Part shown: one piece after another, positions 1 through 64,000 of the stretch
Position numbering within the stretch: position 1 is the stretch's first letter
How the letters are laid out: every line of letters starts with the position of its first letter
NCBI GenBank assembly: GCA_013334825.1
Contig: JAAXWR010000001.1
Span: 75,769 to 139,768 of the forward strand
Direction of reading: 5' to 3'
DNA length: 64,000 bases
Origin: Candidatus Yonathbacteria bacterium
GTDB taxonomy: Bacteria; Patescibacteriota; Minisyncoccia; Phycocordibacterales; JACNGX01
Program-made: the position numbers and the translations under genes
Notes under the pieces: generated by a model
Told to the model about the DNA's origin: nothing
Seen by the model: the letters and a program-made list of their open reading frames with translations, nothing else
The model's database searches: none

Positions 1-1470
<1,470 letters not shown>

Positions 1471-1620
1471 GACGCCCGTTTCGCGGATAGCGAAACTGAT
1501 GTCGGTCCTATCTTTTTTGATAGAGAAGTGTTTGTCTCGGAGCTTTGAATTGAGACAGCAGTAGCGTGCGCTACAAACAACGAACGAGACAAAAGAAAGA
1601 GCGTTTTCATACGAAAAGAA

Positions 1621-1647
1621 AAACGCCTATTAGGCGTTTTTCTTTTG
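1621..1647 (+). terminator. Rho-independent terminator after 16S (AAACGCC-TATTA-GGCGTTT + T-run); a second GC hairpin follows at 1657-1681
   Basis: Perfect 7-bp stem followed by TTTTTCTTTTG. Confidence 0.7.
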
Positions 1648-1833
1648 CCCAAAAAAGCGCGCCGACACGCTGTCGGCGCGCCAAATTCTAAATTCTAAAT
1701 CCGAAATCCTAAACAAATAAGAAGCGCAAGAGCAAACCGCGTGCTTCGCCGGAGAAGGAAAGCATTGACATATTATATATCTATAGTAGTATTTTTTTAG
1801 ATTGTAAATCAATATAAACTAAAAGTATCAGCA

Positions 1834-2412
1834 ATGAAACAAGAAACCAGGGATTCTTTAAGGGATATCGTAAGGAGATTTGCGGTAAGTGAAATCTTTG
1901 AGAATAAGATATCAATTTCAACGCCAACGATGTTTGTCGTTGATGGCGTATGGGGAAAGTGGGATTCGCAAAAGCTCGTTGCACGCATAAAAGACAGGAT
2001 CACGCATTCCATGGTACAAAAACTTCTTGGAGTGAAAGATTCGGAACTTAATAACGTTGATGGAGAATTGCGCAATCTCCTCAAGGGTCTTATCGAGAGA
2101 AAGATGAAGTACCATATTTTGGTCTACGAGAATCTCACCATCGTCACAGCCTATATGGATTTTCTTGTTGAGATTACAGCCGAGCATGGTGCTGATATGA
2201 AGAAACTGTTAAGTCGCCTGAAGCCCTCTATGGTTGATGACATGGTTACGAAGCTATTATCTGTCGAACCTCTGCCGGCACTTCTCTCGGGGGTTTACGG
2301 ACATGAGATGGATGCTCCGTATGAGTATCCTTCGGTTCTAACAACGCGCAAGCAGATATTGGCAAATGCTATAGAAATGCAAAAAATGCTTGTGACACTT
2401 GAAGCTATTTGA
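1834..2412 (+). CDS. hypothetical protein (192 aa)
   Basis: Clean ORF, no recognisable motif. Confidence 0.5.
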   Translation: MKQETRDSLRDIVRRFAVSEIFENKISISTPTMFVVDGVWGKWDSQKLVARIKDRITHSMVQKLLGVKDSELNNVDGELRNLLKGLIERKMKYHILVYENLTIVTAYMDFLVEITAEHGADMKKLLSRLKPSMVDDMVTKLLSVEPLPALLSGVYGHEMDAPYEYPSVLTTRKQILANAIEMQKMLVTLEAI

Positions 2413-2475
2413 TGAATACACGCTCCTCTTCGAGGAGCGTTTTATATATCTAATGTCTCGTGATACAATGTCTCC

Positions 2476-3069
2476 ATGACAAAAGCTATATTGTTTGACC
2501 TGGATGGTCTTGTGATTATCGGACAGGGAAAATTGTTCAGCGATCGCGTTTCGGAAGAAATGCATATTCCGTCGGAGTCGATATCCGAATTCTTTACCAA
2601 AGATTTCCGAGAGTGTTCTTTCGGGAGGTCTGATTTGAAAGAGAATATTGCACCCTATCTTGTCGCTTGGGGATATAAAGGAACGGTTGATGATTTTTTA
2701 AGATACTGGTTTGAAGGGGAGAGTCATACAGATGAAGAGGTTTTATCATTGGTAAATACGCTACGTTCTCGCGGAATTGAATGCTATATCGCGACACGTC
2801 AAGAAAAGTACAGAAAAGAATATTTGATGAATGTTGTGGGGTTGAAAGACAAGTTTGATGGTATATTCGCAACATGTGATATCGGATACGATAAATGGGA
2901 GGAAGGATATTGGAAATATGTTTTTGATAAGTTGAATATGATCCCGGAGGAAATTATGTTCTTTTGTGATAGTGAGAAGAATGTTGAGAACGCAAAGACA
3001 TTTGGTGTCGAAGCATACTTCTACACAGATATAAATCTTTTAAAAGAAAAGATTGCACATCTTTTGTAA
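2476..3069 (+). CDS. HAD-superfamily hydrolase
   Basis: N-terminal ILFDLDGLVI (HAD motif I DxDG); -10-like TACAAT 6 nt upstream of the ATG. Confidence 0.75.
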   Translation: MTKAILFDLDGLVIIGQGKLFSDRVSEEMHIPSESISEFFTKDFRECSFGRSDLKENIAPYLVAWGYKGTVDDFLRYWFEGESHTDEEVLSLVNTLRSRGIECYIATRQEKYRKEYLMNVVGLKDKFDGIFATCDIGYDKWEEGYWKYVFDKLNMIPEEIMFFCDSEKNVENAKTFGVEAYFYTDINLLKEKIAHLL

Positions 3070-3449
3070 TAGTGCACACGTCCAGTCGTCTGTTTTTGGT
3101 CTACACTGTGGGATGTTTTTGTTTTGAATGTGTGTCACTTGAACATTTGAATTTGTTTAGGATTTAGAGCTTCATGCTTCGGATTTCGCCCGTTTGGGTT
3201 TTGTTGCCTATTGGGGTTATTTTTGCTATAGTTTTCTTCGGTTCGCCGAAGCGAATGAGATTCGCGAAGGCGACCCTTGATGCGCTTTCAGTACGCCGAA
3301 GCCTTGGCGGAGGCGACCTGCCTTCGCTAAAGCTTCGGCGAGGTGAAGCCCGCCTTCGTCCGCAAGCGGACTTCGGCGAGGTGAAACAGTCCTGATATGT
3401 TCCATATAAATACGTCACTCGGACGTTATAAGAATGAATACGACCAATA

Positions 3450-3486
3450 GTGCGCTTCGTGCGCGTTTATCAGGCAGGTTAGAGCG
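3450..3486 (+). pseudogene. truncated copy of the tRNA-Ile(GAU) 5' half (acceptor through anticodon loop), ends in the CCTGAT|ATGTTCCATATA junction
   Basis: GCGCGTTTATCAGGCAGGTTAGAGCGCAGTCCTGAT matches the 5' half of the intact tRNA at 3562; part of a ~100-nt tandem duplicated unit (3397-3561). Confidence 0.7.
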
Positions 3487-3561
3487 CAGTCCTGATATGT
3501 TCCATATATGCACTGCACTCGGATGATATACAAATGAGTACAATCAAATAGTGTCCCGTGT

Positions 3562-3635
3562 GCGCGTTTAGCTCAGGTGGTTAGAGCGCAGTCCTGATAA
3601 GACTGAGGTCCCAGGTTCGAGTCCTGGAACGCGCA
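3562..3635 (+). tRNA. tRNA-Ile (anticodon GAU)
   Basis: Acceptor GCGCGTT/AACGCGC, D-arm TAGCTCAGGTGGTTAGAGC, anticodon loop CTGATAA, T-arm CCAGGTTCGAGTCCTGG. No encoded CCA. Flanked by a perfect 17-bp inverted repeat (3529-3545 / 3648-3664). Confidence 0.9.
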
Positions 3636-3689
3636 CACGGAACAGTATTGTACTCATTTGTATGACATCCTCGTTTGTGCATATAAGAC

Positions 3690-3960
3690 AGAGGTCCCAT
3701 GTTCCTGCCATGAACCCTACGTGGTTCATGGCGAGTCCTGGAACGCGCACGAAGCGCAGTACGTATTCATTCTTATGCCGTCCTCGCTAGTATTTATAAG
3801 ACTGAGGTCCCAGGTTTTTACCATGAACCCTACGTGGTTCATGGCGAGTTCTGGAACGCGCACGAAGCGCAGTACGTATTCATTCTTATGCCGTCCTCGC
3901 TAGTATTTATAAGACTGAGGTCCCAGGTTCCTGCCGTGAACCACGTAGGGTTCATCGCGA
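3690..3960 (+). repeat. ~2.5 tandem ~114-nt units, each a copy of the tRNA-Ile 3' half with a 29-nt palindrome (CCATGAACCCTACGTGGTTCATGG) inserted in the T-loop
   Basis: ATAAGACTGAGGTCCCAGGTT-[palindrome]-GAGTCCTGGAACGCGCAC repeated at 3690-3800 and 3805-3915, with a partial third copy. Confidence 0.8.
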
Positions 3961-4046
3961 GCCCCGGAGTTTGTGTGTGTGAAAAAAGATATGTTTCTGC
4001 AATATTGAGCCTGAGGATATTTGATTATAAATGAGCCCCACTAATT

Positions 4047-6875
4047 ATGGAATTACTGTCCTTGGTAAAAATAGGAATTCATAAATTGCCGATAAATATA
4101 TCCGGGTGGTTTAAACGTGAAAATTCTCCTGTAGATAAAAGACACATTGAGACAACTGTAAATGTTGGGAGTGTTACCCAACACATACAACAAAATATAC
4201 TAATTGCTTCCAACAATACACTCCCAGACCTTTTACAAAAAGGTACTGATTCTTTGGCTCAACTTCGTCAACCCTCAGCCGTGTTACCTAATAGTTTAAG
4301 TGAGACTATTGTAATCGAAACAACAAAAGAAGATAAAACAGTAATTAATAAAAGACTTGATGAAGTTGTGGCGCTTATGAATCTCAACAGAATTGATGAA
4401 GCTCTTCCATTACTTTTAACAATTCTGGCGGAAATAAAAAATAAATCAACATACATCAAAGAACAAACAAGAACATACAATAATCTTGGAGTAATTTATA
4501 ATCAACCAAAACCATCAAGTGATTACGACAAAGCAATTGAGTATTTCAATTTAGCTTTAGAAAAAGACCCGTCATTCACAAAATCCAAAGTAAATCTTAT
4601 ATCAGCTTATCTTAATAAGGATACAACAGAATCAATTGAAAGGGCCCATGATATGGCTAGGGCTTTGTGGTCTGTAGAAAAAACAGGAGATGTTTTGCAA
4701 GTTTTGCTTTGGGGTATTTATAAAAAATCTAACACAGAAGAAGTTTTTAAGTTTCTTCATGAAGAAAAATCTACCACAAGTGATTTAATAGAAAATAAAA
4801 GTGGTTTACTTAATATGGTGTCCGCTTTCTATCTTGAAGCTGGAAAATTTGAAGAAGGTTTTGTTTGTGCAGATAAAGCTGTTACTTTGTCTCCAGATGA
4901 ACCAGAATTTTTAACCATGAAAGCTAAAGCATCAATGGTAAAAGTTCAACAAAATGAAATCCCTTCAGAATTTGATGTCGTGCCACGTTTGAGTGACTAT
5001 AAAGGAATAAGTACGGCCTTGGATTTATTTTATCAGGCAGAAAAAATGGCCGAGATGCAACAAAAAACATATCTTCTACCTGAAATACGATATGGAATAA
5101 GTATGGGATTGATATGGCTTGGCAAATATGATGAATCAAAGTATAAATTAAAACAATTAAGAGCAGTACCTGATTTATCTGAACCTTTAGAGCATCAAAT
5201 CAATGTCTTAGATTTCGCAACACATTTGCATAATCGTGATTTTGAAACTGCTTATAATACACTCATTACAAGCTCCACCTATTCAAAAATAAGCTACCAA
5301 GAGAAACGCAGGATCTCAAGAGTATTTCTGCTTAACGGCGCACCCGAACAAGCAAAAAACTTATTAGATGAATTAGCAGTAGAAGCAGAGCAGAAAAAAG
5401 ATGTTTACTATTGGTTTGATTTAAGCACAGCATCAGTCCTTCTTGGAAATCACCAAGAGGCTATTAGTTCTGCGAGTAAGGTAAAAGAACTTACAAAGGG
5501 GGCTGAAGAAGAGTTACGAAAAACAGCACTCTCTCATTTTAATGCAGTTAACTATCATTACAGCAAGCCAGATAATGGAGAAAATAGTGAGACAGACAGA
5601 ATGGTTCAAGGAATGATGGATTTTCAAAATGAATTTCCAGCTGAAAAAATAATGACGCCCATTCAAGCAATAGATGAAAGTGGACAGTTAACAAATGAAA
5701 TAAAAGATATGTTGACCTCATTTAAAGATCGCTATGAAAACATTAGAGAAGTATTTAAGACCACTCCAACCCCAGTATATTTTCTTGAAAAAACATTTCA
5801 TAGGTCTTTTGCGCATGAAATAACTTTTAGAAATGATCCAGAATTTACTATTGAATTTAATGCTGTTGACCCAGCCACTTTTGATGAATTAAAAAATAAC
5901 TTTGGGCAAGCTGAGTCTTTTGTTTTTGATTATCTCTCATTGCTTGATTTAGCAAAAATGGACTTCTTGGGTTTTTTGGATAAATTGAATAAACCTATTT
6001 TTATACACGAAGAACTTTTTCAAAAAATTCAATTGGAATTACTTCAAAATGAAATTGATGAATTGCGCACCCTGTGGAATTTCCTAAGAAAAAGTAAAAC
6101 TGTACATTTCATTCATGGAGACACAGAAGCGGATATTAAATTAGAGAGAATTGATGACGTGTTTGATAAATGGTTGGTTCAAAGTATTAAGTATGCTAAA
6201 TCTAAAAAAGCTACATTTGTAACTAATGATTTTAGAATGTATATTTCCTTGAAATTTGAAGAAATAACCCCTTTGAATATAATGCCGATTCTTAATTTTT
6301 GGCTTGAAGGAAAATTCATTGATGAAAAGATGTATTCTAGGGCAATTGGTGACCTGGCTGAAAGATTTTATATTTTTATTCCGTACAGCAGTGACCAGCT
6401 TTTCGAAATCGTTTTAGAAGATAAGGGGAAAATAACGTTGAGAAGTTATCATTTAGTGCAAGAAATCTTCCTACCCGGATCAAATGTTCAGAGTTTCGCA
6501 AGAGTTTTTGCCGGTTTTATCAATTTATTTTGGAAAACAGGTTCATTATCTGAAGACAAAATAAACTGGGTCAAGTTTCTTACAAACGTAATTGTCGAAA
6601 CTATTGACAACCGTTTCTCAATAGTAAAAGGCAGTATCAACAAAGTCGATTATGATATTTTATGTAAAGATTTAGAGCCCATTGTCATAAATCTCGGTGT
6701 TATTTGGAATATGGCAATTCAGAATGGAACGAGAGATGATCTAATTGCATTAAGGGGTATAGTTGATGAGGCCTTGAATAAAGAATATCTTGTTAGATCA
6801 AAAGATATTTTTCATGAAAAAATCAAAAAATCCATAGAGGGCCTTACTTTAAAGAAGGAATTAGTAGAGAATTAG
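4047..6875 (+). CDS. large hypothetical protein (942 aa) with N-terminal TPR-like repeats; markedly AT-rich versus its neighbours
   Basis: TPR-like NNLGVIYNQ...AIEYFNLALEKDP; compositional shift; sits directly downstream of the tRNA-Ile repeat scar. Confidence 0.6.
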   Translation: MELLSLVKIGIHKLPINISGWFKRENSPVDKRHIETTVNVGSVTQHIQQNILIASNNTLPDLLQKGTDSLAQLRQPSAVLPNSLSETIVIETTKEDKTVINKRLDEVVALMNLNRIDEALPLLLTILAEIKNKSTYIKEQTRTYNNLGVIYNQPKPSSDYDKAIEYFNLALEKDPSFTKSKVNLISAYLNKDTTESIERAHDMARALWSVEKTGDVLQVLLWGIYKKSNTEEVFKFLHEEKSTTSDLIENKSGLLNMVSAFYLEAGKFEEGFVCADKAVTLSPDEPEFLTMKAKASMVKVQQNEIPSEFDVVPRLSDYKGISTALDLFYQAEKMAEMQQKTYLLPEIRYGISMGLIWLGKYDESKYKLKQLRAVPDLSEPLEHQINVLDFATHLHNRDFETAYNTLITSSTYSKISYQEKRRISRVFLLNGAPEQAKNLLDELAVEAEQKKDVYYWFDLSTASVLLGNHQEAISSASKVKELTKGAEEELRKTALSHFNAVNYHYSKPDNGENSETDRMVQGMMDFQNEFPAEKIMTPIQAIDESGQLTNEIKDMLTSFKDRYENIREVFKTTPTPVYFLEKTFHRSFAHEITFRNDPEFTIEFNAVDPATFDELKNNFGQAESFVFDYLSLLDLAKMDFLGFLDKLNKPIFIHEELFQKIQLELLQNEIDELRTLWNFLRKSKTVHFIHGDTEADIKLERIDDVFDKWLVQSIKYAKSKKATFVTNDFRMYISLKFEEITPLNIMPILNFWLEGKFIDEKMYSRAIGDLAERFYIFIPYSSDQLFEIVLEDKGKITLRSYHLVQEIFLPGSNVQSFARVFAGFINLFWKTGSLSEDKINWVKFLTNVIVETIDNRFSIVKGSINKVDYDILCKDLEPIVINLGVIWNMAIQNGTRDDLIALRGIVDEALNKEYLVRSKDIFHEKIKKSIEGLTLKKELVEN

Positions 6876-6968
6876 CAAAAAAGATACAAAATATAAAATC
6901 TACAAGAAAAGTATAGGAGTCGTATGTAATTAATCATTGAAATCAACCAGCTTTCTTCGTGTAGAAAA

Positions 6969-7379
6969 ATGTTATACTACCCTCATATGAACAAAGTCAC
7001 ACATTTTGAATTTCCTTGGGATGACAAGGAACGGGCTCGCGCCTTTTATCAGAACGTTTTTGACTGGAAGCCGTTTGACTGGGAACAGTTCGGCTACACC
7101 AGTTGGCAGACCGGACCGATTGACGAAAAGATGCAACCGACGGAGCCGGGCTTTATCAATGGAGGATCAAGCAAACGTGATCCGGAGATGCCGCACCCGA
7201 TGTTCTACGTTGATGTGGACGACATCGACGCGGCACTCGCCAAAATCACCGTAAACGGTGGCGCAGTCGTGCGTCCCAAAACCCCGCTCGGCGAGAACGG
7301 CGCGATGGGCTTCCTCGCGTGGTTCAAAGATTCCGAAGGCAACATCCTCGGACTCTCCCAGTACAAGAAGGGGGAGTAG
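6969..7379 (+). CDS. VOC (glyoxalase/bleomycin-resistance/PhnB-like) family protein; GC-rich relative to surroundings
   Basis: THFEFPWDD...RARAFYQNVFDW N-terminus typical of the VOC family. Confidence 0.6.
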   Translation: MLYYPHMNKVTHFEFPWDDKERARAFYQNVFDWKPFDWEQFGYTSWQTGPIDEKMQPTEPGFINGGSSKRDPEMPHPMFYVDVDDIDAALAKITVNGGAVVRPKTPLGENGAMGFLAWFKDSEGNILGLSQYKKGE

Positions 7380-7554
7380 AACTATACTCTCAGACGTATT
7401 CTTTCAGAATACAATACAAACACCTTGCGTTAACTCGTGGGGTATTTGTGGAGATAAGACAACTATTTTCTAACCGTTGACACACTACAAGACGAGTGAT
7501 ATTCTCCAATTCGGAAGTACGAACAAACAATATCAATGAATAAATCAGATAATC

Positions 7555-7911
7555 ATGTTACAGCAATCCGATGTACGGGAAGTCTCTCAGGAGATTATCG
7601 AACGTCTCCGTGAAGCCAGCGGTTTTGACGCAGATCATCCTGAAAAAAAAGAAGGGGAAGTGTTTTTGATGAATTCCCCTGACAAGGTCAATCCTGAAAC
7701 GGGACGTACGTTTTTTGAAGACATCCCCTATACGACAAAACGCAAGGGCATATGCGCATACGACAGGGACGGCATCCCGTACGGTTCCTTATTGTTCTAT
7801 GAAAAATATAACAAATTCTCCGGAGTAGGACATTTCCCTGTCTTTGTCGAGGAGTGGGAAATCGGGGATAAATTGTTTGCCGCCATGAAAGCGTTGGGTA
7901 TCGCTTTTTGA
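7555..7911 (+). CDS. hypothetical protein (118 aa)
   Basis: ORF only. Confidence 0.4.
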   Translation: MLQQSDVREVSQEIIERLREASGFDADHPEKKEGEVFLMNSPDKVNPETGRTFFEDIPYTTKRKGICAYDRDGIPYGSLLFYEKYNKFSGVGHFPVFVEEWEIGDKLFAAMKALGIAF

Positions 7912-8073
7912 TGCGTACCAGTATTGTCATTGTTTTTAAGCGCACGCTTCCCAGTCGTGCGCTTTTTATTGTGAAAATGAAATGCTCTGGCGCGCAAAGC
8001 CCATCCGATGTACCATATACGTATGGATTGCCGTGTATACGGTACCATTACCATTCATCTCTAAGACATATAC

Positions 8074-8521
8074 TATGAGTGAAGTTGAAATGAAAAATGA
8101 AGAAACTTCGTCCGCTCCCACGCCTGCGGTGGCGGAAAAGCCGAAGGCGGTCGTCTCTATGCCAACCGATTGGTCGTGGGGAGGGTTTATGTTTGGACCT
8201 GCATACCTCATTGCAGTGAAGAAGTATCAATATCTTTTGGGATACCTGCTTATGCTCATTCCCATTATTAACTTTGTTGCAATGATTGGTATTGCGATTT
8301 ATCTGGGAATCAAAGGACACACACTTGTTGTCGAGAGCCCGATGTTTGCAAACAATGACGAACGTGCGGGATTTAATCGTGCGATTGATCACGCGGGACG
8401 AATCATGTTCTTTGTTTCGCTCGCATGTGCAGTGATTGCGCTTATTTTCGCAAGTCTTTTTGTGGGGCTTATGGTTTCTCTGTTTGGTGGTCCACAGTTT
8501 GGTGGAATGCCCATGCGTTAA
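8074..8521 (+). CDS. membrane protein, DUF2628-like
   Basis: WSWGGFMFGPAYLIAVKKY motif plus TM helices; start taken at internal MSEVEM. Confidence 0.5.
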
Positions 8522-8548
8522 TCCTTTGGATAGTATTTGCAAAACATC

Positions 8549-8578
8549 CCCTCGACAGGGGATGTTTTGTAACATAAT
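8549..8578 (+). terminator. Rho-independent terminator (AAAACATCCCCTCGACAGGGGATGTTTTG)
   Basis: Perfect hairpin with T-run. Confidence 0.75.
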
Positions 8579-8850
8579 GGGCGCTTTCTTTTTTGGGGGA
8601 TGTAGTGATATACTAGATATATTATGAATTCTTTCGCATCCGTCATTTCTTTTCTCGTTATGGTTGGTTTTTTGCTTGCCATTCTTACTGGTCATGTACC
8701 GGGGTTTTTTGAAAAAAAGCCTAAGACGCGGAAGTCCACGTCCGGCCAAGAGAAAAACGAAAAATAAAAATGACGGACGAGGAGATTAGGAGATTAAGCA
8801 TGAGGAGATTAATGAGTAAAAACAAAATCGGCCTCTTGCGAGGCCGAGTG

Positions 8851-9429
8851 TTATTCGTATAGCGGGTGGGTGTTTATCCCGCCTACAACAAGTATGTTAC
8901 TTGTTGGGAGACTAGTATTAATGGGGACAAGTTTGAGTCCGACACCTCCGAGTGGAAGCGCCGGAACAACAAATATTGTTGACCCAAGATCGGATGGAGG
9001 AAGAGGAAGAGGTTTTGTTTTAAAAACAATGTATTTTTTTCTCTCCGTATATGTCTTAACTCTGGAAATCTCATTGGCGTACCGGAGAATAAACTCCATG
9101 GGCAAATAACTGCCGAATTTTGAAACGCGTAACACATCTCCTAGCTCGATTTTTGGCGCATATATTCCTTCTGTTGCATCAAGCACACGTAACGTTGTGC
9201 TGATGGACGATAGGAGTGGTTGGAAGCACATCCCGTTTAATACGGAAAAAAAATTGTCCAAAAGATACCCTCGATCATAGCAACGTACCGCTTCTTTGAG
9301 AAGCGTGTCCATTGAATAATACGGGTGCACCACGAGAGGGGCGCTCCCTGAAAGAATATCGGATGTTTTTGTTTTTGGCATTGTTCGTGTTTTTGTTGTG
9401 TATAGAAACTGCAAAGAAACTGCCACCAC
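8851..9429 (-). CDS. hypothetical protein (192 aa)
   Basis: ORF followed on the minus strand by a hairpin (8829-8850) plus T-run. Confidence 0.4.
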   Translation of the reverse strand: MVAVSLQFLYTTKTRTMPKTKTSDILSGSAPLVVHPYYSMDTLLKEAVRCYDRGYLLDNFFSVLNGMCFQPLLSSISTTLRVLDATEGIYAPKIELGDVLRVSKFGSYLPMEFILRYANEISRVKTYTERKKYIVFKTKPLPLPPSDLGSTIFVVPALPLGGVGLKLVPINTSLPTSNILVVGGINTHPLYE

Positions 9430-9499
9430 ATTACCACATATTCATAAGAATGCAAGGGGTGGGGGAGGGGCATGCTTTTGTGGTATACTTTTCTTCATT

Positions 9500-10861
9500 A
9501 TGACGTCAAAAGAATTGCATACATTCTTTTCAGGAAAGAAGATTACCGTTCTTGGTCTGGGTGTTCTTGGTCGAGGGAGCGCGGTAACAAGTTTTCTCGC
9601 GCGACATGGCGCAATCCTTACGGTCACTGATCTCAAAACGAAAGAAGAATTGAAAGCATCGTTGTCCATACTCGCCAAATATCCGAAAATTCGTTATGTG
9701 CTCGGTGAACATCGTATGGAGGATATGACGAGCGCTGACATGGTGATGCGGAGTCCTGATGTGCGATACGATTCGCCGTATGTACTCGCGGCAAAAGATG
9801 CTGATGTTCCCGTGGAGATGGATGCGTCGCTTTTTATGAAACTGATGCCCGAGGGTGTTCGTGTGGTTGGGGTGACAGGTACGCGCGGTAAGTCAACGGT
9901 AACGTATGCGATTGCACATATTTTGGAGCAAGCAAAGAGTTTCAAGGGCGCTGTGTATTTGGGTGGTAATGTGCGTCATGGCGCGACACTCCCACTTCTT
10001 GCCAAGGTAAAAGCAGGAGATGTGGTGGTACTCGAACTCGATTCATGGCAACTCCAAGGATTTGGTGAAGTAAAACGCTCCCCACATATTGCTGTGTTTA
10101 CCAATCTCATGCGCGACCATATGAATTATTATCGGGGGGATATGAAACGATACGCTATCGACAAGTCGCATATCTATCGATGGCAAAAAAAAGATGACAC
10201 GCTTATTATGAGTCCGCAAGCAAAGGAAGCAGTGAAGACGTATCGATTACCCAAGCCGAAAGGCGATGTTCGCACAGGGAGGGCGCTTTTTCTCTCGATG
10301 TCCACGCGTCTTCCAGGGGCGCACAATCGCCTGAACATGGGTATGGCTGCGGAAGCGTGTCGTGCGCTCGGTGTTCTAGAAAAAGATATTGTGCGTGGTG
10401 TTGCGTCATTCCCCGGTATTGAGGGACGTCTCCAATTTCTCCGCTCGATTCGTGGTGTGTCGTGGTATAACGACAACAATGCGACATGTCCAGACGCCAC
10501 TCTTGTCGCGCTTGATGTCTTTAAAAAAGAAAAGAAGCCAGTGGTCTTGATTGCCGGTGGTGCGGATAAGGATATGGATTTTTCTGGGTTTATCAAAACA
10601 GTGCCAATGTCCGTGAAAGCGCTTATTCTTTTTCCGGGGAGCGCTACGGATGTGATTCTCGCAGGACTTCGCCATACAAAACATGTGCCACCCGTTGCTT
10701 TGGCAGAAAACATGAAAGAAGCAGTGCGTCTTGCACGAGACATTGCGGTGCGTGGTGATGTGGTACTTTTATCTCCCGGGGCAGCGAGTTTTGGTGTGTT
10801 TAAAAATGCATACGAACGCAATGACATGTTTGTTGCCTCGGTAAAACGTTTACGAGCATAG
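9500..10861 (+). CDS. murD: UDP-N-acetylmuramoylalanine--D-glutamate ligase
   Basis: MTSKELH...KITVLGLGVLGRG, P-loop GVTGTRGKST, Mur ligase C-terminal domain. Confidence 0.88.
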   Translation: MTSKELHTFFSGKKITVLGLGVLGRGSAVTSFLARHGAILTVTDLKTKEELKASLSILAKYPKIRYVLGEHRMEDMTSADMVMRSPDVRYDSPYVLAAKDADVPVEMDASLFMKLMPEGVRVVGVTGTRGKSTVTYAIAHILEQAKSFKGAVYLGGNVRHGATLPLLAKVKAGDVVVLELDSWQLQGFGEVKRSPHIAVFTNLMRDHMNYYRGDMKRYAIDKSHIYRWQKKDDTLIMSPQAKEAVKTYRLPKPKGDVRTGRALFLSMSTRLPGAHNRLNMGMAAEACRALGVLEKDIVRGVASFPGIEGRLQFLRSIRGVSWYNDNNATCPDATLVALDVFKKEKKPVVLIAGGADKDMDFSGFIKTVPMSVKALILFPGSATDVILAGLRHTKHVPPVALAENMKEAVRLARDIAVRGDVVLLSPGAASFGVFKNAYERNDMFVASVKRLRA

Positions 10862-10864
10862 TGT

Positions 10865-12199
10865 ATGGATGATAATTCTTTTCACATTGAACATGTGCAT
10901 TATGTGCATATGATTGGTATTGGTGGCATTGGTGTGTCCGCGCTTGCGCGAATGTTTCTCGCGCGTGGTATTACGGTATCGGGATCTGATATATCGGAGA
11001 GCGTTGTAACGCGCGCGCTTGAGGAGAGGGGTGCCGTCGTCACCATTGGGCAGGCTGTCAATAACATTCCAGAAGATGTGGACATGATTGTGTATTCGCC
11101 GGCAATTGTTCCTGGAAATCCTGAATATGATGAGGCAGTGCGTCGCGGTGTGCCTATGTTTTCGTATCCAGAGACGCTTGGTATTATCTCGTGTGGTATG
11201 ACAACGATTGCGGTATCAGGTACGCACGGTAAGACCACGACAACAGCGATGATTGCGCATATTCTGGTGAAGACGGGGAAGAGTCCGACTGTTGTCGCGG
11301 GGAGTTTGATGAACTCTATGCCTGCACACGGTATCTCAGAGCGGACGAATTTTATCGCAGGAGAGAGTGATATGTTTGTTGTAGAAGCCTGTGAGTACAA
11401 ACGTTCGTTTCTGAATCTTTCGCCTTCAGTACTTGTTATCACAAATATTGAAGAAGACCATCTGGATTATTATAAAGACATTGATGATATTCTTGATGCG
11501 TTCAAAGCGCTTGTGGAAAAGACGGGTGAGAAGGGAACAGTGATCGTTGATATGTCGCTCCCGCATATGAGAGAGGCACTTGATGGATATACAGGGACGA
11601 TTGTCGATACACGAAGTGTTGAAGGAGACATCACACTTGCAGTGCCAGGGATGCATAATGTGGCGAATGCGCGCGCGGCGGTCGCCGCCGCGCGCGCATG
11701 TGGTGTTTCGGGAGAAGATGCACGAAAGGCACTCGAAGACTTTAAAGGTACATGGCGACGAAGCGAATACAAGGGACTTACACCACAAGGAGCACGTGTC
11801 TTTGATGATTATGCGCATCATCCGACAGAAATACGAGCAACACTTGCAGGTTTTCGCACTACATATCCCCAAAAGCGTCTGACAGTCGTCTTTCAACCGC
11901 ACTTGTATTCTCGCACGCGAGAGTTTTTGCATGATTTTGCTGAGGCGTTTTCTGATGCGGATACGATTATTGTCACGGATATTTATGCCGCACGTGAAAA
12001 AGATACAGGGCTTGTGCATGCGCGTGACATTGTCGCATTATCAACACATGCTGATATGCGCTATGGTGGAACACATGATACGAGTATACATATTCTTGAA
12101 GACACAACACAGCTCGACGAGCATACTATTCTTATCACTATGGGAGCGGGCGATGTGTATACGATAGGGGAACGTCTTTTATTGAATGAAGAAATGTGA
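10865..12199 (+). CDS. murC: UDP-N-acetylmuramate--L-alanine ligase
   Basis: MIGIGGIGVSALA, AVSGTHGKTTTTAMI; directly follows murD. Confidence 0.88.
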   Translation: MDDNSFHIEHVHYVHMIGIGGIGVSALARMFLARGITVSGSDISESVVTRALEERGAVVTIGQAVNNIPEDVDMIVYSPAIVPGNPEYDEAVRRGVPMFSYPETLGIISCGMTTIAVSGTHGKTTTTAMIAHILVKTGKSPTVVAGSLMNSMPAHGISERTNFIAGESDMFVVEACEYKRSFLNLSPSVLVITNIEEDHLDYYKDIDDILDAFKALVEKTGEKGTVIVDMSLPHMREALDGYTGTIVDTRSVEGDITLAVPGMHNVANARAAVAAARACGVSGEDARKALEDFKGTWRRSEYKGLTPQGARVFDDYAHHPTEIRATLAGFRTTYPQKRLTVVFQPHLYSRTREFLHDFAEAFSDADTIIVTDIYAAREKDTGLVHARDIVALSTHADMRYGGTHDTSIHILEDTTQLDEHTILITMGAGDVYTIGERLLLNEEM

Positions 12200-12212
12200 T
12201 ATACATGACAGT

Positions 12213-12893
12213 ATGGCAACACTTTCTATTGTAGCAACACCAATTGGTAATCTCGAAGACATAACGCTTCGTGCTATTCGTGTACTCAAAGAAGCGGATA
12301 TCGTGTTGTGTGAAGATACGCGTGTGACAAAGCATCTGCTCGATAAGTATGATATTGCCACACCAACAATGCGATATGACGCACACAGCACGCCCACACA
12401 ACAAGAACGTATTTTTAGTCTCCTTGATGAAGGGAAGCACGTGGCACTAGTATCTGACGCGGGAACGCCTGGTATTTCAGACCCAGGGACACACTTAGTG
12501 GGGCTTGTAAGAAAGCGATTGGGAGAGGAAGTTACTATCGAAGCGATTCCCGGACCATCCGCGCTTACTGCAGCACTCTCAATTAGTGGTTTATCACTCG
12601 CATCCTTTATATTTCTCGGTTTTCTTCCACAGAAAAAAGGGAGACAAACACTCTTTACGGAAATTGCTAGATCTGAACGTGCGGTCGTGTTGTATGAATC
12701 ACCACACCGTATCATAAAGACACTAGAAACCTTTGCGGAAATGATGCCAGAACGTACAGTGGCAATTGGAAGAGAGCTGACAAAGATACATGAAGAATTT
12801 GTTTCAGGAAGTGCTGATGAACTTCTTGCATATTTCATTGCGCACCCTGATAAAGTGAGAGGGGAATTTGTCGTCATTGTTGGTGGGTTGTAG
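12213..12893 (+). CDS. rsmI: 16S rRNA (cytidine1402-2'-O)-methyltransferase (tetrapyrrole-methylase family)
   Basis: MATLSIVATPIGNLEDITLRAIRVLKEADIVLCEDTR. Confidence 0.85.
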   Translation: MATLSIVATPIGNLEDITLRAIRVLKEADIVLCEDTRVTKHLLDKYDIATPTMRYDAHSTPTQQERIFSLLDEGKHVALVSDAGTPGISDPGTHLVGLVRKRLGEEVTIEAIPGPSALTAALSISGLSLASFIFLGFLPQKKGRQTLFTEIARSERAVVLYESPHRIIKTLETFAEMMPERTVAIGRELTKIHEEFVSGSADELLAYFIAHPDKVRGEFVVIVGGL

Positions 12894-12914
12894 TAAAGGA
12901 AAAAGATATATTCG

Positions 12915-13250
12915 GTGCGCTTTTCTTTTTGTATATTTAGCCTTATAATGGCATATATGCAACGACTTATCACCACTATCATTCTTGCTCTTGTTGTCGC
13001 CGTGTTTCCGCATCTTGGTTTTCCTGGATATATCAAGACCGCGGCAATAACACTTTTTTCACTTGCCATCGCTCTCATTGCGTATATGGGGTATCGTGAA
13101 GCAAAACACGAGACCCCGTTACCCATGGTATCTTTGCCGCATATGCGCATGCCGTCGTTAAAGAAAAAGAAAACACCAGCGTTTTTCTCAGGCGAGACGT
13201 CTCCTCGTTCATCTGATGAAGATACAGTTTCTAGAGAAGAGACACATTAA
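12915..13250 (+). CDS. small membrane protein (111 aa)
   Basis: Two predicted TM helices. Confidence 0.45.
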   Translation: MRFSFCIFSLIMAYMQRLITTIILALVVAVFPHLGFPGYIKTAAITLFSLAIALIAYMGYREAKHETPLPMVSLPHMRMPSLKKKKTPAFFSGETSPRSSDEDTVSREETH

Positions 13251-14522
13251 TTGTCTCTTGTGAACATCGTGCCCATGCGAAACATTTTCTCACATCTCGG
13301 TCCTATTGGGCACGGACTTCTTGCGGGATCCGTGATGCTTGGCTCAATCGCCATAGCGTATTTTGGTGTACCATTTTCATCTATGGAATATGATGCAGAC
13401 GGTGAATCTGAGACAGCAAATGTTTTTGACATGTTTAATGCATCAAAAACACAAGAAGAAGAGACACCTCTTATTATCTCTGCTTCGCACGTACGTATCC
13501 CCGAACCACTCAAAGCGGTGTATATGACAGCATGTGCTGCGGCGACACCATCTTTTCGTGAACATATTGTGAACATCGCTGAAACAACTGCAGTAAATGC
13601 GGTTATTATTGATATTAAAGATTATAGTGGAACGATATCATTTGCCACCGGCATCCCCGAACTTGATGATGCGACAGAGAATGCCCCCGGATGTGTCGTC
13701 AATGACATGAAAGAATTCGTTGCCGACCTGCACGCAAAACATGTCTATGTGATTGGACGTATCACTGTTTTTCAAGATCCTTATTACGCACCCAAACATC
13801 CAAGTCTTGCAGTACAACGTAAGAGTGACGGTGCCGTATGGAAAGATAGAAAAGGTATTAGTTTTGTGGATGTGTCGGCACAGGAGTATTGGGATGTTAT
13901 TGTGTCTTTGTCGCGCGCGTCATATCTTGCTGGTTTTGACGAACTTAACTACGATTATGTACGGTTTCCATCTGATGGAAATATGACAGATATTCGTTTC
14001 CCAAAAAGCGCGACCATTCTCGCTGAGAATGGAGAACAAGGCAAGGCAATTGCATTGGAAAACTTTTTTATATATCTTTCCACAAAGATGCATGAGACGG
14101 AATGGCTTCCCAAAGGGGATACAGGACCGATGCTATCCGCTGATCTTTTTGGTATGACAGCATCCAATACCGATGACTTGGGTATAGGACAAGTGCTTGA
14201 GCGAGCGGCACCACATTTTGATTTTATCGCGCCGATGGTATACCCTTCACATTATCCACCACAATTCAATGGATATGCTGATCCCAACGACCATCCCTAT
14301 GATATTATTAAATACGCCATGGACACTGCGTCTGCACGACTTGTTGCGATAGGAGAAAGTCCACTTAAGTTGCGTCCTTGGCTTCAGGATTTTGATTATC
14401 CCGTTGATTATACACCTGCGATGGTGTCGGCACAGATTCGTGCGACATATGACGCAGGATTGACGTCATGGATGATGTGGGACCCCGCAAACACCTATAC
14501 ACCATCGGTATTAAGCAATTAA
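13251..14522 (+). CDS. putative glycoside-hydrolase-like TIM-barrel protein (DUF4015/GHL-type), N-terminal TM
   Basis: Family resemblance around YVIGRITVFQD...NYDYVRFPSDG; assignment tentative. Confidence 0.45.
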   Translation: MSLVNIVPMRNIFSHLGPIGHGLLAGSVMLGSIAIAYFGVPFSSMEYDADGESETANVFDMFNASKTQEEETPLIISASHVRIPEPLKAVYMTACAAATPSFREHIVNIAETTAVNAVIIDIKDYSGTISFATGIPELDDATENAPGCVVNDMKEFVADLHAKHVYVIGRITVFQDPYYAPKHPSLAVQRKSDGAVWKDRKGISFVDVSAQEYWDVIVSLSRASYLAGFDELNYDYVRFPSDGNMTDIRFPKSATILAENGEQGKAIALENFFIYLSTKMHETEWLPKGDTGPMLSADLFGMTASNTDDLGIGQVLERAAPHFDFIAPMVYPSHYPPQFNGYADPNDHPYDIIKYAMDTASARLVAIGESPLKLRPWLQDFDYPVDYTPAMVSAQIRATYDAGLTSWMMWDPANTYTPSVLSN

Positions 14523-14535
14523 TTTTTTTACTTGT

Positions 14536-15792
14536 ATGATAACTCGTCGGATTATTTTTTCATTTGTTGCATTACTTTTCCTATGTGTGATGCCATTTGG
14601 CGCACGTGCGGCAGCAGATGATGTAACAGTGTACCTTTTTTACGGAGATGGATGCCCGCATTGCGCTCATGAAGAAGCGTTTCTTGATACACTAGAAGCG
14701 CAGGGCATGCTTCGCACAGAACGACTTGAAGTGTGGTACCACCCAGAGAACAGAGAGCTACTGCAAGACGTGGCGACACGTTTGAATATAACGGTTTCTG
14801 GCGTTCCGGTTACCGTCGTTCGCGACAAAGCATTTGTGGGTTGGCAGAGTGATGAGACTTCGGGTGCGCAACTTGTCACCTTGGTGAATGCGCTTCGGGG
14901 TGGAGATGCACCTGATGTCGTTGCGGAGATTCGCGGTGGCACAAAAGGAGAAGGGGAAGCATCTGTAGATACAACAGGTGGTGATGTTTCCGATGCTATA
15001 CCAGATACGACATCATTTGTTCCCGATACGGTTAGTTCCGCATTTGATACACACACTCTCCCGTCTCTTGGCGGATGGTCGGTTGCTGACATGTCACTTC
15101 CGTTTGCGACGGCAGTGTTCGGGCTTCTTGATGGTTTTAATCCGTGCGCGATGTGGGCGCTTGTCTTTTTGATAACGCTTCTCTTTCATATGAAAGACCG
15201 ACGTAAGATGTGGATACTCGGTGGGACATTTATCCTTGTGTCGGGTATTGTGTATTTTCTTTTTCTTGCAGCATGGCTCAATGTCATGTTTGTGCTTGGA
15301 GGACTTGGATGGATGCGCGCAGTTATTGGGTTTGTGGCGCTCGGAGGTGGAGGATGGTATTTATATGAATGGAAGACAGCACCTCCCGCAGGGTGTGTTG
15401 TGACAAATGAATCACAAAAGGAACGATTGTTAGAACGTATGCGTGGCGCGATTGGACAAAAAAGTTTTTTGTTGTCGCTTGGAGGTATTATTGTTGTCGC
15501 GGTACTCATCAATGCCGTTGAGCTTGTATGTTCGGCAGGACTTCCCGCTGTGTATACGCAAATTATCGCATTGCATGACTTGCCGTTTTGGGCGTATTAT
15601 GGATATCTTTTATTGTACATACTCTTTTTCATGCTTGATGACATGATTGTATTTGGTGCAGCGATGGCGACACTTCGTCTCACGGGTATTAATGCCAAAT
15701 ACACACGTATCTCACATCTCATCGGTGGTATACTCATGATTATTATCGGCATACTCCTCATCCTCAAGCCAGAATTGTTGCTGTTCGGGTAA
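14536..15792 (+). CDS. thioredoxin-like domain (CPHC) fused to a DsbD/CcdA-like multi-TM thiol-disulfide transporter domain
   Basis: Signal peptide, VYLFYGDGCPHCAHEEAFL, then a TM domain with conserved Cys (FNPCAMWALVFL, ELVCSAGLP). Confidence 0.55.
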   Translation: MITRRIIFSFVALLFLCVMPFGARAAADDVTVYLFYGDGCPHCAHEEAFLDTLEAQGMLRTERLEVWYHPENRELLQDVATRLNITVSGVPVTVVRDKAFVGWQSDETSGAQLVTLVNALRGGDAPDVVAEIRGGTKGEGEASVDTTGGDVSDAIPDTTSFVPDTVSSAFDTHTLPSLGGWSVADMSLPFATAVFGLLDGFNPCAMWALVFLITLLFHMKDRRKMWILGGTFILVSGIVYFLFLAAWLNVMFVLGGLGWMRAVIGFVALGGGGWYLYEWKTAPPAGCVVTNESQKERLLERMRGAIGQKSFLLSLGGIIVVAVLINAVELVCSAGLPAVYTQIIALHDLPFWAYYGYLLLYILFFMLDDMIVFGAAMATLRLTGINAKYTRISHLIGGILMIIIGILLILKPELLLFG

Positions 15793-15862
15793 TACTTGCA
15801 AAGTTTTGTATTTTGTGGTATATGTGTATCTGGTTATATTTTTTCAAATTAAATGAATAAAG

Positions 15863-16075
15863 ATGCCGGTAAAAACTTTTGTTCGAGAGTATTCTTCAGT
15901 TGAGGATGGTACCATAAAGGAAATATTTGAAAGCCTCGATAATGAGGTGTACGAATGTTTTCGTAACATGGAGATTGATGTTGCTGACTCCATCCTTGCA
16001 ATGCCTCGAGGGATTCTTATTCTTCGTAAGGTTACATACCGTGGATCCCCTTTTTATCCCCCAGGGGCTGACTAG
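15863..16075 (+). CDS. hypothetical protein (70 aa)
   Basis: ORF followed by a terminator. Confidence 0.35.
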   Translation: MPVKTFVREYSSVEDGTIKEIFESLDNEVYECFRNMEIDVADSILAMPRGILILRKVTYRGSPFYPPGAD

Positions 16076-16091
16076 AGAATGATGTTTTGAA

Positions 16092-16120
16092 GCGCGGACG
16101 GCAGTCCGCGTTTTTTTGTT
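16092..16120 (+). terminator. Rho-independent terminator (CGCGGAC-GGCA-GTCCGCG + T7)
   Basis: Hairpin plus T-run. Confidence 0.75.
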
Positions 16121-16315
16121 TCATTTTTTATTGTCATAGATTGAATCCTGCATAGTTTTAGTTGTTTTTCGATATCACTTTTATACATAACGGATGTGCA
16201 TAAAGTGAAATTAGTATCAGTCCATTCACTTTTTCAGTAACAATGTCATTTGCAAAAGTGGGGATGAATCCACATTGTGAGTAACATAAAACAGTCGTCT
16301 TCGTATGTTCCCTAG

Positions 16316-16400
16316 CACTATGCACTGTGCACCACGTAGGATGCACAGCAAGCCACGTGGGATGCACAGCACGCCATGTAGGGTGCAGGGCAAGCGTACT
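16316..16400. repeat. three tandem ~21-nt repeats (CCACGTRGGATGCACAGCA); inverted copy at 49681-49790
   Basis: Direct reading; RC matches the 49681-49790 block. Confidence 0.8.
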
Positions 16401-16455
16401 CGTTTGTACTTCGTAACCACTATACTATTCGTAAACAAAAACGAACTCAAAAAAA

Positions 16456-16487
<32 letters not shown>

Positions 16488-16532
16488 AACTAGCAACTGA
16501 CAACTGACGACTAGTTCTGCTATACTATAGTC

Positions 16533-18686
16533 ATGTCTTCTGATGCTCAACAGATAACCTATTTTGCTGAAACTGATTTTCGCAATAAGCGACAAAAGTT
16601 TGGTGTCAAAGCAAGTGACCGCACACGTCACATGTATGTGATTGGAAAGACGGGTATGGGAAAGTCTACCATGCTCGAGAATATGGCGATTCAAGATATC
16701 TTGAACGGTAATGGTGTCGCGGTGATGGACCCGCACGGAGACTTTGCGGAAAAGATTCTTGAATATGTGCCCGAAGAACGCATCAATGATGTTGTGTATT
16801 TTGCGCCGTTTGATATGGATTACCCCATCTCATTTAACGTGATGGAAGACGTTGGATATGACAAGCGACACTTGGTGGTATCTGGTCTCATGAGCGCGTT
16901 TGAAAAGATTTGGGCGGACGCATGGTCGGCGCGTATGGCGTATATTTTGCAAAATACACTTTTTGCATTGCTCGAATATCCAGACTCGACGCTTCTTGAT
17001 ATCAATAAAATGCTTGTCAACAAGACGTTTCGCAAGGATGTCGTGGACAAGGTGACAGACCCGACGGTGAAATCATTTTGGGTTGATGAATTTGCCAAAT
17101 ATACTGACCGGTATACGCAAGAGGCGACACCTGCCATTCAAAACAAAATCGGACAGTTTACTTCCAATCCACTCATTAGAAATATTGTTGGACAGCCGAA
17201 CTCAACCTTTGATATTCGCAAGATAATGGATGATAAAAAGATTCTCATCATGAACTTGTCCAAAGGACGTATCGGTGAAAGTAATACCAATCTGCTCGGA
17301 AGTATGCTCATTACAAAGATTTATCTTGCCGCGATGTCTCGTGCTGATGATCCCAACAGAGCAAATTTACCAAACTTTTATTTCTTTGTGGACGAGTTTC
17401 AGTCATTTGCGAATAAATCGTTTGCGGATATTTTGTCCGAGGCACGTAAATATAAATTAAATCTCACCATCGCACACCAGTATATTGAGCAGATGGATGA
17501 AGAGGTGCGCAGTGCGGTCTTTGGTAACGTCGGTTCTATGATTGTTTTTCGTGTTGGTTCGTTTGACGCGGATATTTTTGAAAAAGAATTTGCCCCACAA
17601 TTTGTTGCCGAGGATATTGTGAATCTTGGTTTCGCACAAATATATTTGCGTCTGATGATTGATGGTGTGGGATCCAAGCCGTTTTCCGCGACGACATTAC
17701 CACCGATTCAATTGCCCCCAGTATCCATGAAGAATCGTGTGATTGAAACATCGCGTGCATTGTACGCGCGCCCGCGTGTGGAAATTGAAGAAGTGGTGCG
17801 CACACGGCAAGCATTTTTGGCAGAAGATGCTTCGGCATCATCGGCAAAGCCAGCAGGATCATATGACCGTAAGACAGCAGGAGGGCAGGGGACAGTAAAT
17901 GGGTATGTTCCGCGTCCTTCCGGAGGAGGTTCAAACGGAGTGCGTCCACAATCAACTCCCCAAGGGAGCGGTGGATTTTCTCGTAATGATCGTCCTCAAG
18001 AACGAGATACACGTTCGCCCGTTTCGCCTGTGCCATCTACTCCGTCCAATCCTTCTTTGGGGAATGCGGAAGGTCGTCAGGGAGGAGTATCTCTTGATAC
18101 TGTACAAACAAAAGATGTGGGTGTTGCAACAAAATTTACCCCGCCTCTTTCTCATGGAAACCAGACTCCGTCTGTGTCTATTCTTCCTTCACGCGATACG
18201 TCTCGTACCAAGGGAGCGGTAACACCCCTTCCCGGGAGACGTCAGTTTACTGGTCCTGCTCCATCAGTATCTGATAATCGTAGACCTTCTCCCTCTGCGC
18301 AGTCTCGTCCCGCGACTTCCTCACCTATGAGAGAAGAGCGTCAAGTGTCTCTTAGTTCACTTAAAAAAGATATTGCGCATACTGCTCACTCGACACAAAA
18401 TAAAAATGCTCTTCGCGACGCGCTTCAAGGTGTGCTTGCTACTGTAGAAGCGCAAGGAAAAGCTTCCGCGTCTGTTCCTTTGCCGTCTTCCACGCATACG
18501 GCGCCTGTGTCAGAAGATGATGGATGGAAAACTATTCATGGAGAACCAGAGTTTGTAAAAAAACCTCTCACAGAAAATGCAGAAAAATCATCCGTTACTC
18601 CTTCACAAGACGCGCAAAAAGAACATGCATCTACACCAAAAGAAATTCCCGAAACTATTCTTCGTAAAGTACTTGATGATTTATAA
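16533..18686 (+). CDS. P-loop ATPase of the TraG/VirD4/HerA-FtsK (DUF87/AAA_10-like) family, no TM, with a ~280-aa disordered S/T/P-rich C-terminal tail
   Basis: Walker A VIGKTGMGKST, Walker B FFVDEFQ, coupling-protein-like LSEARKYKLNLTIAHQY...GNVGSMIVFRVG; TATACT 8 nt before ATG. Confidence 0.6.
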   Translation: MSSDAQQITYFAETDFRNKRQKFGVKASDRTRHMYVIGKTGMGKSTMLENMAIQDILNGNGVAVMDPHGDFAEKILEYVPEERINDVVYFAPFDMDYPISFNVMEDVGYDKRHLVVSGLMSAFEKIWADAWSARMAYILQNTLFALLEYPDSTLLDINKMLVNKTFRKDVVDKVTDPTVKSFWVDEFAKYTDRYTQEATPAIQNKIGQFTSNPLIRNIVGQPNSTFDIRKIMDDKKILIMNLSKGRIGESNTNLLGSMLITKIYLAAMSRADDPNRANLPNFYFFVDEFQSFANKSFADILSEARKYKLNLTIAHQYIEQMDEEVRSAVFGNVGSMIVFRVGSFDADIFEKEFAPQFVAEDIVNLGFAQIYLRLMIDGVGSKPFSATTLPPIQLPPVSMKNRVIETSRALYARPRVEIEEVVRTRQAFLAEDASASSAKPAGSYDRKTAGGQGTVNGYVPRPSGGGSNGVRPQSTPQGSGGFSRNDRPQERDTRSPVSPVPSTPSNPSLGNAEGRQGGVSLDTVQTKDVGVATKFTPPLSHGNQTPSVSILPSRDTSRTKGAVTPLPGRRQFTGPAPSVSDNRRPSPSAQSRPATSSPMREERQVSLSSLKKDIAHTAHSTQNKNALRDALQGVLATVEAQGKASASVPLPSSTHTAPVSEDDGWKTIHGEPEFVKKPLTENAEKSSVTPSQDAQKEHASTPKEIPETILRKVLDDL

Positions 18687-18701
18687 GTTATTGTAAATCG
18701 T

Positions 18702-20294
18702 ATGAGACACATCTCACTCTCTATACACTATCAGTATATGATTGCCGTAGTGTTTTTGTTCGTGCCTGTTTTTGTGTTTGCCGATGTACGTATGACAGAG
18801 GTGATGTATGATCCTTCAGGCACAGACACGGGAAGAGAATGGATAGAAGTGTGCAATACTGGTGATACGGATATCACACTTTCAACATGGCGTCTATTTG
18901 AGGGTGATACTAATCACAAAATTACGACAACGACATCTTCGGAAAACGGTATACTTGGTGGACATGCATGCGCGATTATTGCAGATAAGCCTGATGCTTT
19001 TGCAAACGACTTTTCCGAGTATACGGGGCGAGTGTTTGACAGTACGTTTTCATTGAATAACACGGGAGAAACACTTATTCTTCGTGACGGTGATTTGATA
19101 GATAGTGATACTACTGTCTATGATGTATCAGCAAGTGGTGCTGGCGATGGTAATACTCTTTCGCGAACTGTATCAGGGGCATGGGTCGCCACTGCTCCCA
19201 ACCCAGGCGTTTGGGATCCTTCATCTTTTCCTGCTCCGATAGAAGCAGAAAAGGACGATACATCAAATACGAATGATGAAGAAGAAACAGAATCAAAAAC
19301 TGTCGAATCATCAGTACTTTCTTGGATTCCCAAACCATCTATCTATGCATACGCAGGGAAGGATACTACAGTGCTTGCGGGCGCATCAGTAGCATTTACA
19401 GGGCAGGGCGCGGGGACGACAAAAACACCACTTAAAATTGCCGAGTATGTATGGAACTTTGGTGACGGTACTATTATGCGTGGACAAAGCGTGTTTCATA
19501 CGTATCGGTACCCGGGAACATATATTGCATATCTCACTGTGGTGTCGGGGGACGTACAAGGAGGAGATAGTGTAACAATCACTGTCAAAGAGCCAAAACT
19601 TACTCTATCTGCGGTGGGGATGGAGTCTGATGATCGATATGTTGAAATAACGAACGGAGCATCAGAAGAAATTGAATTGTCATATTGGTATTTGCGCGCG
19701 GGAGAAAGACAGTTTCGGATCCCTGAACATACGTATATACAGGGAGGCGCATCCGTGCGTTTTCTGGAAGAAGTAACACAATTATCGCCCATGTCTCCTG
19801 ATAGAGTAGCGCTTCTGTATCCCAATCTTCGGACATATACGTCATACGCGGAGACAGTATCAAGAGATGGAGAAACACCTGTTGCGCGTGCAGTCGCATC
19901 CGTTACATCGGCGGTCAAGTCTGTCGCTCAGGCGATTACTACTCCTGTTGTCGAGACATCACAAGCGTCGCGCGCAAATATTGCGACACCAAACCCTACA
20001 GTTCCCGCGGTTTCCTCTGCTGTGGATGAAGGAATACCTCATCAAGAAGCGATACTACAAGACGGAGAAGAGGTAACTCTGTCTACTACACCAGAAGTGC
20101 TTTCTGTGAGCAATGCGGTCGCAGCATCCGCCGCGACAAGTGGCAGTCCCGAACGGTCGTTTTGGTATCTTGCACTTGGAGGTGTCATTATTCTTGGTAT
20201 GGCGGGTGCATTTATCGCAAGTGGGGGAGAAGGGAGAAAGCAAGAAAAAGAAGAAGAAACAAGAGAATCGGATGAATATGAGATTGTGGAGTAA
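18702..20294 (+). CDS. surface protein: signal peptide, lamin-tail domain, PKD domain, second lamin-tail domain, C-terminal TM anchor
   Basis: LTD: RMTEVMYDPSGTDTGREWIEVCNTGDTDITLSTWRL...NTGETLILRDGD; PKD: WNFGDGT...HTYRYPGTYIAYLTV; second LTD VEITNGASEEIELSYWYL. Confidence 0.7.
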   Translation: MRHISLSIHYQYMIAVVFLFVPVFVFADVRMTEVMYDPSGTDTGREWIEVCNTGDTDITLSTWRLFEGDTNHKITTTTSSENGILGGHACAIIADKPDAFANDFSEYTGRVFDSTFSLNNTGETLILRDGDLIDSDTTVYDVSASGAGDGNTLSRTVSGAWVATAPNPGVWDPSSFPAPIEAEKDDTSNTNDEEETESKTVESSVLSWIPKPSIYAYAGKDTTVLAGASVAFTGQGAGTTKTPLKIAEYVWNFGDGTIMRGQSVFHTYRYPGTYIAYLTVVSGDVQGGDSVTITVKEPKLTLSAVGMESDDRYVEITNGASEEIELSYWYLRAGERQFRIPEHTYIQGGASVRFLEEVTQLSPMSPDRVALLYPNLRTYTSYAETVSRDGETPVARAVASVTSAVKSVAQAITTPVVETSQASRANIATPNPTVPAVSSAVDEGIPHQEAILQDGEEVTLSTTPEVLSVSNAVAASAATSGSPERSFWYLALGGVIILGMAGAFIASGGEGRKQEKEEETRESDEYEIVE

Positions 20295-20688
20295 ATGAAT
20301 GTTTATTGTAAGAGAAAATATATTTGAGAAAACCATTTTTATACGTGATATAATTATGTTGTGATAGTGAATTATTATTTTATTTTTTATATATGAAATC
20401 AATACAGATAACTATTTGTAAAAACGGTGAATGTAATAACTATAGAATACCAAAAGAATATGGTTTTGATTTGGTTGATATGATTGCTTTGAGTAATCCA
20501 GCGGAAGCGAAAATGTCTGGAGCAACAATGCCCGAATATTATATAGAAAAAATTGAGATAGAAGAATAATATACGTTGTTTTGATTTGTGTGATGAAATT
20601 ATTTTTTCTCCACAATAACTTATTTTGACAAGCAATGTCTACGAGATACAATATAGTCGTTATTTATTCGCTCTCGTTATTCTTCATA

Positions 20689-21258
20689 ACCAATATGAGA
20701 AATATACTTATACTTACATGCGCAATACTCCTTGGGGTGGGAGGTTTTTTAGCGCTTGCGATTTTTGTTAATCCCACGGATACACTTGCATATTCTTATT
20801 CTGGTAAAAAATGGAACACAACATCTGTTGGTGTTGATGTGAGTGACGCAAGTTGGCCCAGCAGTTGGATTTCTCCTCTCGCATCTGCCATGAGCGCGTG
20901 GAATGGAGCGTCATCTCCGTTTACCTTTTCTTCCAGCGCATCAGGACATAAGTTCACGAGATCAAATATGGGTGTCGGCCCTTTGGCGGTTAATACGACT
21001 TCCTACATTGGAAGTACTATCGTCGATTGCGATACAAATTTCAATCTCTACTACAGCTGGTCCACTTCGGGAAGCGGTTGTTGTTATGACGTACAAAGTG
21101 TCGCCACACATGAATTGGGACACTGGTTAATGCTCTATGATCTTTATGGTGGAGGTGATACTGAAAAAACGATGTATTGGAGCGCCACGACAGGAGAGAC
21201 AAAAAAGAGGTCTCTCCATTCCGACGACATTAACGGCATTAACTATATTTATCCTTAA
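20689..21258 (+). CDS. metzincin-like zinc metalloprotease (matrixin/snapalysin-like), secreted/membrane-anchored
   Basis: HELGHWLMLYD (HExxH...D), Met-turn-like KTMYW, matrixin-like SLHSDDINGINYIY. Confidence 0.55.
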   Translation, partial: TNMRNILILTCAILLGVGGFLALAIFVNPTDTLAYSYSGKKWNTTSVGVDVSDASWPSSWISPLASAMSAWNGASSPFTFSSSASGHKFTRSNMGVGPLAVNTTSYIGSTIVDCDTNFNLYYSWSTSGSGCCYDVQSVATHELGHWLMLYDLYGGGDTEKTMYWSATTGETKKRSLHSDDINGINYIYP

Positions 21259-21293
21259 GATTTCAAATTATTAGTTTTTTTATTTTCAACAAT

Positions 21294-21860
21294 ATGACAA
21301 TTCAGAAAATACTTATCCCAGTAATGATTTTGGTTGTCGTAGCCGTGGGCATCTTTAGTGCCGTGTCATTTGGACGTCAAGATCAAAAGGTTACGATTCA
21401 ATCAAATGCTTCTTTTGCAAAAGTGACGAAAGACGAACTCATACAAAACTCAGATGCACTCGCGATTGTAACGGTGGAAAATATCAAAAGTTTCGAGGAT
21501 GTTTCAGATATTCGACCCGGAAAGCAAGATGTGTTCAGTGATGTTACTGTGGTAGTTAACGAATATCTTTATAATCCTCAAAAATTGACAGACTCCGAGC
21601 TAGTGTTGCGTGTATTGGGAGGGGAAACTGAAGATACGAAAATGATTGTAAACGGAGGAGCTTCCTTTGAAGAGGGCGAACAAGCAGCTGTATTTTTGAA
21701 AAGAAAAGATGACCAGGTTTTTGAAGTTGTAGGTTGGGCACAAGGTAAATATACCATTAAAGAAGACAGTATTGGGCAAGGTCAAGAAAAAGTATTTATG
21801 AAAGATATCTTTGGAAAAGAAATGACCCTTGATGACTTTAGATCCGAATTTACCGAGTAA
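21294..21860 (+). CDS. membrane-anchored hypothetical protein (188 aa)
   Basis: N-terminal TM, then a soluble domain. Confidence 0.45.
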   Translation: MTIQKILIPVMILVVVAVGIFSAVSFGRQDQKVTIQSNASFAKVTKDELIQNSDALAIVTVENIKSFEDVSDIRPGKQDVFSDVTVVVNEYLYNPQKLTDSELVLRVLGGETEDTKMIVNGGASFEEGEQAAVFLKRKDDQVFEVVGWAQGKYTIKEDSIGQGQEKVFMKDIFGKEMTLDDFRSEFTE

Positions 21861-21940
21861 GATAATTTTACGCTCAAAGCGCAAAAAACACCCACAAGGG
21901 TGTTTTTTGCTTAACTATCGCTCGGATGTTGGGCGTGAGT

Positions 21941-21983
21941 GGGTGTACCAGGACTTGAACCTGGAACCGCCGAGGTATATGTT
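21941..21983 (-). pseudogene. tRNA 3'-half fragment (anticodon-loop 3' side, T-arm CCAGGTTCAAGTCCTGG, acceptor TACACCC) with no 5' half; bounded by the junction TATATGGAACAT
   Basis: RC reads ATATACCTCGGCGGTTCCAGGTTCAAGTCCTGGTACACCCA; no matching GGGTGTA acceptor upstream. Confidence 0.6.
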
Positions 21984-22018
21984 CCATATAATGACGGCAC
22001 TCAAACGTTAAAAATACG

Positions 22019-22092
22019 TGGGCGCACAGGGACTTGAACCCCGAACCGCCGAGGTATAAGCTCGGTGCTCTAACCAATTGAGCTATGCGCCC
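22019..22092 (-). tRNA. tRNA-Ile (anticodon UAU; decodes AUA)
   Basis: RC: GGGCGCA-TA-GCTCAATTGGTTAGAGC-A-CCGAG-CTTATAC-CTCGG-CGGTT-CGGGGTTCAAGTCCCTG-TGCGCCC-A; 5-bp anticodon stem, U33, anticodon T-A-T. Confidence 0.75.
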
Positions 22093-22190
22093 ACGTATTC
22101 TCACGTTTTCGTTTGTCATTATATATAAACATATAATGACATCATTCGAACGATATGTATGCAAGCATACAATCGATTCTCATTCGTCAT

Positions 22191-22228
22191 TATAAGCTCG
22201 GTGCTCTAACCAATTGAGCTATGCGCCC
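22191..22228 (-). pseudogene. partial duplicate of the tRNA-Ile(UAU) 5' half
   Basis: TATAAGCTCGGTGCTCTAACCAATTGAGCTATGCGCCC identical to the corresponding part of the 22019-22092 gene. Confidence 0.8.
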
Positions 22229-22762
22229 ACGTCCGGTCTCCGTTCTTTCGTGAAATTTTAAGTTCGGGGCTCCTTCGCCTTGTCAGAGCTTTAGGGCAGG
22301 TAACCAACTGCCGTGTCCTCCGAAGCCTTGGCGAAGGAGAATGCTAGGCACCCCTATATGTTCCCTTATGTGATATAAAATACATAACTTGGGATATAAG
22401 CATGGTACTACAGAATAACTTTTTTTTCCACCTATTGTAATAGAGTGAGTGCAGTAAGTGTTGCTTCCTACATTCTAGTTTGAATTGCAACAAATAGTAT
22501 TCCTTGGTGGCACTTTTCCTAACACAAACACCTCATACTGAATCAAATAGCCGAGACGTTTTTTCGCCTGATAATTCCGAAAGGACGGGCCTCTTTAAAA
22601 TGAAAAAAATGTGGTGTAATGTTGTTGTTCAATTGCCCGCCATATCCCAGTATCTCTCATACCAAGGTTAAACCTTGGGAGTATGCCCTGTACCAACATT
22701 AAGAGTTGGTACAGAACGTGTATTGTCATGTCATGGAGCATTGCTCGTGTTACAATACTCGT

Positions 22763-25015
22763 ATGACATTAGAACAACGAAAGCCGATTCATCTTGCTGA
22801 CTCAATTGACATACACACCCGTATGTCTGAACCACAAAAGAAGGCACTTGCTTCACTTGGTATTGTGACGGTACACGATATGCTGTATCACTTTCCGGCG
22901 CGATATCATCATATTGCGTCAATGAAACGTATTGCTGACCTTGTTATGGGTGATGAAGCGGTCGTGTATGGTAAAGTCATATCTGCAAAGACGACCAAAG
23001 CATATAAGAAAAAGATTCCCATTGGCGAGATTACGATTGATGATGGGACAGGTAAGATAAAAGCAGTGTGGTTTCATCAGGCATTTGCTGCGGCTGTGCT
23101 CAAAGAGGGAACCTATGTGAAGCTTGCCGGTCGTGTACAGCAAAAAAAGACGGGAGAATTGTATTTGGGTAATCCGGAATTTGAAAAAACGAAAGCACTT
23201 CCTATTGATGTGGGGAATTCACTTTTTGCTGGTGGTCTGCATGATGATGTGTTTGCTGCGCCAGTATATCCAGAGAGTAGAGGTGTATCATCGCGGTTTA
23301 TCGCCCATGCTGTGGAACGATTGTTTGCGCGTGGCGCGCTTGATGGATTGGCAGATCCTATCCCAGAGGATATGTTGAAGCGGTATAATCTGCCGACACT
23401 CGCGACCGCACTCGTGTGGATACATACCCCTCAGAAAGAAGCTGATGCGCGCGCAGCGCGCAAACGATTTGCGTTTGAAGAAATATTTTTTATTCAGCTC
23501 GCACGTCAGCGGGCACGTCGTGCGTATCGAGACCTTGAAGCATTTGATATTGATACCGACCGCGAGGCGATTGCACCGTTTCTCAAGAAGTTTTCTTTTC
23601 CGCTTACTGGAGCGCAAGAACGCGCGATTGATGCAATACTGTCGGACATGGGAAGTGGAGAGCCGATGACGCGACTCCTTGAGGGAGATGTGGGGTCGGG
23701 AAAGACGGCGGTCGCTGCCGCGACCGCCTACGCCACCGTCTCCACACGCCCAAAAGGACAGGACTTCGGGACACTCCAGGTTGCCTATATGGCGCCAACG
23801 GAGATTCTTGCGACGCAGCATTTTCTCTCATTTATTGAATATTTTAGAAACACACCGATACAGGTGGGGCTTATTACGGGAAGTGGATGTAAAAAGTTTC
23901 CGTCAAAAAACGACCCCAATAAACCGACGGATATTTCTCGTGCGCAACTTTTGAAATGGGTGGCAAGTGGAGAAATCGCGATTGTGTTCGGCACACATGC
24001 ACTTATTCAAAAGAGCGTGAAGTTTAAACATCTTGCATACGCTATCATTGATGAACAACACCGATTCGGTACACATCAGCGCGGAGCGCTGATACGCGGA
24101 AGTGACGCGGACACTACGCAGACTCAAGCGGAACATACGCAGAATAATGCAGATGGTACTTCGCGACCTTCCGCGTATGTTCCGCATCTGCTGTCGATGA
24201 CGGCGACACCGATTCCGCGCACGCTCGCACTCACTATCTATGGTGATCTTGACCTCACACTTTTGGATGAATTGCCTGCGGGACGCAAGGATGTGAAAAC
24301 TGCGGTGATTCCTCCCGATAGACGTGATGAAGTGTATACGCATATGCGTATTGCTCTCGATGAAGGACGACAAGCGTATGTGATATGTCCGCGTATTGAC
24401 GAACCAGATCCGGACAAAGCGGCAGCGCTCAATACCAAGTCGGTGAAGGCCGAGGCGGAGCGTCTCAAGCGCAATATCTTTCCTGACAAGACAATAGATA
24501 TTCTGCACAGTAAAATGACACCGAAAGAAAAAGATGCGACGATGGCGCGTTTTGCGGCGGGGGAGACAGATATACTTGTCGCGACATCTGTTGTTGAGGT
24601 GGGTGTGAATGTCCCCAATGCGACGGAGATTATTATCGAGGGTGCGGAGCGTTTTGGTTTGGCACAGCTCCATCAATTGCGCGGGCGTGTGCAACGAAGC
24701 GCATATCAGGCGCACTGTTATTTGTTTACTGACTCAGGCGCAGTTACTGCGTCTGAACGATTGGGAGCATTTGTAAAAGCGCGTGACGGTTTCGCACTCG
24801 CGGAAATGGATTTATCATTGCGAGGCTCGGGCGAACTGGGAGGAGGGAAGCAATGGGGCGTGACAGATGTCGGCATGGAAGCAATCAAAAATCTTCCTAT
24901 GGTAGAGGCAGCGCGCAATGAAGCGACGCGTATGTTGGATGAAGATGTTGATTTTCAGAGGCACCCACTTATTGCGCAAAGAGTCAAAGACGCGGAAGAG
25001 ATGCATTTTGAATAG
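22763..25015 (+). CDS. recG: ATP-dependent DNA helicase RecG
   Basis: N-terminal wedge region (LASLGIVTVHDMLYHFPARY), FPLTGAQERAIDAIL, Walker A GDVGSGKT, DEQHRFG, RecG C-terminus; TACAAT 6 nt upstream of the ATG. Confidence 0.88.
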   Translation: MTLEQRKPIHLADSIDIHTRMSEPQKKALASLGIVTVHDMLYHFPARYHHIASMKRIADLVMGDEAVVYGKVISAKTTKAYKKKIPIGEITIDDGTGKIKAVWFHQAFAAAVLKEGTYVKLAGRVQQKKTGELYLGNPEFEKTKALPIDVGNSLFAGGLHDDVFAAPVYPESRGVSSRFIAHAVERLFARGALDGLADPIPEDMLKRYNLPTLATALVWIHTPQKEADARAARKRFAFEEIFFIQLARQRARRAYRDLEAFDIDTDREAIAPFLKKFSFPLTGAQERAIDAILSDMGSGEPMTRLLEGDVGSGKTAVAAATAYATVSTRPKGQDFGTLQVAYMAPTEILATQHFLSFIEYFRNTPIQVGLITGSGCKKFPSKNDPNKPTDISRAQLLKWVASGEIAIVFGTHALIQKSVKFKHLAYAIIDEQHRFGTHQRGALIRGSDADTTQTQAEHTQNNADGTSRPSAYVPHLLSMTATPIPRTLALTIYGDLDLTLLDELPAGRKDVKTAVIPPDRRDEVYTHMRIALDEGRQAYVICPRIDEPDPDKAAALNTKSVKAEAERLKRNIFPDKTIDILHSKMTPKEKDATMARFAAGETDILVATSVVEVGVNVPNATEIIIEGAERFGLAQLHQLRGRVQRSAYQAHCYLFTDSGAVTASERLGAFVKARDGFALAEMDLSLRGSGELGGGKQWGVTDVGMEAIKNLPMVEAARNEATRMLDEDVDFQRHPLIAQRVKDAEEMHFE

Positions 25016-25250
25016 GGACAAAAAAATCGTATCCGCGTTTTGCGGTGGGTTTACCCTCCGTTCACATTTCGCAGTCATTTCACATTGTCCGTTCGCATTC
25101 GCTCACAGAGCCTCTCCCGTGTTTGCTTCGTATTCGCTCTATGGCTTCGTTGAAGTCCGTGGTAATTCTAGAAAAGCGGATTGTGTTGAGGCATAAATAA
25201 GTTTATATATGCTTGCCCCACCCAACCAGTGCGCGCACAAGCAGTGCCCC

Positions 25251-27452
25251 CTAAACTTTCTCAAGTAGTGTGAGAAAGTCCTTCAATTTTTGTATTTTTT
25301 CTGGTTCACGCAATTTAATGGTCTCGTGTTGATCGTGCATATGCTCGTGCCAGTTGTTACTTAGAATCTCATCTTTGACTGCACATTTTCCATCGATTTT
25401 TTCTAGATACGCAGATATGCTCCCGTCTGCAAGCGTGCTTTTATCAAGCATGAAGTAATACTTATGTCTCAAGATTCTCTCTAGACATTTTCGGACTTTT
25501 CCTATGGCTTCGTCTACATTACGAGAGTTATCTGCCGCATCTTTAATATATTTGATATCTTTGAAATACTGCTCTTCAATCAACTCATCCACGTCACATT
25601 CTTCAAGTACTGAACCAAATGTTTTAGAATGTTTAATTCTTAGTATTTTCGTATCTGAAGAAGGCAACTTTTCTTGCAGTCTTCCCAAAAAACTATCATC
25701 ATGAGTTAGGATAATTACCTGTTCTGGTAAATCATCACTCTCATTTCTAATATCAATTATTGCTTTTGCTAGATAGTCTTTTCTGTTTGAATCAAAACTT
25801 GAAAAAGGATCATCTAGAATGACTATTTTACTTTTCAAATTTGAATCCGTTTTAAGACTTGAAATGAAAAAAGCCATTGCTAAGAGTCTTCGATCACTGT
25901 CACTGAGTGTGTTTCCAAAATACGCTTTATCCAAAGGCTCTTCATCTGACTGAGAACGTTTATTGGAAATTGGTACTGTTTCCCCATCGATAACAAACTC
26001 ATAATCAAGAAAGTGTGCATCAGATCGTGTGAGATTTGATTTGCTATTTAACTTTTGTATTGTAAAATCTGCCTTTAAAACATCCCTCAAGACCATGTTG
26101 ATTTGTTCCTGATTCTTTTCAATTGTACTTTTCGTTATCTTGTCTATCTTTTTCCGTAATGCATCAATTTTTACTTTCTTCATTTCAACAGCTTTTCCAG
26201 CTTGCTGGTATTTTTCTGCGAGAGTTACACCTTCTTTACTATGGCGGTATTGCGACAATTGAAACTGTTTCAATTCATTTTCAAGACCTTGTAATTTGAG
26301 AGCAGAAAACTCTTGTGTTTTTAATTCATTTAAAATTGAATGTAATTTTTTGATTTCTGAAACAAATACTTGAAAATGACTGTCTTCCGCTTCACAATTG
26401 ATAGGATGATTCAGATTTTTTAGTTTTTTTGCAACATCTTCATCAAGAGCTTTTTTGTTTTCCAACAATAGTTTTTTATCTAAAATATCTTCACACTTAA
26501 CCCCGAGAGAAGTGAATTTCGCTATTTCTGCTTCTGGATCAAAGCGCAAGAATCTCTCTCCGTATGTTTCTATTTCTTGTCGTGTTGTTGTGTAAGTTTC
26601 CCCGAAGACTTTTTTGAAATCCTTAATCAGATCGGTGACTGGTGCAAGATTTTGTCCGCAGAATATACATGCATCTGAATCTTTTTTCAACAAGGTGACA
26701 CCGTCTGCCAGAAAATTCTTTGACGCATGTTCATCATTCCAGTGATTGCGAATATGTTCATCAATATTCTTTTCAGCGGATGTGTCCAGGGTTTTCTGCA
26801 TTGCAGCAAAAAAATTATCAAACGTACTTGCAAGAGGTGATGTTGGTACTAACTGCTTGAGTGCATCACTATTTTTTAGTCTTTGAATTTTTTCTTTTTT
26901 CTTTTCAACCTCCTCATCAATATTTGTAATCTCTATGGCTTTCAAGAAAAAATCAAATGTGCCTAGATCATATTTTGTATATTCTGTTTTTATTTGGTCA
27001 CGTTGTTTCTCTAGAGCATCTTGTTCATCACGCAATTCCTTTAACTTCGTGACTTTTTGTCCCACGTTTTCACCAACAAAGATGCCGTGTAAAGATGATT
27101 TGTGTTTATGATCTATCTCGTCACCTACAAAAACTGAATTATGTATAAAATTGTTATCAAATATAGCAATGTTTGGATTATTCCAATTTCCATTTGCTAG
27201 AGTTAGATGCTTGTTGCTACTATCTAAAATATCAATCACGATGTCGCCAGTGTGCCCAAAACTTTTCTTTCCTTTTATACATTTCTGATCAGAATTTTTG
27301 AGAGATCTAAAAATGGTGGTTAGGGTACTTTTACCATAGGTGTTGTAACCAAAAATGATTGTATGTTTAAGAAACCTTAAATCGTCATTGCCACCATTGG
27401 CAAAGTTTTTGAATTTTCCCAACCCCTCAATTTTTAATATCTTACTAATCAT
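25251..27452 (-). CDS. SMC-like ABC ATPase (733 aa) with a coiled-coil insert carrying CxxC (CIFCGQ, res ~262) and a ~150-aa C-terminal extra domain; candidate RloC/PrrC-like anticodon nuclease
   Basis: Walker A GYNTYGKST, signature-like LSDSDRRLLAMAF, Walker B/D-loop IVILDDPFSSFD, H-loop ILTHDD; C-terminus VRKCLERILRH; last gene of the R-M operon. Confidence 0.45.
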   Translation of the reverse strand: MISKILKIEGLGKFKNFANGGNDDLRFLKHTIIFGYNTYGKSTLTTIFRSLKNSDQKCIKGKKSFGHTGDIVIDILDSSNKHLTLANGNWNNPNIAIFDNNFIHNSVFVGDEIDHKHKSSLHGIFVGENVGQKVTKLKELRDEQDALEKQRDQIKTEYTKYDLGTFDFFLKAIEITNIDEEVEKKKEKIQRLKNSDALKQLVPTSPLASTFDNFFAAMQKTLDTSAEKNIDEHIRNHWNDEHASKNFLADGVTLLKKDSDACIFCGQNLAPVTDLIKDFKKVFGETYTTTRQEIETYGERFLRFDPEAEIAKFTSLGVKCEDILDKKLLLENKKALDEDVAKKLKNLNHPINCEAEDSHFQVFVSEIKKLHSILNELKTQEFSALKLQGLENELKQFQLSQYRHSKEGVTLAEKYQQAGKAVEMKKVKIDALRKKIDKITKSTIEKNQEQINMVLRDVLKADFTIQKLNSKSNLTRSDAHFLDYEFVIDGETVPISNKRSQSDEEPLDKAYFGNTLSDSDRRLLAMAFFISSLKTDSNLKSKIVILDDPFSSFDSNRKDYLAKAIIDIRNESDDLPEQVIILTHDDSFLGRLQEKLPSSDTKILRIKHSKTFGSVLEECDVDELIEEQYFKDIKYIKDAADNSRNVDEAIGKVRKCLERILRHKYYFMLDKSTLADGSISAYLEKIDGKCAVKDEILSNNWHEHMHDQHETIKLREPEKIQKLKDFLTLLEKV

Positions 27453-27458
27453 ACAAAT

Positions 27459-28229
27459 TTATTTCTTCATTCTTTGCTTGGCGATTCTTGCATATTCTTT
27501 ATCTTGCTCAATTCCAATCCATTTTCGACCATATTTTTTTGCTACATATGTCGTTGTGCCACTTCCCAAAAATGGATCAAGAACAATATCGCCTTTGTTG
27601 GAGCTTGCTAAAATAATACGCGTGAGCATTTCCTCAGGCTTTTGCGTAGGATGCAATGCGCGACCATTATCGCCACGCAAGCGCTCTTTTCCTTGGACAA
27701 GCGGAAGTTCCCAGAAATCACGCATTTGTTTTAGGTTTCCGTCCTTTTGCTTATTAGGATTTATTTTCTTTATTTCTTCGTAGTTGAATGTCCATCCACT
27801 TCCTTTTACAGCCCAAATAACAAACTCAGTTGAGTGTGTGAAGACACGCCTTGTCATATTCGGCATGGCGTTTGTCTTGTACCAAGTGATGACGTTATTT
27901 ACTTTGTAATCAAGTTGTTTTAATACAATCATCACCTCCGCGATGTTGTGATAACTACAGGCGACATAAATTGATCCTTTATCTTTCAAAGCTCTATCGC
28001 AAGCACCCAGCCATTTTCTCGTAAATTGTAAATATTCCGGTGCAGACATTTTGTCCCATTCTTCGTCGACCATGTACCAATCTCCGCCAGTCTTGTTGCC
28101 TTTCCAGTGCAAACCGTTTCCAGATAGATTATAAGGAGGATCAGCAAAAACCAAATCAATAGATTTTTCCTCAACCTTTTTATTGAGAGTGTCTATACAG
28201 TCTCCATTGTAAATAATATTTGTTTTCAT
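27459..28229 (-). CDS. beta-class DNA methyltransferase (N6-adenine or N4-cytosine, DPPY motif)
   Basis: DLVFADPPYNL (motif IV) N-terminal, VLDPFLGSGTT (motif I) C-terminal. Confidence 0.85.
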   Translation of the reverse strand: MKTNIIYNGDCIDTLNKKVEEKSIDLVFADPPYNLSGNGLHWKGNKTGGDWYMVDEEWDKMSAPEYLQFTRKWLGACDRALKDKGSIYVACSYHNIAEVMIVLKQLDYKVNNVITWYKTNAMPNMTRRVFTHSTEFVIWAVKGSGWTFNYEEIKKINPNKQKDGNLKQMRDFWELPLVQGKERLRGDNGRALHPTQKPEEMLTRIILASSNKGDIVLDPFLGSGTTTYVAKKYGRKWIGIEQDKEYARIAKQRMKK

Positions 28230-28232
28230 GTT

Positions 28233-30056
28233 TTATGTTTGAGAAATAAGGCTTTCTTGCCATACTGAAATGGTATTTGGAATATTTCGTAACCATTCAT
28301 TTGAATCGCTAAATAATTTTGATGACTCCAAGATTTCATCATACAGGCGAGCAATTTCTGAGTGTTGCAAAAATCTCTTTTTTGATTTCATTTGCACCAA
28401 CACTTTCAACACAGAAACAAATTGTCTAATCGAAAGAGGTATGATTCTTTGTGGTTGTCCCTCGTACTCGTATTTTATTGCTGTCCAGAAAGTGTTTACT
28501 GTATCTCTGTGCAACTTCGGGGCAATAAACAGACAATAGGAAGGCTTGTTATTATGTTTTTGTTCGAAGTCTCGTAAATGTCGCATAACTGGTTGACCTT
28601 CGTTGTACCATTGATCGCGACCATTCAGCATCGTGACTTCACAAATGGCATTAAAACTATCGTAAAAACACTCTATGTCTGGTGTGTTTGCGGGGGCAGT
28701 AAATGTTGGTTCATTGTCGTCACCGACAGGATAGTTTGGTTGAATTTTCAATGCATCATTTAAAGCGTGCAATCCAAGTGCAGATAATTTTTCAAGTAAG
28801 ATCGGACGATCATCAAAATCAAAAATGTTTTCAAGATCATTTATGTAAGATTCGACCTGTTCAATCGCTTGAGATTTACTGTGACTTTCTGCGTTTTGTA
28901 GTTCTCGTCTATATACTCTCAATTCTGTAATATATTTTCTTAGTTCATCAACCTGCATTTCCTGGTGACTCTTAATTTCAAGATTATCTTCCTGCAAAGT
29001 AGATTCGTATTCACGTATTTCCTCAATAAGTCTTTCGGCAATCTCATTATATTTTTCTGCAGTTTCCCAAGGTAGTTTCGGTTCCGAAATATCGGAAATG
29101 TAAGCAAGATAATCTTCTTTTGATTCGAAATGTTTTGCTTGTGCGTTATCATATGCAAGCAGAGAATCAATTTCGATTTTTCTCCTTTCCTCAAGATCAA
29201 CATAGAAACCACCGCCACGAATATGAATGTATCGAGTTAAGCGGAAATAACGGATTGCATTATCTCCATAATCTTGCAAATTGCTTAATAAGCCACCTAT
29301 TTCTTGTTCATCATCGGTTTCTAGAAAATCACTTGCAAACCGCCGTTTGTAAGCATCAAATATTTCTTTTTGCTCCTGCTTTGTTTTGCCACTTAATTCA
29401 TCTCGCAAGGTGATGATTTTTTCTGCATACATGCTGATACTTTGATAATGTATCAAAGTAGGAGCAAAGAGAGACAATTCTTTTTTACTAATGCCTTTTG
29501 CATTGTTGCCACGCGCAGTCTCTTTTTGGTTAACTTCGTTGATTAAATGGAGTGTTCCTATAAACGGTTTGATATCGTAGTCTCCGTTATCTTGATAATC
29601 TCGACTGTCTGGATTTGGTATTTGCCACTTTAAGAAGCTTCTAAAAAATATTTCTCCAAAATCAAAATCATCTTTTAGAAATAATTTTCCTAATTCTGTT
29701 ATTTTTACCTTGTTATCTTCGATGGCGACAAGCCCTATTTTTTTGAGAGGGTTCATTGACTGCCTCCCACGCATTGCAGGATCTTCATAATTTTTCGCAT
29801 TAAAAATTTCTTCCGCCTGCTCAAGAGAGATGTCTCTTGATGGATCATCAACCAAATCAACATGATCTTGCATAAGTCCATTGTAGAATTGGCGACTTCC
29901 ATAACCGTATATTCTGTTCTGGATCAGCAAAATTTGATATTTCTTTTGGTTCTCAAGATTCCACTCAAAATTTTCAAGCTGTTGCAAAACAATCAAGAAA
30001 TTTCTCAATCTCTCAGGATTTCGTAATGTTGTTGTGATTGACCAGGGTTTTTTCAT
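28233..30056 (-). CDS. putative restriction endonuclease (607 aa; size and two-MTase context suggest a Type IIS, AlwI-family-like enzyme)
   Basis: AT-rich ORF sandwiched between two MTase genes with 2-3 nt spacers; possible PD...ExK-like PDIE...CEVT near the C-terminus; family assignment is inference only. Confidence 0.4.
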   Translation of the reverse strand: MKKPWSITTTLRNPERLRNFLIVLQQLENFEWNLENQKKYQILLIQNRIYGYGSRQFYNGLMQDHVDLVDDPSRDISLEQAEEIFNAKNYEDPAMRGRQSMNPLKKIGLVAIEDNKVKITELGKLFLKDDFDFGEIFFRSFLKWQIPNPDSRDYQDNGDYDIKPFIGTLHLINEVNQKETARGNNAKGISKKELSLFAPTLIHYQSISMYAEKIITLRDELSGKTKQEQKEIFDAYKRRFASDFLETDDEQEIGGLLSNLQDYGDNAIRYFRLTRYIHIRGGGFYVDLEERRKIEIDSLLAYDNAQAKHFESKEDYLAYISDISEPKLPWETAEKYNEIAERLIEEIREYESTLQEDNLEIKSHQEMQVDELRKYITELRVYRRELQNAESHSKSQAIEQVESYINDLENIFDFDDRPILLEKLSALGLHALNDALKIQPNYPVGDDNEPTFTAPANTPDIECFYDSFNAICEVTMLNGRDQWYNEGQPVMRHLRDFEQKHNNKPSYCLFIAPKLHRDTVNTFWTAIKYEYEGQPQRIIPLSIRQFVSVLKVLVQMKSKKRFLQHSEIARLYDEILESSKLFSDSNEWLRNIPNTISVWQESLISQT

Positions 30057-30058
30057 AA

Positions 30059-31867
30059 TTATTTTGTTACTTTACAGTAGAAAATGCGTTCCGCATTATC
30101 TTCTCCGTTACTTTTTCCTGTCGTAAAGGCTTTGTAATCTTTTTCAAAAATCTCAACATCACCCTTGTCGTTTAGAATTTGTAGAATTTCATCATCACTC
30201 ATACGCGCATTAGAACGCCCATCTTTGGAATCTCCAGTATTATTGTATGAAAGTAAAATATGCTCGCAGTTTGCATTTCTGATAAGGTCTGCAAAAGCAC
30301 TCGTTGCACTTTTTAGGCAATAGTCACTTTTAATGTGAGAGCGATCCATTTTTTTACCAATCCCAATAACCTCTGGCTTTTTCCATTCCGCAAGATTTTC
30401 TAAAAGATGGTAGGCATCCGAGTATTGACGTGAATTATATGGTGGATCTACGTATAAAACATCACAAGAAATTTTTCTGATAAGGGTATTTGCGTCTTCT
30501 CTATAAATTTCATTATTTGTGTTGCGAATGTAATCAACATCAGGAATCAAAAGCTTTATGGGCTGCAACATGTCTAGCTTTTTACGAAAAGCGTCATAAT
30601 GACCAACGGTATTGGCAACTTTATCGACAGCATAAAGCAAGGAACAAATCAAAATATTTTTTTCTTCCTCATTTTCTGCTATCTTTTCAATTTCTGCACG
30701 CATTGCCCCAATCTTTCTTGCGTTTTCTTTTGTAAAATACGTCCCGCCAAAATGTTCAGAAAAATAGTTTTCCTTGTCGTTCGATAAATTATTAAGAACC
30801 TCTATCTTTTCAGAGATGCCTTGTCGCATGTCCCGATTGACTCCCAAAAACGCATATAGGCAAGCATAATTTGCTGAGAGAAAATCATTGGAAATGATTT
30901 TGATTTCTGGACTATTGAACCTTTCTCCAACGACACCTGTGCCTGCAAAAATATCGCAAAGTGAATTGATTGATCCACATTTTTCAGAAATTATGTCTTC
31001 GATAAATCCAAGCAATTTGTGTTTATTTCCCAAATATCTTCTGTTTTGAAGTTGGAAATACCCGCTTTTTGATGCTTGGGGCTGGAAGTAATGTTTATCA
31101 ATTTTTTTTATACTTACTTCGTAAGTCGGTTTTTCAATTTCTAATAGACCAAACAGCGTTTCTTGCATCCCGTCAGCGACATAATCAAAACCTTTATTTT
31201 GATCCTTTAGTTTTTCGTAAAAACTGTAATATCCTTTTTGAGAGACAATGACAAAATCAATGACAGAAATTCCCATTATTTCTCCTGCTTGTGCTATTTT
31301 TTCAACAATTTGAATATCTTTCTCGCTCGGCGTTGAATCACCAGACGGATGATTGTGTATAAGAATCACGCTTGCGGCGTTAAGTTCTGTTGCAGGATAG
31401 AAAATCTCTCTCGGGTGCAGTAGTGTCTTATCAAGAAGTCCAACACTGATAACTTCTTTTTTTAATAAAATATTTCTTGCATTCAGATACAGACAAACGA
31501 GATGTTCTTTTTTCTTATCTCTCAAATCGTAAGTTAAAGAGATAACATCTTGAGAATTACTGATTTTTATTTCGTTTGTCCGATCATCTGCATAAAATCT
31601 TTTTACTAAAGAAATTGCTGACGCAATTTGCAACGCTTTTGCTTGTCCGATTCCAGAGATTTCTTGCAAATTATCAACGGTAATATTCAAAAAGTTTTTG
31701 CCAAATTTCCTAATTATTTCTTGAGACAATTCTTGAACATTCGTGCCTTTGATACCGCTACCGAGCAAAATAGCCAAAAGATCACTTTTTGAAAGTGCTT
31801 CAGGACCTTTCTTGAGAAATCTTTCTCGCGGTCTATCAATTTTTGGAATATCTTTGATCTTTGTCAT
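30059..31867 (-). CDS. fusion protein: N-terminal RadC-like JAB/MPN domain + C-terminal Dam-family (alpha-class, D12) N6-adenine DNA methyltransferase
   Basis: RadC: HLVCLYLNARN...ILIHNHPSGDSTPSEKDIQI; MTase: RRYLGNKHKLL (motif I region), DVLYVDPPYNS (motif IV). Confidence 0.8.
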   Translation of the reverse strand: MTKIKDIPKIDRPRERFLKKGPEALSKSDLLAILLGSGIKGTNVQELSQEIIRKFGKNFLNITVDNLQEISGIGQAKALQIASAISLVKRFYADDRTNEIKISNSQDVISLTYDLRDKKKEHLVCLYLNARNILLKKEVISVGLLDKTLLHPREIFYPATELNAASVILIHNHPSGDSTPSEKDIQIVEKIAQAGEIMGISVIDFVIVSQKGYYSFYEKLKDQNKGFDYVADGMQETLFGLLEIEKPTYEVSIKKIDKHYFQPQASKSGYFQLQNRRYLGNKHKLLGFIEDIISEKCGSINSLCDIFAGTGVVGERFNSPEIKIISNDFLSANYACLYAFLGVNRDMRQGISEKIEVLNNLSNDKENYFSEHFGGTYFTKENARKIGAMRAEIEKIAENEEEKNILICSLLYAVDKVANTVGHYDAFRKKLDMLQPIKLLIPDVDYIRNTNNEIYREDANTLIRKISCDVLYVDPPYNSRQYSDAYHLLENLAEWKKPEVIGIGKKMDRSHIKSDYCLKSATSAFADLIRNANCEHILLSYNNTGDSKDGRSNARMSDDEILQILNDKGDVEIFEKDYKAFTTGKSNGEDNAERIFYCKVTK

Positions 31868-31869
31868 AA

Positions 31870-32079
31870 TTATTTCAAAAGGGTATCGATACTCACGCTA
31901 AGCACCTTGGCGACCTTTTCCATTGTCCTAATTGTAAGATTTTGTTTGCCGTTCTCGACATTGCTAATATATGCTCGGTCTAATCCCAAATCTCGGCAAA
32001 TGTCGCCTTGCGACATGCCTTTTTCGAGCCGAATCTTTTTCATGTTTTCGCCAAATTTTTGTGCTGTGGTTTTTGCCAT
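31870..32079 (-). CDS. XRE-family helix-turn-helix transcriptional regulator (candidate R-M controller protein)
   Basis: MAKTTAQKFGENMKKIRLEKGMSQGDICRDLGLDRAYISNVENGKQNLTIRTMEKVAKVL; first gene of the operon. Confidence 0.75.
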   Translation of the reverse strand: MAKTTAQKFGENMKKIRLEKGMSQGDICRDLGLDRAYISNVENGKQNLTIRTMEKVAKVLSVSIDTLLK

Positions 32080-32239
32080 AATGTATGAAAACTTATCAAC
32101 ATTGGTATTATAGCATTCTATTGTGTTTTGGCTCAATGTTAAGCTATAATACAAGTGCGCAAAACAGTATTTTTATGAAGCGTCGGAACCAAAACCAAAA
32201 TTTTCCTTTCCATTTTTTGTCGGCTCCGCTCCTACGCAC

Positions 32240-32620
32240 CGCCGAAAAAGGGGAGGGAGGGAGGGATTCTCTCCTTACAGGAGCAGTACAGGTTTTCCAT
32301 TTTTTTGGAGCAAAGCACCTCAAACATATGGGAGAACCTTTTTCCGCGACATCCCCGCTCTTTGCTCCGCAAAGGACGGGGTGCGCGGACCCGCCCAGCT
32401 CTTTCAAAAAGGGCTGGGCGGGCGAATCATTTCTGGGAGGGATTCGGTCACCAGTTCTAAGCATATTGCTCCAAGTATTCGCAATCCGCTAAGAACTCGC
32501 GACCCCGTCGCCGCGCTCCGACAAGATAAATCTTGTCGGGCTTCGCGCGCGGCTTTTTCGAATCCCTCCCTCTCTCGCAACATATAAATCGCCGGGCGAA
32601 TTCTCGCCCGGCTCATTATG
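32240..32620. repeat. GC-rich non-coding stretch with multiple partial copies of the tRNA-Ser T-arm/acceptor motif (GGAGGGATTC / GAATCCCTCC) and a long inverted repeat abutting the tRNA 3' end
   Basis: Copies at ~32246, ~32436, 32560-32583 (inverted) and in the tRNA itself; no coherent ORF; overlapping ORFs on both strands are spurious. Confidence 0.6.
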
Positions 32621-32623
32621 TTG

Positions 32624-32710
32624 CGGAGAGGGAGGGATTCGAACCCTCGAGACGATTGCTCGCCTAACACCTTAGCAGGGTGCCCCGTTCGACCGCTCCG
32701 GCACCTCTCC
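32624..32710 (-). tRNA. tRNA-Ser (anticodon GCU), long variable arm
   Basis: RC: GGAGAGG-TG-CCGGAGCGGTCGAACGG-GGCACC-CTGCTAA-GGTGT-[long variable arm]-GAGGGTTCGAATCCCTC-CCTCTCC-G. Confidence 0.88.
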
Positions 32711-32737
32711 AAATTATTTCTTTGTATTATTTAGCTT

Positions 32738-32818
32738 TCTCGGTGATGACGATTGCTCGCCTCACGCCTTAGCTGGGATGGGAGCGAGACCCGGAAGCTC
32801 CCATGGTCGACCGCTCCG
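32738..32818 (-). pseudogene. degenerate partial copy of tRNA-Ser (5' two-thirds) with a 27-nt hairpin insertion, lacking T-arm and 3' end
   Basis: GACGATTGCTCGCCTCACGCCTTAGCTGGG-[ATGGGAGCGAGACCCGGAAGCTCCCAT]-GGTCGACCGCTCCGGCACCTCTCC versus the intact gene. Confidence 0.75.
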
Positions 32819-32960
32819 GCACCTCTCCAATATAACAAGCGCCTTTAGGAAAGTGCTTGGTTTGGACAGTGTAGCATAGTTTTTTTGATTTGAGGAGACG
32901 GATGCGAGGTTTGTAAAAAATCTGGACGGTTACCCGTCCAGTATTATTTCGGTATGTTTG

Positions 32961-33340
32961 TCAGTCGTCACCTTCGTAGGTGTCATGTCTTGAATTGTTG
33001 TGGGAGGCGACCGAGAACGCCTCTTTTAGTTGCTCAATATCCGTTCTGTCGAAAACAATTTGGACGGATTTGTTGTCGTAGGAGCGTTCTCCTATTTTGT
33101 GCCAGTCATGCGACTGTATATATCCGTCTGATCGCATATATCTCCAGAGATTTTTCTCCAGATCAATTTCGAGTTTGTTTTCGCCTTCTTTTTGCGGGAA
33201 GTTCTCGACGAGATCCATTGCAAGGAAATTATTTCCCGCATTGTAGAGATAACACAGATTGTCCATGTCGGTAGTGTTGTGATAGTTGATGTTTTGCCAG
33301 GTACTTTGTTCATGGGGCAATCTATACAATTGAGTGTATT
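32961..33340 (-). CDS. hypothetical protein; start uncertain (longest ORF would overlap the divergent hydrolase gene)
   Basis: ORF with ordinary composition; weak. Confidence 0.25.
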
Positions 33341-33369
33341 CTGTCAAGTATTTGGTATAATCTAACTTT

Positions 33370-34260
33370 ATGCCTTTCACCCAAAAACACGTCCAATCTG
33401 CCGACCTGGGCATCTTCACCGAATCGCTTGGCAATCCCACTGATCCGGCGGTGCTTCTCATCATGGGTGCGATGAATCCGGGGTTGTGTTGGTATGACGC
33501 TTTTTGTGAAGCACTTGTTGCGCGGGGGTTTTTCGTTATTCGGTATGATCATCGCGACACGGGACAATCTTCTGTCGTTGATTTTGCTATACATCCATAT
33601 GACATGGACGACCTCACGAGCGATGCGCTCGCGGTTCTTGATGGATATGGTATTGCCAAAGCGCATATCGTCGGGCTCTCTATGGGCGGATATATCGGAC
33701 AGATTCTTGGCGCACGCCATGGCGACCGCGTTCTCTCGCTCACGCTCATCTCAACAACTGTTGATCATCGTCCGTATATGGAGGCGACGACATTCGCACG
33801 ACGTGGGGAGTATGACCTGCCGTTTCCCGAGGAACGGTATCTGGCGTACCTCAAAAATGTGGCAGAGCATCCGCCGACAACACCCGAAGGATTTGCTGAA
33901 GCACGTATGCGCGGATGGGAAGTTATCTGTGGTGGACCGCTCGCGGGCGCGGATAGGGAAGCGCTCGTTGCGATGCTTGCCGATATTGACGCACATTCGC
34001 CGCACCCGGCGTCGGCATGGAATCATGGTCCAGCAGTCGCACGTTCCACTGTGCGGACTCAACTTGTGCAAGACATTCATGTGCCGACACTCATTATTCA
34101 TGGAGAGAACGACCCGTGTTTCCCTGTTGCGCATGGAGAGCGTCTGCACGCGCTCATCCCTGATGCGAAACTCGTCGTGGTTCCTGGTATGGGGCATATG
34201 TACACACTCACGGAAGCGTTGTCACTTGTGGATGTGATTGCGGGTGAAATATTATTATAG
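33370..34260 (+). CDS. alpha/beta-fold hydrolase; GC-rich relative to the genome
   Basis: PAVLLIMGAMNPGLCW, nucleophile elbow VGLSMGG, C-terminal GMGHM; TATAAT 8 nt upstream of ATG. Confidence 0.75.
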   Translation: MPFTQKHVQSADLGIFTESLGNPTDPAVLLIMGAMNPGLCWYDAFCEALVARGFFVIRYDHRDTGQSSVVDFAIHPYDMDDLTSDALAVLDGYGIAKAHIVGLSMGGYIGQILGARHGDRVLSLTLISTTVDHRPYMEATTFARRGEYDLPFPEERYLAYLKNVAEHPPTTPEGFAEARMRGWEVICGGPLAGADREALVAMLADIDAHSPHPASAWNHGPAVARSTVRTQLVQDIHVPTLIIHGENDPCFPVAHGERLHALIPDAKLVVVPGMGHMYTLTEALSLVDVIAGEILL

Positions 34261-34345
34261 AAATGTATATTAATTGACATGAATATAAAAAAAGCGTATT
34301 CTGATGGAAGAAGTTTTAAGAAAATGTTTTTGAAATGGAGGAATT

Positions 34346-34555
34346 ATGTGCATAAACCCAATGTATGTACTGTACATGTTGTGTGGACTGGTATTTCTGC
34401 ATTTTGTTAATTTCATACGGATATTGCGATTCGTATGGAAAGGACAAGAGATGAGAGAACGAGAACGACGGGAACCGTTGTATCCATCTACAAAAAATAA
34501 TGTACGCATCCCACTTCCTGATGGTTTGGTGGAATATGTGCAAAAAAAAAGATAA
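34346..34555 (+). CDS. small membrane protein, paralog of the next ORF
   Basis: TM helix + ...YPSTKNNVRIPLPDGLVEYV; GGAGG Shine-Dalgarno 7 nt upstream. Confidence 0.5.
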   Translation: MCINPMYVLYMLCGLVFLHFVNFIRILRFVWKGQEMRERERREPLYPSTKNNVRIPLPDGLVEYVQKKR

Positions 34556-34567
34556 AACGGAGGAAGT

Positions 34568-34801
34568 ATGGAACAGGATGTTTTTGCAAATACATTTGTT
34601 ATTTGCGCGATTCTCTCCTCTTTTTCAGCGTTTGGAGTTTTGGGAATGATAATTTCCAAAAAAAGAGAAGAGAGAAAAAAAGAACGAGAGGATTTTTTCG
34701 GAGGTTTACATCCCCCGACAGAATATAACGTTGTTGTCCCGATCGATGACGAACTTGCAAAGTTCGTCGGAGCAAAAAAAAGAAAAGGAACTACATCATG
34801 A
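34568..34801 (+). CDS. small membrane protein, paralog of the previous ORF
   Basis: TM helix + ...HPPTEYNVVVPIDDELAKFV; GGAGGA SD upstream. Confidence 0.5.
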   Translation: MEQDVFANTFVICAILSSFSAFGVLGMIISKKREERKKEREDFFGGLHPPTEYNVVVPIDDELAKFVGAKKRKGTTS

Positions 34802-34870
34802 GGGCGCGTGCGCTCTCTTTTTTATGGTATGATGAGTGTATTAAGAATGTAGTGTTCTCATAGTATTGGT

Positions 34871-35173
34871 ATGGTGTACATTTTAAAAAAATTTATCGTC
34901 GTATTTTTTATATGTGCTGTTATTGCGGTGGTTGGGTATGTAATGACGCGAGATGCATTGTTTGATGAAAGTGTCGCGCAAGAAAGCGAATCATTGCCTC
35001 TCGGGTATACGTTAGAGAAGTATACAGTAATAGAAACTACGAACATTGCTTGCAAAGAACATGAAGAATGCATCACATCGGCTGAGTATCTTGTACGTTC
35101 AAACTGCCCCTATACGTCATTGTGTTTAGAAAAGAAATGTACGGTCGTATGTCCGCAGTATGTGGGTGAGTGA
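34871..35173 (+). CDS. small secreted Cys-rich protein (6 Cys)
   Basis: N-terminal TM/signal, CKEHEEC...C...C...C...C pattern. Confidence 0.4.
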   Translation: MVYILKKFIVVFFICAVIAVVGYVMTRDALFDESVAQESESLPLGYTLEKYTVIETTNIACKEHEECITSAEYLVRSNCPYTSLCLEKKCTVVCPQYVGE

Positions 35174-35212
35174 TTGATGTAATGGTATTGTACCTCGTGA
35201 TATCCTAGTGAT

Positions 35213-35962
35213 ATGAAAAAGAAAGTAATGAAAATAGTAGCCCCCACAGAGCATGTGACACGATCAAAATCATCGACGTCAACACGCGTGAAAGAAAAGA
35301 CGCGCGATGTTGTCGTGTATCAAACAAAGTCGGGAGCTATTGAGCTTCGGGGGGATAATGTGCATGAGACCGTATGGGCGACCCAGGCGCAGATTGCTGA
35401 TGTTTTTTGGGTTGATGTGAGAACGGTAAATGAACATATCAAAAATATTTATAAAATGAAAGAATTGACAGAAGAAGGAACTATCCGGAATTTTCGGATA
35501 GTTCGAAAGGAAGGACATCGTGAAGTTTTTCGCGATGTGATGCACTACAATCTCGATATGATTCTTTCTGTTGGGTATAGGGTTAATTCAAAAACGGCGA
35601 CAGAATTTCGCCAGTGGGCGACCAAGACACTCCGTGATCATATAGTGAAAGGATACACATTTAACGCATCACGAATTGCAACACAGTATGATGCGTTTAT
35701 CAAAGACGTAAGGAATATCCAAGCGCTTTTACCTGAGCATGTCGCACTTGACCCAAATAACGTTCTTGAACTGGTGAAAGAATTTGCCGACGTGTGGGTA
35801 TCACTCGACGCATATGATAAAGAAACACTTTCTCTCAAACAGACGAGTAAGAAAAAAGTAACCCTCGATACAGAAAAACTTTTAAGGGCAATTGGTGACT
35901 TGAAGATGAGTTTCATGAAAAAAGGAGAAACGACGGAGCTTTTTGCGTCTGAACGTGGATAG
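35213..35962 (+). CDS. RhuM-family (virulence_RhuM) DNA-binding protein; ends at an in-frame TAG immediately before a Doc/Fic domain ORF
   Basis: VWATQAQIADVF...VNEHIKNIY...EVFRDVMHYNLDMILSVGYRVNSKTATEFRQWAT. Confidence 0.75.
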   Translation: MKKKVMKIVAPTEHVTRSKSSTSTRVKEKTRDVVVYQTKSGAIELRGDNVHETVWATQAQIADVFWVDVRTVNEHIKNIYKMKELTEEGTIRNFRIVRKEGHREVFRDVMHYNLDMILSVGYRVNSKTATEFRQWATKTLRDHIVKGYTFNASRIATQYDAFIKDVRNIQALLPEHVALDPNNVLELVKEFADVWVSLDAYDKETLSLKQTSKKKVTLDTEKLLRAIGDLKMSFMKKGETTELFASERG

Positions 35963-35968
35963 GGGAAT

Positions 35969-36259
35969 GTGGAAGGTATTGTTGGAAATGTCATGAAATC
36001 ATTTGGTGGTAAAGATGTGTATTCGTCGATTGAGGAAAAGGCTGCGCATTTCTTGTATTTTATGGTGAAGAATCATCCATTTTCTGATGGTAATAAGCGT
36101 TCGGGCGCATTTTCCTTTGTATGGTTTTTGCGAACATTTCGTGTGAAAGGTGGACGCATGATTGCCCCTGCAACATTGACCGCGCTTACTCTTCTTATTG
36201 CGGAGAGCGACCCAAAGAAAAAAGCTCAGATGACCGCGCTCGTAACACGACTTTTGTAA
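35969..36259 (+). CDS. Doc/Fic-family domain protein, same frame as the upstream RhuM ORF
   Basis: Doc-type motif HPFSDGNKRSG. Confidence 0.7.
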   Translation: MEGIVGNVMKSFGGKDVYSSIEEKAAHFLYFMVKNHPFSDGNKRSGAFSFVWFLRTFRVKGGRMIAPATLTALTLLIAESDPKKKAQMTALVTRLL

Positions 36260-36399
36260 TAAGTCATACGTATGATGATGGTAGTTTGAGGATATGTTAG
36301 TTATGTGAAATAACTATCTTTTGATATACTTGAAAGAGTCATCATGGAAATGCGTAATAATATTTATATCATAGCATTTAATCCATCATATTTTATTTT

Positions 36400-36975
36400 A
36401 TGCAAAAAACAACAACCATTATTACATCACTTGTCGCTATTATCGGTATAGGTGCTATTGCGTATGCCAGTTATGTGTTTGTGCGCCCCGATAGTGCATT
36501 GGCACCAGTAGGTGAACTTGCTGAAAATACAATTGAAAATGAAGCAAATGAAACAGGTGAGATTTCTGAGGAGAATACTATTCCCACAACACAGACAACT
36601 TCCCCAACATCTGTCACAAAGAAGCCGGGGACTGCGACGACAGGATCAACATCAAGTTCTCCAAGTGGTTCTCCGACAACAGGGGGAACGACGACTACTT
36701 CTACGACAGAATCAGGTTCTTCTACGGGTGGGACAACAACGCCAAGTGGCATAACGATGGCACAAGTTGCCCAACATGCATCAAAAACAGATTGTTGGTT
36801 GGTAGTTAGTGGCAGTGCGTATAATGCGACAAATTATATTTATGAACATCCAGGAGGTTCGGGATCTATCATCCGCTCATGTGGTAAGGATGTGACAAGC
36901 GATTACAGTGGAGAAAGGGCACATCGTGGAGTAGATGTTGCAAATCTTTTGACTTTTGTTGGATATGTCAAATAG
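36400..36975 (+). CDS. membrane-anchored cytochrome b5-like heme-binding domain protein with S/T/G-rich linker
   Basis: N-terminal TM; ITMAQVAQHASKTDCWLVVSGSAYNATNYIYEHPGG (b5 HPGG motif). Confidence 0.7.
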   Translation: MQKTTTIITSLVAIIGIGAIAYASYVFVRPDSALAPVGELAENTIENEANETGEISEENTIPTTQTTSPTSVTKKPGTATTGSTSSSPSGSPTTGGTTTTSTTESGSSTGGTTTPSGITMAQVAQHASKTDCWLVVSGSAYNATNYIYEHPGGSGSIIRSCGKDVTSDYSGERAHRGVDVANLLTFVGYVK

Positions 36976-38266
36976 TATTGTTCGCGCACTCTGGTATACG
37001 CTGTTTATCGCTATAGGGGTTATCCTCATAGTTATTTGGCTCGCACATTCCGGGTATCTTCTTATAGAGGGTACAGGAGATGTTTTTGTCGCTCTCGGAC
37101 GTTTGGCGGGAATTGCCCTTGGGTACGCGGTACTTCTGGAACTTCTTCTGGTTGCGCGAGTACCAGCTCTTGAGCGTGCGTTTGGCTTTGACCGCATGAA
37201 TCGGTTTCATCGCGGTGCGGGTATTGCGATTCTCTATACTATCGTCGCGCATCTTATATTTCTTGTGGGAGGATATGCGATTCGCAATGATGCCAATATT
37301 GTAAATCAATTCGTTGAATTTTTTGAATCATGGGAAGATGTTTCCTCTGCGGTGTGGGGTGCGGGGCTGATGCTTCTTGCTGGCGTGCTCTCTATCAAAG
37401 CGGTGAAAAAATATCTCACGTATGATTTATGGTATGCAGTACATCTCCTCATGTATATCGGAGCAATTCTTGCGTTTGGTCACACGATACAAAGTGGTGA
37501 TTTCGCGAGCGGGGGACCTCTCATTTTTTGGCTCCTTCTTACAGGGGAAGTTGCTCTTGTGTTCGTTGGGTATCGTATTGCATTACCGTTTGTATATGAT
37601 CTCATGCATAAGTTTAAAGTAGAACGTGTGGTGCAAGAGTCACCGAGTACATACTCTGTATATATTGGTGGAAAACACATGGAGAAGTTTCATTTTGAAG
37701 CAGGACAATTTGCGCAATTTACTTTTTTGCGCAGAGGAATCATGCGCCATCGCCCGTTTTCTTTTTCTGCGCCGTATGATGGCAAACATATACGTATCAC
37801 CGTTAAAGATTTTAACGGGACGGTCACATCAAAAATTCGTACACTTGTTCCCGGGACGCGCGTTATCGTGGATGGTCCCCTGGGACGATTTACCCTTGCT
37901 TCTGCGGAGACAGAGAAATGCTGTCTCATTGGGGGAGGTGTCGGGGTGACACCGATATCCTCTCTCGCACGTGATGCCAAGGCAAAAGGGAAAGACGCGG
38001 TTGTATTGATTTCTCATAGGAATCCGTCCGACGCACCACTTCTTGAAGAAATGCGTACAACAGGAGTCCGAACAGAAGTATTTTTTGCTGAAGGACAAGG
38101 TGGACAAAAACTTTCCGGTGAATTGATTGAAAAGATATGTCCAGATATTCATGAACGTGATGTATATATTTGTGGACCCGCTCCGATGATGGACGCACTT
38201 ACCGAAGGACTTGTTGTACGAGGTATTTCTCGCAACCGTATCCACACGGAACGCTTCTCAATGTAG
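36956..38266 (+). CDS. ferric-reductase/NOX-like flavocytochrome: 6-TM heme domain + FAD-binding + NAD(P)H-binding domains
   Basis: TM His residues (HRGAGIAILYTIVAHL, HLLMYIGAILAFGH), FAD motif HRPFSFS, NAD motif CLIGGGVGVTP; overlaps the b5 gene by 20 nt. Confidence 0.7.
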   Translation: MLDMSNSIVRALWYTLFIAIGVILIVIWLAHSGYLLIEGTGDVFVALGRLAGIALGYAVLLELLLVARVPALERAFGFDRMNRFHRGAGIAILYTIVAHLIFLVGGYAIRNDANIVNQFVEFFESWEDVSSAVWGAGLMLLAGVLSIKAVKKYLTYDLWYAVHLLMYIGAILAFGHTIQSGDFASGGPLIFWLLLTGEVALVFVGYRIALPFVYDLMHKFKVERVVQESPSTYSVYIGGKHMEKFHFEAGQFAQFTFLRRGIMRHRPFSFSAPYDGKHIRITVKDFNGTVTSKIRTLVPGTRVIVDGPLGRFTLASAETEKCCLIGGGVGVTPISSLARDAKAKGKDAVVLISHRNPSDAPLLEEMRTTGVRTEVFFAEGQGGQKLSGELIEKICPDIHERDVYICGPAPMMDALTEGLVVRGISRNRIHTERFSM

Positions 38267-38346
38267 CAAGAGAGGCGTATCATAAAAGATAGAATACTTT
38301 GTTTTCAATTTTTTCTTTTTAGTTTTTTATTTTTCACGTATCCTCT

Positions 38347-38805
38347 ATGCTCGGATATATTATTTCCATTCTCATTGCACAACTTGCAGGTCTTGTTGGC
38401 TCAATATTTACTATGCCCGCTATTACGACGTGGTATGCTGAACTTGCGAAACCTTCATTCACTCCACCATCGTACGTGTTTGGCCCCGCGTGGGCGATGC
38501 TCTATACACTCATGGGACTTGCGGCATATCGTATATGGGAAAAGCGTTCCACGTCGGGAGCCCGTCGCGCACTGGTATTGTATGGCACACAACTTGTGCT
38601 TAATGCATTGTGGTCCTATGCGTTTTTCGGCTTGCATAATCCATTGGCAGGTGTTGGTGTCATTGTTCTCTTGTGGATTGCTGTGTTTATGACGATGATA
38701 TTCTTTTATCGCGTTGATAAAACCGCTGGTTGGCTGTTGGTACCGTATGTGGTGTGGATATCATTTGCAGGAGCACTTAACTATGCCGTGTGGATGCTGA
38801 ACTAA
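38347..38805 (+). CDS. tspO: TspO/MBR family tryptophan-rich sensory protein
   Basis: WYAELAKPSFTPPSYVFGPAWAMLYTLMGLAAY...; five TM helices. Confidence 0.85.
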   Translation: MLGYIISILIAQLAGLVGSIFTMPAITTWYAELAKPSFTPPSYVFGPAWAMLYTLMGLAAYRIWEKRSTSGARRALVLYGTQLVLNALWSYAFFGLHNPLAGVGVIVLLWIAVFMTMIFFYRVDKTAGWLLVPYVVWISFAGALNYAVWMLN

Positions 38806-38975
38806 CGCGGAAACATGCGGAACAAACGCAGAACATCGCGGAAAAAAATGAAGAATGAAGACCACATGTTGGAAGACCTATAAACAAAATGAAAGTTTGT
38901 GATATGTTACGAATGTCTTTTGATTATTGTGATTTGTTTTGGGTTTGATGCTTGTAATTTGGTTTTTATATTTAC

Positions 38976-39437
38976 TTGCTCATACCCTCATGTTTCCCGT
39001 ATACTGGTGATATTAGCATTAACTTCTCACATACACCTATGAATGGTTACGTTGCAAATATTGAACAATTAACAAAAGAAAATGAAAATTTTCGCACTGT
39101 TTTATATACGGCTCCAAATAGTCAACTTGTCGTAATGTCGCTTCTCCCTGGGGAAGACATTGGTGAAGAGGTACATGAACTTGATCAATTTATTCGTATT
39201 GAAGAAGGGAAGGGGAAAGCAGTCTTGAATGATATTGAATACGATATTGAAGATGATTTCGCGATTGTTATTCCTGCGGGGACAAAGCACAATATCATCA
39301 ATGGTGGAGATGGAACGATGAAGCTTTATACGGTATATAGTCCAGCAGAACACAAAGACGGCACGATTCATATCACGAAAGAGGATGCAATGGAAAACGA
39401 AGAACATTTTGATGGTGTGACGACGGAGAGTGAGTAA
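38976..39437 (+). CDS. cupin-domain protein
   Basis: LPGEDIGEEVHELDQFIRIEEGKGK...AIVIPAGTKHNIIN (cupin_2 motifs). Confidence 0.65.
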   Translation: MLIPSCFPYTGDISINFSHTPMNGYVANIEQLTKENENFRTVLYTAPNSQLVVMSLLPGEDIGEEVHELDQFIRIEEGKGKAVLNDIEYDIEDDFAIVIPAGTKHNIINGGDGTMKLYTVYSPAEHKDGTIHITKEDAMENEEHFDGVTTESE

Positions 39438-39916
39438 GTCGTTATTCGTACTATAAAAAATTCAAACAAAAAACGTGGAGCAATGCTTCACGTTTTTTGT
39501 TTGACTTTGTTTGTATCACAGTGTATATATGGATAGAGAGTTTTGCTTTAATAATAAAAAAAGGGGGGGTCGTGAAATACGAATCTCTTTCGCTCTTGTT
39601 TCTTGTACTTCTTGTTACTCCCGGAGCATTCGCGCTTCTTGCGAGTATTCTTTCGGGATACCATGCGCGTATGTTCTGGCACGTGGTGATGAAAAAATCA
39701 TCCCTCTTGGGAGAGATGATGATTCCTCGGATGGGGAGGTGATATGGGAGAATTAGTATTGTTTACGTCTCTCTTCCTCATCGCATATGTTCCCCGTATT
39801 ATTGGAGAACAGGTAGTGTGTGTATGCATCCGCCCGTGAGGCGGATTTTTGTGATATAAAAAATATTTTTGGATGATGCTGTCTTGGAAATATCCGTATG
39901 ATATACTGTATGTATT

Positions 39917-40699
39917 ATGGACATTGAACATCTTACCAAAACACAAATTGTATTACTCGTTCTTCTTGTAAGTTTTGTAACTTCAATGGCGACAGGGATT
40001 GTAACTGTTTCGCTTATGGACCAAGCGCCACAAGGAATGACGTATACTATCAATCGTATTATTGAACAAAGTGCTGAAGCGGTGACGGGTATGGTTACTG
40101 AAGAAGTAAAAGAAGCAGATCAGACACAAACAATATCGGGGACAAAAACCGTTGCTGATGTTGTTGCCGAAGCGAGTCCGTCTCTCGTGCGTGTGTATAC
40201 TCCAGTGGTGGAAGGGGGTGAAGAGTATGCTGGACTTGGTGTTGTTGCCTTTGACATACAAACAGTTGTCACGACTGTGCCTGGTATTGTGTCTGACACC
40301 GTTTATAGTGTCCATCTCTCTGATGGTAGTCGGGCGTCTGCTACAGTACGTCTTACCGATAGTGTCTCTGGTATTTCTATCCTCACACTTTCTCTCCCAG
40401 AGGGAGGGGTACCCCCTTCGGCGATTCGTCTCACGACAGAGACAAATCTTCGTTTAGGACAAGCACTTATGTTACTTGGGGGAAGGGATAGTGTCGAGCT
40501 TGTTACTGGGCTTCTGACAGCGATTCCTGAAGAGGGACTTCTTGGTACCAACATAACCGCAGGGACACGTTTTGTGGGAGGTCCTGCCGTAACGTCCTCA
40601 GGATCTTGTGCGGGCATCATCTCTGTTCTAGAGGGTGTTGTCTCTGTAGTGCCGTTTAGTCATATCAGTGCTCTGCTTGAAACATCTGCCGCAGAGTAA
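39917..40699 (+). CDS. membrane-anchored hypothetical protein, possible degenerate trypsin-like fold
   Basis: N-terminal TM; C-terminal ...FVGGPAVTSSGSCAGIISVLEGV is reminiscent of, but lacks, the GNSGG serine-protease motif. Confidence 0.4.
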   Translation: MDIEHLTKTQIVLLVLLVSFVTSMATGIVTVSLMDQAPQGMTYTINRIIEQSAEAVTGMVTEEVKEADQTQTISGTKTVADVVAEASPSLVRVYTPVVEGGEEYAGLGVVAFDIQTVVTTVPGIVSDTVYSVHLSDGSRASATVRLTDSVSGISILTLSLPEGGVPPSAIRLTTETNLRLGQALMLLGGRDSVELVTGLLTAIPEEGLLGTNITAGTRFVGGPAVTSSGSCAGIISVLEGVVSVVPFSHISALLETSAAE

Positions 40700-40759
40700 T
40701 CACTGTTTTTATTTGTTTGTATTTGACGTATCTTTAAAATTGTGCTATTTTGAATATCT

Positions 40760-43498
40760 ATGATGCCACCAATGAACAACTTCACAACCAAGGCAAAAGA
40801 AGCCATTCGTCGTGCGCATGAGCTTGCTATTGAGCGTGGACAAAATCATGTTTCCGCGACACATTTATTGACGGCGCTCATGCTTCAGGAGGAATCAATG
40901 GTGATTGCCGCACTTGATCGTCTTGATGTAGACACACTCCTTCTTACGGATTCACTCCTTGAGGCTATTGAGTCTGATGATGGGTCTAATGTGTTGTCGC
41001 CTTCGTATCAAATCTATTTAACACCAGATCTTGCACAAGTCTTGGAGAATTCTGTCCGCATCGCACAATCTCTCAAAGATGAATTTGTTTCAACAGAACA
41101 TCTCTTTCTTGCTATTCTTGATGTGCCCGGACAAGCACGTGAAATTGTTGCACGATTCCGTATCGATAAACAGCATGTTTTTCGTATTGTGGAAGAACTC
41201 CGCAATGAAAACATCACTGACGCGACTCCTGCAAAAAAACCGCGTGCGCTTGCCAAATATGCACGCAATCTGACTGCGCTTGCCTCCGAAGACAAGCTCG
41301 ACCCAGTGATTGGACGTGATAATGAAATCCGTCGCATTATGGAAATTCTTTCGCGACGCACCAAGAATAATCCTATTTTGATTGGTGAACCCGGCGTGGG
41401 AAAGACAGCTATCGCCGAAGGACTTGCTGTGCGTATTGCCAAAGGTGACGCACCAGATTCACTCAAAGACAAAGAGATTGTATCACTTGATTTAGGGCTT
41501 CTCATTGCGGGAACAAAGTTTCGTGGTGAATTTGAAGAGCGTTTCAAGAATGTCATGAAAGAAGTAGAACGTTCTGAAGGAAAGGTGATTTTGTTTATTG
41601 ACGAGCTTCACACAATTGTTGGTGCCGGTGGTGCCGAAGGGTCGCTTGATGCATCCAATATGTTAAAGCCCGCTCTTGCACGGGGAGAACTTCGCGCGAT
41701 TGGCGCAACGACGCTCAAGGAATATCAAAAGTATATTGAAAAAGATGCGGCGCTCGCGCGCCGCTTCCAACCCGTCTTTATCGACGAACCATCGGTAGAG
41801 GATGCAGTGGCTATCATGCGCGGACTCAAAGAAAAATACGAACTCTATCATGGTGTGCGTATTACAGATGACGCGATTATCTCGTCCGTAACACTGTCTA
41901 GTCGATATATCACGGGACGCTATTTGCCTGACAAGGCCGTTGATCTCATTGACGAAGCAGCATCATCTATGCGCATCTCACTCGAGAGCATGCCTCCTGC
42001 GCTTGAAGAAACACATCGCGCTGTTATGCGATTGGAAGTAGAAAAAGAAGCACTTAAGAAAGAGGCGGGTTCAAGTGCCAATACCGAGGCGGTACGCAAA
42101 GCCAAAGCGCGTGTGCATGCGATTGAAAAAGAGGTTGCAAACCTGAATGAAAAGACACGCGAACTTGAACTCAAATGGAAAAATGAAAAAGAACTGCTCG
42201 ATGATATTCGTAGCCTTAAAAAGAAATTAGAAACTCTTCGTCTCGATGCGGAGCGTGCTGAAATGCGTGCCGATTTAGGAACTGCGGCTGAAATTTTGTA
42301 TGGTAAGATTCCTGTTATTGATCGCGAACTCAAAGGAAAGACAACACGTCTCAAATCAATGCAGAAAAAGCGTCGCATTCTCAAAGAAGAAATTACCGAA
42401 GAGGAAATCGCGGCAGTCGTCGCACGGTGGACGGGCGTGCCGGTGTCGCGCATGCTTGAAGAAGAAGCCATCAAATTGACACGTATGGAAGAAGAACTGG
42501 GCAAACGTGTGATTGGACAAACCGACGCGGTAAAAAAAGTGTCAGATGCAATCAAGCGTTCGCGCGCGGGTGTTTCTGACCCGAACAAGCCAATTGGTTC
42601 ATTCATGTTTTTGGGTCCGACAGGAGTTGGTAAAACAGAACTCACCAAAGCACTTGCGGCATTTATGTTTGATGACGACAAGGCGCTTATTCGCGTGGAC
42701 ATGTCTGAATATATGGAACGACACTCAACAGCAAAGCTTGTGGGTGCTCCTCCGGGTTATGTAGGGTATGAAGAATCGGGGCAATTAACTGAAGCGGTGC
42801 GTCATCGTCCGTATTCCGTGGTACTCTTTGATGAAGTTGAGAAAGCGCATCCGGAAGTCTTTAATATATTGCTCCAAGTGCTTGACGAAGGAATGCTTAC
42901 AGATGCAAAGGGTCGCCGTATTAATTTTCGCAATACGGTCGTTATTCTGACATCGAATATTGGGTCGGAACATATCGACAAGATGCAGACCATTGGATTT
43001 TCAAACGGTGATGACACGACAGCGTATGCGGATGCGAAAGAGCGCGTGACCGCCACCCTTCGTGACCATTTCCGCCCTGAATTTTTGAATCGTCTCGACG
43101 AGATTGTTATCTTTGATATTTTGTCACCAGAGACAATCCGGGGCATCGTGGATGTGCAACTCGATATTGTAGGGAAACGTCTCGTGGAAAAGAATATCAC
43201 GTTTTCAGTGTCTGATAGTGCGCGAGATTATCTTGCCAAAGAGGGGTACGACCCGAAGTATGGCGCGCGTCCACTTAAACGTCTCATTCAAACCGCCATC
43301 TTAAATCCTGTGGCGAGCGCCATCATTGCGCATGGTTCAACTGAAGGAGGAACAGTATCTGTGGATATGAAAAATGGAGAACTTTCTGTGATTGCGGAAG
43401 GGAAGGGGAAGAAAAAAAGAAAGAATCAAGAAGAAAGAATCAAGAAGACCGGGATGAAGGAAAAGAAGGTAGCGGAAACGACACATATTAAACTGTAA
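40760..43498 (+). CDS. clpB: ATP-dependent chaperone ClpB with a Lys-rich C-terminal extension
   Basis: Clp N-domain, two AAA+ modules ([15 protein letters not shown]; [15 protein letters not shown]), long coiled-coil M-domain, sensor-2 GARPLKR. Confidence 0.92.
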
Positions 43499-43520
43499 AC
43501 AATATAGTAAACAATACCAA

Positions 43521-43550
43521 AAACAGCGGGCATACGCCCGCTGTTTTTAT
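43521..43550 (+). terminator. Rho-independent terminator after clpB (AAACAGCGGG-CATA-CGCCCGCTGTTTTT)
   Basis: Perfect hairpin with T-run. Confidence 0.8.
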
Positions 43551-43551
43551 T

Positions 43552-43742
43552 TGTGCGCCGGATTGGAATCTCACTGCTCTCGAACACAACTCTTACTGCT
43601 GCAAGAGTTGTGTTCGATGCGCTCGCGAAACCCACGGTTTCGCGGTCATCCTCCACAGGGGCGTTCTGCCGCCCCCGACCCCCTGCAGATTCGAATCCAA
43701 CCAGGCGCACGAAAAAAATCCCCATGTGGGGATTTTTCCTTG
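43552..43742. other. structured ~190-nt element: direct copy of the tRNA-Tyr 3' end (43552-43567), internal perfect hairpins, inverted copy of the tRNA-Tyr 3' end (43697-43722), then a bidirectional terminator AAAATCCCCA-TG-TGGGGATTTT
   Basis: Direct reading of inverted and direct repeats; long-range ~20-bp stem possible between 43552-43567 and 43705-43722. Confidence 0.6.
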
Positions 43743-43826
43743 TGCGCCGGGTTGGATTCGAACCAACGTAGGCATAAAGCCGACAGATTTACAGTCTGTT
43801 GCGATTGACCACTCCGCCACCGACGC
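43743..43826 (-). tRNA. tRNA-Tyr (anticodon GUA), long variable arm
   Basis: RC: GCGTCGG-TG-GCGGAGTGGTCAATCGC-A-ACAGA-CTGTAAA-TCTGT-CGGCTTTATGCCTAC-GTTGGTTCGAATCCAAC-CCGGCGC-A. Confidence 0.85.
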
Positions 43827-43868
43827 AGTAAAAAGTATTGTAGCATATTTAGGTATAATGGAAAGGCA

Positions 43869-43896
43869 TTGACTTGTTGTTTCTTAATGATATAAT
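43869..43896 (+). promoter_or_regulatory. consensus sigma-70-type promoter TTGACT-16nt-TATAAT, followed by a ~105-nt structured leader and an AAGGAGG SD
   Basis: Exact hexamers; leader hairpins CCTGATCCGTTATGGTCAGG and GGCCCCGTGAGGGGC. Confidence 0.6.
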
Positions 43897-44005
43897 AAAA
43901 AAAGAATTCCTGATCCGTTATGGTCAGGTGGCCCCGTGAGGGGCAACGAGGTATGATTTCCTCCCTCATATTTTAAGAAGGAAATAGTAAAAAAAGGAGG
44001 CCGTT

Positions 44006-44344
44006 ATGGCTGACAACACGACCATAGAAAGACAAATCATAGACGGTCCTGGATTGTGGGACCTCGCAATGTCTTTTTTTGAAGGCAAGGAAGTAGTCTT
44101 CAAAATCAAAACAGCAGGCGTGCTGCCCAGAGCTCTTGCCTTTGGGTTTAAGGAGAAAAGTATCATAACTGGCATTCTGCAAGAGGACGGATCGAGAAGA
44201 AGGTTTATCCTTCAGACAATAGATCCTGAACATGGAGGTTCCCATCTTCTCTATTACGATGTGGAACGTAGAACCGGGACTGTCGTCACGGATGACAAGT
44301 ATCTGGGTATCGCCAAGAAGAAAAAGTTCGTCATTCACACATAA
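44006..44344 (+). CDS. hypothetical protein (112 aa) with a canonical Shine-Dalgarno
   Basis: AAAAAAGGAGGccgttATG; terminator downstream. Confidence 0.55.
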   Translation: MADNTTIERQIIDGPGLWDLAMSFFEGKEVVFKIKTAGVLPRALAFGFKEKSIITGILQEDGSRRRFILQTIDPEHGGSHLLYYDVERRTGTVVTDDKYLGIAKKKKFVIHT

Positions 44345-44350
44345 TATCAA

Positions 44351-44380
44351 AGAGGTCGCGGAAGCGACCTCTTTTTGTTA
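44351..44380 (+). terminator. Rho-independent terminator (AAGAGGTCGC-GGAA-GCGACCTCTTTTTG); second GC hairpin at 44402-44430
   Basis: Perfect hairpin with T-run. Confidence 0.8.
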
Positions 44381-44495
44381 TACTAATTGATAGTATTACT
44401 AGACGTCGGGCGGCGAAGCCGCCCGACCCTAACAAGCTATAAGCTAATTTCTATAAACTCATTCCCATCTTCTTAATCTCCTAATCTCCTCACGT

Positions 44496-44936
44496 ATGTC
44501 CATCATTCAAGAATTCAAAGAGTTTGCCGTGAAAGGTAATGCCATTGATATGGCGGTCGGTATTGTTATCGGTTCCGCGTTCGGCACAATCGTAAAATCG
44601 CTTGTGGACGATATCATCATGCCTCCGTTTGGGCTTCTCCTTGGTGGTGTTGATTTTAGTAATCTCTTCGTCAATCTTTCTCAAGGGTCGTACGAATCTC
44701 TTTCTCTTGCCAAAGACGCAGGTGCGGCGACCATCAATTATGGTTTGTTTGTTAATGCGCTTATCTCGTTTATTATCATTGCATGGGCGCTCTTTATGAT
44801 TGTCAAAGCGACAAATAAACTAAAAAAAGCGGAACCTGTTGCTGAAGTTGCTCCGATGACAAAAGAATGCCCGTTTTGTAAGATGTCTATACACAAAGAC
44901 GCGACACGTTGTCCGCATTGTACAGCACAACTGTAA
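44496..44936 (+). CDS. mscL: large-conductance mechanosensitive channel MscL with C-terminal zinc-ribbon extension
   Basis: MSIIQEFKEFAVKGNAIDMAVGIVIGSAFG...IIMPPFGLLLGGVDFSNLF; C-terminus CPFCKMSIHKDATRCPHC. Confidence 0.85.
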   Translation: MSIIQEFKEFAVKGNAIDMAVGIVIGSAFGTIVKSLVDDIIMPPFGLLLGGVDFSNLFVNLSQGSYESLSLAKDAGAATINYGLFVNALISFIIIAWALFMIVKATNKLKKAEPVAEVAPMTKECPFCKMSIHKDATRCPHCTAQL

Positions 44937-45010
44937 TATGTGAAATATACACAACACGCCACACGTTTCTATGCGAACGTGTGGCGTGTGTTATGGTACA
45001 ATAAAAATAA

Positions 45011-45898
45011 ATGAAACAATCTTCGCATCAGACAAAAAAAGAATTTTGGGTGTATGTACGCAAAGCGATACTGTGGCTCATCATTCTTGTGCTACTCGCG
45101 ACACTTGCTGATATTGCGCGTTTTGCTGCGACTGTCGCTGTTCTTCCTACGATAGGAAAAGCTGGGGTTGGATATGACAATCCGTTTTCACAGACTGTTG
45201 TCAGTGCACGCGAACGCATACTGGTGATCGGTGATAGCACCGCGGTTGGTATTGGGGCGTATATTCCCAAAGAGACAATCGCAGGCATGCTCGCGACGGA
45301 TTTTCCTGATGCTGATATTATAAACAAAGCGATATCTGGTTCACGTATTGCAGATGTCCGTTTTCAACTCGATGCGACAGAAGGAGATTTCGATATGATT
45401 TTCATGCAAGCGGGAGCAAATGATGTGGTATTTATGACAGAGCCAGAAGATGTGGAACGTGAGCTATCTGCCTTGATGGACAGTGCGCTTATTCGTTCGT
45501 CTCGTGTTGTGGTGGTTTCGTCGATTGACGCGAGCATTCTCCCTCTCTTACCTAAAATTGCATCACTCTTTCTTGCTGAAAGATCGGCAAACATATTCCC
45601 TGACATTGAGCGTATTGTAACTGCAAAGGGGGGATTTTTTGTAAATTTATATAAAAGTAAAGAAGAAGAAGCGTTTGCCGAAAACGCGGATACACTATTT
45701 TCTGCGGATGGATTTCATCCAAGTAGCGATGGTTATCGTCTCGCGTATGCACGTATCCGAAATGATCTGATTACCGCGGGTGAGGTTACTGAAGAAGACG
45801 GACGATTGTATTTTGTTCCTCATACGGCTGGGGTATTGGGTGAAGAAGCGCAGGAAAAAGAACAATCTACCGCGGTGGAGACATCGCCTGAGATATGA
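45011..45898 (+). CDS. SGNH/GDSL-family hydrolase, N-terminal TM anchor
   Basis: Block I LVIGDSTAVG, block III QAGANDV, block V DGFHPS; TACAAT 8 nt upstream of ATG. Confidence 0.7.
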   Translation: MKQSSHQTKKEFWVYVRKAILWLIILVLLATLADIARFAATVAVLPTIGKAGVGYDNPFSQTVVSARERILVIGDSTAVGIGAYIPKETIAGMLATDFPDADIINKAISGSRIADVRFQLDATEGDFDMIFMQAGANDVVFMTEPEDVERELSALMDSALIRSSRVVVVSSIDASILPLLPKIASLFLAERSANIFPDIERIVTAKGGFFVNLYKSKEEEAFAENADTLFSADGFHPSSDGYRLAYARIRNDLITAGEVTEEDGRLYFVPHTAGVLGEEAQEKEQSTAVETSPEI

Positions 45899-45956
45899 GG
45901 GGACGTATTTTGATGATATCGCGCGGTATATAGTTTTATGATATGCTGTTTTATAC

Positions 45957-46027
45957 GGGAGATTAGTTAAGTGGCATAACGGCGGTCTCCAAAACCGCGG
46001 TCGGGGGTTCGATTCCCTCATCTCCCG
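45957..46027 (+). tRNA. tRNA-Trp (anticodon CCA)
   Basis: GGGAGAT-TA-GTTAAGTGGCATAAC-G-GCGGT-CTCCAAA-ACCGC-GGTCG-GGGGTTCGATTCCCTC-ATCTCCC-G. Confidence 0.85.
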
Positions 46028-46400
46028 CCCTGCACCACGTAGGGTGCAGGGCAGGCCTCGCCATTAACAATGTTTGGCACGAAACGTCATAGGCCTGTCC
46101 TGTGCCATACGTGGTATGCAGGGCGTGCCATGAACCCCACGTGGTTTATGGCCGCCCGAGTTTATGTGTACATTTGTGCGTTTGAAATCTTTTATATAGA
46201 GTTATGTGATAAAGGGATAACCCTGCACCACGTAGGGTGCAGGGCAGGCCTCGCCATTAACAATGTTTGGCACGAAACGTCATAGGCCTGTCCTGTGCCA
46301 TACGTGGTATGCAGGGCGTGCCATGAACCCCACGTGGTTTATGGCCGCCCGAGTTTATGTGTACACTTGTGCGTTTGAAATCTTTTATATAGAGAGAGGT
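46027..46400. repeat. two tandem ~190-nt multi-hairpin repeat units abutting the tRNA-Trp 3' end; third copy at 49474-49660
   Basis: Unit = CCCTGCACCACGTAGGGTGCAGGG ... CAGGCCT..AGGCCTG ... GTGCCATGAACCCCACGTGGTTTATGGC ... GATAAAGGGATAA; near-identical copies by direct reading; ORFs 46070..46285 and the N-terminal part of 46263.. are translations of the repeat. Confidence 0.85.
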
Positions 46401-46403
46401 TAT

Positions 46404-46667
46404 ATGTACTACACGTACGTTTTACAAAGCAAGAAAGATGATAAGTTATACATCGGATTTTCTTCAGATTTGAAGAAAAGATTATGTGAACATAATGATG
46501 GTTTGGTCGTCTCTACCAAACATCGGAGACCGTTTGAGTTGATTTTTTATGAGGCATTTAAACAAAAAGAGGATGCAATGAGAAGGGAAGTATATTTTAA
46601 AACTAATAAAGGGAAGTCTTCTCTCAAACAAATACTTAGAAACTCTTTCTCAGGACTAAAAGAATAA
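46404..46667 (+). CDS. GIY-YIG nuclease-domain protein (87 aa)
   Basis: MYYTYVLQSKKDDKLYIGFSSDLKKRLCEHNDG...RRPFELIFYEAF; GAGAGG SD-like upstream. Confidence 0.75.
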   Translation: MYYTYVLQSKKDDKLYIGFSSDLKKRLCEHNDGLVVSTKHRRPFELIFYEAFKQKEDAMRREVYFKTNKGKSSLKQILRNSFSGLKE

Positions 46668-46689
46668 CAAAAGAAGACCCTCTACACAT

Positions 46690-46745
46690 GCGCAAAACAT
46701 GCTCTAAAAAGCATGTTTTGCGCATGTGTATGTCTTTGCGTCAAG
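46690..46745. terminator. long perfect palindrome (20-bp stem ACACATGCGCAAAACATGCT / AGCATGTTTTGCGCATGTGT)
   Basis: Direct reading. Confidence 0.6.
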
Positions 46746-46804
46746 GGTATGACCAATGATATGCTATGAAGAGTTATTGTAAATTCCAAAAACACTTTTG
46801 AACA

Positions 46805-47347
46805 ATGAATTCATTGCAACAAAAAGAAGTGGTGCATTCTCTTCCTGTTTTCTTGGGTTTATACGCAAAAAAAGATCGACGGGGTAAAAATATATACGGT
46901 GTATATCGTTGCGCATGCGGAAAACTATTTTTTGCAAGGAAAAGTCATGTTGAAAAAGAGGCTTCACTGAGTTGCGGTTGTTATCGAAAGAAAAAAGCGA
47001 CCGTACATGGTATGTCCAATACTGCCGAGTATCGTACGTGGACAGATATGCTTCAACGATGCAAAAATCCAAATAATCCTTTTTTTAAGGATTATGGAGA
47101 AAGAGGTATTTTTGTGGATCCACGGTGGCTCGGAGAACATGGTTTCCAACATTTTTTTGAAGATATGGGAGAACGTCCTGGAAAAGGATATAGTCTGGAG
47201 CGCAATGATAATGATGGTCCGTACGCACCATATAATTGTCGATGGGCAACAGCGTGGGAACAAGCGCAGAATAGACGCCCAGTATCTCAAGGGAATGCTT
47301 CGGTGTTGGAGTACTTAAAAGAGCCAACAGTATACAGTCCATTTTAA
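46805..47347 (+). CDS. phage-type HNH endonuclease (HNH_3/AP2-like)
   Basis: [34 protein letters not shown]...[40 protein letters not shown]. Confidence 0.7.
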
Positions 47348-47348
47348 A

Positions 47349-47375
47349 GGAGGGGAGACCCTCCTTTTTGTTATG
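47349..47375. terminator. bidirectional terminator (AAAGGAGGGGAGACCCTCCTTTTTG) between the convergent HNH and pfkB-family genes
   Basis: Hairpin with A-run and T-run on either side. Confidence 0.75.
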
Positions 47376-48402
47376 AGAGTTTTTGCGGGGTGTAATTTTC
47401 GGGACAATTGGTAAGGTATCGTTCCAGTTCTTCACGAGAAAGAAGTCCTTCTTGCGCTCCGACATGTTGTACAACAGACATGGAGTTGATAGGTGCGCGA
47501 ACAAGTGCTTCTTCTGGAGTCATGCCTAGGGCAAGGAATGAAGTGAATGTGCTTGCGAATGAGTCTCCCGCCCCAGTACGTTCAAGGGGTTGTTGGGGGT
47601 CGGGGTAAATAGGCATATACCATACACCATTCTCTGTTGCCATATATGCGCCTTTTGGTCCATCGGTAATGAGTGCAATGCGCGGGCCGTGTTCGCGCAT
47701 GGCGACAGCAAGCGTTGGTCCATCGGCACTTGGCAGAGAGAGAATAAGTTGTGCTTCTTCAATATTACAGAAAAACACTTCAGCACGTTCGTAAAATACT
47801 TTGAGACGTTCGTATCCGAGTTTGATTTGGAATGTGCCGGGTTGAAATGCGAGTTTGATATCAGGATGTGCCGACAGATGACTTGCAATCGTGTCATGAT
47901 AGGGGAGAGATTGTTCTCCGAGAGATGAGAGATAAACCCACGTAGGTGTACCAATGTCGGGCAATGTGTAGGGATATTCTTCGTGCTTGATGAGAATGGT
48001 GCGATCGGCTTTATGCCAGAGGACGTAATGATAGTTGCTTTGCAAACCTTTGTGAGTGCGCACGAAACGCGTGTCGATGCGGTTTTTGCGAAGCGTAGCG
48101 AATGTGTCGGTGCCGTATGCATCATCACCTAGGTCGGTAACGAGTGCAGCGGAAAGCCCTAATCGTGTTGCTGATACAGTTGCATTGGGGCTGTTGCCGA
48201 CAGCAGGGAGAACAGTAACGGATTCATAAGGAATTTTCGCACCGTTCTCAAGACAAATTTGCGCGTCGCCGTCGCGGTCATAGAGTACACTTGCATGATT
48301 GATGCGAATAAATGCGTCTGTGACAATATCGCCGATTGCGAGAAAGTCGATATCTGTACGTGATGATGTGGGTATGCCAAACATATGTGTATATGGTATC
48401 AT
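47371..48402 (-). CDS. PfkB-family carbohydrate kinase (ribokinase-like)
   Basis: FLAIGDIVTD..., C-terminal TGAGDSFASTF (PfkB signature 2). Confidence 0.8.
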   Translation of the reverse strand: MIPYTHMFGIPTSSRTDIDFLAIGDIVTDAFIRINHASVLYDRDGDAQICLENGAKIPYESVTVLPAVGNSPNATVSATRLGLSAALVTDLGDDAYGTDTFATLRKNRIDTRFVRTHKGLQSNYHYVLWHKADRTILIKHEEYPYTLPDIGTPTWVYLSSLGEQSLPYHDTIASHLSAHPDIKLAFQPGTFQIKLGYERLKVFYERAEVFFCNIEEAQLILSLPSADGPTLAVAMREHGPRIALITDGPKGAYMATENGVWYMPIYPDPQQPLERTGAGDSFASTFTSFLALGMTPEEALVRAPINSMSVVQHVGAQEGLLSREELERYLTNCPENYTPQKLS

Positions 48403-48566
48403 ACATACGTTGATGATGCAGTGTGTTGCACAGAATAGTGAATGTATGAGGTATGATAACTGTTAGTTTATTATTTTTTTAATAACATAGGATTCTCCAC
48501 AGATTGAATAGTATCCGCATAAAACAAGAGTACAGTTTTTATAGTTTTTTATTTTTATTTTTTCAT

Positions 48567-49427
48567 ATGATATCTCTTCGTGAAGCTCTGGGTGAAGCAG
48601 TTCGTGACGGTCGCGCAATTGCACATTTTAATATTACGGGTATCGATATGGTACATGCTGTGGTTCGTGCCGCGCGCAAAGTTGGTGACCCAGTCATCAT
48701 CGGTGTCTCTGAAGGGGAACGGGATTTTTTTGGTGTGAGGCAAATTGTTGCTGTTGTTGACAGTCTCCGCAAAGAAACAGGGCACCCTATCTTTTTAAAC
48801 GCTGACCATACATATTCAGTGGAACGTGTCGAAGAGGTGATTGACGCAGGTTTTGATGCAGTCATTTATGATGGTGCGAAGTTGTCGTTCGAGGAAAATG
48901 TTGCTCATATGAAGGCGTCTGTTGCGTACGCACGTGTCTCTGGACGTGATGTGCTCCTTGAAGGGGAACTCGGATATATTGGCGGTTCATCAAAAGTGCT
49001 CGATGCTATTCCCGAAGGAGTAACTCCTGAATCTATGACGACACCAGAGCAAGCTCGCACGTTTGTTGAGGAGACGGGTATTGATTTGTTTTCTCCATCC
49101 GTGGGGAATATCCATGGTATGTTGCGACACGCTCCCAATCCACGTCTTGATATTTCCCGTGTGAAAGAAATCGCCGAAGTATGTGGAAAGCCGTTGGTAC
49201 TTCATGGCGGTTCAGGGACATCAGACGAAGATTTTCGTGCCGCGATAGACGCGGGGATTCGTATTGTTCATGTGAGTACCGAGCTTCGTCGCGCGTATCG
49301 TGAGACACTTGATGAAACGTTTCGTGCCAATCCAGACGAAGTTGCGCCGTATAAATATTTACAGCCTGGGGTGGAAGCAGTGGAAAAGGTGGCGGAAGAG
49401 CGAATGAGACTCTTTGGAAGAAAGTGA
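48567..49427 (+). CDS. fba: class II fructose-bisphosphate aldolase
   Basis: MISLREALGEAVRDGRAIAHFNITGIDMVHAVVRAA...NADHTYS...LEGELGYIGGSS...HGGSGTSDEDF. Confidence 0.85.
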   Translation: MISLREALGEAVRDGRAIAHFNITGIDMVHAVVRAARKVGDPVIIGVSEGERDFFGVRQIVAVVDSLRKETGHPIFLNADHTYSVERVEEVIDAGFDAVIYDGAKLSFEENVAHMKASVAYARVSGRDVLLEGELGYIGGSSKVLDAIPEGVTPESMTTPEQARTFVEETGIDLFSPSVGNIHGMLRHAPNPRLDISRVKEIAEVCGKPLVLHGGSGTSDEDFRAAIDAGIRIVHVSTELRRAYRETLDETFRANPDEVAPYKYLQPGVEAVEKVAEERMRLFGRK

Positions 49428-49473
49428 GTATAAGTTTCAAGATTGATTTCGAAGTATGAACTGGTATGCTTGC

Positions 49474-49790
49474 CCTGCACCACGTAGGGTGCAGGGCAGG
49501 CCTCGCCATTCACAATGTTTGGCACGAAACGTCGTAGGCCTGTCCTGTGCCATACGTGGCATGCAGGGCGTGCCATGAACCCTACGTGGTTTATGGCCGC
49601 CCGAGTTTACGTGCACACCTGTGTGTCTGAAATCTTTTATAGTAGAATTGTATGATAAAGGGATAACCCTGCAACCCGCGTGGCGTGTTGTGCATCTTAC
49701 GTTGCCTGCTGTGCATCCACGTGGCTTGCTGTGCATCCTACGTGGTGCACAGTGCACAGTGCTAGGGAACATACGAAAGCGCGGCGGGCT
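49474..49790. repeat. third copy of the ~190-nt multi-hairpin repeat (49474-49660) followed by four tandem ~21-nt repeats (49681-49790), inverted relative to 16316-16400
   Basis: Direct sequence comparison. Confidence 0.85.
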
Positions 49791-49833
49791 CAAAGCCCGC
49801 CGCGCTTAATTGCTAAAAACAAAAAACTGGACA

Positions 49834-50208
49834 TTAGTGTCCAGTGTGTGGGATGTTTTTCCATTCAAGCGGTATACCACGATATTTCGCAAGTGCAATG
49901 ACTGCCTGAAGGAACGAGACCTTTTTTCGCATCATGTAGTAGTCAATAATGGTGCCGTGACGTCCACAACCGTAGCATTTCCAACGGAAGGTTTGGTCAC
50001 GTTTTGATTTTTGTGGGAAAAATACTACAAATGAAGGGTGGTGATCCGGTTTTTCGAATACTCGAAGGAGAGGACAGCGTGTCTTTGTCATTCCATATCC
50101 CAGAGGTGTGAATTTCTGGAATTCTGGTAACAGAGAGGCGTATGTCGGAAATTCTTCTTGAGTTAATTCCTTCAACACGTATTCAAAATTTACGATGTTT
50201 CTTTTCAA
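49834..50208 (-). CDS. standalone CHC2-type (DnaG-primase-like) zinc-finger protein
   Basis: CPLLRVFEKPDHHPSFVVF...QTFRWKCYGCGRHGTIIDYYMMRKKVSFLQAV (CxxH...CxxC); hairpin terminator at 49786-49812. Confidence 0.6.
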   Translation of the reverse strand: MKRNIVNFEYVLKELTQEEFPTYASLLPEFQKFTPLGYGMTKTRCPLLRVFEKPDHHPSFVVFFPQKSKRDQTFRWKCYGCGRHGTIIDYYMMRKKVSFLQAVIALAKYRGIPLEWKNIPHTGH

Positions 50209-50503
50209 TAGTATCTCCTAAAAAATATCGCTTTCTCGATCATATAACGCTCCCCGTAGTGTATGCGTAGTGACCATCTTAGGTGAAAAAACCAAAAACC
50301 TACGAGAAAGCGAAAACGGTTTATTGATAGTATCATTGACGGTCGGGAAGTGTTGATATATTTTTATAGCAAAAGTACAAGATTGTCAATCCATTGACCC
50401 ATATGTAAAATCGTGTACAATACGGTGCACGACTCTGAAAGGATATTTCGTCATAGCGGAATGCTTTTTTATCGTTTATTGTTAATTTTGTATCGTTATC
50501 TTT

Positions 50504-51139
50504 ATGACCTTCACTATTGCTGCAACAATCCGTCCTGCGCAACCCTCTGCCGAAGCACTTCGCGCTGAAGGTCGTTTGCCTGCTGTTGTGTATGGACCAA
50601 AGACTGAAAACACGTCTCTTTCTTTTGACGCACGTGAGTTTAAAAAGTTGTGGAAAGATGCCGGAGAAACATCTGTCGTGTCCGTCGTTGTCACGAGTGG
50701 CAAGACATATGATGTTCTCATCCATGAAATTGCTTATCATCCTGTTACCGACGAACCTATGCATGTTGACTTGTATGCGGTAGACAAAACAAAGACTGTT
50801 GAAGTCGATATACCGCTTGAATTCGTCGGCATTGCTCCTGCAGTCAAAGATATGGGTGGTACCCTTGTGAAAGTGCTCCATGACCTCACCGTTGAAGGAC
50901 TTCCTGACAAGCTTCCGCATGAGATTGAAATTGATATTTCGTCACTTGTTGATCTCGATAGCGTCATCACAGTTGCCGATATTGTGCTTCCCGAAGGCGT
51001 GACGGCGACACTTGATGGAGAAGAAATTATTGCGTCGATTGCGACACAACGAGAAGAAGAAGAGACTGCTGGTGCAGTAGACTTCTCCACGATTGAAGTA
51101 GAAAAGAAAGGTAAGAAAGAAGAAGACGCAACTGTCTAA
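50504..51139 (+). CDS. rplY: 50S ribosomal protein L25 / general stress protein Ctc
   Basis: MTFTIAATIRPAQPSAEALRAEGRLPAVVYGPKTENTSLSFDAREFKKL...; candidate promoter TTGACC-16-TACAAT at ~50389-50425. Confidence 0.85.
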   Translation: MTFTIAATIRPAQPSAEALRAEGRLPAVVYGPKTENTSLSFDAREFKKLWKDAGETSVVSVVVTSGKTYDVLIHEIAYHPVTDEPMHVDLYAVDKTKTVEVDIPLEFVGIAPAVKDMGGTLVKVLHDLTVEGLPDKLPHEIEIDISSLVDLDSVITVADIVLPEGVTATLDGEEIIASIATQREEEETAGAVDFSTIEVEKKGKKEEDATV

Positions 51140-51159
51140 TGCGTATACAATCTTATAAA

Positions 51160-51193
51160 CAGGCGCGCCCCGAAGGGGCGCGCCTGTTTATAT
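51160..51193 (+). terminator. Rho-independent terminator (ACAGGCGCGCCCC-GAA-GGGGCGCGCCTGTTTAT)
   Basis: Perfect 13-bp stem with T-run. Confidence 0.85.
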
Positions 51194-51266
51194 ATGACGT
51201 GAGTATGTATATCCCTGTGGACACCGCACTTCACCGCGAAGGCATATCGGGGTACAATAGAAGTTC

Positions 51267-52598
51267 ATGATATCTTTACATACGTTCTCTCTTTTTTCAC
51301 GTCCGCGTACGCGCATAGTCGGATATCTATCTCTTGTAGCACTTATTATTGTGGGAACATGGGATATGCGTATTGTTGACGCGCAACTGACGCCCGAACG
51401 TAAAGCACAACTTGAAGCAGAACTTGCGCAAATTGAAAAAGAAATTGCTACGCAAAAAAGTATTCTTGGCGCAAAGCAACAAGAAAAGGTTTCACTTGAG
51501 CGTGATGTCGCGATTCTTGACGCGGAGATTAAAGAAGCACAACTATCTATTCGTGCTCGCGATCTGTCCATTCAAAGTCTTACGGGGGAGATTGGACAGA
51601 AGGGTGAAGTTATTGGTTTGTTATCTGATAAACTTTCTCGCGAAAAAGAATCTCTCGCGCGACTCATTAAAAAAACAGATGAGCTTGATTCATTTTCTCT
51701 CGTTGAAGTGATGCTTTCCAATCGCGACTTATCGGACTTTTTTTCAGATGTTGACACGTTTGATGTGATTGAACAATCACTCTCGACATCTTTCGCGGAT
51801 ATTGAACAAACAAAATCTTATACATCTGAACAAAAAATGTCGCTTGAAGAGAAAAAGACAGAAGAAATGGAACTCCGTAAAATTCAGCAGTTGCAAAAAG
51901 CACGTATTGAAGAAAAGCGTGTTGAGCGTAACCAGGTACTCAAAGAAACAAAAGGACAAGAAAAACTCTATCAAGAGCTTCTTGCTAATAAAGAACAAAA
52001 CGCTGCCGTTATCAAGAGTGAGCTCTTCGCGATGCGCGGATCAGCAGCAATTCCTTTTGGACAAGCCCTTGATTATGCGAAGGTGGCTTCACAGGCGACA
52101 GGTGTTCGTCCCGCACTTATTCTCGGCATCATTCGTGAAGAGACAAATCTCGGCGCCAACGTTGGTACGGGAACATGGAGTGCGGACATGCATCCAACAC
52201 GTGATGTACCAGTGTTTAAGGAAATCTGCGCAGGCTTGGGACTTAATCCTGATACGATGCCTGTTTCAAAAAAGGCATGGTATGGATGGGGAGGAGCAAT
52301 GGGTCCAGCACAATTTATTCCGTCAACATGGGTCATGTACAAGGATCGTGTCGCTGCACTGACAGGGCATAATCCGCCCAATCCATGGAATCCACTCGAT
52401 GCATTTACCGCATCGGCAGTTCTGCTGAAAGATAACGGTGCGGCAAAAGGTACTTATGCTGCTGAACGTCTCGCCGCGTTGCGATATCTTGCGGGATGGA
52501 AGAATGCAGAAAATCCATCATATGCGTTTTATGGAGATGATGTGATGGGATTTGCCACAGAATATCAACGACAAATCGATATTTTGGAAGGGAAGTAG
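51267..52598 (+). CDS. membrane-anchored coiled-coil protein with C-terminal MltB-like lytic transglycosylase domain
   Basis: N-terminal TM, ~250-aa coiled coil, then ALILGIIREETNLG...GWGGAMGPAQFIPSTW. Confidence 0.6.
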   Translation: MISLHTFSLFSRPRTRIVGYLSLVALIIVGTWDMRIVDAQLTPERKAQLEAELAQIEKEIATQKSILGAKQQEKVSLERDVAILDAEIKEAQLSIRARDLSIQSLTGEIGQKGEVIGLLSDKLSREKESLARLIKKTDELDSFSLVEVMLSNRDLSDFFSDVDTFDVIEQSLSTSFADIEQTKSYTSEQKMSLEEKKTEEMELRKIQQLQKARIEEKRVERNQVLKETKGQEKLYQELLANKEQNAAVIKSELFAMRGSAAIPFGQALDYAKVASQATGVRPALILGIIREETNLGANVGTGTWSADMHPTRDVPVFKEICAGLGLNPDTMPVSKKAWYGWGGAMGPAQFIPSTWVMYKDRVAALTGHNPPNPWNPLDAFTASAVLLKDNGAAKGTYAAERLAALRYLAGWKNAENPSYAFYGDDVMGFATEYQRQIDILEGK

Positions 52599-52694
52599 AT
52601 CCTATGCGGAATAGACGCGGAGTGTCGCTGAACCTACGCGGAATACGTATAAAAACTTGACTATCATTCTATTTTCCCCTATACTCCAAGAACT

Positions 52695-52922
52695 ATGAAA
52701 ACAGATATCCACCCGACATATTATCCTCATGCCACGGCAACGTGTGCCTGTGGCGCCACATTTGATGTAGGTTCTGTTAAAGAAACAATTGCTGTTGAAA
52801 TCTGCAGTAAATGTCATCCGTTTTATACGGGAGACGACAAGAAAGTACTTGACACTGCTGGACGTGTTGATAAATTCAAGCGTCGCATGGAAGCGGCAAA
52901 GAAGCCTGCGTCCAAGAAATAA
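52695..52922 (+). CDS. rpmE: 50S ribosomal protein L31
   Basis: MKTDIHPTYYPHATATCACGATFDVGS...CSKCHPFYTG. Confidence 0.9.
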   Translation: MKTDIHPTYYPHATATCACGATFDVGSVKETIAVEICSKCHPFYTGDDKKVLDTAGRVDKFKRRMEAAKKPASKK

Positions 52923-52931
52923 CGTGGTAAT

Positions 52932-52971
52932 AGGAGCCGCCGCGTCCCTTCATAGGGACGCGGCGGCTCCT
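52932..52971 (+). terminator. Rho-independent terminator (GGAGCCGCCGCGTCCCT-TCATA-GGGACGCGGCGGCTCC + T-rich)
   Basis: Perfect 17-bp stem. Confidence 0.8.
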
Positions 52972-52991
52972 TCTTTGGTATACTTTATCTT

Positions 52992-53987
52992 ATGGCAGAT
53001 ATACAAGAACAACACGATATCGATATTACGGCACTTCGGGAAAACCCAAAGACGGCCTTTCTTGCGTCTGAACTTGAACGTTTGACACGAGAAGAAGAAG
53101 CAACGCGGGAACTCTTAGCTGCAGATCTATCGATGGCAGAACTTGCTGCGGAGGATTTGGCAATGATTGAGACACAACGAAAAGGACTTTTCGCGCAAGT
53201 CGCAGGGATACTCAAGGCAGATGAAGAAGAAGACCTTTTTCCGAATGAATTGATTCTTGAAGTCCGCGCGGGTGCGGGAGGGGAAGAAGCTGCGCTTTTT
53301 GCACGTGAACTTGCGGATATGTATGGGAAATATGCAGAACGAAAAGGATGGTCATTTCGTGCTCTTGATGAATCGGAAAGTGAAATGGATGGATACAAAG
53401 AGGCGTCGTTTGAAATGAAAGGTGTCGGATGTTATAAAGAACTTCGCTATGAAATGGGTGTACATCGTGTGCAGCGTATTCCCGCGACTGAAAAGCAGGG
53501 GCGTATTCATACATCAACCGCGTCTGTTGCTATCATGCCCGTGCGAAAGAAAACGAGTATTGTGATTGACCCTGCAGATTTGGAGATCGAGTTTTCTCGT
53601 TCAGGAGGCGCGGGAGGACAAAATGTAAACAAGGTAGAAACTGCTGTTCGTCTCACACATAAACCAACAGGCATTACTGTCCGGTGTCAGAGTGAACGTA
53701 CTCAATTGAAAAATCGTGAAAAAGCGCTTGGTATGCTTGCGACACGTTTACAGTCCAAAAAAGACGAAGATGACGCAAAGAAACATGCCGATACGCGTCG
53801 CGACCAAATCGGTACGGGTGACCGGTCAGAAAAAATTCGCACATATAATGTCCCTCAAAACCGTGTGACGGACCATCGTATTAAGCAGTCCTGGCACAAT
53901 ATTGAAGAGATTCTGGGAGGAGATATTACGGCTATTGTCGCAGCTTTTGAACATCCGACTATAGGCGAAGGCAATGATGATGAATAA
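52992..53987 (+). CDS. prfA: peptide chain release factor 1
   Basis: PATE (PxT) codon-recognition motif, GGQ motif ([20 protein letters not shown]). Confidence 0.9.
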
Positions 53988-54087
53988 AGTTATGCACAGT
54001 TTTTTGAAAAACGCTTCACAGAAGCGTTTTTTGTTTGGTATACTGAATGAAAGGTGAATATTAATAGACACATTTTTACATAATCCT

Positions 54088-57000
54088 ATGTCTGTATCCT
54101 TGAGAGTTTTTCTGCTCTCTCTCTGTCTTATTGTCTTCTCAAGTCCTATTGTAAGGGCACAAGAAACAGAATCTCTTGATTTTGATATTGCGGAAGATGC
54201 CTCTATTACGGATGTAGTAGATGATTCTTCTGTATCAAATATTTTACATACACCAAAAGATGCTGTAGTTGTTGCGTCTATTGCTGTTCATGATGCTGAA
54301 CTCATTTCACAAGAAGGAGACGTTTTGCACATAAATTTTTCTCTTTCTAATGGTGGTGAGGATGTACAACCAGATATCCGGTATGCTATTGAAGTACTTC
54401 AAATAGTTCCAGGGAAACCCTCTGGTGAGGGAAGGATTGTTGATAGAAAAATATTTGATGAAACACTCGTGTTAGATTCTGGTCAGACGATAAAACGAGA
54501 AGTTGAATATAAAGCCCCTGATGCCCTTGGTGGTGTATACGACGTGCGTGTATACGCCGAGACTGTGCGTGGTTTACCATTATCTGGAAGAACTGTTGGG
54601 ACTGTCCGTTTTCTACAAGAAGAAGGTTCGCTCATCGTTGATCCGTCATCGTGCTATTTATCTGTCGAAGGTCAGCCAACGAAATATTCTCTTTCTCAGG
54701 GAGTAGATGTGGGGATAACAGAAACGCTTGTATTGACTTGTCCAGTAAACAATAGAGGAGATAATCGTTCTGTCATTCCATATATTGAAACATATGAACG
54801 GACTGTATTTGGAAATCTTTCGACAAGTGTTCAAAGTGACACCGTGTCTCTTCCTAATGGTCTTTCCACTATTAGTTTAGTGATTCCTCTCGCAAAAAAA
54901 CCTCAATCATACGATGTAAAAGTGTCATGGAGACAAGAAGGAAGTGAAGTGGGGATTCCTGTTGTTGCACACTATGTATTGCAAGGAGATTCGGCTACTG
55001 TTCAGAACATTCGTCTTGACAAACGTTCTTATGAGAAAGGAGATGTAGCGATTGTTTCATATCTGGTTGCGGGTATCACGGATCAATTTGATGGCTCACG
55101 CGCAGGTGATAGAAATTTATCGGGCACAACAATTACATTGACAATTGCAGATGAATCAGGCGCGAGATGTGCCGATGATGCAGTGATTACACTTACCGAT
55201 ATTGATAAAGGAAGTGTGTCTGTTGGGGAAGAAAAAATAAATATAGCTCGAACATGTGAGAATGCACGTATAACGGCTTTAATTTCGGATGGTATAGGAA
55301 ATCGTCTTGATGAGTATACTGTTTCAACAGGTATGTCAGAAAGAGGGTGGTTTTTCTGGGTGACACTTTTTATTGTACTTATTCTCACAGTTGTTTTTGT
55401 TATCGTGATGAAAAAGAAACAATATATTGATTGGAAAAAACTTTTTGTAGCTGTTTTTTTCCTCGTATTAATATTGGGAGGAAAGGTTGTTTATGGAGGG
55501 GGAAATGGTCTTCCAGTGGATGAAACGCCCATTGTTGAAGATCCACTTGTAAAGACATTTTATTGTGTTACCGATCCAGAATCCGGGCGTACAACTTGTA
55601 CCAGGGCTAGTATATCAAGATCTTCTTACTTTACACAAAGTCTAATCGACCTTTCTGCAGAAAATACTCCGTGTTCTGCGTTTGCTTCTGATGGTTCCTG
55701 CTTGTATTGGCGGTGGGAAAATTCTTCGACATGGATAAACTCAGATTCCGAAGAACTTATTATTACGCCGAGTACTCCAGGAACGTATCGTCTGTATGTC
55801 GATTATGCAACATGGGAAGGGGCATTGGGCGGTAGTGATGTTCAATATTTTACTGTAACAGTGACCTCACGACCAGCAAGTGTTGGCGGAGTAACATTGA
55901 TTGAATATGGTAAACTTACTGGATCTGAGATTGTTACGTGGTTTAATATTGGTAAAAGTGACTTTTTTCCTGGAGAAACAATACATATTGAATCTCAGAT
56001 GGAAGTTGTTGCATGTCTTAACACTCCCGAAGGAGGAGTATTCTCTTTTAAGGGTCCAGAAGATTCTGATTATGCCAATCTCATTTCTTTTGATTCGACG
56101 TATACAGGAGAACATTCATGGAGTGATTTTTGGAGTGGTGTGATTACCGCTGTTCGTACGGCGCCTCTTGATATGGGACCGTATCATTTTGATTTACGGT
56201 TGGAAGCAATAGATTCAGGTTTAAAGAATACAATTGAATCAGAACGGCTTGCGGGAATTTCGACATTCAATGCGAAATCTTCATCGGATAAAACGGCCAT
56301 ACTTACACAAACGTCATATATTGTTGATACATATAATGCAAGAATTGCTGCGGGAGATTCTACATTGAATGCAGCTACCTATGTGAAGAATCATTTCATG
56401 ACCACATTCCCTCTTTCCGTCAGAAAAATTGGTAATGATTTGTATGAGGATCCTTATGACATAAGATCCTACGCAAGAACATATGGTGAATATACACCCG
56501 GAGAACGTGCGCCGTATGCTTTGAGGAGTAATTGTTTTAGATATATGAAGTATGACTGTTCTTCAGTGAGGTATCCTAGCCGTGGTATTGATGTGTGGTA
56601 TACGCAGGAAACGGGGCGTGTTGATTTCAATGTCGTTGATCCTTCTGCAAGGGTTGAAATAACAGCTGCTTCTTCCTCTGTTATATCAGGGCAATCAACG
56701 ACACTTTCATGGAATGCAGTACATGTAAATTCATGTACTGCAAGTGGATCGTGGTCAGGATCAAAAACAACTTCAGGAGCAGTTTCTACGGGACCACTTA
56801 CACAAGATGCTACATATACTATTACATGTGTATATGAAGGAGGAAGTGTGTCAGACACAGTAAATGTCTACTCTCTTGATCAGTGCGAAGATGGTCTTGA
56901 TAATGATGGTGACGGATTTATTGATTTACTCGATTTGGGTTGCGCAACGTCTGGTGACACAAACGAAACGAATCCTGCCACGGTCGAAATTGTCGCAAAC

Positions 57001-58563
57001 CCTGCTGCTGTAGCATATCTTGGTGCGACTGTGCTTACTTGGGAGTCGAAGAATTGGTATAGTTCTCTTCTTGCTCCATTTGTCGTAAACTTCCAACCAG
57101 AAAATCCTGCTGTTCTTACCGGAGCTCCTCAACAACCATATGGTGGTTCAGTAAGAAGTATTCCTGGGAGAATTCAATTTGAGGATTATGATACGGGGGG
57201 ACAGGGAGTTGCTTATAATGATACTACAAGTGTGAATTCAGGAGGAGCATATCGTACTTCCGATCGTGTTGACATAAGTTCGACGAGTGATACTGGAGGA
57301 GGATATGTTGTTGCATGGGTCGCTAGTGGTGAGTGGCTCGAATATACAGTTAATATAGCTAATCCAGGTACTTATGCACTTTCAATTCGTCTTGGTGCAA
57401 CATCATCAAATGCAAGTGCTTTGCGCCTATATGTTGATGATGTTGATATTTCTGGAGCTATAGCAGTTTCTTCAACGGGGTCTACTTCAACATATACGAC
57501 GTTGAATGTAGGAAATGTGACTCTTCCTGCAGGAAGACATGTATTGAAGATTTCTCTGAGTATGAACTCAGGAATTTCTATCAACTGGTTTGAACTTCAG
57601 CCGGTATCTGTGGGGTGGAACGCTGACACATTTGTTCTCCTTGATAACGGAACTGTCTATGGTAACAAATCTAATGGGTATACATATGGATGGAATACAG
57701 ATAATACTGTAGCAACAGTTGACCGAAATGCCAGCACTGATCAATTGGTTGATACTGCGATTCATACAAATGCACGAACGTGGAATTTTGCCGTACCAAA
57801 TGGTACATATAAGGTTACAATGAGTGCCGGAGATTTCTCGTATTATGATTCTGTGTATGTAACAAATGTCGAAGGAGTAGAAGTGCTTCGGGGAACGCCA
57901 ACTTCTGGAAATAGATTCTTTACTGCGACAAAGACAATTGATGTGTCTGATGGTATGTTGACGGTAACAAATGGCTCAGGTGCGTCGAATAATAAATTAA
58001 ACTGGATTCGTGTTGAACAGGTACCTTCAACAACTGGTATTACTTGCACAGCCTCTGGTGGTTGGTCGGGGGCAAAAGCTTCTGTAGGAACACAAACGGT
58101 TTCAAATCTCTCTGCAGATACTAACTTTACGATTACTTGTTCAAATGACGGCGGTAATGTCTCTGATAGTGCTTTCGTCGATGTCGCTCCAGGTCCTGAC
58201 TTTGGTCTTTACAATGGTGGTATGATTACGATACCGTATGGTTCAACATCAGGAACAACACGGGTGAAAGTTTCCGCACTTAATGGATTTATATCTCCAG
58301 TAACCATGTCGATTACTGGCATAAGCCCCGCATTGCCTACGGGAATATCCGTATCTCTTACGGGCTCTTCTCTCAATTCTGGAACATATGGTACAGGTTT
58401 GGTGGTGACCGCCAGAGTGTCTAATAGAGTAATAAATCCCGGTCCCTATTCAGTCACGGTTTCTGGAACCGACGGTTCTCGTACGCGTCAGACAACATTC
58501 GCACTCGATCTTTCTGCTCTTGCTGATGGAGATGCACCAGATGTAAATTATACGGAGTTTTAG
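54088..58563 (+). CDS. giant surface protein (1491 aa): signal peptide, ~420-aa N-domain, TM helical hairpin, Ca-binding DxDxDG repeats, CBM6/35-like and malectin-like carbohydrate-binding modules
   Basis: SP MSVSLRVFLLSLCLIVFSSPIVRA; TMs WFFWVTLFIVLILTVVFVIVM / LFVAVFFLVLILGG; DGLDNDGDGFIDLLDLGC; CBM-like GRIQFEDYDTGGQGVAY...EWLEYTVNIANPGTYALSIRL; malectin-like WNADTFVLLDNGTVYGNKSNGYTYGWN...TYKVTMSAGDFSYYD. Confidence 0.65.
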   Translation: MSVSLRVFLLSLCLIVFSSPIVRAQETESLDFDIAEDASITDVVDDSSVSNILHTPKDAVVVASIAVHDAELISQEGDVLHINFSLSNGGEDVQPDIRYAIEVLQIVPGKPSGEGRIVDRKIFDETLVLDSGQTIKREVEYKAPDALGGVYDVRVYAETVRGLPLSGRTVGTVRFLQEEGSLIVDPSSCYLSVEGQPTKYSLSQGVDVGITETLVLTCPVNNRGDNRSVIPYIETYERTVFGNLSTSVQSDTVSLPNGLSTISLVIPLAKKPQSYDVKVSWRQEGSEVGIPVVAHYVLQGDSATVQNIRLDKRSYEKGDVAIVSYLVAGITDQFDGSRAGDRNLSGTTITLTIADESGARCADDAVITLTDIDKGSVSVGEEKINIARTCENARITALISDGIGNRLDEYTVSTGMSERGWFFWVTLFIVLILTVVFVIVMKKKQYIDWKKLFVAVFFLVLILGGKVVYGGGNGLPVDETPIVEDPLVKTFYCVTDPESGRTTCTRASISRSSYFTQSLIDLSAENTPCSAFASDGSCLYWRWENSSTWINSDSEELIITPSTPGTYRLYVDYATWEGALGGSDVQYFTVTVTSRPASVGGVTLIEYGKLTGSEIVTWFNIGKSDFFPGETIHIESQMEVVACLNTPEGGVFSFKGPEDSDYANLISFDSTYTGEHSWSDFWSGVITAVRTAPLDMGPYHFDLRLEAIDSGLKNTIESERLAGISTFNAKSSSDKTAILTQTSYIVDTYNARIAAGDSTLNAATYVKNHFMTTFPLSVRKIGNDLYEDPYDIRSYARTYGEYTPGERAPYALRSNCFRYMKYDCSSVRYPSRGIDVWYTQETGRVDFNVVDPSARVEITAASSSVISGQSTTLSWNAVHVNSCTASGSWSGSKTTSGAVSTGPLTQDATYTITCVYEGGSVSDTVNVYSLDQCEDGLDNDGDGFIDLLDLGCATSGDTNETNPATVEIVANPAAVAYLGATVLTWESKNWYSSLLAPFVVNFQPENPAVLTGAPQQPYGGSVRSIPGRIQFEDYDTGGQGVAYNDTTSVNSGGAYRTSDRVDISSTSDTGGGYVVAWVASGEWLEYTVNIANPGTYALSIRLGATSSNASALRLYVDDVDISGAIAVSSTGSTSTYTTLNVGNVTLPAGRHVLKISLSMNSGISINWFELQPVSVGWNADTFVLLDNGTVYGNKSNGYTYGWNTDNTVATVDRNASTDQLVDTAIHTNARTWNFAVPNGTYKVTMSAGDFSYYDSVYVTNVEGVEVLRGTPTSGNRFFTATKTIDVSDGMLTVTNGSGASNNKLNWIRVEQVPSTTGITCTASGGWSGAKASVGTQTVSNLSADTNFTITCSNDGGNVSDSAFVDVAPGPDFGLYNGGMITIPYGSTSGTTRVKVSALNGFISPVTMSITGISPALPTGISVSLTGSSLNSGTYGTGLVVTARVSNRVINPGPYSVTVSGTDGSRTRQTTFALDLSALADGDAPDVNYTEF

Positions 58564-58686
58564 AAAGGGTTGACGAAGTGGAGTTATCCACGTACCAATC
58601 GCACAAATGTGTTGAATTCGCTATAATAACAACAGTATTGCGTATACTGTCGTTATGTTATTGGATTATTTATTATACTATTTATT

Positions 58687-61314
58687 ATGATACAGCATTC
58701 TTTTCTTAGGCATCTCATTGGAATAATGACGATGATGTCCGTTGTGTTTCCAAGCACTTTTGTTTTTGCTCAGGAAATTGAAACATTTAATCTCAACGAC
58801 ATGAGTGATTTGACGATCGTTGCTACTGTCGGAGTATATAATGCACACGTCATAAGTCAAAATGACCAGTATGTGTCAGTTGCATTTGACATCGCAAATG
58901 GAGATATGGTGCAACCAGATATTCGTTATGGAGTCGAAGTGGTGAAAAAAACGACAAATGGAAGTTCGGTTATTGTCGATACTGTTGTATATGACGAAAT
59001 TGTTTCTTTGGGTGCTGGTGAGAAAGTGTCACGACAGGTGTCGTATGCGATACCTGCATATTTAAATGGTATTTATGATGTACGTATTTTGACAGAAACA
59101 GGAAAGGGACTTTCTCTTGGTGAGATGACAGCTGGGACAGTACGTTTTAGTGGTTCTTCATCTATCTCCCTTGATGTGGCTACATGTTATCTTTCTGTAG
59201 GTTCGGAAGAAGCAAGATACACACTTCGACAAGGAATAGACATACTTCCCTCTGAGATTCTTTCGGTAACATGTCAGGTGACGAATACTTCATCTGAAAA
59301 AAGTGTCGTCCCTTTATTTGAAACCTATGAAAGAAGTGTATTTGGGAATATGATTTCAAGTTCCTCTGGGGAAAGTTTTAGTATTCCAGCGGGTATTTCA
59401 AAAGTTTCTTTCCCTCTGCCTGTTTCAGATAAGCCTCAAGCATATGATGTACGTGTTTCTTTGACAGAAAACGGTAGTCCTGTCACAACACCTACTATTG
59501 TGCATTATGTCATTCAAGGAGATTCTGCAACTATTCAAAATATTCGTTTAGATAAGAAAATGTATTCTGCAGGAGAAGTTGCTACTGTTTCTTTCTTTAT
59601 CTCTGGTATGGCGGATCAATTTCCAGATTCACGTGCGGAAGAAAAATCTCTTGAACAGACGTCTCTTGTAGTGTCAATGTATGACAAAGATGGTGTTTCC
59701 TGTGGAGATCCCGTGACAGTCTCTTCTCAGGATTTGGATTTGTCTGGTGTGTCCATATCATCAGTGTCAGTACCCGTGTCCGTTACGTGTGCAGATCCAT
59801 CGGTCTCAGTGACATTAAAAGATGCATCAGGGAATACTCTTGATTCATCAATAGTCTCTACATTTATGCAAAGTCCTGAGTTTACTGCATGGATTTCACT
59901 GATTGTTGTAATAATTGCAGCGATTATCATTCTTATCCTTGTTCGTCGTGTAGGAACAAAGTCATCTCTCACCACTGTTCTTCTGCTAGGTATAATTTTT
60001 TCACCGATGCTCATTTTTGCAGGCGGAGCTGGAGATGGGGGAATAAATAGTGTGAATACTTTGAAGACAGACCCTGTAAGTACGGAAAAGGATACTACTA
60101 CTTCAACCCAAGAGACACCTCTTGTTACGAGTTTTACTGCGACAAAGAAATTTGAAACCGTCACTATTACGGTTAATGCAAATCTTAATAAACAAGAGTA
60201 TGCTCCTTATGAACCAGTTTATATTGAAGGAAAGGCGACACTGTCTCTCTGTAAAAATGACTGGCTAAATTCGGATCTTTTTTGGGCGATTGAAAGTGTC
60301 CCTGACACAACATTTCATTCGGTAAATTGTCGTTCACAAATGGATACAGATCTTTGCTCAAGTGTATCTAATCTCTTGGAAATGTCAGATGAGGATTATG
60401 AAAGAACGATTTTAGGGTATCATAAAAGTACATTTCGCGAAGATATCCGAGAAGCGATTCTTAAAATTGCTCGCATCTCGATTTCATTGAGAAATCCAGT
60501 TGCTCCTGATAAATCAAAGATAGGATCTCTTTTGTCAAAAGCAGAGTGTAGTGCTTTCTCTTATGGAGAGAGATGTAAGACTTCGACGTTGACCACATCA
60601 AAACCTGCACCAGAAGAACCAGGTATTCATCAAGCCAATGTTCATTTTTCTGGAAAAACGGGAGAGTCATTTAGAGAACTTGATCGTGGAGATGTGAAAA
60701 AAGTTTTTGAGGCAGATGGTATTTTGACATTCAGAGTAAAGGGTGGAACTACACCATCAGTTGATCTTTCGGCAATTCCTTCTGTGCTTCCCAGTGGAAG
60801 TGTTACGGATTTGAGATGGACTGTTTCTAATGCGACATCATGTACCGCAACTGCAAATCCTTCTTCGACAACATGGGAGGGTCTAAAGAGCGCTACAGGA
60901 GGTGCAGAAACATCCGTGGGTCTATATGCGGATACGATATTTACGATTACATGTACAAATGACGATTTTGTGAGCGCAACAGATAGTGTAACGGTATTTG
61001 TCACTGATTTACCAGCATGTTCTGATGGAAGAGATAATGATGGAGATGGTTGGGTTGATAATGAAGATCCTGAGTGTGTAGGAGGAGGTACTTCAGAATC
61101 AGGCATACCCGTAAGTGTTATATGTGCTGATGGAATTGATAATGATACGGATGGACAAATTGATGGAAATGATCCAGGATGTGTAGATTCATTGGATGTG
61201 GATGAATATAATGAACCAATATCTTCTGAAACAACTTCTGGAGGACAGGGAAGTGGAAGCACCTCTTCCGATGGAGATACTGATCCAGGAGATATAGATT
61301 TTAAAGAATTCTAA
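58687..61314 (+). CDS. giant surface protein (875 aa), paralog of the upstream gene over the N-domain and TM hairpin, C-terminal DxDxDG Ca-binding repeats
   Basis: Shared blocks (DVRILTETGKGLSLGEMTAGTVRF vs DVRVYAETVRGLPLSGRTVGTVRF; ETYERSVFGNM vs ETYERTVFGNL; VHYVIQGDSATIQNIRLDKK vs AHYVLQGDSATVQNIRLDKR); CSDGRDNDGDGWVDNEDPECV, CADGIDNDTDGQIDGNDPGCV. Confidence 0.65.
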   Translation: MIQHSFLRHLIGIMTMMSVVFPSTFVFAQEIETFNLNDMSDLTIVATVGVYNAHVISQNDQYVSVAFDIANGDMVQPDIRYGVEVVKKTTNGSSVIVDTVVYDEIVSLGAGEKVSRQVSYAIPAYLNGIYDVRILTETGKGLSLGEMTAGTVRFSGSSSISLDVATCYLSVGSEEARYTLRQGIDILPSEILSVTCQVTNTSSEKSVVPLFETYERSVFGNMISSSSGESFSIPAGISKVSFPLPVSDKPQAYDVRVSLTENGSPVTTPTIVHYVIQGDSATIQNIRLDKKMYSAGEVATVSFFISGMADQFPDSRAEEKSLEQTSLVVSMYDKDGVSCGDPVTVSSQDLDLSGVSISSVSVPVSVTCADPSVSVTLKDASGNTLDSSIVSTFMQSPEFTAWISLIVVIIAAIIILILVRRVGTKSSLTTVLLLGIIFSPMLIFAGGAGDGGINSVNTLKTDPVSTEKDTTTSTQETPLVTSFTATKKFETVTITVNANLNKQEYAPYEPVYIEGKATLSLCKNDWLNSDLFWAIESVPDTTFHSVNCRSQMDTDLCSSVSNLLEMSDEDYERTILGYHKSTFREDIREAILKIARISISLRNPVAPDKSKIGSLLSKAECSAFSYGERCKTSTLTTSKPAPEEPGIHQANVHFSGKTGESFRELDRGDVKKVFEADGILTFRVKGGTTPSVDLSAIPSVLPSGSVTDLRWTVSNATSCTATANPSSTTWEGLKSATGGAETSVGLYADTIFTITCTNDDFVSATDSVTVFVTDLPACSDGRDNDGDGWVDNEDPECVGGGTSESGIPVSVICADGIDNDTDGQIDGNDPGCVDSLDVDEYNEPISSETTSGGQGSGSTSSDGDTDPGDIDFKEF

Positions 61315-61431
61315 GTTTTTTCTAGGTGTTGTGAAAGGAAGTTTATACAATACACACCCCAGTCAGGGTGTGTATTGTATAGATAGAGATGGTTGCATAA
61401 TGAGAGCGTTTCTGGTACAATCTTCGGGTAT

Positions 61432-62184
61432 ATGAATAAATCATCCATCACTGATATGTTTTCCGCAGGTGCTCATTTTGGTTATGCAAAAGCGCGCCGG
61501 CACCCGTCCATGAAGACGTTTATCTTCGGGGCGAAAAATAAGACAGAAGTTTTCGATCTTGAAAAGACCGAAAAGAAGCTTGTCGACGCATTGTCCTATG
61601 TAGCGACTCTCGCCGAAGGAGGTCGTAAGATTCTCTTTGTGGGAGGTAAACCAGAGGCAAGAAAATCGGTTACCGATGCTGCTATGGCACTCGGTATGCA
61701 CTTTGTTGCTTCACGCTGGATTGGTGGCACACTTACCAACTGGTCTGAAGTTAAGAAACGTGTCGCACGTCTTGAGGATCTTACTGATAAACGTGAAAAA
61801 GGTGAACTTGCTGTATATACCAAAAAAGAACGCCTCATGTTTGATCGTGAAATTGAAGACCTTGAAAAATCATTCGGTGGTCTTCGTGGTATGAAGGAAA
61901 TGCCCGCAGCACTCTTTGTTGTAGATCCACGCGCAGAATCAATCGCTGTTTCTGAAGCGAGTAAGAAAAAGATTCCCGTTATCGCCCTTGCGTCGTCTGA
62001 TTGTAATGCAACAGAAGTTGCATATGTGATTCCGGCAAATGATTCATCGTCAAAAAGCATTGCTCTCTTTACGGGTGAAATTGTAACAGCATACAAAGAG
62101 GCGCAAGCAAAAGCTCCTGCTAAAAATGACGAAGTAAAGAAAGAAGAAGACTCTAAAGAAGAAGTGGTAGAATCATCTATTTAA
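61432..62184 (+). CDS. rpsB: 30S ribosomal protein S2
   Basis: ITDMFSAGAHFGYAKARRHPSMK...; start set at MNKSS (TACAAT 10 nt upstream). Confidence 0.9.
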   Translation: MNKSSITDMFSAGAHFGYAKARRHPSMKTFIFGAKNKTEVFDLEKTEKKLVDALSYVATLAEGGRKILFVGGKPEARKSVTDAAMALGMHFVASRWIGGTLTNWSEVKKRVARLEDLTDKREKGELAVYTKKERLMFDREIEDLEKSFGGLRGMKEMPAALFVVDPRAESIAVSEASKKKIPVIALASSDCNATEVAYVIPANDSSSKSIALFTGEIVTAYKEAQAKAPAKNDEVKKEEDSKEEVVESSI

Positions 62185-62261
62185 GCATAGAGACAACATT
62201 GTTTCTGCATCACACGTTTGTTTTTAAGAAGGGAGTGTTGCTATATAAATATTTTTTATAC

Positions 62262-62314
62262 TAACCTCCTCATTTACTAACCTCCTAACTTCCTAATTTC
62301 CTAACCTCCTATTT
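62262..62314 (+). repeat. five tandem TAAYYTCC units (TAACCTCC/TAACTTCC/TAATTTCC) ending 5 nt before the tsf ATG; related copies upstream of mscL (44475-44490) and inverted at 8781-8815
   Basis: Direct reading. Confidence 0.7.
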
Positions 62315-62902
62315 ATGATTTCCACCGACGACATTAAAGCGCTCCGTGAACGTACAGGTGTATCTGTTATGCAATGCAAGAAGGCACTTGAAGAAGCGGG
62401 AGGCGATGCAGAAAAGGCACTCGTCTTGCTTCATAAATTGAGTTCCGCAGCCGCTGCAAAGAAAGCAGACCGTACTCTTGGTGCAGGTGTTGTCTCTGCA
62501 TACCGACACAATTCTGGTACGGTTGGTGCAATGGTTGAGCTTTTGTGTGAAACTGATTTTGTCGCAAAAAATGAAGACTTTCAGACGCTCGCACATGATA
62601 TTGCTATGCATATTGCTGCGACTGACCCAGCATTTCTTTCTATGGATGACGTAACAGAAGAAGAACGTACTAAAGCGTATGAAGCGTTTAAAAAGGAGGT
62701 TGATGAATCAGATAAACCAGAAGATATTAAAACAAAGATGCTTGAAGGAAAAATCAATGGATATCTGAAAGAACGTGTTCTTCTCGAGCAGCCGTTTATT
62801 AAGGACCCATCTGTTACCATTGGTGGACTTGTGGAACAAGCTGTGCAGAAGTTTGGTGAAAAGACGGAGATTGGACGTTTTGCCCGATTTTCTGTCGCGT
62901 AG
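62315..62902 (+). CDS. tsf: elongation factor Ts (short form)
   Basis: ISTDDIKALRERTGVSVMQCKKALEEAGGDAEKA...TDFVAKNEDFQ. Confidence 0.88.
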   Translation: MISTDDIKALRERTGVSVMQCKKALEEAGGDAEKALVLLHKLSSAAAAKKADRTLGAGVVSAYRHNSGTVGAMVELLCETDFVAKNEDFQTLAHDIAMHIAATDPAFLSMDDVTEEERTKAYEAFKKEVDESDKPEDIKTKMLEGKINGYLKERVLLEQPFIKDPSVTIGGLVEQAVQKFGEKTEIGRFARFSVA

Positions 62903-62917
62903 TATCTGTTACTGTAC

Positions 62918-63415
62918 ATGTTTTGTACACAAGAACAATGTTTTATGGATATCGCTCTCTTTGTCATGATAAGTTCCGCGTTTGGCATGTTTGCCATGCT
63001 TTCGTTTCGCGCATGGGAAATTTCACACGGTGTGGTGGTTCACAAGTATCCGCAGGCGATCTTGCATGTTTCTGACAGCATGAAAGTGTATACACTCCGT
63101 ATTCGGGACATGCTTCTCGATATATGGTTTGAGCGTCTTGCGCCACCACTTGCGCGTGTATGGATATATACCGTACGAACATGCAAATGGAGCGTGATAA
63201 AAAAGTTTCTTGTGGATATGTATCATTCCGTACGTGGAAGTCACGCACATCATGTGAATAAAGATGGAGAGACTTCAGCTTCGGATTTTTTGAACTCCAT
63301 GACCGAACATAAAAAGAAAAAAACGGGAATAAAACTGTCTACACCTGTACATAAAAAAAGGGAATTACATGCTGAAGAGATATCTTTAGAACAAGAGGTG
63401 AAAGAGGAGAGTTAA
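62918..63415 (+). CDS. hypothetical membrane protein (165 aa)
   Basis: N-terminal TM; no motif. Confidence 0.4.
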   Translation: MFCTQEQCFMDIALFVMISSAFGMFAMLSFRAWEISHGVVVHKYPQAILHVSDSMKVYTLRIRDMLLDIWFERLAPPLARVWIYTVRTCKWSVIKKFLVDMYHSVRGSHAHHVNKDGETSASDFLNSMTEHKKKKTGIKLSTPVHKKRELHAEEISLEQEVKEES

Positions 63416-63421
63416 CCATAT

Positions 63422-63497
63422 GCCGATGTAGCTCAGTTGGTAGAGCAACGGTTTTGTAAACCGTCGGTCGTCGGTTCGAATCCGACCATCGGCTCCA
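63422..63497 (+). tRNA. tRNA-Thr (anticodon UGU), CCA encoded
   Basis: GCCGATG-TA-GCTCAGTTGGTAGAGC-A-ACGGT-TTTGTAA-ACCGT-CGGTC-GTCGGTTCGAATCCGAC-CATCGGC-T-CCA. Confidence 0.88.
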
Positions 63498-63542
63498 TAA
63501 AAACAGCGCGCTTAGGCTTAAGCGCGCTGTTTTTATGGAGCC
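63498..63542 (+). terminator. Rho-independent terminator whose extended stem includes the tRNA-Thr 3' end (GGCTCCATAAAAACAGCGCGC...GCGCGCTGTTTTTATGGAGCC)
   Basis: Perfect hairpin; outer arms are the tRNA acceptor 3' strand and its inverted copy. Confidence 0.8.
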
Positions 63543-63546
63543 GTTA

Positions 63547-63999
63547 TTATTTCTTTGCTGATGTTTTTGTAGATACTCCTGCTTCGGTTGTCGATTCTTC
63601 AGATGGTTTTTTCAATGATTCAGGAAGAAGTGATTCCAGTGTTTCTTTTTCTTGAAATCCATACAGTGTCTTTTTGCCAATGACAACTGAGGGGAGGAGG
63701 TTTTCCGTTACATTATACATTGATGTAAATGTACTGACGGCAGAGAGTCCAATGTGATAATCAAACGCATATACACGAACTCCAGGATAATTTTCTCTCA
63801 GGTAGGTAAGTACGTAGCCCTCTTTCTCACAATCAGGACAATCACCCTCGTTTGAATAGAAATAGAGAATGGAGACAGGTTCATCACCGCACTCTTTTCC
63901 TATTTTCTTCATGAGAAGATAATCTTTGATTTGCATGAGGGAATAGTATTCCTTGAGACGCTCTACTTCCGTGTCATCCTTACCTCGTTGTTGTTCCAT
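63547..63999 (-). CDS. thioredoxin-like-fold protein (CPDC motif); may extend beyond window edge
   Basis: GDCPDCEKEGYVLTY. Confidence 0.4.
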   Translation of the reverse strand: MEQQRGKDDTEVERLKEYYSLMQIKDYLLMKKIGKECGDEPVSILYFYSNEGDCPDCEKEGYVLTYLRENYPGVRVYAFDYHIGLSAVSTFTSMYNVTENLLPSVVIGKKTLYGFQEKETLESLLPESLKKPSEESTTEAGVSTKTSAKK

Positions 64000-64000
64000 G

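Follow-up and report, generated by a model that had tools for sequence, protein, structure and literature searches.

How does a working tRNA gene come to lie among broken copies of itself? The question is raised by the tRNA-Ile(GAU) locus of Candidatus Yonathbacteria, a bacterium of the candidate phyla radiation (CPR), studied here in a window of 64 kb (the whole stretch of DNA that was analysed, 64,000 nucleotides). A single intact tRNA-Ile(GAU) is found there (3562-3636; ARAGORN and Rfam agree, with 69.9 bits for RF00005 and a gathering score of 29), preceded by two units of a leader and a 5' half (3397-3496 and 3497-3598) and followed by three units of a 3' half and a trailer (3685-3797, 3798-3910 and 3911-~3975). 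All breaks of the array fall at one anticodon-loop position, CCTGAT|AAGAC, and the motif counts are higher than in all dinucleotide shuffles (expected ~0).

The nested copies at tRNA-Ile(GAU)

The locus is made of the following features:

3230-3386, plus strand: GC-rich hairpin-repeat block, CTTCGGCGAGGTGAA twice and CCTTCGCTAAAGCTTCGGC (sequence and repeat analysis)
3387-3396, plus strand: outermost 5'-half remnant CAGTCCTGAT (A0), whose end is the anticodon-loop break (sequence reading)
3397-3496, plus strand: left arm of a putative outer, dead cassette (A1), pairing with the trailers 3742-3783 and 3855-3896
3497-3561, plus strand: left arm (ATGTTCC and leader) of a putative inner, live cassette, pairing with 3628-3684 (49 Watson-Crick to 1 GU)
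3562-3636, plus strand: intact tRNA-Ile(GAU) (ARAGORN; Rfam RF00005)
3637-3684, plus strand: right arm or trailer of the putative inner cassette, with the end ...GTGCATAT|AAGAC (repeat and pairing analysis)
3685-3797, plus strand: B1, the outer dead tRNA's 3' half, carrying a T-loop hairpin insert (3705-3732), then trailer and right arm
3798-3910, plus strand: B2, tandem duplicate of B1 with a T-loop insert at 3818-3845 (62-nt trailer identity)
3911-3975, plus strand: B3, third 3' half, with an inverted T-loop hairpin (3931-3958)
4047-6875, plus strand: gene of a 942-aa TPR protein, abutting the array

The copies lie one inside another and not merely in tandem. The live tRNA, with a leader of ~65 nt and a trailer of ~48 nt that pair with each other, interrupts, exactly at the anticodon loop, an older tRNA-Ile(GAU), which has a leader and a trailer of its own, mutually complementary and unlike the inner pair in sequence; outside this older gene there is a 10-nt remnant of an even older 5' half. 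The outer leader (A1, in the 3397-3496 unit) pairs with the trailers of B1 and B2 and the inner leader (A2) with the inner trailer, and because each leader pairs with its own trailer the minimum free energy structure of the region is one giant hairpin, with -270.6 kcal/mol for 3380-3990 compared with -175 +/- 6 for shuffles (z = -15.3). The helices are nearly pure Watson-Crick (47:1 and 49:1 relative to GU, that is 47-49 Watson-Crick pairs per GAU frame). Along the outer left arm, ATGTTCC is followed by stem A (ATAAATAC), by the internal loop GTCACTC and by stems B-D (leader); the degenerate 5' half that comes next (3461-3496) has lost 2 nt from its D arm.

Most of what had been noticed in the initial annotation stands in this layout, in part with corrected numbers. 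The intact tRNA and the 17-bp inverted repeat around it were found as described, the latter extending beyond 17 bp (arms 3521-3544 and 3647-3670, plus 3547-3568 and 3628-3649), as was the outer inverted repeat, in which 3421-3442 pairs with 3762-3783 and 3875-3896. The tandem duplication claimed for a ~100-nt upstream unit holds in that there are two units, both terminating in CAGTCCTGAT|ATGTTCCATATA (the CCTGAT| ends), with 80% identity between 3387-3447 and 3487-3547 and two exact occurrences of GGTTAGAGCGCAGTCCTGATA, and fails in that the arrangement is nested. Downstream, the ~2.5 copies proposed are replaced by three units of 113 nt (2.9 copies with 87% matches in TRF). The palindrome reported as 29 nt is indeed inserted in the T-loop of each 3' half, where it measures 28 nt (3705-3732 and 3818-3845), and its third copy (3931-3958) is inverted.

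Other aspects of the array bear on its history. The outer and inner frames differ by roughly 27% and the tRNA halves by 5-10% (manual count), and this much larger difference of the frames suggests that the two units had already grown apart, each as a working gene, when nesting took place; of the arm substitutions that distinguish the two frames, about 12 are mirrored on the opposite arm. The junctions A0|A1 and A1|A2 could have been copied by tandem duplication and are therefore not taken as independent events, and B2 (3798-3910) has no 5' partner, which counts against the insertion of cassettes as the origin of the array. The hairpin block at 3230-3386 takes the expected place of the outermost leader and 5' half, and members of its family also interrupt the D-loop region in dead 5' halves of tRNA-Ile(UAU), both at 22270-22340 and in a related contig (L042). 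The tail of B3 is homologous to the 3' part of a 193-nt dispersed repeat.

A shared frame at tRNA-Ile(UAU) and in a related species

The same architecture and the same junction motif, AT|ATGTTCCATATA...CACTC, are found at a second tRNA-Ile of the window, tRNA-Ile(UAU) (22018-22092), which is encoded on the opposite strand:

21939-21978, minus strand: 3' half left from an outer dead tRNA-Ile(UAU), with its end at the anticodon-loop break (plus strand ...GAGGTAT|ATGTTCC)
21979-22124, plus strand: putative cassette U1, ATGTTCCATATAATGAC-GGCACTC-AAACG..., intact tRNA-Ile(UAU) at 22018-22092 (minus strand), ...CGTTT-TCGTTT-GTCATTATAT
22125-22193, plus strand: U2, an 'empty' 69-nt hairpin of stem A, asymmetric loop and stem B, without a tRNA
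22194-22232, minus strand: 5' half belonging to the outer dead tRNA-Ile(UAU), with 100% identity to the live gene across 42 nt
22257-22410, plus strand: older debris, two degenerate 5' halves, one with a GC-hairpin insert

U2 is located at the regenerated junction TAT|AAG, and a third junction (...CTAT|ATGTTCC...GATAT|AAGC, 22355-22394) lies within the older debris. Once joined, the outer UAU halves (21939-21978 and 22194-22232) are called by ARAGORN as tRNA-Ile(tat) at the default threshold and the outer GAU halves, freed of the T-loop insert, as tRNA-Ile(gat) at a relaxed threshold only, and on these calls the outer halves are read as former genes. The complete identity of the UAU 5' half to the live gene shows that gene conversion or recent duplication is active too.

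The left junctions are CCTGAT|ATGTTCCATATA, twice at GAU, and GAGGTAT|ATGTTCCATATA at UAU, and the right ones ...TAT|AAGAC and ...TAT|AAGCTC, so that all inserts follow (G/T)AT and precede AAG, with a shared ATA of 0-3 nt that could mask a target duplication. ATGTTCC is on the plus strand at both loci while the tRNA genes are on opposite strands (two loci only), the element being sense to tRNA-Ile(GAU) and antisense to tRNA-Ile(UAU); the GC skew is positive across the window, with a G-rich plus strand. A common frame is made of ATGTTCC, an 8-bp AT-rich stem, an asymmetric internal loop (NNCAYTC/TCRYTW) and a 5-bp stem. When five frames were aligned, 98.5% of 65 cells were paired, with two-sided changes at 6 of the 13 pairs and one-sided changes at none, a covariation score reached by 0 of 500 shuffles. 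The architecture of the frame is thus conserved and its stems co-vary, although arm-to-arm copying at the DNA level could mimic such 'compensatory' change without selection.

The nest also has a counterpart outside this genome, since the same architecture, with different copy numbers, is present in two metagenome contigs of a congeneric species at ~88% nucleotide identity. The initial annotation had named an identical arrangement in relatives as the observation that would speak against a scar; the relative's nest is of the same kind and differently arranged, U1 and U2 being shared in an otherwise different array. Between U1 and L042, arm X is 97% identical, the aligned arm Y 100% and the tRNA 100%, so that the U1 frame reaches 97-100% between species as against a genome average of ~88%; the orthologous U2 is 92.8% identical, with one two-sided stem change. 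The older layers of L042 and of the window have ends unlike those of the frame (ACTTTG..., ...ATTTT), and the older-layer flanks of L042 do not fold more stably than shuffles (-20.6 vs -23.7 +/- 2.8 kcal/mol), both of which weigh against inserted cassettes. The relative's UAU array was recovered from two independent JGI metagenomes, identical but for 3 SNPs, all of them in dead halves.

Altogether, the window has 4-5 cassette-type units, distributed over two loci in its 64 kb, and one relative has a different array; a structured search of the window gave no further copies. A search with ATGTTCCATATA-N7-CACTC in 185,579 GTDB species genomes returned 36 matches, with ~70 expected by chance (own estimate), the sole CPR one inspected falling in a coding region of a locus with no tRNA; in viral contigs the same pattern gave 2 chance matches and the tRNA-junction pattern 0. 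The relative's tRNA-Ile(GAU) locus was not found through the neighbouring genes, homologs of the HAD hydrolase (72-78%) and the glyoxalase (85-86%), whose loci showed no conserved synteny and no tRNA-Ile, and a spurious ORF inside the GAU array, used as a query, returned the known contig only.

Explanations for the nests

A single break position, with the junction motif recurring at a second, unrelated tRNA-Ile and in a relative, favours repeated site-specific insertion over random duplication. The reading that we prefer, though still short of even confidence, is that a whole tRNA-Ile travels in a small palindromic, non-autonomous cassette, which has repeatedly and site-specifically been inserted into the anticodon loop of the resident gene. 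Against it count the absence of a transposase, integrase or HUH enzyme from the 64-kb window and the occurrence of the cassette, as far as seen, at only two loci and in one relative. This reading has to be weighed against classical att scars, left by large integrase islands or prophages that entered repeatedly at tRNA-Ile and were later deleted, with the TPR gene as their last cargo. Anticodon-loop breaks and T-loop inserts would suit such a history, these being reportedly, after Williams in 2002, the two sublocations preferred by integrases in tRNA genes, and so would the three downstream 3' halves, a direct repeat of a tRNA segment that starts at the anticodon loop. Moreover, the gene abutting the array is, as the initial annotation had it, cargo-like: its GC content is 33% (window ~44%), its distribution is patchy, with only 64% identity to the best non-self homolog, and homologs on other contigs adjoin a large serine recombinase or an excisionase-like gene, so that it was probably acquired horizontally; a restriction-modification island likewise lies between tRNA-Ile(UAU) and tRNA-Ser. 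Nevertheless, duplication extends to the 5' halves, the complementarity of each leader to a single trailer implies units of a whole gene, and the inserted pieces are of ~190 nt, each with a whole tRNA, leaving only ~50 nt between successive 3' halves, compared with the 9-121 kb that separate the complete tRNA from its partial copy in documented islands (PMC9897764). No recombinase, transposase, integrase, HUH enzyme or RAYT is found in the 64-kb window (Pfam, about 50 ORFs), a distal attR or tRNA fragment was looked for beyond the TPR gene and is absent, and the UAU nests of L042 and L043 have no island nearby. Of the scar at a tRNA att site put forward initially, the single break position and the motif at the second tRNA-Ile and in the relative are retained and the classical island pattern is not, and we consider this origin unlikely.

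To about the same low degree we would credit a history with no mobile element, in which a quasi-palindrome around the anticodon loop, unstable by nature, had its left and right arms duplicated by hairpin template switching, slippage and unequal crossing-over, with correction from arm to arm maintaining their complementarity. The ratios of 47:1 and 49:1 and the lack of one-sided pair changes are what DNA-level copying would produce, the exact 62-nt trailer of B1 and B2 is a sign of recent tandem duplication, template switching is known to produce inversions such as that of the loop in the third T-loop hairpin, and partial or inverted copies accompany tRNA-Ser, tRNA-Tyr and tRNA-Thr of the window as well. 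Such instability leaves unexplained, however, why a motif and a frame are shared on one DNA strand by two tRNA genes of opposite strands, why the asymmetric internal loop stays uncorrected in all five frames, and why the frames are far more divergent than the tRNA halves. A functional RNA, whether the transcribed array served as a processing scaffold, a stabiliser or a decoy of tRNA halves, or the outer halves were spliced in trans or in cis, appears very unlikely, in spite of the very stable fold, a promoter-like site (3204-3232) upstream of the array, the 97-100% identity of the live UAU frame and a break adjoining the canonical intron position 37/38. The element is in opposite orientations relative to the two tRNA genes, its helices nearly lack G-U pairs, as in DNA palindromes rather than in selected RNA helices, and these two observations leave the regulatory or decoy RNA that had initially been suggested without support; furthermore, no bulge-helix-bulge (BHB) motif is seen by inspection at the junctions, neither a group I intron nor any other Rfam family is matched, and disabling changes and inter-sample SNPs fall in the dead halves. 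An assembly artefact of a repeat-rich metagenome bin might be suspected from the public MAG, which is split at the GAU array into two contigs overlapping by 127 nt, and is extremely improbable. Contig JAAXUO010000005 of GCA_013335985.1 is an exact match to 645-3644 of the window, JAAXUO010000002 of the same assembly equals it from 3518 on for at least 5 kb and consequently contains B1-B3, and an independent Logan contig from SRR11449211 covers 1134-3767, the three sequences being identical to the window over A1, the tRNA, B1 and B1-B3; the homologous UAU nest was also assembled independently in the two JGI metagenomes. The observation at the array is thus confirmed, its copies being genuine and an artefact excluded as their source.

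Under the insertion of tRNA-carrying cassettes, each cassette would consist of ATGTTCC, the hairpin frame and a complete tRNA-Ile, and would be inserted by an enzyme acting in trans, with a specificity for both sequence and structure, at AT^AAG in the anticodon stem-loop. Insertion would always be onto the same DNA strand, here the lagging-strand template, through an intermediate that is probably single-stranded or circular. The resident gene would be split and killed and the cassette would supply the working copy, and because it brings a replacement for the gene that it destroys, only cognate insertions would survive. The newest cassette would then enter the currently intact, innermost gene, building up a Russian doll, in which the right-hand unit may later have been duplicated in tandem (B1 giving B2), halves may have undergone gene conversion with one another, and two other families of small hairpin repeats may have invaded the T- and D-loops of the dead halves. 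Expression of the tRNA is predicted to be probably compatible with the nest, as RNase III would act on the long perfect helices that a read-through transcript forms. A bolder extension, which we regard as speculative and rather unlikely, is a selfish 'tRNA replacement cassette' of ~190 nt and of a previously undescribed kind, whose cargo tRNA-Ile holds its own insertion site and which would make the host dependent on it, spreading in a protein-free, gene-drive-like manner between CPR strains that naturally import DNA and leaving nested dead tRNAs as a fossil record.

If nested insertion were true, an essential tRNA gene would be repeatedly overwritten by a tiny cassette that brings the replacement. 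This would add a new route by which tRNA genes are turned over and replaced horizontally, and a new way for mobile elements to choose a target, namely one inside their cargo; past insertions could moreover be read as layers in CPR genomes, where the biology of mobile elements is poorly known. Should one of the duller readings apply, the loci still illustrate clearly how hairpins can destabilise a genome around its tRNA genes. In practice, short-read assemblies are broken at loci of this kind, the split public MAG being an example, and annotation may call spurious tRNAs there or miss real ones.

Known systems and genomic surroundings

No description of such a nest was found in the searchable literature on nested tRNA genes, CPR tRNA introns and insertion sequences that target the anticodon loop, and the closest parallels are partial. 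Integrative elements that target tRNA genes (tyrosine-integrase islands, prophages and ICEs, at anticodon-loop or T-loop sublocations) and the CIMEs derived from them, which lack an integrase, share the target, a breakpoint in the anticodon loop, an insert whose tRNA sequence restores function and, after serial events, arrays of partial copies. Unlike in those elements, the ~190-nt insert is here a complete tRNA with palindromic flanks instead of a 3' segment, the former gene persists with its two halves in nested order, and no integrase is nearby. Short non-autonomous hairpin DNAs such as REPINs, REPs and MITEs, moved in trans by RAYT or IS200/IS605-type Y1 enzymes, have co-varying stems, no clear target-site duplication and a strand-specific orientation as well; the ends of the units described here pair into a long hairpin, of which U2 is an empty 69-nt version, and the T-loop inserts carry a REPIN-like GTAG/CTAC core. 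REPIN-type elements also insert within other palindromes (PMC3733652), in a likeness to the nest. REPINs, however, are found in tens to hundreds of copies, carry no gene and usually have an identifiable RAYT, whereas here there are a handful of copies with a tRNA as cargo, the target is that very cargo and the window has no RAYT. The difference with IS200/IS605 is that the ends pair mutually instead of forming separate subterminal left and right hairpins, and that there is no TnpA in the window, where no ORF matched Y1_Tnp and the search for a recombinase or transposase met only a GIY-YIG protein (46404-46667) and the restriction-modification genes.

Archaeal split, permuted and intron-containing tRNAs, together with bacterial group I introns in anticodon loops, offer another likeness, in that the interruption is next to 37/38 and complementary leaders and trailers link the halves. 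In contrast with archaeal split tRNAs and bacterial group I introns, the host is here a bacterium and there is neither a BHB nor a group I signature, the orientation of the insert is not fixed relative to the tRNA, and the outer halves look decayed. Both kinds of intron were rejected as candidates, the BHB type, defined by two 3-nt bulges around a 4-bp helix, on the lack of such a central helix at the junctions (inspection) and on the unfixed orientation, and the group I type on Rfam, which in E-value mode gives at the GAU and UAU loci tRNA plus noise and no other family. Nested transposons, twintrons and self-targeting insertion sequences likewise enter their own copies, with the youngest innermost; the nesting of those elements is incidental, whereas a target within the cargo would make it expected at every successful insertion.

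Upstream of the array, the window opens with a 16S rRNA gene:

1-1470, plus strand: 16S rRNA gene without its 5' end, which lies beyond the window edge (1202 bits for Rfam SSU_rRNA_bacteria, model 184-1533)

A disrupted rRNA operon had been suspected at this locus, and the 16S gene does lie 2.1 kb upstream of tRNA-Ile(GAU) on the same strand, but two protein genes stand between them and neither a 23S gene nor a tRNA-Ala is found in the next 60 kb of the window; the position of the 16S without a 23S fits a fragmented rRNA operon. Elsewhere in the window, tRNA-Ser, tRNA-Tyr and tRNA-Thr have local partial or inverted copies too.

The nested tRNA-Ile(GAU) array

The source organism is a candidate-phyla-radiation (CPR) bacterium, whose proteins carry the name "Candidatus Yonathbacteria" at NCBI, and the region around its tRNA-Ile(GAU) is built as follows:

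1-1470: 16S rRNA gene with CPR-style insertions
between the 16S rRNA gene and the tRNA array: two protein genes, an unknown 192-aa protein and a HAD hydrolase
3387-3396: 10-nt remnant of a third left unit
3397-3496 and 3497-3598: two left units of ~100 nt, each ATGTTCC, a ~55-nt leader and a tRNA 5' half
3562-3636: sole intact tRNA-Ile(GAU), on which ARAGORN and Rfam concur
3685-3797, 3798-3910 and 3911-~3975: three 113-nt right units (B1, B2 and B3)

Both left units end at CCTGAT in the anticodon loop, and all three right units begin on its 3' side, with AAGAC. B1 and B2 run from the T arm through the acceptor strand into a ~50-nt trailer, whereas B3 diverges past the T arm, lacks this trailer and ends in a tail homologous to the 3' portion of a dispersed 193-nt repeat. 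The T-loop of each of the three 3' halves contains a 28-nt hairpin, flipped in the third. The sequence statements of the initial annotation on this region were borne out save for small corrections, since the repeats that it had described as ~2.5 downstream copies with a 29-nt palindrome are three copies with a 28-nt insert. Motif counts at the array exceed those of all dinucleotide shuffles, and the fold of the region is 15 standard deviations better than that of shuffled sequence. Moreover, the join and the repeats are backed by separate assemblies, because two contigs of the public MAG GCA_013335985.1 that break here (one reaching 3644, the other running from 3518 through B1-B3 and further) match the window exactly and overlap by 127 nt, and an independent Logan assembly of SRR11449211 covers 1134-3767.

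The B1 and B2 trailers are complementary to the outer leader (3421-3467), and the trailer immediately 3' of the live tRNA to the inner leader (3521-3568), which gives the order outer-left (inner-left, tRNA, inner-right) outer-right. The region is predicted to fold into a single giant hairpin tipped by the cloverleaf. When the outer halves are joined in silico, a tRNA-like sequence results, matched by ARAGORN only at a relaxed threshold and only without the T-loop insert, from which we read the outer layer as a former tRNA-Ile(GAU) gene whose anticodon loop was split by a ~190-nt piece holding a complete tRNA-Ile(GAU). As the B1 and B2 trailers share 62 nt exactly and B2 has no 5' partner, B2 is most simply regarded as a later tandem duplicate of B1.

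A second nest at tRNA-Ile(UAU)

A repeat search of the whole window found a similarly nested build at tRNA-Ile(UAU), with the following plus-strand order:

dead 3' half, last bases GAGGTAT
ATGTTCCATATAATGAC-GGCACTC-AAACG...
22018-22092, minus strand: live tRNA-Ile(UAU)
...CGTTT-TCGTTT-GTCATTATAT
U2, a 69-nt "empty" hairpin that keeps the frame (the palindromic flanks) and lacks the tRNA
AAGCTCGG..., dead 5' half, 100% identical to the live gene over 42 nt

Past this 5' half lie more degenerate halves and a third ...TAT^ATGTTCC junction, and the outer halves, once joined, are called tRNA-Ile(tat) by ARAGORN at default settings. The insert has one DNA-strand orientation at both loci, where the tRNA genes are oppositely directed; the common target is the sequence AT^AAG in the anticodon stem-loop and not a fixed tRNA position. 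Besides tRNA-Ile(GAU), ARAGORN thus predicts a tRNA-Ile with a genomic UAU anticodon: in bacteria AUA is usually read by a modified CAU anticodon, and a UAU tRNA-Ile would be uncommon.

When metagenomes were scanned for the junction motif, two of the 8 hits were true relatives (contigs L042 and L043, collinear with the window at about 88% nucleotide identity), and the between-species comparison of the nest covers the tRNA-Ile(UAU) locus. As in the window, the relatives have the live cassette and U2, yet their array differs in its three 5' halves and one additional junction, so that the identical arrangement that would have spoken for a conserved structural RNA locus is not what we find. L042 and L043, which come from different samples, differ by only three SNPs, all within dead halves. 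The shared units, the differing array and the agreement of both samples indicate that the nest is old, heritable and evolving, and no artefact. Between the window and the related species, the live tRNA is 100% identical and the frame arms 97% (left) and 100% (aligned part of the right), in comparison with 93% for U2 and 87.5% for the dead 3' half.

Frame architecture and proposed origin of the nests

Five frames were compared, three bearing a tRNA, which start with ATGTTCC, and two from U2, which start with AAAC or AAAT. In all five, an 8-bp AT-rich stem is followed by the asymmetric internal loop NNCAYTC / TCRYTW and then by a 5-bp stem; the GAU frames continue with a stem of 15-17 bp, a bulge of 4-5 nt and another stem, continuous with the acceptor stem. 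In the aligned shared part, pairing holds in 98.5% of cells, two-sided changes occur in 6 of 13 pairs and one-sided changes in none of the 13, a covariation score reached by no shuffle; likewise, about 12 substitutions that separate the outer GAU frame from the inner one are mirrored on the opposite arm. The helices are almost purely Watson-Crick (WC:GU 47:1 and 49:1), which together with the strand orientation points to DNA palindromes rather than RNA helices under selection. The asymmetry and conservation of the internal loop in all frames suggest a recognition feature. By our own count, the GAU frames differ at roughly a quarter of positions and the tRNA halves at 5-10%, which we take as a sign that both units were working genes while they diverged and that one entered the other only afterwards. 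An alternative, plausible given the identical UAU 5' halves, is that the tRNA parts underwent gene conversion at a later stage.

Nesting, a constant break site, a constant DNA strand and decay of the outer layers are observed, as are a junction motif and frame common to two unrelated tRNA genes and a second species. We tentatively propose, as a mechanism with a real but still not predominant likelihood, that a small non-autonomous cassette (ATGTTCC, the palindromic frame and a whole tRNA-Ile) inserts at a specific site, AT^AAG in the anticodon stem-loop, by means of an enzyme supplied in trans. Insertion would destroy the resident gene yet bring a replacement, being thus tolerated only if cognate, and the next insertion would target the new intact gene, as in a Russian doll. 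U2 fits this model as an empty frame at a regenerated TAT^AAG junction in an already dead gene. GC skew is positive over the whole window, which makes the motif strand the template for lagging-strand synthesis at both loci, a bias compatible, for n=2 loci, with single-strand, hairpin-dependent insertion of the IS200/IS605 or REPIN type. No recombinase or transposase was found within the 64-kb window, and this missing enzyme and the small number of independent insertions are among the main weaknesses of the model.

Classical island integration followed by deletion, which seems unlikely, would account for the breaks in the anticodon loop, for the 3' halves and for the adjoining low-GC TPR gene, whose patchily distributed relatives lie beside a serine recombinase or excisionase-like gene elsewhere, but leaves the duplicated 5' halves, the leader-trailer matching and the ~50-nt spacing unexplained. 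Moreover, the integrase is absent and no distal attR was found at the GAU array; in documented islands, the partial and complete tRNA copies lie 9-121 kb apart (PMC9897764). The att-site recombination scar of the initial annotation is supported in part, by its constant break site and by a junction motif repeated at a second tRNA gene and species, but not as an integrase-borne, kilobase-scale insertion. Palindrome-driven instability without any mobile element is an equally improbable origin: it would explain why the helices are purely Watson-Crick, why B2 duplicates B1, why one hairpin loop is flipped and why tRNA-Ser, tRNA-Tyr and tRNA-Thr have partial or inverted copies, but not why a motif and frame are common to two different genes. 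More doubtful still is a functional RNA or splicing system, to which the proposed regulatory or decoy structure would belong, as the insert lies in opposite orientations relative to the two tRNA genes, the outer halves have decayed, and the locus has neither a BHB nor a group I intron signature. An assembly artefact is excluded for practical purposes.

Returning to the cassette model, the locus resembles a minimal tRNA-targeting integrative element, comparable to an integrase-less CIME, and also, judged on 64 kb of genome, a REPIN or MITE with cargo. It differs from integrase islands (no integrase, no kilobase-scale insert, both tRNA halves duplicated) and from IS200/IS605 (no separate end hairpins, no TnpA). 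In the searchable literature we found no account of tRNA genes that lie within the anticodon loop of their own older copies.

Other small repeats and neighbouring genes

The 8-mer TATGTTCC occurs 14 times in the window, against 1.85 expected and a shuffle maximum of 6 (1185, 3396, 3496, 16304, 17904, 19515(-), 21978, 22357, 24130(-), 24176, 39786, 42967(-), 49766(-) and 58381(-)). Seven of the 14 lie at edges of intergenic repeat elements, some unrelated to tRNA-Ile (16304, 49766), and it may be a terminus or target common to several small element families. A dispersed hairpin-repeat family with core CC(T/C)ACGTGG / CCACGTAGG and internal GTAG/CTAC, as in GTAG-tagged REPs, is found at 3705-3732, 3818-3845, 3931-3958, 16300-16390, 46028-46404 and 49473-49777. 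It makes up the T-loop inserts of the GAU 3' halves, a tandem 193-nt element starting exactly at the tRNA-Trp 3' end (third copy at 49473) and 21-nt arrays, and is dynamic, since its array at 16.3 kb is absent from the collinear site in L043. A second GC-rich family, CCTTCGC...GCGAAGG / CTTCGGCGAGG (3230-3386, 22270-22340, L042 12020-12052), is inserted into dead tRNA-Ile halves at their D-loop region and also takes up the sequence ahead of the GAU array; hairpin repeats seem to land preferentially in the loops of dead tRNAs.

Rearranged tRNA regions besides tRNA-Ile are found at 32553-32830, 43690-43762 and 63480-63545. Upstream of tRNA-Ser(GCU) lies a pseudo-copy of the 5' two-thirds of this tRNA, which bears a hairpin insert and is kept in L042, and the tRNA-Ser, tRNA-Tyr and tRNA-Thr 3' ends lie in long palindromes with their own inverted 3'-end copy around a terminator-like hairpin.

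The 16S rRNA gene has its CPR-type insertions at about 925-990 and 1245-1395, and its 3' end (1440-1470) reads ...GGAAGCTGGTCGTGGAGTATG, the CCUCC anti-Shine-Dalgarno being absent at the expected position and nearby. The 942-aa TPR protein (4047-6875, 33% GC) has a best homolog at 64% identity and none close; relatives occur in Bacteroidota, Omnitrophota and Firestonebacteria, some with fused HTH and Mrr-type nuclease domains, and on two other contigs (L063, L064) they adjoin a large serine recombinase or an excisionase-like HTH_17 gene. This distribution and these neighbours suggest mobile cargo, possibly defence-related. Between tRNA-Ile(UAU) and tRNA-Ser(GCU), a low-GC (~35%) block (25251-31867) encodes an AAA_13 ATPase, an N6/N4 methylase, an AlwI-type restriction enzyme and a RadC-Dam fusion; it spans 6.7 kb in comparison with about 3.6 kb in L042, and is therefore a variable defence island. 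Finally, an 87-aa GIY-YIG nuclease-domain protein (46404-46667) lies directly past the tandem 193-nt repeats behind tRNA-Trp, and on the unrelated contig L064 another GIY-YIG gene overlaps tRNA-Glu.

Follow-up and report, generated by a model that had tools for sequence, protein, structure and literature searches.

The Locus

The window, which is the whole 64,000-nucleotide stretch of Candidatus Yonathbacteria DNA that was analyzed, contains an interval with four genuine open reading frames, all on the forward strand (table 1). Pfam searches and a check of the ORFs uphold the domain identifications made in the initial annotation, that is, a DUF87/TraG-type ATPase, a protein with LTDs and a PKD domain, and a protease of the M10 type. 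We find that the interval consists of two unrelated units, an ATPase–LTD operon and a protease cassette. Upstream of the ATPase gene lies the (TAAC)8 tract that had been noted before; its copy number is polymorphic, with eight copies here and three at the matching place in a relative (L089) whose ATPase is 98% identical to that of the window. The repeat block described in the same region also exists, but it is made up of three imperfect 21-nt repeats rather than of CACGTG repeats, the exact hexamer being present once. The promoter-like site of the ATPase in table 1 is a pattern match only, and shuffling predicts as many sites of this kind as the region contains.

Table 1. Features of the Interval and Its Flanks (Positions in the Window)
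Feature	Position	Strand	Remarks
Three imperfect 21-nt tandem repeats	16320–16382		
(TAAC)8 simple repeat	16456–16487	+	Eight copies by regex count; just 5' of the ATPase promoter-like site
Promoter-like site CTGACA-18-TATACT with TG	16497–16526	+	Consensus scan; ends 7 nt before the ATPase ATG
ATPase ORF	16533–18686	+	717 aa
ATPase core	16533–17843	+	aa 1–437; P-loop NBD with inserted all-alpha domain, VirD4/TrwB coupling-protein type
Walker A, GKTGMGKST	16644–16670	+	
Walker B, FYFFVDEFQ	17376–17402	+	
S/T/P/G-rich disordered tail	17844–18686	+	aa 438–717; two conserved islands
Tail island 1, helix around NKNALRDALQGVL	18399–18437	+	
Tail island 2, C-terminal motif EIPETILRKVL	18642–18674	+	
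LTD-PKD ORF	18702–20294	+	530 aa; type I membrane surface protein (Pfam and hydropathy); signal peptide aa 1–27, LTD 27–135, PKD 216–294, second LTD, S/T/A/V-rich linker
LTD-PKD TM helix	20160–20222	+	aa 487–507
LTD-PKD cytoplasmic tail, end DEYEIVE	20271–20291	+	
AT-rich spacer	20295–20694	.	GC 0.265; between ATPase–LTD operon and protease cassette
Cassette promoter-like site TTGACA-16-TACAAT	20625–20652		Inside the AT-rich spacer
Protease ORF, first call	20635–21258	+	
Matrixin-like (M10) metalloprotease	20695–21258	+	187 aa; secreted or anchored
Protease HELGHWLMLYD	21109–21141	+	
Protease Met-turn KTMYW	21166–21180	+	
Fourth ORF, N-terminally anchored protein	21294–21860	+	188 aa; single-pass (hydropathy); conserved protease partner
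Partial tRNA copy	21939–21984		83%; flanks tRNA-Ile(UAU)
tRNA-Ile(UAU)	22018–22092	−	Bounds the protease cassette
Partial tRNA copy	22191–22232		Exact over 42 nt; flanks tRNA-Ile(UAU)

A Coupling Protein-Type ATPase with a Disordered Tail

Within the FtsK/HerA P-loop superfamily, the ATPase belongs to the type IV coupling protein (T4CP; VirD4/TrwB) branch, as had been proposed for it in preference to HerA or FtsK. It matches four Pfam models above the gathering score (T4SS-DNA_transf, 4.5e-10; TrwB_AAD_bind, 7e-10; DUF87, 3e-8; TraG-D_C, 3e-5) as well as T4CP models in NCBIfam, its best PDB sequence match in phmmer is TrwB (9e-7), and the Walker A and B residues are invariant across 67 homologs. 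When the AF2 model of the core (pTM 0.81) was compared with known structures using Foldseek, Cagbeta and TrwB were the top matches (E 3e-9), ahead of HerA, DotL, and VirB4. Sequence models for HerA and FtsK, including Pfam FtsK_SpoIIIE, scored below threshold against the ATPase, and a separate bona fide FtsK gene is present in relatives. TM-scores to the T4CP structures reach only about 0.54–0.6.

A hydropathy scan detected no TM-like window in the ATPase, and its core is followed by a 280-aa tail of which 33% is S/T/P, both as first described. The tail has pLDDT values below 50 at aa 442–605 and 645–700 and helices at aa 607–643 and 707–716 in the AF2 model. The C-terminal motif, with the consensus E-[IV]-P-E-x-x-L-[KR]-K-x-L, occurs in 71 of 79 orthologs compared with 2 of 1580 shuffles. 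Five ATPases end instead in KPG[QD]xhKF, and all five are paired with tail-less LTD proteins; this covariation probably reflects a single clade, and two loci with a type-1 ATPase and a tail-less LTD protein (L080 and L096) are counterexamples to it. Longer relatives of the ATPase, which are 45–55% identical, carry an N-terminal extension of 300–460 aa with a TM hairpin (DUF8128), and in one locus (L095) a separate DUF8128 gene, homologous to this extension (E 4e-65), lies directly upstream of a short ATPase. The ATPase studied here is without this N-terminal membrane domain, and no DUF8128 homolog was found in the window.

The LTD-PKD Gene Is Linked to the ATPase Gene

The second gene encodes a Sec-exported, single-pass protein with its LTD-PKD-LTD part outside the cell and its tail inside; it matches Pfam LTD twice (1.3e-19) and PKD_4 (1.3e-13) and is 100% identical to one Ca. 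Yonathbacteria protein at NCBI. Its short acidic tail has the consensus Y-x-I-[IV]-E, and 79 of 120 family representatives match the strict pattern; the match rate is 24 of 2400 among shuffles and 6 of 2170 among windows taken elsewhere in these proteins. The initial annotation had connected the LTDs with DNA binding or uptake. This connection is conjectural: no nuclease domain is found in the protein, the conserved neighboring genes belong to the envelope and glycans rather than to competence or a T4SS, and the role of LTDs is stated to be unresolved, a DNA-binding role in bacteria not having been demonstrated (PMC6085458).

The gene starts close after the ATPase gene, as had been noted, although the spacer is 15 nt rather than 16 nt. 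Co-occurrence of the two genes in other genomes had been set beforehand as a test, and we find an LTD-PKD gene among the next two genes after the ATPase in 25 of 72 loci, across several ATPase clades; the other 47 ATPase genes lack it. The stop of the ATPase gene and the start of the LTD-PKD gene are −65 to +76 nt apart, mostly below 20 nt, and frequently overlap. Conversely, all 26 LTD-PKD members in these loci share the orientation of the ATPase gene and lie downstream of it (25 adjacent, one with a single gene between), and eight of eight independently sampled members (30–41% identical) follow it directly, so that in total about 34 of 34 members examined are just downstream of an ATPase, 33 of them directly adjacent. 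The two genes are a conserved, translationally coupled operon of Paceibacteria-type CPR bacteria.

The Protease Cassette Is Independent

The protease matches Peptidase_M10 (1.6e-7; 31.7 bits against a cut-off of 24) and aligns with the catalytic domain of MMP-8. Its start is most likely at 20695 rather than 20635 because all 55 homologs are about 187 aa long and a promoter-like site precedes the shorter form. The metzincin-like character, the Met-turn, and the C-terminal motif that were first reported are all present, and neither the Met-turn TMY nor the C-terminal KRxLxxDDxxGI varies within the family; the zinc motif itself, HExGHxLxLxD, has Asp where the third His would be and lacks the Gly. 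The fourth gene, described as encoding a membrane protein, does encode one, but it is N-terminally anchored and single-pass, not polytopic, and its sole Pfam match, DUF6550, is under the cut-off. A 96%-identical copy of this protein follows the protease in one close relative (L086), and a 26%-identical homolog (E 3e-26) follows it in L087 and L088, where the surrounding genes are unrelated.

The initial annotation had treated all four genes as one cluster, which the distribution of the last two does not support. Homologs of the protease and the 188-aa protein are encoded in none of 80 related ATPase loci; both are missing from relatives L081–L083 and L001, which are 88% and 85% identical, and in other CPR genomes they occur together after rpsI. 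Only L086 has them beside the ATPase–LTD pair, with an identical four-gene order, and there the cassette is 90% identical at the nucleotide level compared with 79.5% for the ATPase. The protease and its partner, which have a promoter-like site of their own, are therefore an independent, laterally mobile cassette inserted beside tRNA-Ile.

Distribution and Neighborhood of the ATPase

The ATPase is 67–88% identical across 80 species genomes and has more than 8000 database matches, with identity of at least 69% among the matches listed. It is encoded in at least 579 species genomes and is represented by 6205 50%-cluster representatives at E less than 1e-30. It is a vertically inherited core gene of Paceibacteria. 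No VirB4, VirB6, or relaxase gene was found in the window or in the 80 ATPase loci. A DUF4015 hydrolase-like gene is upstream in 49 of 63 loci, and GT4 clusters are downstream in 54 of 72, where the genes (GT4, GT2, GT11, Wzy_C, UbiA, epimerase, and MurB) often begin 1–60 nt after the ATPase or LTD gene. The window and its closest relatives have RecG downstream instead of a GT cluster, and RecG, FtsK, and Mur genes are near the ATPase in close relatives. The conserved neighbors (DUF4015 and GT4) point to envelope glycan biology, not to nucleic-acid transport.

Possible Function

Our preferred reading, which we put forward tentatively, is that a coupling-type motor reaches the membrane by recruitment in trans and that the LTD-PKD protein is its dedicated partner. 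The ATPase would work as a hexameric motor on the inner side of the membrane, having lost the ancestral DUF8128/TM module of its longer relatives; its recruitment may occur via the motif at its own C terminus and, in genomes that encode the LTD-PKD protein, via the cytoplasmic tail of that protein, the docking of these motifs being conjecture on our part. A surface-exposed binding module could in this way be coupled to ATP-driven translocation of a polymer via a channel encoded elsewhere, and we infer by analogy that the polymer would most probably be nucleic acid. Such anchoring in trans has a precedent in pIP501, where TraI is the putative anchor of TraJ, a coupling protein that has no TMD (PMC13037476). 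Because the ATPase occurs without an LTD-PKD gene in two thirds of genomes, it can do without this partner.

It is conceivable, if somewhat unlikely, that the ATPase serves in trans as coupling protein to the chromosomal T4SS of Patescibacteria (VirB4, VirB6, and TrsD near oriC), with the LTD-PKD protein as the missing PrgB-like adhesin stabilizing contact with the host cell. Membership in the T4CP family fits this, as does the derivation of that T4SS from monoderm MPF-FATA systems (PMC12102498), among which TMD-less T4CPs occur (PMC12102498; PMC13037476). VirB4 was found in 2,407 of 3,026 Patescibacteria assemblies, t4cp is often distant from virB4, and the survey detected no adhesin (PMC12102498). 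However, it counted 5,713 T4CP homologs in 2,918 assemblies, which is more assemblies than have VirB4 and roughly two homologs for each genome, and just 148 of the homologs were near virB4; in Ca. S. epibionticum Tn-seq a t4cp homolog was not essential, whereas T4SS genes were (PMC12102498). The conservation of the ATPase (70–88%) is also unusually high for T4SS parts, and its conserved context consists of glycan genes.

This context would fit a role in which the LTD-PKD protein binds or organizes a surface glycan made by GT4 and trimmed by DUF4015, while the ATPase powers assembly or export of the layer. The frequency of both kinds of neighbor and reports of bacterial LTDs with oligosaccharide-binding domains favor it, but we know of no FtsK-, HerA-, or T4CP-family ATPase that moves glycans, RecG takes the place of the GT cluster in the window and its closest relatives, and unrelated genes are tightly packed in compact CPR genomes; we consider this role quite unlikely. 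Retention of the ATPase in the 47 loci without an LTD gene, and the nearby RecG, FtsK, and Mur genes, could instead mean that its role is that of a housekeeping DNA translocase in repair, segregation, or uptake and that the LTD-PKD gene hitch-hikes on a strongly expressed operon. This, too, is improbable, for practically every LTD-PKD member stays by the ATPase, often overlapping it, despite divergence to 25–45% identity, and a surface protein whose cytoplasmic tail is conserved should have a partner inside the cell. A single DNA-uptake or contact apparatus of all four genes, with the shared order in L086 in its favor, is extremely improbable and already contradicted by the absence of the cassette from 80 loci and from L081–L083 and L001, its rpsI context elsewhere, its own promoter-like site and AT-rich spacer, and the identity gap to L086.

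Comparison with Known Systems

The ATPase resembles TrwB of R388, VirD4, and Cagbeta in its P-loop NBD with an inserted all-alpha domain and in its Pfam models. Unlike them, it is without an N-terminal TM domain, is a chromosomal core gene of extreme conservation with no relaxase or T4SS genes beside it, and belongs to a family with a disordered tail of 110–370 aa and a C-terminal motif of its own. The recruitment in trans that we favor is closest to TraJ/TraI of Enterococcus pIP501, where the coupling protein is thought to be tethered by a separate membrane protein, in the monoderm T4SS class ancestral to the Patescibacteria T4SS (PMC13037476; PMC12102498); here, however, a large surface protein of LTD-PKD-LTD architecture is the candidate partner, there are no tra genes near the ATPase, and the interaction of the two is putative. 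The ATPase domain is homologous to that of the long-form DUF8128-T4CPs (PHROG 5156, 1.4e-58), which are found in Bacillus phage G (gp156) and in Bacillus, Streptomyces, and haloarchaeal plasmids and include the metagenomic relatives with 45–55% identity; they carry the N-terminal TM-hairpin module that the window ATPase lacks, and the phage G gene adjoins a VirB-like gene. With HerA and FtsK the ATPase has the P-loop superfamily in common, and HerA structures are second-tier fold matches, but it has no NurA partner.

The LTD-PKD protein is similar to the LTD extracellular nucleases ExeM and Xds in having a signal peptide followed by an LTD and in its cell-surface location. It differs from them in having no OB-fold or EEP nuclease domain and in adding a PKD domain, a second LTD, a C-terminal TM helix, and a cytoplasmic motif. 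The protease shares with the matrixins (M10) the HExxH zinc site, the Met-turn, and the C-terminal helix motif, whereas it is minimal in size, deviates in the zinc motif as described earlier, and is always followed by an anchored partner of roughly 190 aa.

Gene Layout and Upstream Region

All four ORFs described in the initial annotation are present and lie on the forward strand, but the spacer between the ATPase and LTD genes is 15 nt rather than sixteen. The source is a Candidatus Yonathbacteria MAG; the ORF2 product shares 100% identity with a protein listed at NCBI under that name on a 450-kb contig. Upstream of the ATPase gene, the (TAAC)8 tract was found as described; the reported "CACGTG block" does consist of repeats, but these are three imperfect 21-nt units. 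The eight copies of (TAAC) seen here compare with three (1341–1352) in L089, a strain with a 98%-identical ATPase, and the tract lies immediately 5′ of a promoter-like site of the ATPase gene; this simple repeat may thus provide phase or level variation. The upstream region of 740 nt contains a 70-aa ORF without homologues and a strong terminator-like hairpin. The corresponding region of L089 is only 242 nt long, and therefore approximately 500 nt of this region are strain-specific.

Features of the ATPase locus and its surroundings (window coordinates)
Feature	Position	Strand	Length or remark
16S rRNA gene (cut by window start), two ORFs, tRNA-Ile(GAU)	1–3636		
Region of upstream synteny	12186–15792		
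ATPase upstream region	15793–16532		
Terminator-like hairpin	16089–16114		
Imperfect 21-nt repeats	16320–16382		
(TAAC)8 tract	16456–16487		
ORF1, ATPase	16533–18686	+	717 aa
ORF2, LTD-PKD protein	18702–20294	+	530 aa
ORF3, protease (ORF as called)	20635–21258	+	
ORF4	21294–21860	+	188 aa
Partial tRNA-Ile copy, 3′ half	21939–21984		83%
tRNA-Ile(UAU)	22018–22092		
Partial tRNA-Ile copy, 5′ half	22191–22232		exact, 42 nt
Low-GC island	25251–31867	−	GC 0.35

ORF1 Encodes a TMD-less ATPase of the Coupling-Protein Type

ORF1 belongs to the FtsK/HerA superfamily, as a member of the coupling-protein type. Its product exceeds the Pfam cut-offs for T4SS-DNA_transf (39.4 bits, cut-off 20.1, E 4.5e-10), TrwB_AAD_bind (38.7 bits, cut-off 20.5, E 7.3e-10), and TraG-D_C (24.2 bits, cut-off 22, E 3.4e-5) as well as the gathering score for DUF87 (E 3.4e-8), and the only solved relatives found by sequence search at E < 1e-3 are TrwB chains (9e-7), with HerA at 0.02. 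In the AF2 model of residues 1–463 (pLDDT 78, pTM 0.81), a helical insert (aa 109–233) interrupts a RecA-like core. Together with a Foldseek search against the PDB, the model reveals the nucleotide-binding and all-alpha domain fold of type IV coupling proteins (T4CPs): the top matches are Cagβ (8dol) and TrwB (1e9r/1gl7) with E ~3e-9 and TM scores of 0.54–0.61, and HerA, DotL, and VirB4 rank behind them. Both the Walker A (GKTGMGKST) and Walker B (FYFFVDEFQ) motifs are invariant among 67 homologues. Given these sequence and fold matches and the invariant Walker motifs, ORF1 is neither a HerA nor an FtsK orthologue. The ATPase does not match the HerA/FtsK housekeeping translocases: the corresponding models remain below threshold (FtsK_SpoIIIE, E 0.08; helicase_HerA, 15.8 bits where 970 is required), there is no NurA partner, and close relatives hold a separate FtsK gene with alpha and gamma domains. 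Scores against the NCBIfam equivalog models (TraD, CD1115) are well under every cut-off, which places ORF1 outside all named T4CP subfamilies.

The ATPase had been described as lacking TM segments, and a hydropathy scan bears this out, because no 19-residue window has a Kyte-Doolittle mean above 1.6. The ATPase fold begins at approximately residue 8, and the N-terminal TM domain of T4CPs is absent. A T4CP without a TM domain has a precedent in TraJ of pIP501 (PMC13037476).

The ATPase Tail and the N-Terminal Module of Long Forms

The S/T/P-rich disordered tail of 280 aa noted previously is evident from both composition (33% S/T/P, compared with 16% in the core) and the full-length AF2 model, in which pLDDT is below 50 at aa 442–605 and 645–700. 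The two helices of this model, at aa 607–643 and 707–716, match conserved islands within tails that are otherwise unalignable and range from 111 to 374 aa. Among 79 ATPase orthologues, 49 show the tail pattern N-x-x-L-[KR]-x-A-L and 71 have the motif [ED]-[IVL]-P-x(2,3)-L-[KR]-x-[ILM]-L within the last 35 residues; the latter is seen in 2 of 1580 shuffled tails. An alternative C-terminus, K-P-G-[QD]-x-h-K-F, is mutually exclusive with this motif and is seen in one clade among the loci and in many remoter representatives. In some orthologues, the tail opens with a treble-clef zinc finger, PF23477 (L094, aa 465–493; L095, aa 461–489; P0036, aa 482–511), which is absent from the window ATPase.

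Among relatives at 45–55% identity, the ATPase domain starts only at residue 300–460, and the N-terminal extension of these long forms, which contains the DUF8128 module, opens with a hydrophobic hairpin. The long form includes PHROG 5156 (1.4e-58) and gp156 of Bacillus phage G. In that phage (L085, 2196–6338), gp156 is annotated as "MsbA-like" and adjoins the VirB-like gp155; phages CP-51, JL, and Shanette hold related genes. Large Bacillus phages have here an ATPase pair resembling that of a T4SS. In the related locus L095, a separate DUF8128 gene (1–1170) precedes a short-form ATPase gene (1219–2994) by 48 nt, and its product is homologous to the long-form extension (31% identity, E 4e-65). 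Either the gene has been split, or the arrangement is a stage on the way to losing the membrane module. On the basis of this homology, the short-form ATPase looks like a coupling protein whose membrane-proximal module has been lost or split off. No DUF8128 homologue was found in the window.

The LTD-PKD Protein Is an Accessory of the ATPase

As described previously, ORF2 encodes a secreted protein in which two LTDs flank a PKD domain and a C-terminal TM helix forms the anchor. Pfam and hydropathy analyses agree on this architecture: LTD matches in two stretches (71 bits, cut-off 34.3, E 1.3e-19), PKD_4 matches with E 1.3e-13, and a signal peptide and a single TM helix (aa 487–507) are present. 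Family members share the order LTD-PKD-LTD, with LTD in 28/28 and PKD in 26/28, and none of the 28 contains a nuclease domain (EEP, OB-fold, or metallo-beta-lactamase) beside LTD and PKD.

To determine the linkage of the two genes, ORFs were called in the 80 loci of the main comparison set and clustered, and the 72 whose sequence continues for 1.5 kb or more downstream were used. An ORF2 homologue is encoded within the next two genes after the ATPase in 25 of these 72 loci, directly next to it in all but one, and the distance from ATPase stop to LTD-PKD start ranges from −65 to +76 nt, mostly below 20 nt. The 25 paired loci are spread over several separate clades of the ATPase tree. Starting from the LTD-PKD side, the association is stronger: all 26 members in the loci are oriented like the ATPase and lie downstream of it, as do those in L081–L083, L086, and L089, and all eight further members obtained by protein search (30–41% identity) directly follow an ATPase with gaps of −29 to +8 nt. 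The two genes thus co-occur in other genomes, with every sampled LTD-PKD member downstream of an ATPase, and the family shows a strict one-way adjacency. Because the LTD-PKD gene is missing from two thirds of the genomes, it is an accessory of the ATPase and not the reverse.

Conserved terminal motifs are found on both proteins. Past the TM helix, the LTD-PKD protein continues with a few basic residues and a short acidic tail whose last residues fit [YFW]-x-[IL]-[IVLT]-[EDH] (DEYEIVE in the window). In its strict form this motif is present in 79 of 120 representatives; it turns up in 24 of 2400 shuffles and in 6 of 2170 windows taken elsewhere in these proteins. Counting Ile-first variants, it is present in roughly 100 of the 120. 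A TM helix followed by an "EYEIxE" tail was rejected as a general sorting signal, since within the loci it is confined to LTD-PKD proteins (15 of 18 pattern matches, the other three being spurious). Wherever the ATPase has the alternative KPGQ-type C-terminus, in five loci (L006–L008, L094, and L095), the tail motif is missing from the paired LTD-PKD protein. The five cases probably represent a single lineage, and counter-examples exist in L080 and L096; therefore, we regard the apparent co-variation of the two termini as a hint and do not count it as proof.

The Protease Genes Form an Independent Module

The ORF3 product matches Peptidase_M10 (31.7 bits, cut-off 24, E 1.6e-7) and aligns to the catalytic domain of MMP-8. 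More than 90% of 55 family members contain HExGHxLxLxD, which lacks the Gly of the matrixin motif HExxHxxGxxH and has Asp as the third ligand, and the family also conserves an invariant TMY Met-turn and KRxLxxDDxxGI. It is small, with 58 matches, Methanosarcina among them. ORF3 and ORF4 each encode one N-terminal hydrophobic segment; ORF4 has a sub-threshold Pfam match to DUF6550, and no match indicating its function was obtained in PHROG, PADLOC, or NCBIfam. Because all homologues are about 187 aa long and a promoter-like site (TTGACA-16-TACAAT, a pattern match) lies upstream, the protease probably starts at 20695, giving 187 aa. The two genes are flanked by a spacer with a GC content of 0.265 upstream and by a hairpin and T-run after ORF4.

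The initial annotation had treated the four genes as one cluster, a view that we abandon. Homologues of ORF3 and ORF4 were not detected in any of the 80 loci by tblastn, and in L081–L083 and L001, relatives at 88% and 85% identity, the LTD-PKD gene is followed directly by tRNA-Ile and RecG. In L087 and L088, two unrelated CPR contigs, a 55%-identical protease gene followed by an ORF4 homologue (26% identity, E 3e-26) sits after rpsI and before prfA and comEC. Given this absence, the other contexts, and its own promoter-like site, the protease cassette is an independent two-gene module, and separating it from the ATPase unit spares a misleading annotation as a four-gene "system."

L086, a TARA Oceans contig, is the only relative with the same four-gene order. 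Segment 20615–22229, which covers the cassette and the adjoining tRNA, is 90% identical at the nucleotide level to L086 4221–5825, whereas outside the cassette the ATPase gene is only 79.5% identical and the LTD gene is barely alignable. This difference suggests that the cassette was recently exchanged laterally, and it is probably a laterally moving module. The partial tRNA-Ile copies resemble traces left by earlier integration or excision at the tRNA; at a distance of 34–100 nt from it, they do not enclose the cassette, which we therefore do not consider an att-flanked island.

Genomic Distribution and Context of the ATPase

The best 120 of more than 8000 ORF1 matches are 69–98% identical and derive from Yonath-, Lloyd-, Kaiser-, Taylor-, and Zambryskibacteria, among others. 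At least 579 species-representative genomes encode the ATPase, and 6205 representatives of 50%-identity clusters match below 1e-30. Genes for VirB4, VirB6, or a relaxase were found neither in the 64-kb window nor within 10 kb on either side in the 80 loci, and the window holds no second ATPase paralogue. The ATPase is thus a core gene without T4SS linkage. This pattern agrees with a 2025 survey of Patescibacteria that identified 5,713 T4CP homologues across 2,918 of 3,026 assemblies, only 148 of them close to virB4, and Patescibacteria-clade VirB4 in 2,407 assemblies; a t4cp homologue of Ca. S. epibionticum was non-essential, and exaptation "cannot be ruled out" according to its authors (PMC12102498).

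The conserved gene order comprises an RsmI-like methylase, a small TM protein, DUF4015, an optional small gene, the ATPase, the LTD-PKD gene where present, and epimerase and GT4 genes. DUF4015, a GH-like secreted protein, precedes the ATPase in 49 of 63 loci. The optional small gene, directly before the ATPase, encodes in 8 loci a type IV pilin-like protein with an N_methyl motif. GT4 is encoded at most six genes downstream in 54 of 72 loci, and the glycosyltransferase cluster also holds GT2, GT11, Wzy_C, UbiA, and MurB genes; its place is taken by tRNA-Ile and RecG in the window and the nearest relatives. The upstream synteny extends across loci L001–L097. A thioredoxin-like polytopic membrane protein replaces the pilin-like gene in the window, L001, L002, and, as far as the contig reaches, L089.

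Elsewhere in the window, a low-GC island probably serves restriction-modification or defence. It encodes an AAA_13 ATPase, an N6_N4 methylase, a restriction enzyme of the AlwI type, and a protein in which RadC is fused to a Dam methylase. The 16S rRNA gene at the window start is accompanied by no 23S rRNA gene inside the window.

Possible Functions and Comparison with Known Systems

In our preferred reading, the ATPase would need membrane recruitment in trans, for which TraI/TraJ of pIP501 offer a precedent (PMC13037476), and the terminal motifs of the two proteins would act as docking elements. By analogy with its family, the substrate would be nucleic acid; bacterial LTDs have no established DNA-binding role (PMC6085458). 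The conserved glycan genes around the ATPase make a role in the envelope glycan a serious rival explanation. We consider it unlikely that the short-form ATPase, nearly universal in Patescibacteria, is a cytoplasmic motor importing host or environmental DNA or RNA, with the LTD-PKD protein as a lineage-specific transmembrane adaptor that would connect an extracellular contact or binding module to the motor by way of short docking motifs. Two other explanations do not survive. A T4CP of a mobile element is ruled out by the lack of relaxase and VirB genes and by high vertical conservation, and no plasmid or phage relative exceeds 37% identity. For a defence-system HerA, PADLOC gives weak partial matches (mad8, 4e-14; HerA, 1e-9) without cognate partner genes, and core-gene conservation also opposes a defence role.

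An import motor would amount to a T4CP run in reverse, without a relaxase and independent of conjugation, in metabolically reduced epibionts. It would bear on how these bacteria acquire host RNA and DNA (bioRxiv 10.64898/2026.06.21.733656). The locus offers testable handles, namely the missing membrane module, the putative docking motifs in the disordered ATPase tail, and a single-pass surface partner, strictly adjacent and with a cytoplasmic motif of its own, in 25 of 72 Paceibacteria-type loci, which open the way to interaction, localisation, and substrate experiments.

Compared with typical T4CPs, the ATPase is unusual in its missing TM domain, extreme conservation, and lack of linkage to T4SS or relaxase genes. 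The LTD nucleases ExeM and Xds carry a nuclease domain in the same protein, unlike the ORF2 family. Orphan T4CP homologues are already known from approximately 96% of Patescibacteria assemblies, their function being explicitly left open (PMC12102498). To judge from the literature searched, four elements are new: an architecture that combines the missing TMD with conserved tail motifs, the way in which the short form relates to the DUF8128 long forms, a dedicated LTD-PKD partner bearing a cytoplasmic motif, and the conserved envelope-locus context of the ATPase.

Follow-up and report, generated by a model that had tools for sequence, protein, structure and literature searches.

Both tRNA-Ile loci of a Candidatus Yonathbacteria chromosome segment are probably stacks of small, protein-less hairpin cassettes inserted in anticodon loops

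Why should an intact tRNA-Ile(UAU) gene lie between two severed tRNA halves, and why should the break in one of those halves share its sequence with the breaks in pieces of a tRNA-Ile(GAU) gene elsewhere in the same DNA? The question is raised by two loci in a 64-kb stretch (64,000 nucleotides; hereafter, the window): locus A, at tRNA-Ile(GAU) (3387-3970), and locus B, at tRNA-Ile(UAU) on the minus strand (approximately 21939-22232). Our answer, to which we give a probability of about 0.68, is that both loci are stacks of small, protein-less hairpin DNA cassettes, site-specifically inserted 3' of the pentanucleotide CTTAT. Such a cassette would insert in the anticodon loop of the resident tRNA-Ile, splitting the gene into 'orphan' halves, and a viable one would bring at its hairpin tip a complete tRNA-Ile of the same anticodon, so that decoding would be kept and the resident gene effectively replaced.

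The window is a bacterial chromosome segment with a 16S rRNA gene at 1-1470, after which no 23S gene occurs within the window. Its source is a Candidatus Yonathbacteria bacterium (CPR): the HAD hydrolase encoded at 2476-3069 is identical to a protein that NCBI names from a Candidatus Yonathbacteria MAG, and the relatives of RecG point to Patescibacteria/CPR, class Paceibacteria (top match, 64% identity). ARAGORN and Rfam identified six tRNAs in the window. No transposase, integrase or recombinase was found among the ORFs of the 64-kb window, and no tilS-like ORF among those scanned. The organism is present in the runs SRR11449211 and SRR11449212. Independent contigs from other sequencing runs and another MAG (L001-L003) match positions 16-3767 and 16363-22080; because independent assemblies reproduce these stretches, the arrangement is not an assembly artefact.

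At locus B, the intact tRNA-Ile(UAU) described by the sequence-only reading is called by both ARAGORN (anticodon tat) and Rfam (71.8 bits) at 22018/9-22092 on the minus strand, with discriminator A and a D arm like that of tRNA-Ile(GAU). Its anticodon and tRNA-Ile features are those of the tRNA-Ile2(UAU) used for tilS-independent AUA decoding, as in Mycoplasma mobile. The two halves are also as reported: the duplicate 5' half is a 42-nt exact copy (22191-22232 = 22055-22096) comprising the first 38 nt of the tRNA and 4 leader nt, and the orphan 3' half (21939-21984) is 83% identical over 46 nt and 93% identical over nucleotides 35-63. Their placement, given as 3' half upstream and 5' half downstream, is reversed in the tRNA's own orientation, in which the 5' half lies upstream and the 3' half downstream, bracketing the intact gene. 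Read in tRNA sense, the 5' half, which ends in ...GAGCTTAT, is followed by an empty hairpin module, ATATGTTTATATAT, the left arm, the tRNA, the right arm, ATATGGAACATAT and the 3' half beginning ACCTCGG (Table 1). Excising 21977-22191 (215 bp) in silico gives a normal anticodon arm, GAGCTTAT^ACCTCGG (the caret marks the junction), with zero bases lost or duplicated. Judged from the sequence, the two halves make up a single older tRNA gene, into which 215 bp were inserted after C32-U36 (CTTAT).

The empty module of locus B is recognized by covariance model R1 with 60.1 bits (E 1.6e-17), and ATATGTTTATATAT together with the module ends forms 11-nt inverted arms with a 6-nt spacer (22114-22124 / 22131-22141). 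Beyond the 5' relic, the older eroded layers show two copies that resemble an anticodon arm (22257-22271 and 22395-22409), a site-like ATATGTTCCCTTAT (22356-22369) and, after a GGTTA D-loop remnant, a GC-rich hairpin insert. A promoter scan found no full sigma-70-type promoter at locus B. By eye, a TATAAT arises at the CTTAT^AAT junction of this locus. Uninterrupted, the outer allele would read GAGCTTATACCTCGG with the outer-allele T stem.

Table 1 Features of the two tRNA-Ile loci, in window positions; relics are the remains of disrupted tRNA genes.
Feature	Position	Strand	Basis or remark
Locus A, outermost 5' relic of tRNA-Ile(GAU) anticodon arm, CAGTCCTG	3387..3394	+	
Locus A, layer-2 cassette	3395..3795	- (element top strand)	repeats, motif orientation
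Locus A, layer-1 (innermost) cassette	3495..3682	-	inverted repeats, folding
Locus A, intact tRNA-Ile(GAU), cargo of the innermost cassette	3562..3636	+	ARAGORN, Rfam
Locus A, outer tRNA-Ile(GAU) 3' relics	3796..3863, 3909..3970	+	duplicated arm 3864-3908 between
Locus B, 3' relic, from nt 37, of older tRNA-Ile(UAU) allele	21939..21976	-	different, self-consistent T stem and acceptor end
Locus B, terminal mini-hairpin ATATGGAACATAT, right end of insert	21977..21989	-	+ strand holds ATGTTCCATATA
Locus B, right arm of tRNA-bearing module, pairs with left arm	21990..22017	-	inverted repeats, folding
Locus B, intact tRNA-Ile(UAU), cassette cargo	22018..22092	-	ARAGORN, Rfam
Locus B, left arm of tRNA-bearing module, AATGAC-AAAC-GA-AAACGTGAGAATACGT	22093..22120	-	
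Locus B, junction mini-palindrome ATATGTTTATATAT between two modules	22121..22134	-	repeat analysis
Locus B, 'empty' hairpin module AATGAC...GTCATT, tip without tRNA	22135..22191	-	directly after CTTAT
Locus B, 5' relic of tRNA-Ile(UAU), nt 1-36, ends CTTAT	22192..22228	-	identical to intact gene; identity extends to 22232
Locus B, older eroded layers	22233..22420	-	repeats and sequence reading

The link to locus A is the 12-mer ATGTTCCATATA, which occurs exactly at 3397, 3497 and 21979 and with one mismatch at 8008 of the window; shuffled sequences hold a mean of 0.36 copies, compared with the 3 found, and 4 matches were reached in 0 of 100 shuffles. As had been described, truncated 5' pieces of tRNA-Ile(GAU) terminate at 3397 and 3497. 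The junction is indeed shared but longer than 12 nt, since ATATGTTCCATAT is followed by A(A)AT(G)AC-N-CAYTCRRAYG, and this longer form is present four times. The 12-mers had been taken as complementary between the two loci, which holds only if each of them is read along its own tRNA; all three lie on the plus strand, and they look reverse-complementary because tRNA-Ile(UAU) and tRNA-Ile(GAU) occupy opposite strands. The proposal that something inserted into tRNA anticodon loops and left the 12-mer at the junction is supported, and its corollary that these are the two inverted ends of one element is not: the junctions are the same (right) end of homologous cassettes that lie in opposite orientation with respect to the tRNA.

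Locus A is nested at least two layers deep, with 3495-3682 lying within the split tRNA of 3395-3795, itself within the relic formed by 3387-3394 and 3796-3863; beyond 3863, another duplicated arm and relic reach 3970. Layer 2 consists of a site (3395-3407), an arm (3408-3458), a split tRNA (3461-3494, 5'; 3683-3750, 3') and a second arm (3751-3795), and layer 1 of a site (3495-3507), an arm (3508-3561), the cargo tRNA and a second arm (3637-3682). Excising 3495-3682 and 3395-3795 gives CAGTCCTG^ATAAGAC, again with zero bases lost or duplicated, and the outermost 5' relic joined to 3796 onward is an exact CAGTCCTG^ATAAGACTG. The T loop of each outer 3' relic in 3796-3970 holds a 26-28-nt hairpin, and three outer 3' relics at this locus carry extra loop hairpins. 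The cargo tRNA-Ile(GAU) runs in the same direction as the disrupted outer genes and is therefore reversed relative to its module.

About 40 instances, from the window and beyond it, follow a single junction rule: the left junction reads CTTAT^AAYKNC-RARY-GA-G and the right junction ATTATAY(G)-N1-6-(C)RTAT^A(T/C)C. In these cases the insertion lies 3' of the fixed pentanucleotide CTTAT, and the loop is exactly restored on excision; a 2-4-nt duplication (TA, TAT or TATA) is also compatible with the junctions, as the element's end repeats the target. The terminal mini-hairpin ATATG-N-CATAT covaries as ATAYG...CRTAT (ATAC-G...C-GTAT in L028 and L040). In tRNA-Ile(UAU), CTTAT is part of the sense strand, as C32-U36. 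In tRNA-Ile(GAU) the pentamer lies on the antisense strand, as the complement of A35-G39, so that the cassette runs counter to the GAU gene. Read along the element, the left end is CTTAT^AA(A)T(G)AC... at both loci and the right end ...ATATGGAACATAT^; the right-end motif falls on the plus strand at both because the two tRNAs are on opposite genomic strands. This flip is observed in one genome, in two independent layers and a duplicate. A search through homologues of the neighbouring HAD hydrolase, where synteny is not conserved, returned no further tRNA-Ile(GAU) cassettes. In all cases the cargo tRNA points the same way as the gene that is disrupted, which may reflect selection for expression from the resident promoter. 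Relative to GC skew, tRNAs with a cassette lie on the G-rich strand in 6 cases and on the C-rich strand in 10, compared with 33 to 18 for plain genes, a difference that is not significant.

When 18 empty modules from different genomes were aligned, the module proved to be an imperfect hairpin with 16 consensus pairs, 12 of which show compensatory changes. A 6-bp outer stem (AAYKNC/GNMRTT) leads to an internal loop, in which two Watson-Crick pairs lie between an invariant tandem G.A/A.G and a second A.G, and then to an inner stem and a variable tip. The motif 5'-GARYGA-3' is present in both arms on one strand, and G.U pairs outnumber A.C pairs by 17 to 4 on one strand across the 18 modules. The same-strand GARYGA and the G.U excess indicate that the structure is selected on one strand (ssDNA or RNA) and not as a duplex palindrome. 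Both layers of locus A retain the G.A motif on the strand of the element itself; that strand is there antisense to the tRNA, which argues for a role in insertion and not in pre-tRNA processing. Even at a permissive threshold (E<=1), Rfam returned only tRNAs and sub-threshold noise, with no intron, ribozyme or module family. A hammerhead core and a K-turn were both rejected by eye, as the loop runs on as a helix, two Watson-Crick pairs separate the two G.A motifs, and neither a three-way junction nor a 3-nt bulge is present.

The arrangement recurs across many Paceibacteria. The UAU anticodon, described by the sequence-only reading as uncommon, is so in bacteria generally (PMC3575796) but not in this clade: tRNA-Ile(UAU) is found in 61 of 80 related RecG loci, and the anticodon is a clade-wide trait, not peculiar to this genome. 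Partial tRNA copies adjoin 39 of the 105 tRNAs in the related loci. A cassette occupies tRNA-Ile(UAU) in about 8-14 of the 61 related genome loci (L008, L028, L040, L043, L048, L054 and L071, with variants in L032, L044, L069 and others), the remainder being plain genes, and more than 35 cassettes beyond those of the window were collected from genomes and metagenomes. Dozens of uncultured Patescibacteria share the design. A metagenome scan with the left-junction pattern gave at least 120 matches; among the matches listed, 28 have a tRNA 5' half upstream, and in 27 of these 28 an intact tRNA-Ile(UAU) follows on the same strand after 30-240 nt, the 28th being cut by a contig end. Two layouts occur: the tRNA sits at the tip of a module, or an empty module is followed by a tRNA within an ATATG...CATAT palindrome. 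Up to three empty modules stand in tandem (L153), and nesting is deeper in L128, L157 and L185. The covariance model of the module matches almost exclusively at tRNA-Ile genes. Solitary modules outside tRNA genes were found in L008 (20-90, after CCTAT^) and in L181 (1452-1592, an intergenic tandem pair after TTTAT^). Scans of viral contigs with the left-junction pattern and with site plus module gave nothing, or AT-rich chance matches without a tRNA. No transposase or recombinase recurs beside the cassettes; the only recurrent neighbours are FtsH, RecG and SmpB, owing to synteny.

In every complete cassette the inner tRNA is intact, and the outer copies range from intact to badly decayed, many with extra hairpin inserts in their D and T loops; at 9 of 17 loci, a tRNA fold is still obtained on joining the outer halves. 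Inner and outer tRNAs are the same in L130, L135, L157 and the 5' relic of locus B and are different alleles in L164, L089, L126, L154, L162 and the 3' relic of locus B, so that together the events range from recent to old. The outer halves of L164 form a self-consistent allele (GCGCCCA..., CAGAG/CTCTG) unlike its inner tRNA, which is identical to that of L028, with flanks about 72% identical. In locus B, the T stem of the 3' relic is separately compensated, and the relic's acceptor end mismatches the 5' relic at two positions. No pair of filled and empty alleles was found within a species (L089 and L189, the sole same-species pair, do not differ in structure, and L170 belongs to a different species), and no excised circle was seen.

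Identical inner and outer copies fit local duplication equally well, and the whole arrangement could have formed with no mobile element at all: tRNA-Ile genes of this clade would have long leaders and trailers that are complementary, as pre-tRNA processing stems, and template switching during replication, between the AT-rich palindrome base and the anticodon-loop ATA, would now and then duplicate the entire gene into itself. Plain tRNA-Ile(UAU) genes of relatives also have complementary ...TTTGT / AAAG... flanks; both strands fold strongly and equally well, with no strand asymmetry in folding energy (a 'Russian doll' is predicted for either single strand, with z-scores of -7 to -12); and the cargo anticodon always matches the target. 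We nevertheless consider this origin unlikely. The same module family, with its G.A motif, occurs at UAU and, reversed, at GAU, so it is not just the leader of each gene; the inner and outer alleles differ at the six loci named above; empty modules stand alone in intergenic DNA; and at locus A, where leader and trailer of each layer are complementary, the layers differ by about 20%, with compensatory changes. For the cassette reading, we propose that cargo always equals target because only cassettes with a matching tRNA survive insertion into a single-copy essential gene.

A second alternative, which we regard as improbable, is that the fragments are att-site relics of a larger phage or ICE that used a tyrosine or serine integrase to recombine with the anticodon loop, duplicated a portion of the tRNA and was later deleted to scars. 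Integrations of this kind, in the anticodon loop and with tRNA fragments left next to an intact gene, are common, and such fragments are discussed in PMC9897764 and PMC3293823; 3'-end copies typical of integration occur at other tRNAs of the window and related loci; and large serine recombinase genes lie 3-6 kb away in 4 of 27 cassette loci. Integrase events, however, leave a one-sided fragment and an element body, whereas here, in about 40 cases, the two halves enclose an ORF-free unit of 130-215 bp, and none of the 28 metagenome cases listed has a kilobase-sized interior. The unit also has a covarying hairpin of its own with strand-specific G.A pairs, and some empty units stand in tandem or at sites away from tRNAs.

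That the outer halves are transcribed as a functional intron-containing or split tRNA, with the tRNA-holding intervening RNA removed and both tRNAs used, is very improbable. In its favour, the outer halves are perfect in L130/L177/L192 and L157 and would give an intact tRNA if joined, the insert lies in the anticodon loop near the canonical intron position, and at UAU loci the hairpin's G.U bias falls on the strand that is sense for the tRNA. Against it, the gene is broken at 36/37 (UAU) or 34/35 (GAU) and not at 37/38; a 13-nt mini-hairpin between the 3' junction and the helix makes a bulge-helix-bulge impossible; Rfam shows no match to an intron or a ribozyme; at GAU the module runs antisense to the pre-tRNA; the outer halves are mismatched or decayed in half of the cases, locus B with its two acceptor-stem mismatches among them, and at 8 of 17 loci they no longer fold as a tRNA; and no case lacks an intact inner tRNA. 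The split-tRNA arrangement offered by the sequence-only reading is likewise not supported. A free-standing homing endonuclease was rejected as main driver, since the inner tRNA recreates the target and so confers no immunity.

Returning to hairpin cassettes inserted at CTTAT, comparative anatomy suggests that they move, or moved, as units via a single-stranded hairpin intermediate and that they spread between genomes. Because the new tRNA and the left junction both hold CTTAT, further insertion could take place inside, giving nesting, or alongside, giving tandem empty modules. As no enzyme lies in the window or recurrently beside cassettes, it would act in trans or is gone; candidates for a trans-encoded enzyme are an IS200/IS605-like HUH/Y1 transposase and a tyrosine recombinase that reads hairpins. 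The closest working model, by analogy, would be IS200/IS605-type single-strand transposition, the main alternative being a hairpin-reading tyrosine recombinase of integron-like or Xer-like type. The cassette model gives no account of how a tRNA came to lie at the tip of the hairpin, whichever way it faces.

IS608 and ISDra2 insert directly 3' of a fixed target of 4-5 nt, which is not duplicated and remains outside the left end. The right end of IS200/IS605 elements closes with a similar short motif; they carry imperfect hairpins on one strand, include protein-less derivatives (PATEs) and are moved by the Y1 HUH TnpA. The cassettes resemble them in fixed-target insertion, an end motif resembling the target (here CTTAT vs CATAT) and one-strand hairpins. 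They differ in that tnpA was found neither among the ORFs of the window nor near cassettes, in carrying a complete tRNA gene, in their preference for anticodon loops, and in that the left hairpin starts at the junction and the arms of the simplest cassettes pair across the cargo, with no separate end hairpins. Cassettes made of an empty module and a tRNA hairpin fit separate subterminal hairpins; single-module ones are a long hairpin plus the terminal mini-hairpin.

Other systems share single features with the cassettes. In small size, absence of protein, hairpin form, multiple copies and short AT-rich targets, they are like Correia/NEMIS, REP/BIME and Rickettsia palindromic elements, and, as in palindromic MITE-like repeats, a TATAAT-like box is possible at the junction (here CTTAT^AAT). 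Classical MITEs are bounded by true terminal inverted repeats and duplicate their target. The module ends are inverted (AAYKNC/GNMRTT), but its arms hold the same-strand GARYGA that forms G.A pairs and the G.U bias; these, the tRNA cargo and the lack of a demonstrable duplication are differences from MITEs, although the junctions are also compatible with a short duplication. Integron attC cassettes likewise have a folded single-stranded site with strand-specific irregularities and are small promoterless units that stack behind a resident promoter, but here the cargo is inside the hairpin and not beside it, the window holds no integron integrase or attI, and the site consensus ATTATAYG-N-CRTATAAT is unlike the attC core R''/R' (RYYYAAC/GTTRRRY). 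Archaeal split and multi-intron tRNAs (Nanoarchaeum, Thermoproteales) also have halves that border complementary sequence and insertions in the D, anticodon and T loops. Their pieces, however, are the sole copy and are spliced at a bulge-helix-bulge, whereas each cassette locus retains an intact copy, lacks that motif and shows pieces in decay.

The closest published ideas concern mobile elements by which archaeal tRNA genes are disrupted and replaced, with an example in Caldiarchaeum (PMC3293823), and tRNA fragments left behind by integration (PMC9897764). As with integrative elements of the anticodon loop, the incoming DNA supplies tRNA sequence, the gene stays functional and displaced fragments remain. 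Those elements are kilobases long, encode an integrase, replace one side of the gene and leave one fragment; the cassette, unlike them, is 130-215 bp long, has no gene but a whole tRNA and leaves both halves around the unit. Full-text literature searches found no published description of this hairpin-cassette tRNA-Ile architecture. We take the cassettes to be a variant of tRNA-targeting mobile DNA, and there is a fair chance that they form a distinct class. More tentatively, and with rather more doubt than confidence, we suggest a previously unrecognised class of selfish element: a protein-less ssDNA hairpin cassette that homes to tRNA-Ile anticodon loops by reading CTTAT, avoids counter-selection by bringing a copy of the tRNA that it destroys, and so overwrites and horizontally exchanges an essential tRNA gene across CPR via an enzyme in trans.

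If the cassette reading is true, it would account for short-read assemblies that break at tRNA-Ile loci in these genomes, and tRNA finders would report spurious halves or pseudo-tRNAs at such loci. The CTTAT^ rule and the hairpin with its two tandem G.A motifs could be used to seek the enzyme. In a large uncultured bacterial group, an essential tRNA gene would be repeatedly replaced by incoming 130-215-bp cassette copies, which would offer a route for horizontal exchange of tRNA alleles and would make a selfish element harmless in a new way, by supplying a spare of the gene that it breaks.

The T loops of all three dead tRNA-Ile(GAU) 3' halves (pieces of genes split by insertion) carry a small hairpin repeat, GCCATGAACC-N6-GGTTCATGGC, for which six matches were found in the window against 0.43 expected; one copy has its loop inverted. 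Directly past tRNA-Trp lies a 193-bp tandem duplication (46031-46400) built from three kinds of CACGTRGG-centred hairpins, and its end is adjoined by a small GIY-YIG nuclease ORF (46263/46405-46667). In the outermost tRNA-Ile relics, the D-arm region is replaced by the GC-rich repeats CTTCGGCGAGGTGAA and CCGAAGCCTTGGCG(A/G)AGG (3230-3386, 22270-22340), and similar ...CCGAAC...GGGCGAGG hairpins follow GGTTA of the outer 5' relics in two related loci, L103 and L032.

Empty modules, the conserved cassette hairpins lacking a tRNA at the tip, also occur outside tRNA genes. One related contig (L008, 1-100) has a solitary module after CCTAT that retains its ATATGTACTCATAT end, and another (L181, 1452-1592) has two in tandem after TTTAT, with a terminator upstream of them. 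In 4 of 27 metagenome loci, a large serine recombinase gene lies at a distance of 3-6 kb from the tRNA-Ile cassette, and in one of these (L157) the end of the recombinase ORF runs into tRNA-like sequence. Separately, related metagenome contigs (L133 10693-13999; L135 5505-8133) encode an FtsH with an intein-like insertion (CVTGE...VINHN) and a RecG with an additional inserted domain of about 100 aa.

Within 1-3561, no 23S gene comes after the 16S rRNA gene (1-1470), and two ORFs precede tRNA-Ile(GAU); the rRNA operon in the window is therefore unlinked and interrupted. Elsewhere, the stretch 16533-20294 encodes an ATPase that resembles type IV secretion coupling proteins (TraG/TrwB/DUF87) and, after it, a Lamin-tail/PKD surface protein. 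A low-GC island (GC 0.35) probably represents a restriction-modification/defence island gained by horizontal transfer.

Features by position (window coordinates unless a contig is named)
Feature	Position	Strand	Remark
Hairpin repeat, T-loop copies	3705-3732, 3818-3845, 3931-3958
Hairpin repeat, copies elsewhere	46127-46152, 46320-46345, 49572-49597
Unknown protein, 192 aa	1834-2412		between 16S rRNA gene and tRNA-Ile(GAU)
HAD hydrolase ORF	2476-3069		between 16S rRNA gene and tRNA-Ile(GAU)
Large serine recombinase genes	L157 216-1875; L086 5673-7299; L110 8686-10302; L177 25-835
Low-GC island	25251-31867		AAA_13 ATPase; N6/N4 DNA methylase; AlwI-type restriction endonuclease; RadC-Dam methylase fusion
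tRNA-Ser(GCU)	32623-32710	minus	within 32257-32828
tRNA-Ser(GCU) pseudo-copy	32748-32828	minus	upstream of gene; hairpin in place of D/anticodon region
tRNA-Ser(GCU) 3' end, inverted copy	32557-32574
tRNA-Tyr region	43553-43826	minus	order: tRNA-Tyr, terminator, inverted 3'-end copy, insert, direct 3'-end copy
tRNA-Tyr 3' end, inverted copy	43690-43710		after tRNA-Tyr terminator
tRNA-Tyr 3' end, direct copy	43553-43567		own terminator

Partial tRNA copies are likewise found at two other tRNA genes. At tRNA-Tyr, the inverted and direct 3'-end copies are separated by a GC-rich structured insert. The tRNA-Ser(GCU) region (32257-32828, minus strand) contains additional GAATCCCTCCC relics, and between the tRNA copies and relics stand conserved structured inserts (…CGGGGTCGCGAG…, …GGTTCTCCCATAT…ATGGAAAACCTGTAC…) that were found again beside tRNAs in many related loci. 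They seem to represent further families of inserts that target tRNA loops.

Follow-up and report, generated by a model that had tools for sequence, protein, structure and literature searches.

An RloC-like ATPase gene at the end of a restriction–modification operon in a Candidate Phyla Radiation bacterium

RloC and PrrC have been termed atypical HEPN domains, and restriction–modification (R-M)-linked ABC-HEPN proteins, described as 'often found in R-M operon', have been proposed to take part in a multi-pronged defence (Anantharaman et al. 2013). The RloC nuclease follows the rule R-X3-E-X36-52-H (PMC2610378). Mutation of R692, E696 or H737 in GkaRloC abolishes the nuclease, and zinc-hook mutations deregulate RloC (PMC2610378; PMC3458546). 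There is little direct evidence that canonical RloC protects against phages, and it appears among the untested systems in recent surveys of defence. Few single-gene defence systems are predicted as often as RloC-like proteins, but both what triggers them and how they relate to restriction are still largely a matter of prediction. Candidate Phyla Radiation bacteria are reported to be largely without CRISPR and to rely on R-M. Here we describe an intact RloC-type protein from one of these ultra-small bacteria.

The window, i.e. the whole stretch of DNA that was analysed, comprises 64,000 nucleotides of a Candidatus Yonathbacteria contig (JAAXWR010000001.1); its relevant features are collected in the table. 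A sequence-only reading had placed an open reading frame at 25251–27452. This frame was recovered with its ATG start and 733 codons; its strand, left unstated in that reading, is the minus strand. The identical protein is present in NCBI and IMG, and its NCBI name is 'AAA family ATPase [Candidatus Yonathbacteria]'. The name 'wobble nucleotide-excising tRNase' (RloC) is COG-derived and is carried in IMG by homologues and by one member of the >90%-identity cluster; cluster look-ups of the 733-aa protein gave no informative name beyond this label. The protein matches Pfam AAA_13 (PF13166, E=4e-24) over aa 137–727, equivalent to model positions 130–708 of 713, and the score of 85.7 bits lies above the gathering cut-off of 36. 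In PADLOC it matches PDC-S06 (sub-model PDLC04895, E=1.6e-59), together with five other PDC-S06 models. A whole-protein scan covers only the N-terminal 454 aa of the best PDC-S06 model, and the C-terminal half scanned alone is matched over aa 515–707.

Table. Features of the RloC-like gene and of the neighbouring R-M operon; positions are those of the window, and fractions are counts among 144 family representatives
Feature	Position	Strand	Evidence or conservation
RloC-like AAA_13 / PDC-S06 gene, 733 aa	25251..27452	minus	NCBI NTV22018.1 'AAA family ATPase'; single ORF, ATG start
Walker A / P-loop GYNTYGKST (aa 35-43)	27324..27350	minus	G40, K41 in 144/144
Helical insert between ATPase half-heads (aa ~115-458, 344 aa)	26079..27110	minus	AlphaFold2 secondary structure, pLDDT mostly 78-94
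CIFCGQ (aa 262-267), CxxC candidate zinc hook C262/C265	26652..26669	minus	C262, C265 in 144/144
ABC signature-like LSDSDRR (aa 516-522)	25887..25907	minus	S517 143/144, D520 141/144
Walker B + D-loop IVILDDPFSSFD (aa 543-554)	25791..25826	minus	D547, D548 144/144; D554 142/144
H-loop THDD (aa 583-586; H584)	25695..25706	minus	H584 144/144
All-helical C-terminal domain (aa 620-733), predicted anticodon nuclease, divergent HEPN-like	25254..25595	minus	AlphaFold2 models
R654-x3-E658 (RKCLE), triad residues 1-2 (candidate catalytic)	25479..25493	minus	R 144/144, E 143/144
H706, candidate catalytic His, 47 residues past E658	25335..25337	minus	129/144, 12 gaps
N4/N6 DNA methyltransferase, second R-M methylase, 256 aa	27459..28229	minus	Pfam N6_N4_Mtase 3.1e-62; PADLOC MTase_II 1.2e-84
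AlwI-family type IIS / nicking restriction endonuclease, 607 aa	28233..30056	minus	Pfam RE_AlwI 1.3e-85; PADLOC type II nicking endonuclease 3.4e-135
RadC-like JAB + D12-class N6-adenine DNA methyltransferase fusion, 602 aa	30059..31867	minus	Pfam RadC 3.1e-38, UPF0758_N, MethyltransfD12 5.4e-34; PADLOC MTase_II 1.3e-112
HTH controller (C) protein of R-M operon	31870..32154 (maximal ORF)	minus	Pfam HTH_3 4.1e-15; PADLOC Control_protein 1.4e-16
tRNA-Ser(GCU) at edge of low-GC island	32623..32710	minus	

The family holds 12,362 representatives at E<=1e-3, and nearly all of the best 150 of these are 710–790 aa long and matched over their full length. A word-indexed profile search added six distant proteins and no more. 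Plasmid proteins found by tblastn, all annotated 'AAA family ATPase', showed 23–26% identity. Viral contigs yielded two distant relatives only, so that in that collection the family is not typically phage-borne. By its sequence, the 733-aa protein belongs to the known RloC-like family, with a Rad50-like ATPase and a predicted tRNA-cutting domain.

Conservation was assessed in 53 homologues and counted in 144 diverse family representatives. All seven motif strings quoted in the sequence-only reading are present, and they are invariant or near-invariant in both sets, so they did not arise as chance matches. The split ABC ATPase head that it had described is borne out by Walker A, signature, Walker B (ILDDPFSSFD at aa 545–554) and H-loop, and the AlphaFold2 model of the whole protein (pLDDT 86.8) shows a Rad50/SMC-like split head. 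Foldseek aligned this model over 640–850 columns to SMC/Rad50 heads solved with coiled coil. By sequence as well as by fold, the closest solved relatives are the heads of Rad50, SMC and Lamassu LmuB, and the Walker B/D-loop stretch matches Rad50 at 1e-9. When the protein sequence alone was searched against the PDB, the one match, to a BLOC-1-related subunit, was spurious. Residue 44, immediately after GKST, is Leu; this position is L, F or I in 142 of the 144 representatives, rather than the Arg found in PrrC.

The region between the two half-heads had been read as a coiled coil of ~350 aa. A helical insert of about that size carrying a CxxC motif is indeed present, but the AlphaFold2 model divides it into segments: the long helices 115–156 and 406–458 form a two-helix stalk of ~40–50 residues, and many shorter helices lie between them in place of one continuous coiled coil. 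The lack of a long Rad50-style coiled coil in the model speaks against an RloC-type protein. The CIFCGQ motif sits in a short hairpin between helices inside this all-helical insert, where its two cysteines could bind zinc. Searches of Pfam and PADLOC with the isolated insert returned sub-threshold noise only. Since the CxxC insert is present and the PrrC-type Arg after Walker A is absent, the protein is RloC-like and not PrrC-like, so that only the RloC half of the earlier 'RloC/PrrC-like' label stands.

The C-terminal domain spans ~115 aa (aa ~620–733), not the ~150 aa first estimated. It contains VRKCLERILRH (aa 653–663) and WHEHMHDQH (aa 701–709), within which the proposed R-x3-E...H arrangement can be placed: the candidate catalytic histidine is that of 'MHD', and the resulting spacing, R-x3-E-x47-H, falls within the published RloC rule. 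Two relatives, P0056 and P0059, are matched by the RloC-like family profile and also by the PrrC model of PADLOC, in the latter case as far as the C-domain; their 'SH' falls in the same alignment column as H706. A C-terminal domain without the conserved anticodon nuclease residues, which would have told against the assignment, is not what the alignment shows, as the proposed residues are conserved. Across this very diverse family the ATPase catalytic residues are kept no more strictly than R654, E658 and H706, as befits an active site. The isolated domain matched no Pfam or PADLOC family, with sub-threshold noise only. In fold searches HEPN proteins made up three of the top seven matches, but the best matches had E>=2.2 and were non-significant; structure prediction bore out the SMC-like head and the CxxC hairpin, and only weakly a HEPN-like fold. 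A profile comparison between the C-domain alignment and a neighbouring Ymh-type HEPN protein was likewise non-significant (probability 1%). The R-x4-6-H motif of canonical HEPN domains is missing: H706 is preceded by SNNWHEHM, with no Arg 4–6 residues upstream.

As had been proposed, the gene closes an R-M operon, whose members were identified by Pfam and PADLOC; its ATG lies 6 nt from the stop codon of the upstream methylase. The closest solved structure to the 607-aa endonuclease is N.BspD6I (E=2.7e-31). At the head of the operon, promoter-like sites (32142–32107) and an inverted repeat (32100–32157) accompany the controller gene, and the true start of the C protein probably lies further downstream than that of the maximal ORF. 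The RloC-like gene shares its low GC content with the R-M genes and not with its convergent neighbour recG (0.34 vs 0.49). At the other edge of this low-GC island, the 3' end of the tRNA-Ser gene recurs in three further partial copies at 32257–32572; a second att-like copy was searched for at the recG-side boundary of the island and none was found. We conclude that the operon sits on a small foreign, horizontally acquired DNA island of this Candidate Phyla Radiation bacterium.

RloC homologues had been thought to be typically linked to R-M loci. This does not hold for RloC in general, which is rarely so linked (8/72; PMC2610378), but it does for the clade of the window protein: R-M genes adjoin 10 of 11 close orthologues (58–82% identity), and the partner systems are of type I, IIS, IIG or III, or combine an EcoRI methylase with HNH. 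In a wider set ~20 of 38 loci adjoin R-M genes, often inside hsd operons, and in many relatives the gene is flanked by hsdM/S and hsdR or by mod and res. Overlaps of 4 bp with the upstream gene occur in relatives. Downstream of the gene there is no conserved partner nuclease gene in these relatives; genes there vary or are absent. The modules are also shuffled: an endonuclease with 49% identity occurs together with an AAA_13 protein of only 29% identity. Such shuffling suggests that the trigger is one shared by all R-M types, e.g. DNA ends, and not one specific partner protein.

Taking these data together, the protein is most likely an anticodon nuclease of the RloC type that regulates itself and serves as a backup to restriction. 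That a Rad50-like ABC ATPase, a CxxC-tipped helical insert and a C-terminal Arg-Glu-His RNase domain would here make up an RloC-type defence is, in our judgement, rather probable. By analogy with the Geobacillus and Acinetobacter RloC proteins, the nuclease would probably be restrained by the zinc-hook/ATPase module until DNA binding by the head, probably to DNA ends, together with ATP hydrolysis activates it. Once active, it would cleave tRNAs in their anticodon loops and so halt translation, and the infected cell would be arrested, in an abortive outcome, while restriction is under way or being overcome. Co-transcription as the last gene of a type IIS-like R-M operon would place such a nuclease in a second line of defence. 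The linked endonuclease, however, resembles a nickase subunit, and the double-strand ends by which RloC is activated would not arise from its action alone. Also weighing against this role are the missing matches of the isolated C-domain to Pfam and PADLOC families and of the full protein to the PrrC model, the missing HEPN motif and the Met before H706.

A different way of backing up restriction is known from PrrC, in which the nuclease is kept latent by binding the co-encoded R-M enzyme and is freed once that enzyme has been disabled by an anti-restriction protein of the phage, a mechanism established for EcoPrrC (PMC2610378). The tight spacing of the operon and the 4-bp overlaps in relatives would suit such an arrangement, as would the many relatives embedded in hsdM/S–hsdR or mod–res operons exactly like prrC. 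Nevertheless, the R-M enzymes that accompany orthologues with 61–82% mutual identity are unrelated, so that these orthologues share no common partner surface, and the wiring of near-identical nucleases of one clade into R-M operons of all mechanistic types argues against partner-specific silencing and favours a generic DNA-based trigger. The CxxC helical insert, moreover, is the internal switch of RloC and is absent in PrrC (PMC2610378; PMC3458546), the Arg after Walker A is missing, and at E<=0.01 the PrrC model of PADLOC does not match the full protein. We therefore regard a PrrC-style guard as unlikely.

Less likely still is that the SMC/Rad50-like ATPase serves restriction by tethering or processing DNA, or acts as a sensor for another effector, with the C-terminal domain as a non-catalytic binding module. 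The identity of the nearest solved heads (Rad50, SMC, Lamassu LmuB) and the lack of a significant match of the C-domain to any nuclease family or fold speak for this explanation. It leaves unaccounted for the strict retention of R654, E658 and H706, which correspond to residues proven essential in RloC (PMC2610378), and an effector nuclease encoded downstream is not conserved. As for a housekeeping DNA repair ATPase of the SbcC/RecN/Rad50 type that came to lie beside recG by chance, the Rad50-like head, the CxxC motif and the convergent recG gene are compatible with it, yet the neighbours are R-M genes and recG with no SbcD/Mre11 partner gene, the gene lies inside the foreign island, and its relatives elsewhere lie in R-M operons. 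Its assignment is to AAA_13/PDC-S06 and not to SbcC families, and the extra C-terminal triad domain is absent in Rad50 and SbcC (PMC2610378). This explanation is highly improbable, and on family, R-M context and triad domain an SbcC/RecN repair identity was rejected. The clustering with SbcC/RecN proteins that the sequence-only reading had named as contrary evidence was not observed, likeness to Rad50/SMC being confined to the head.

Returning to the RloC-type nuclease, we tentatively propose, as a possibility that we rate below an even chance, that the clade, centred on Patescibacteria, represents a tRNase coupled to restriction whatever the R-M type. Its gene would be inserted last or internally in whichever R-M operon is present, and its Rad50-like head would sense a common product, either the DNA ends or breaks that arise from restricting incoming DNA or stalled restriction, and then arrest translation. 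If true, the long-standing question of whether RloC works together with R-M, and in what way, would have an answer encoded in cis. A generic DNA trigger, if confirmed, would account for how minimal genomes couple restriction to an abortive arrest of translation; otherwise the locus simply adds to the annotated AAA_13 genes. The gene is probably an ordinary backup antiviral gene of a family already known, and the window protein a further RloC-like protein.

Among known systems, Rad50/SbcC/SMC proteins and Lamassu LmuB resemble the window protein in head fold, in the signature, Walker B and H-loop sequences and in a CxxC hook within a helical insert. The insert of the window protein is much shorter and segmented, however, and the protein has no Mre11/SbcD or LmuA-type partner but an extra ~115-aa C-terminal triad domain. 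PDC-S06 and AAA_13, both matched, are bioinformatic single-gene families of ~730–860 aa whose function is predicted only. The PrrC/RloC/APECO1_4465 group of ABC-HEPN proteins (Anantharaman et al. 2013) joins an ABC ATPase to a C-terminal predicted HEPN RNase, with examples that are mainly linked to type I systems; the C-domain of the window protein gave only weak fold matches to HEPN proteins.

PrrC of the E. coli prr locus has a similar layout, with an NTPase of ABC type ahead of a C-terminal nuclease domain that bears Arg, Glu and His. Its gene is attached to an R-M system whose restriction it is thought to back up, and some relatives of the window protein lie inside type I operons just as prrC does. 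In contrast, PrrC has ~400 aa and a contiguous NTPase without a coiled-coil/zinc-hook insert, whereas the window protein has 733 aa and a 344-aa insert. PrrC also carries a PrrC box and a Walker A Arg tied to GTP/dTTP specificity (PMC3458546), where the window protein has Leu; the C-terminal half of the latter matches the PADLOC PrrC model (7.6e-5) only over aa 539–607, from Walker B to H-loop. Finally, PrrC occurs invariably within a type Ic locus, where EcoprrI silences it, while the partner of the window protein is type IIS-like and those of its orthologues are of any R-M type.

The closest likeness, by published description, is to RloC of Geobacillus kaustophilus (YP_146738) and Acinetobacter baylyi: a split ABC head with a CxxC helical insert between Walker A and signature, a C-terminal R-x3-E-x(36–52)-H triad (x47 in the window protein), no PrrC-type Arg after Walker A, and a single self-contained polypeptide. 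The window protein differs from GkaRloC in length (733 vs 804 aa) and has Met-His in place of the 'Ser-His' common in RloC; RloC-like 'SH' relatives have best PDC-S06 sub-models other than its own PDLC04895. It further differs in context, as its clade is almost always operonic with R-M genes, compared with 8/72 for published RloC.

The AAA_13 gene is one ORF of 733 aa with an ATG start. The sequence-only reading left unstated that it lies on the minus strand; every motif string it quoted is found in the translation. Its N-terminal end lines up with those of all homologues, which makes the gene model sound. In Pfam the protein falls in AAA_13 (PF13166, E=4e-24; aa 137-727 against model positions 130-708 of 713) and in PADLOC in PDC-S06, a candidate single-gene defence family (best model E=1.6e-59); an NCBIfam scan gave no real match. 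A profile search run exhaustively over 1.84 billion cluster representatives gave 12,362 relatives at E<=1e-3, of which 2,816 reach E<=1e-30. Since the best 150 of the 12,362 are nearly all 710-790 aa long and match end to end, the family is, judged by these matches, large and uniform and no oddity. The protein is already deposited: NCBI entry NTV22018.1, named 'AAA family ATPase [Candidatus Yonathbacteria bacterium]', is identical, and IMG labels it RloC-like, with 'wobble nucleotide-excising tRNase' (the COG name for RloC) given both to a cluster member sharing >90% identity and to several further homologues. ABC-HEPN proteins linked to R-M have been on record since 2013, and RloC and PDC-S06 are standard entries of defence-system catalogues.

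An AlphaFold2 model built with a 53-sequence alignment (mean pLDDT 86.8) shows an ABC head split between strands within aa 2-98 and 463-618, which two long helices (aa 115-156 and 406-458) exit and re-enter. Between these runs a series of shorter helices, with C262 and C265 in a short hairpin. The coiled coil with zinc hook that had been proposed appears in the model as a helical insert bearing CxxC, made up of segmented helices. The C-terminal domain (aa ~620-732) is all-helical and gave no significant nuclease-fold match. Foldseek against the PDB ranked SMC/Rad50 heads solved with coiled coils at the top (5xei, 1.4e-9; Rad50 7zr1), followed by Lamassu LmuB, and a sequence-profile search of the PDB likewise placed Rad50 first (1.1e-9).

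Residue conservation was scored in 53 homologues and then in 144 diverse representatives. G40, K41, D547, D548 and H584 are each kept in all 144, as are C262, C265 and R654; E658 is kept in 143 and H706 in 129, 12 of the remainder being alignment gaps. The candidate triad is spaced R-x3-E-x47-H in the window protein and Arg-X3-Glu-X36-52-His in the RloC motif of Davidov and Kaufmann; in Geobacillus kaustophilus RloC (GkaRloC), R692, E696 and H737 are each essential to anticodon-nuclease activity, which CxxC residue C291 regulates (PMC2610378). The candidate catalytic His is preceded differently ('MH' in the window protein as against 'SH'), and an R-x4-6-H motif is absent from the C-domain. In the C-domain alignment the 'SH' of two distant relatives, P0056 and P0059, falls in the H706 column; both match the profile of the window protein's family and also the PADLOC PrrC model, reaching positions 340-343 of 372. 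The window protein as a whole does not reach that model; its C-terminal half matches it at 7.6e-5, only from Walker B to the H-loop.

As proposed, the gene ends an R-M operon: Pfam and PADLOC identify five minus-strand genes, of which it is the last, with 6 nt separating its ATG from the stop of the methylase gene before it. In the first methylase of this AlwI-type system, an intact RadC-like JAB domain (with UPF0758_N) and a D12-class adenine methylase form one chain of ~602 aa; two further AlwI-type operons encode the same fusion. An imperfect inverted repeat overlaps two promoter-like sites immediately ahead of the HTH controller gene. The repeat is a possible C-box operator, and it suggests that translation of the C protein really begins downstream of the TTG at 32154. 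The endonuclease is closest to the large subunit of heterodimeric R.BspD6I, the one that nicks. With no small-subunit gene in the operon, the enzyme may act as a nickase by nature or as a type IIS homodimer, which bears on the DNA lesion that a linked RloC-like protein would meet.

GC content is 35% in the operon versus 49-50% in flanking recG and beyond 32.2 kb. The 3' end of the adjoining tRNA-Ser(GCU) occurs three more times, in part, between that tRNA and the operon (twice direct, once inverted), as if integration had repeatedly left scars there. The recG side yielded no matching copy, and the island contains no integrase. Low GC, tRNA-Ser and partial copies together give the operon the look of a defence island gained by horizontal transfer at a tRNA integration site. 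The window also encodes two tRNA-Ile genes, one with the UAU anticodon, a genome-encoded isoleucine tRNA uncommon among bacteria.

Coordinates of features in the window, in the window protein (aa) and at related loci (L-numbers)
Feature	Position	Strand	Remark
AAA_13 gene	25251-27452	-	
N4/N6 methylase	27459-28229	-	
AlwI-family endonuclease	28233-30056	-	closest solved structure nickase N.BspD6I, E=2.7e-31
RadC(JAB)-D12 adenine methylase fusion	30059-31867	-	
HTH controller protein	31870-32154	-	
Inverted repeat	32100-32157		24 nt, 75% complementary, 10-nt spacer
Island, recG to tRNA-Ser(GCU)	25250-32200		~7 kb; GC 0.35, flanks 0.49-0.50
tRNA-Ser and repeats	32257-32710		
Partial tRNA-Ser 3' ends	32257-32271; 32433-32447; 32558-32572		
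tRNA-Ile, anticodon TAT	22018-22092	-	ARAGORN
tRNA-Ile, anticodon GAT	3562-3636		ARAGORN
Walker A GYNTYGKST	aa 35-43		
CIFCGQ (CxxC)	aa 262-267		
Signature-like LSDSDRR	aa 516-522		
Walker B/D-loop ILDDPFSSFD	aa 545-554		
H-loop THDD	aa 583-586		
VRKCLERILRH	aa 653-663		
WHEHMHDQH	aa 701-709		
Other RadC-methylase fusions	L035:5571-7382; L058:1211-3019		
Hypoth_Ymh gene	L057:819-1571		
Split AAA_13 gene	L034:10001-12265		377 + 371 aa
DUF2130 genes	L001:10208-11614; L011:2814-4127; L015:2884-4125; L019:788-2032		
RtcB gene	L001/L003:1690-2853	-	

The neighbourhoods of relatives were the most informative comparison. A directly adjacent same-strand R-M system accompanies 10 of the 11 close orthologues (58-82% identical, with adequate flanking sequence), and its type varies between cases. 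The window gene follows an AlwI-type IIS system; that of P0007 (79%) is also AlwI-type but differs in its second methylase and in gene order. P0002 (82%) stands with type III mod-res, an HTH gene and a Ymh HEPN gene, and P0023 (66%) with a type III system. P0015 (72%) is inserted between mod and res, P0018 (70%) overlaps a single-chain type IIG/ISP enzyme by 4 bp, P0020 and P0025 (68%) accompany an EcoRI-like methylase and a GmrSD_N/HNH nuclease, P0022 (68%) HsdS and a PD-(D/E)XK nuclease, and P0027 (61%) hsdM-hsdS-hsdR. Beside P0012 (74%) no R-M system is evident. In the operon of P0002, the closest orthologue, the Hypoth_Ymh protein (HEPN family) is encoded between the HTH gene and mod, giving two predicted HEPN RNases there.

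Adjacent R-M genes were present at about 20 of the 38 loci that could be used from a wider sample of 43 species-representative genomes, drawn from Patescibacteria, Bacteroidota, DPANN archaea and others. One locus in Paceibacterota (L035) carries the RadC-Dam / AlwI / N4-N6 operon as in the window; its endonuclease is 49% identical and its AAA_13 protein only 29%, so the nuclease and R-M modules have recombined repeatedly, yet each time linkage has been restored. One Patescibacteria type I operon has its AAA_13 gene split in two ORFs, probably through a frameshift that made it a pseudogene or through faulty assembly. A DUF2130 protein (~415-470 aa) is a recurrent immediate neighbour of AAA_13 genes, upstream or downstream, on unrelated contigs, and may be a functional partner at a subset of loci. 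Three genes upstream of the type IIG and AAA_13 pair, on the opposite strand, is a gene for the RNA ligase RtcB. RtcB seals 2',3'-cyclic-phosphate/5'-OH breaks, the end type produced by anticodon nucleases; its proximity could be coincidence or mark a host repair partner.

Family and architecture are much more certain than the overall account of function. The best supported account, on balance a probable one, is that of a self-regulated, RloC-type anticodon nuclease, its trigger and substrate taken by analogy with RloC. In GkaRloC an internal switch is built from the zinc hook and a DNA-dependent ATPase; the nuclease is activated by DNA, above all its termini, together with ATP hydrolysis, and mutating the hook overrides this control (PMC3458546). 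Double-strand-break inducers activate A. baylyi RloC against tRNA-Glu and tRNA-Gln (PMC3874168). All sequence features required for such a switch are conserved in the window protein's family, and a switch of this kind would govern its predicted nuclease. Counting against the RloC-type account are the 'MH' pair, the missing R-x4-6-H motif and nuclease-fold match, the segmented helices predicted for the insert, and the endonuclease's likeness to a nickase subunit.

AAA_13 genes in the wider sample often lie between hsdM/S and hsdR, as prrC does, and a PrrC-style guard would be masked by interaction with a specific R-M partner. PrrC has a characteristic Arg after Walker A (PMC3458546), where the window protein has Leu. 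The R-M enzymes coupled to close orthologues are unrelated in mechanism, which argues against masking by one partner, making such a guard unlikely, and for a trigger that would be common to restriction in general. A non-nucleolytic DNA-handling accessory, weighed between the absent nuclease-fold match and the conserved triad, seems more doubtful still. An SbcC/RecN repair protein is very improbable. Neither of the two results named beforehand as refuting the RloC-like nuclease first proposed was obtained: the triad residues are conserved on alignment, and the protein falls in AAA_13 and PDC-S06, not among SbcC/RecN repair proteins. The proposal is supported.

R-M linkage of any type within the clade is the one point of wider interest, since it gives a specific and testable way into the question of how RloC-type nucleases work together with restriction. 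The expectation that RloC homologues are R-M-linked is borne out here, where linkage to R-M of any type is near-obligate, whereas published work describes R-M linkage of rloC as rare (PMC2610378; PMC3458546).
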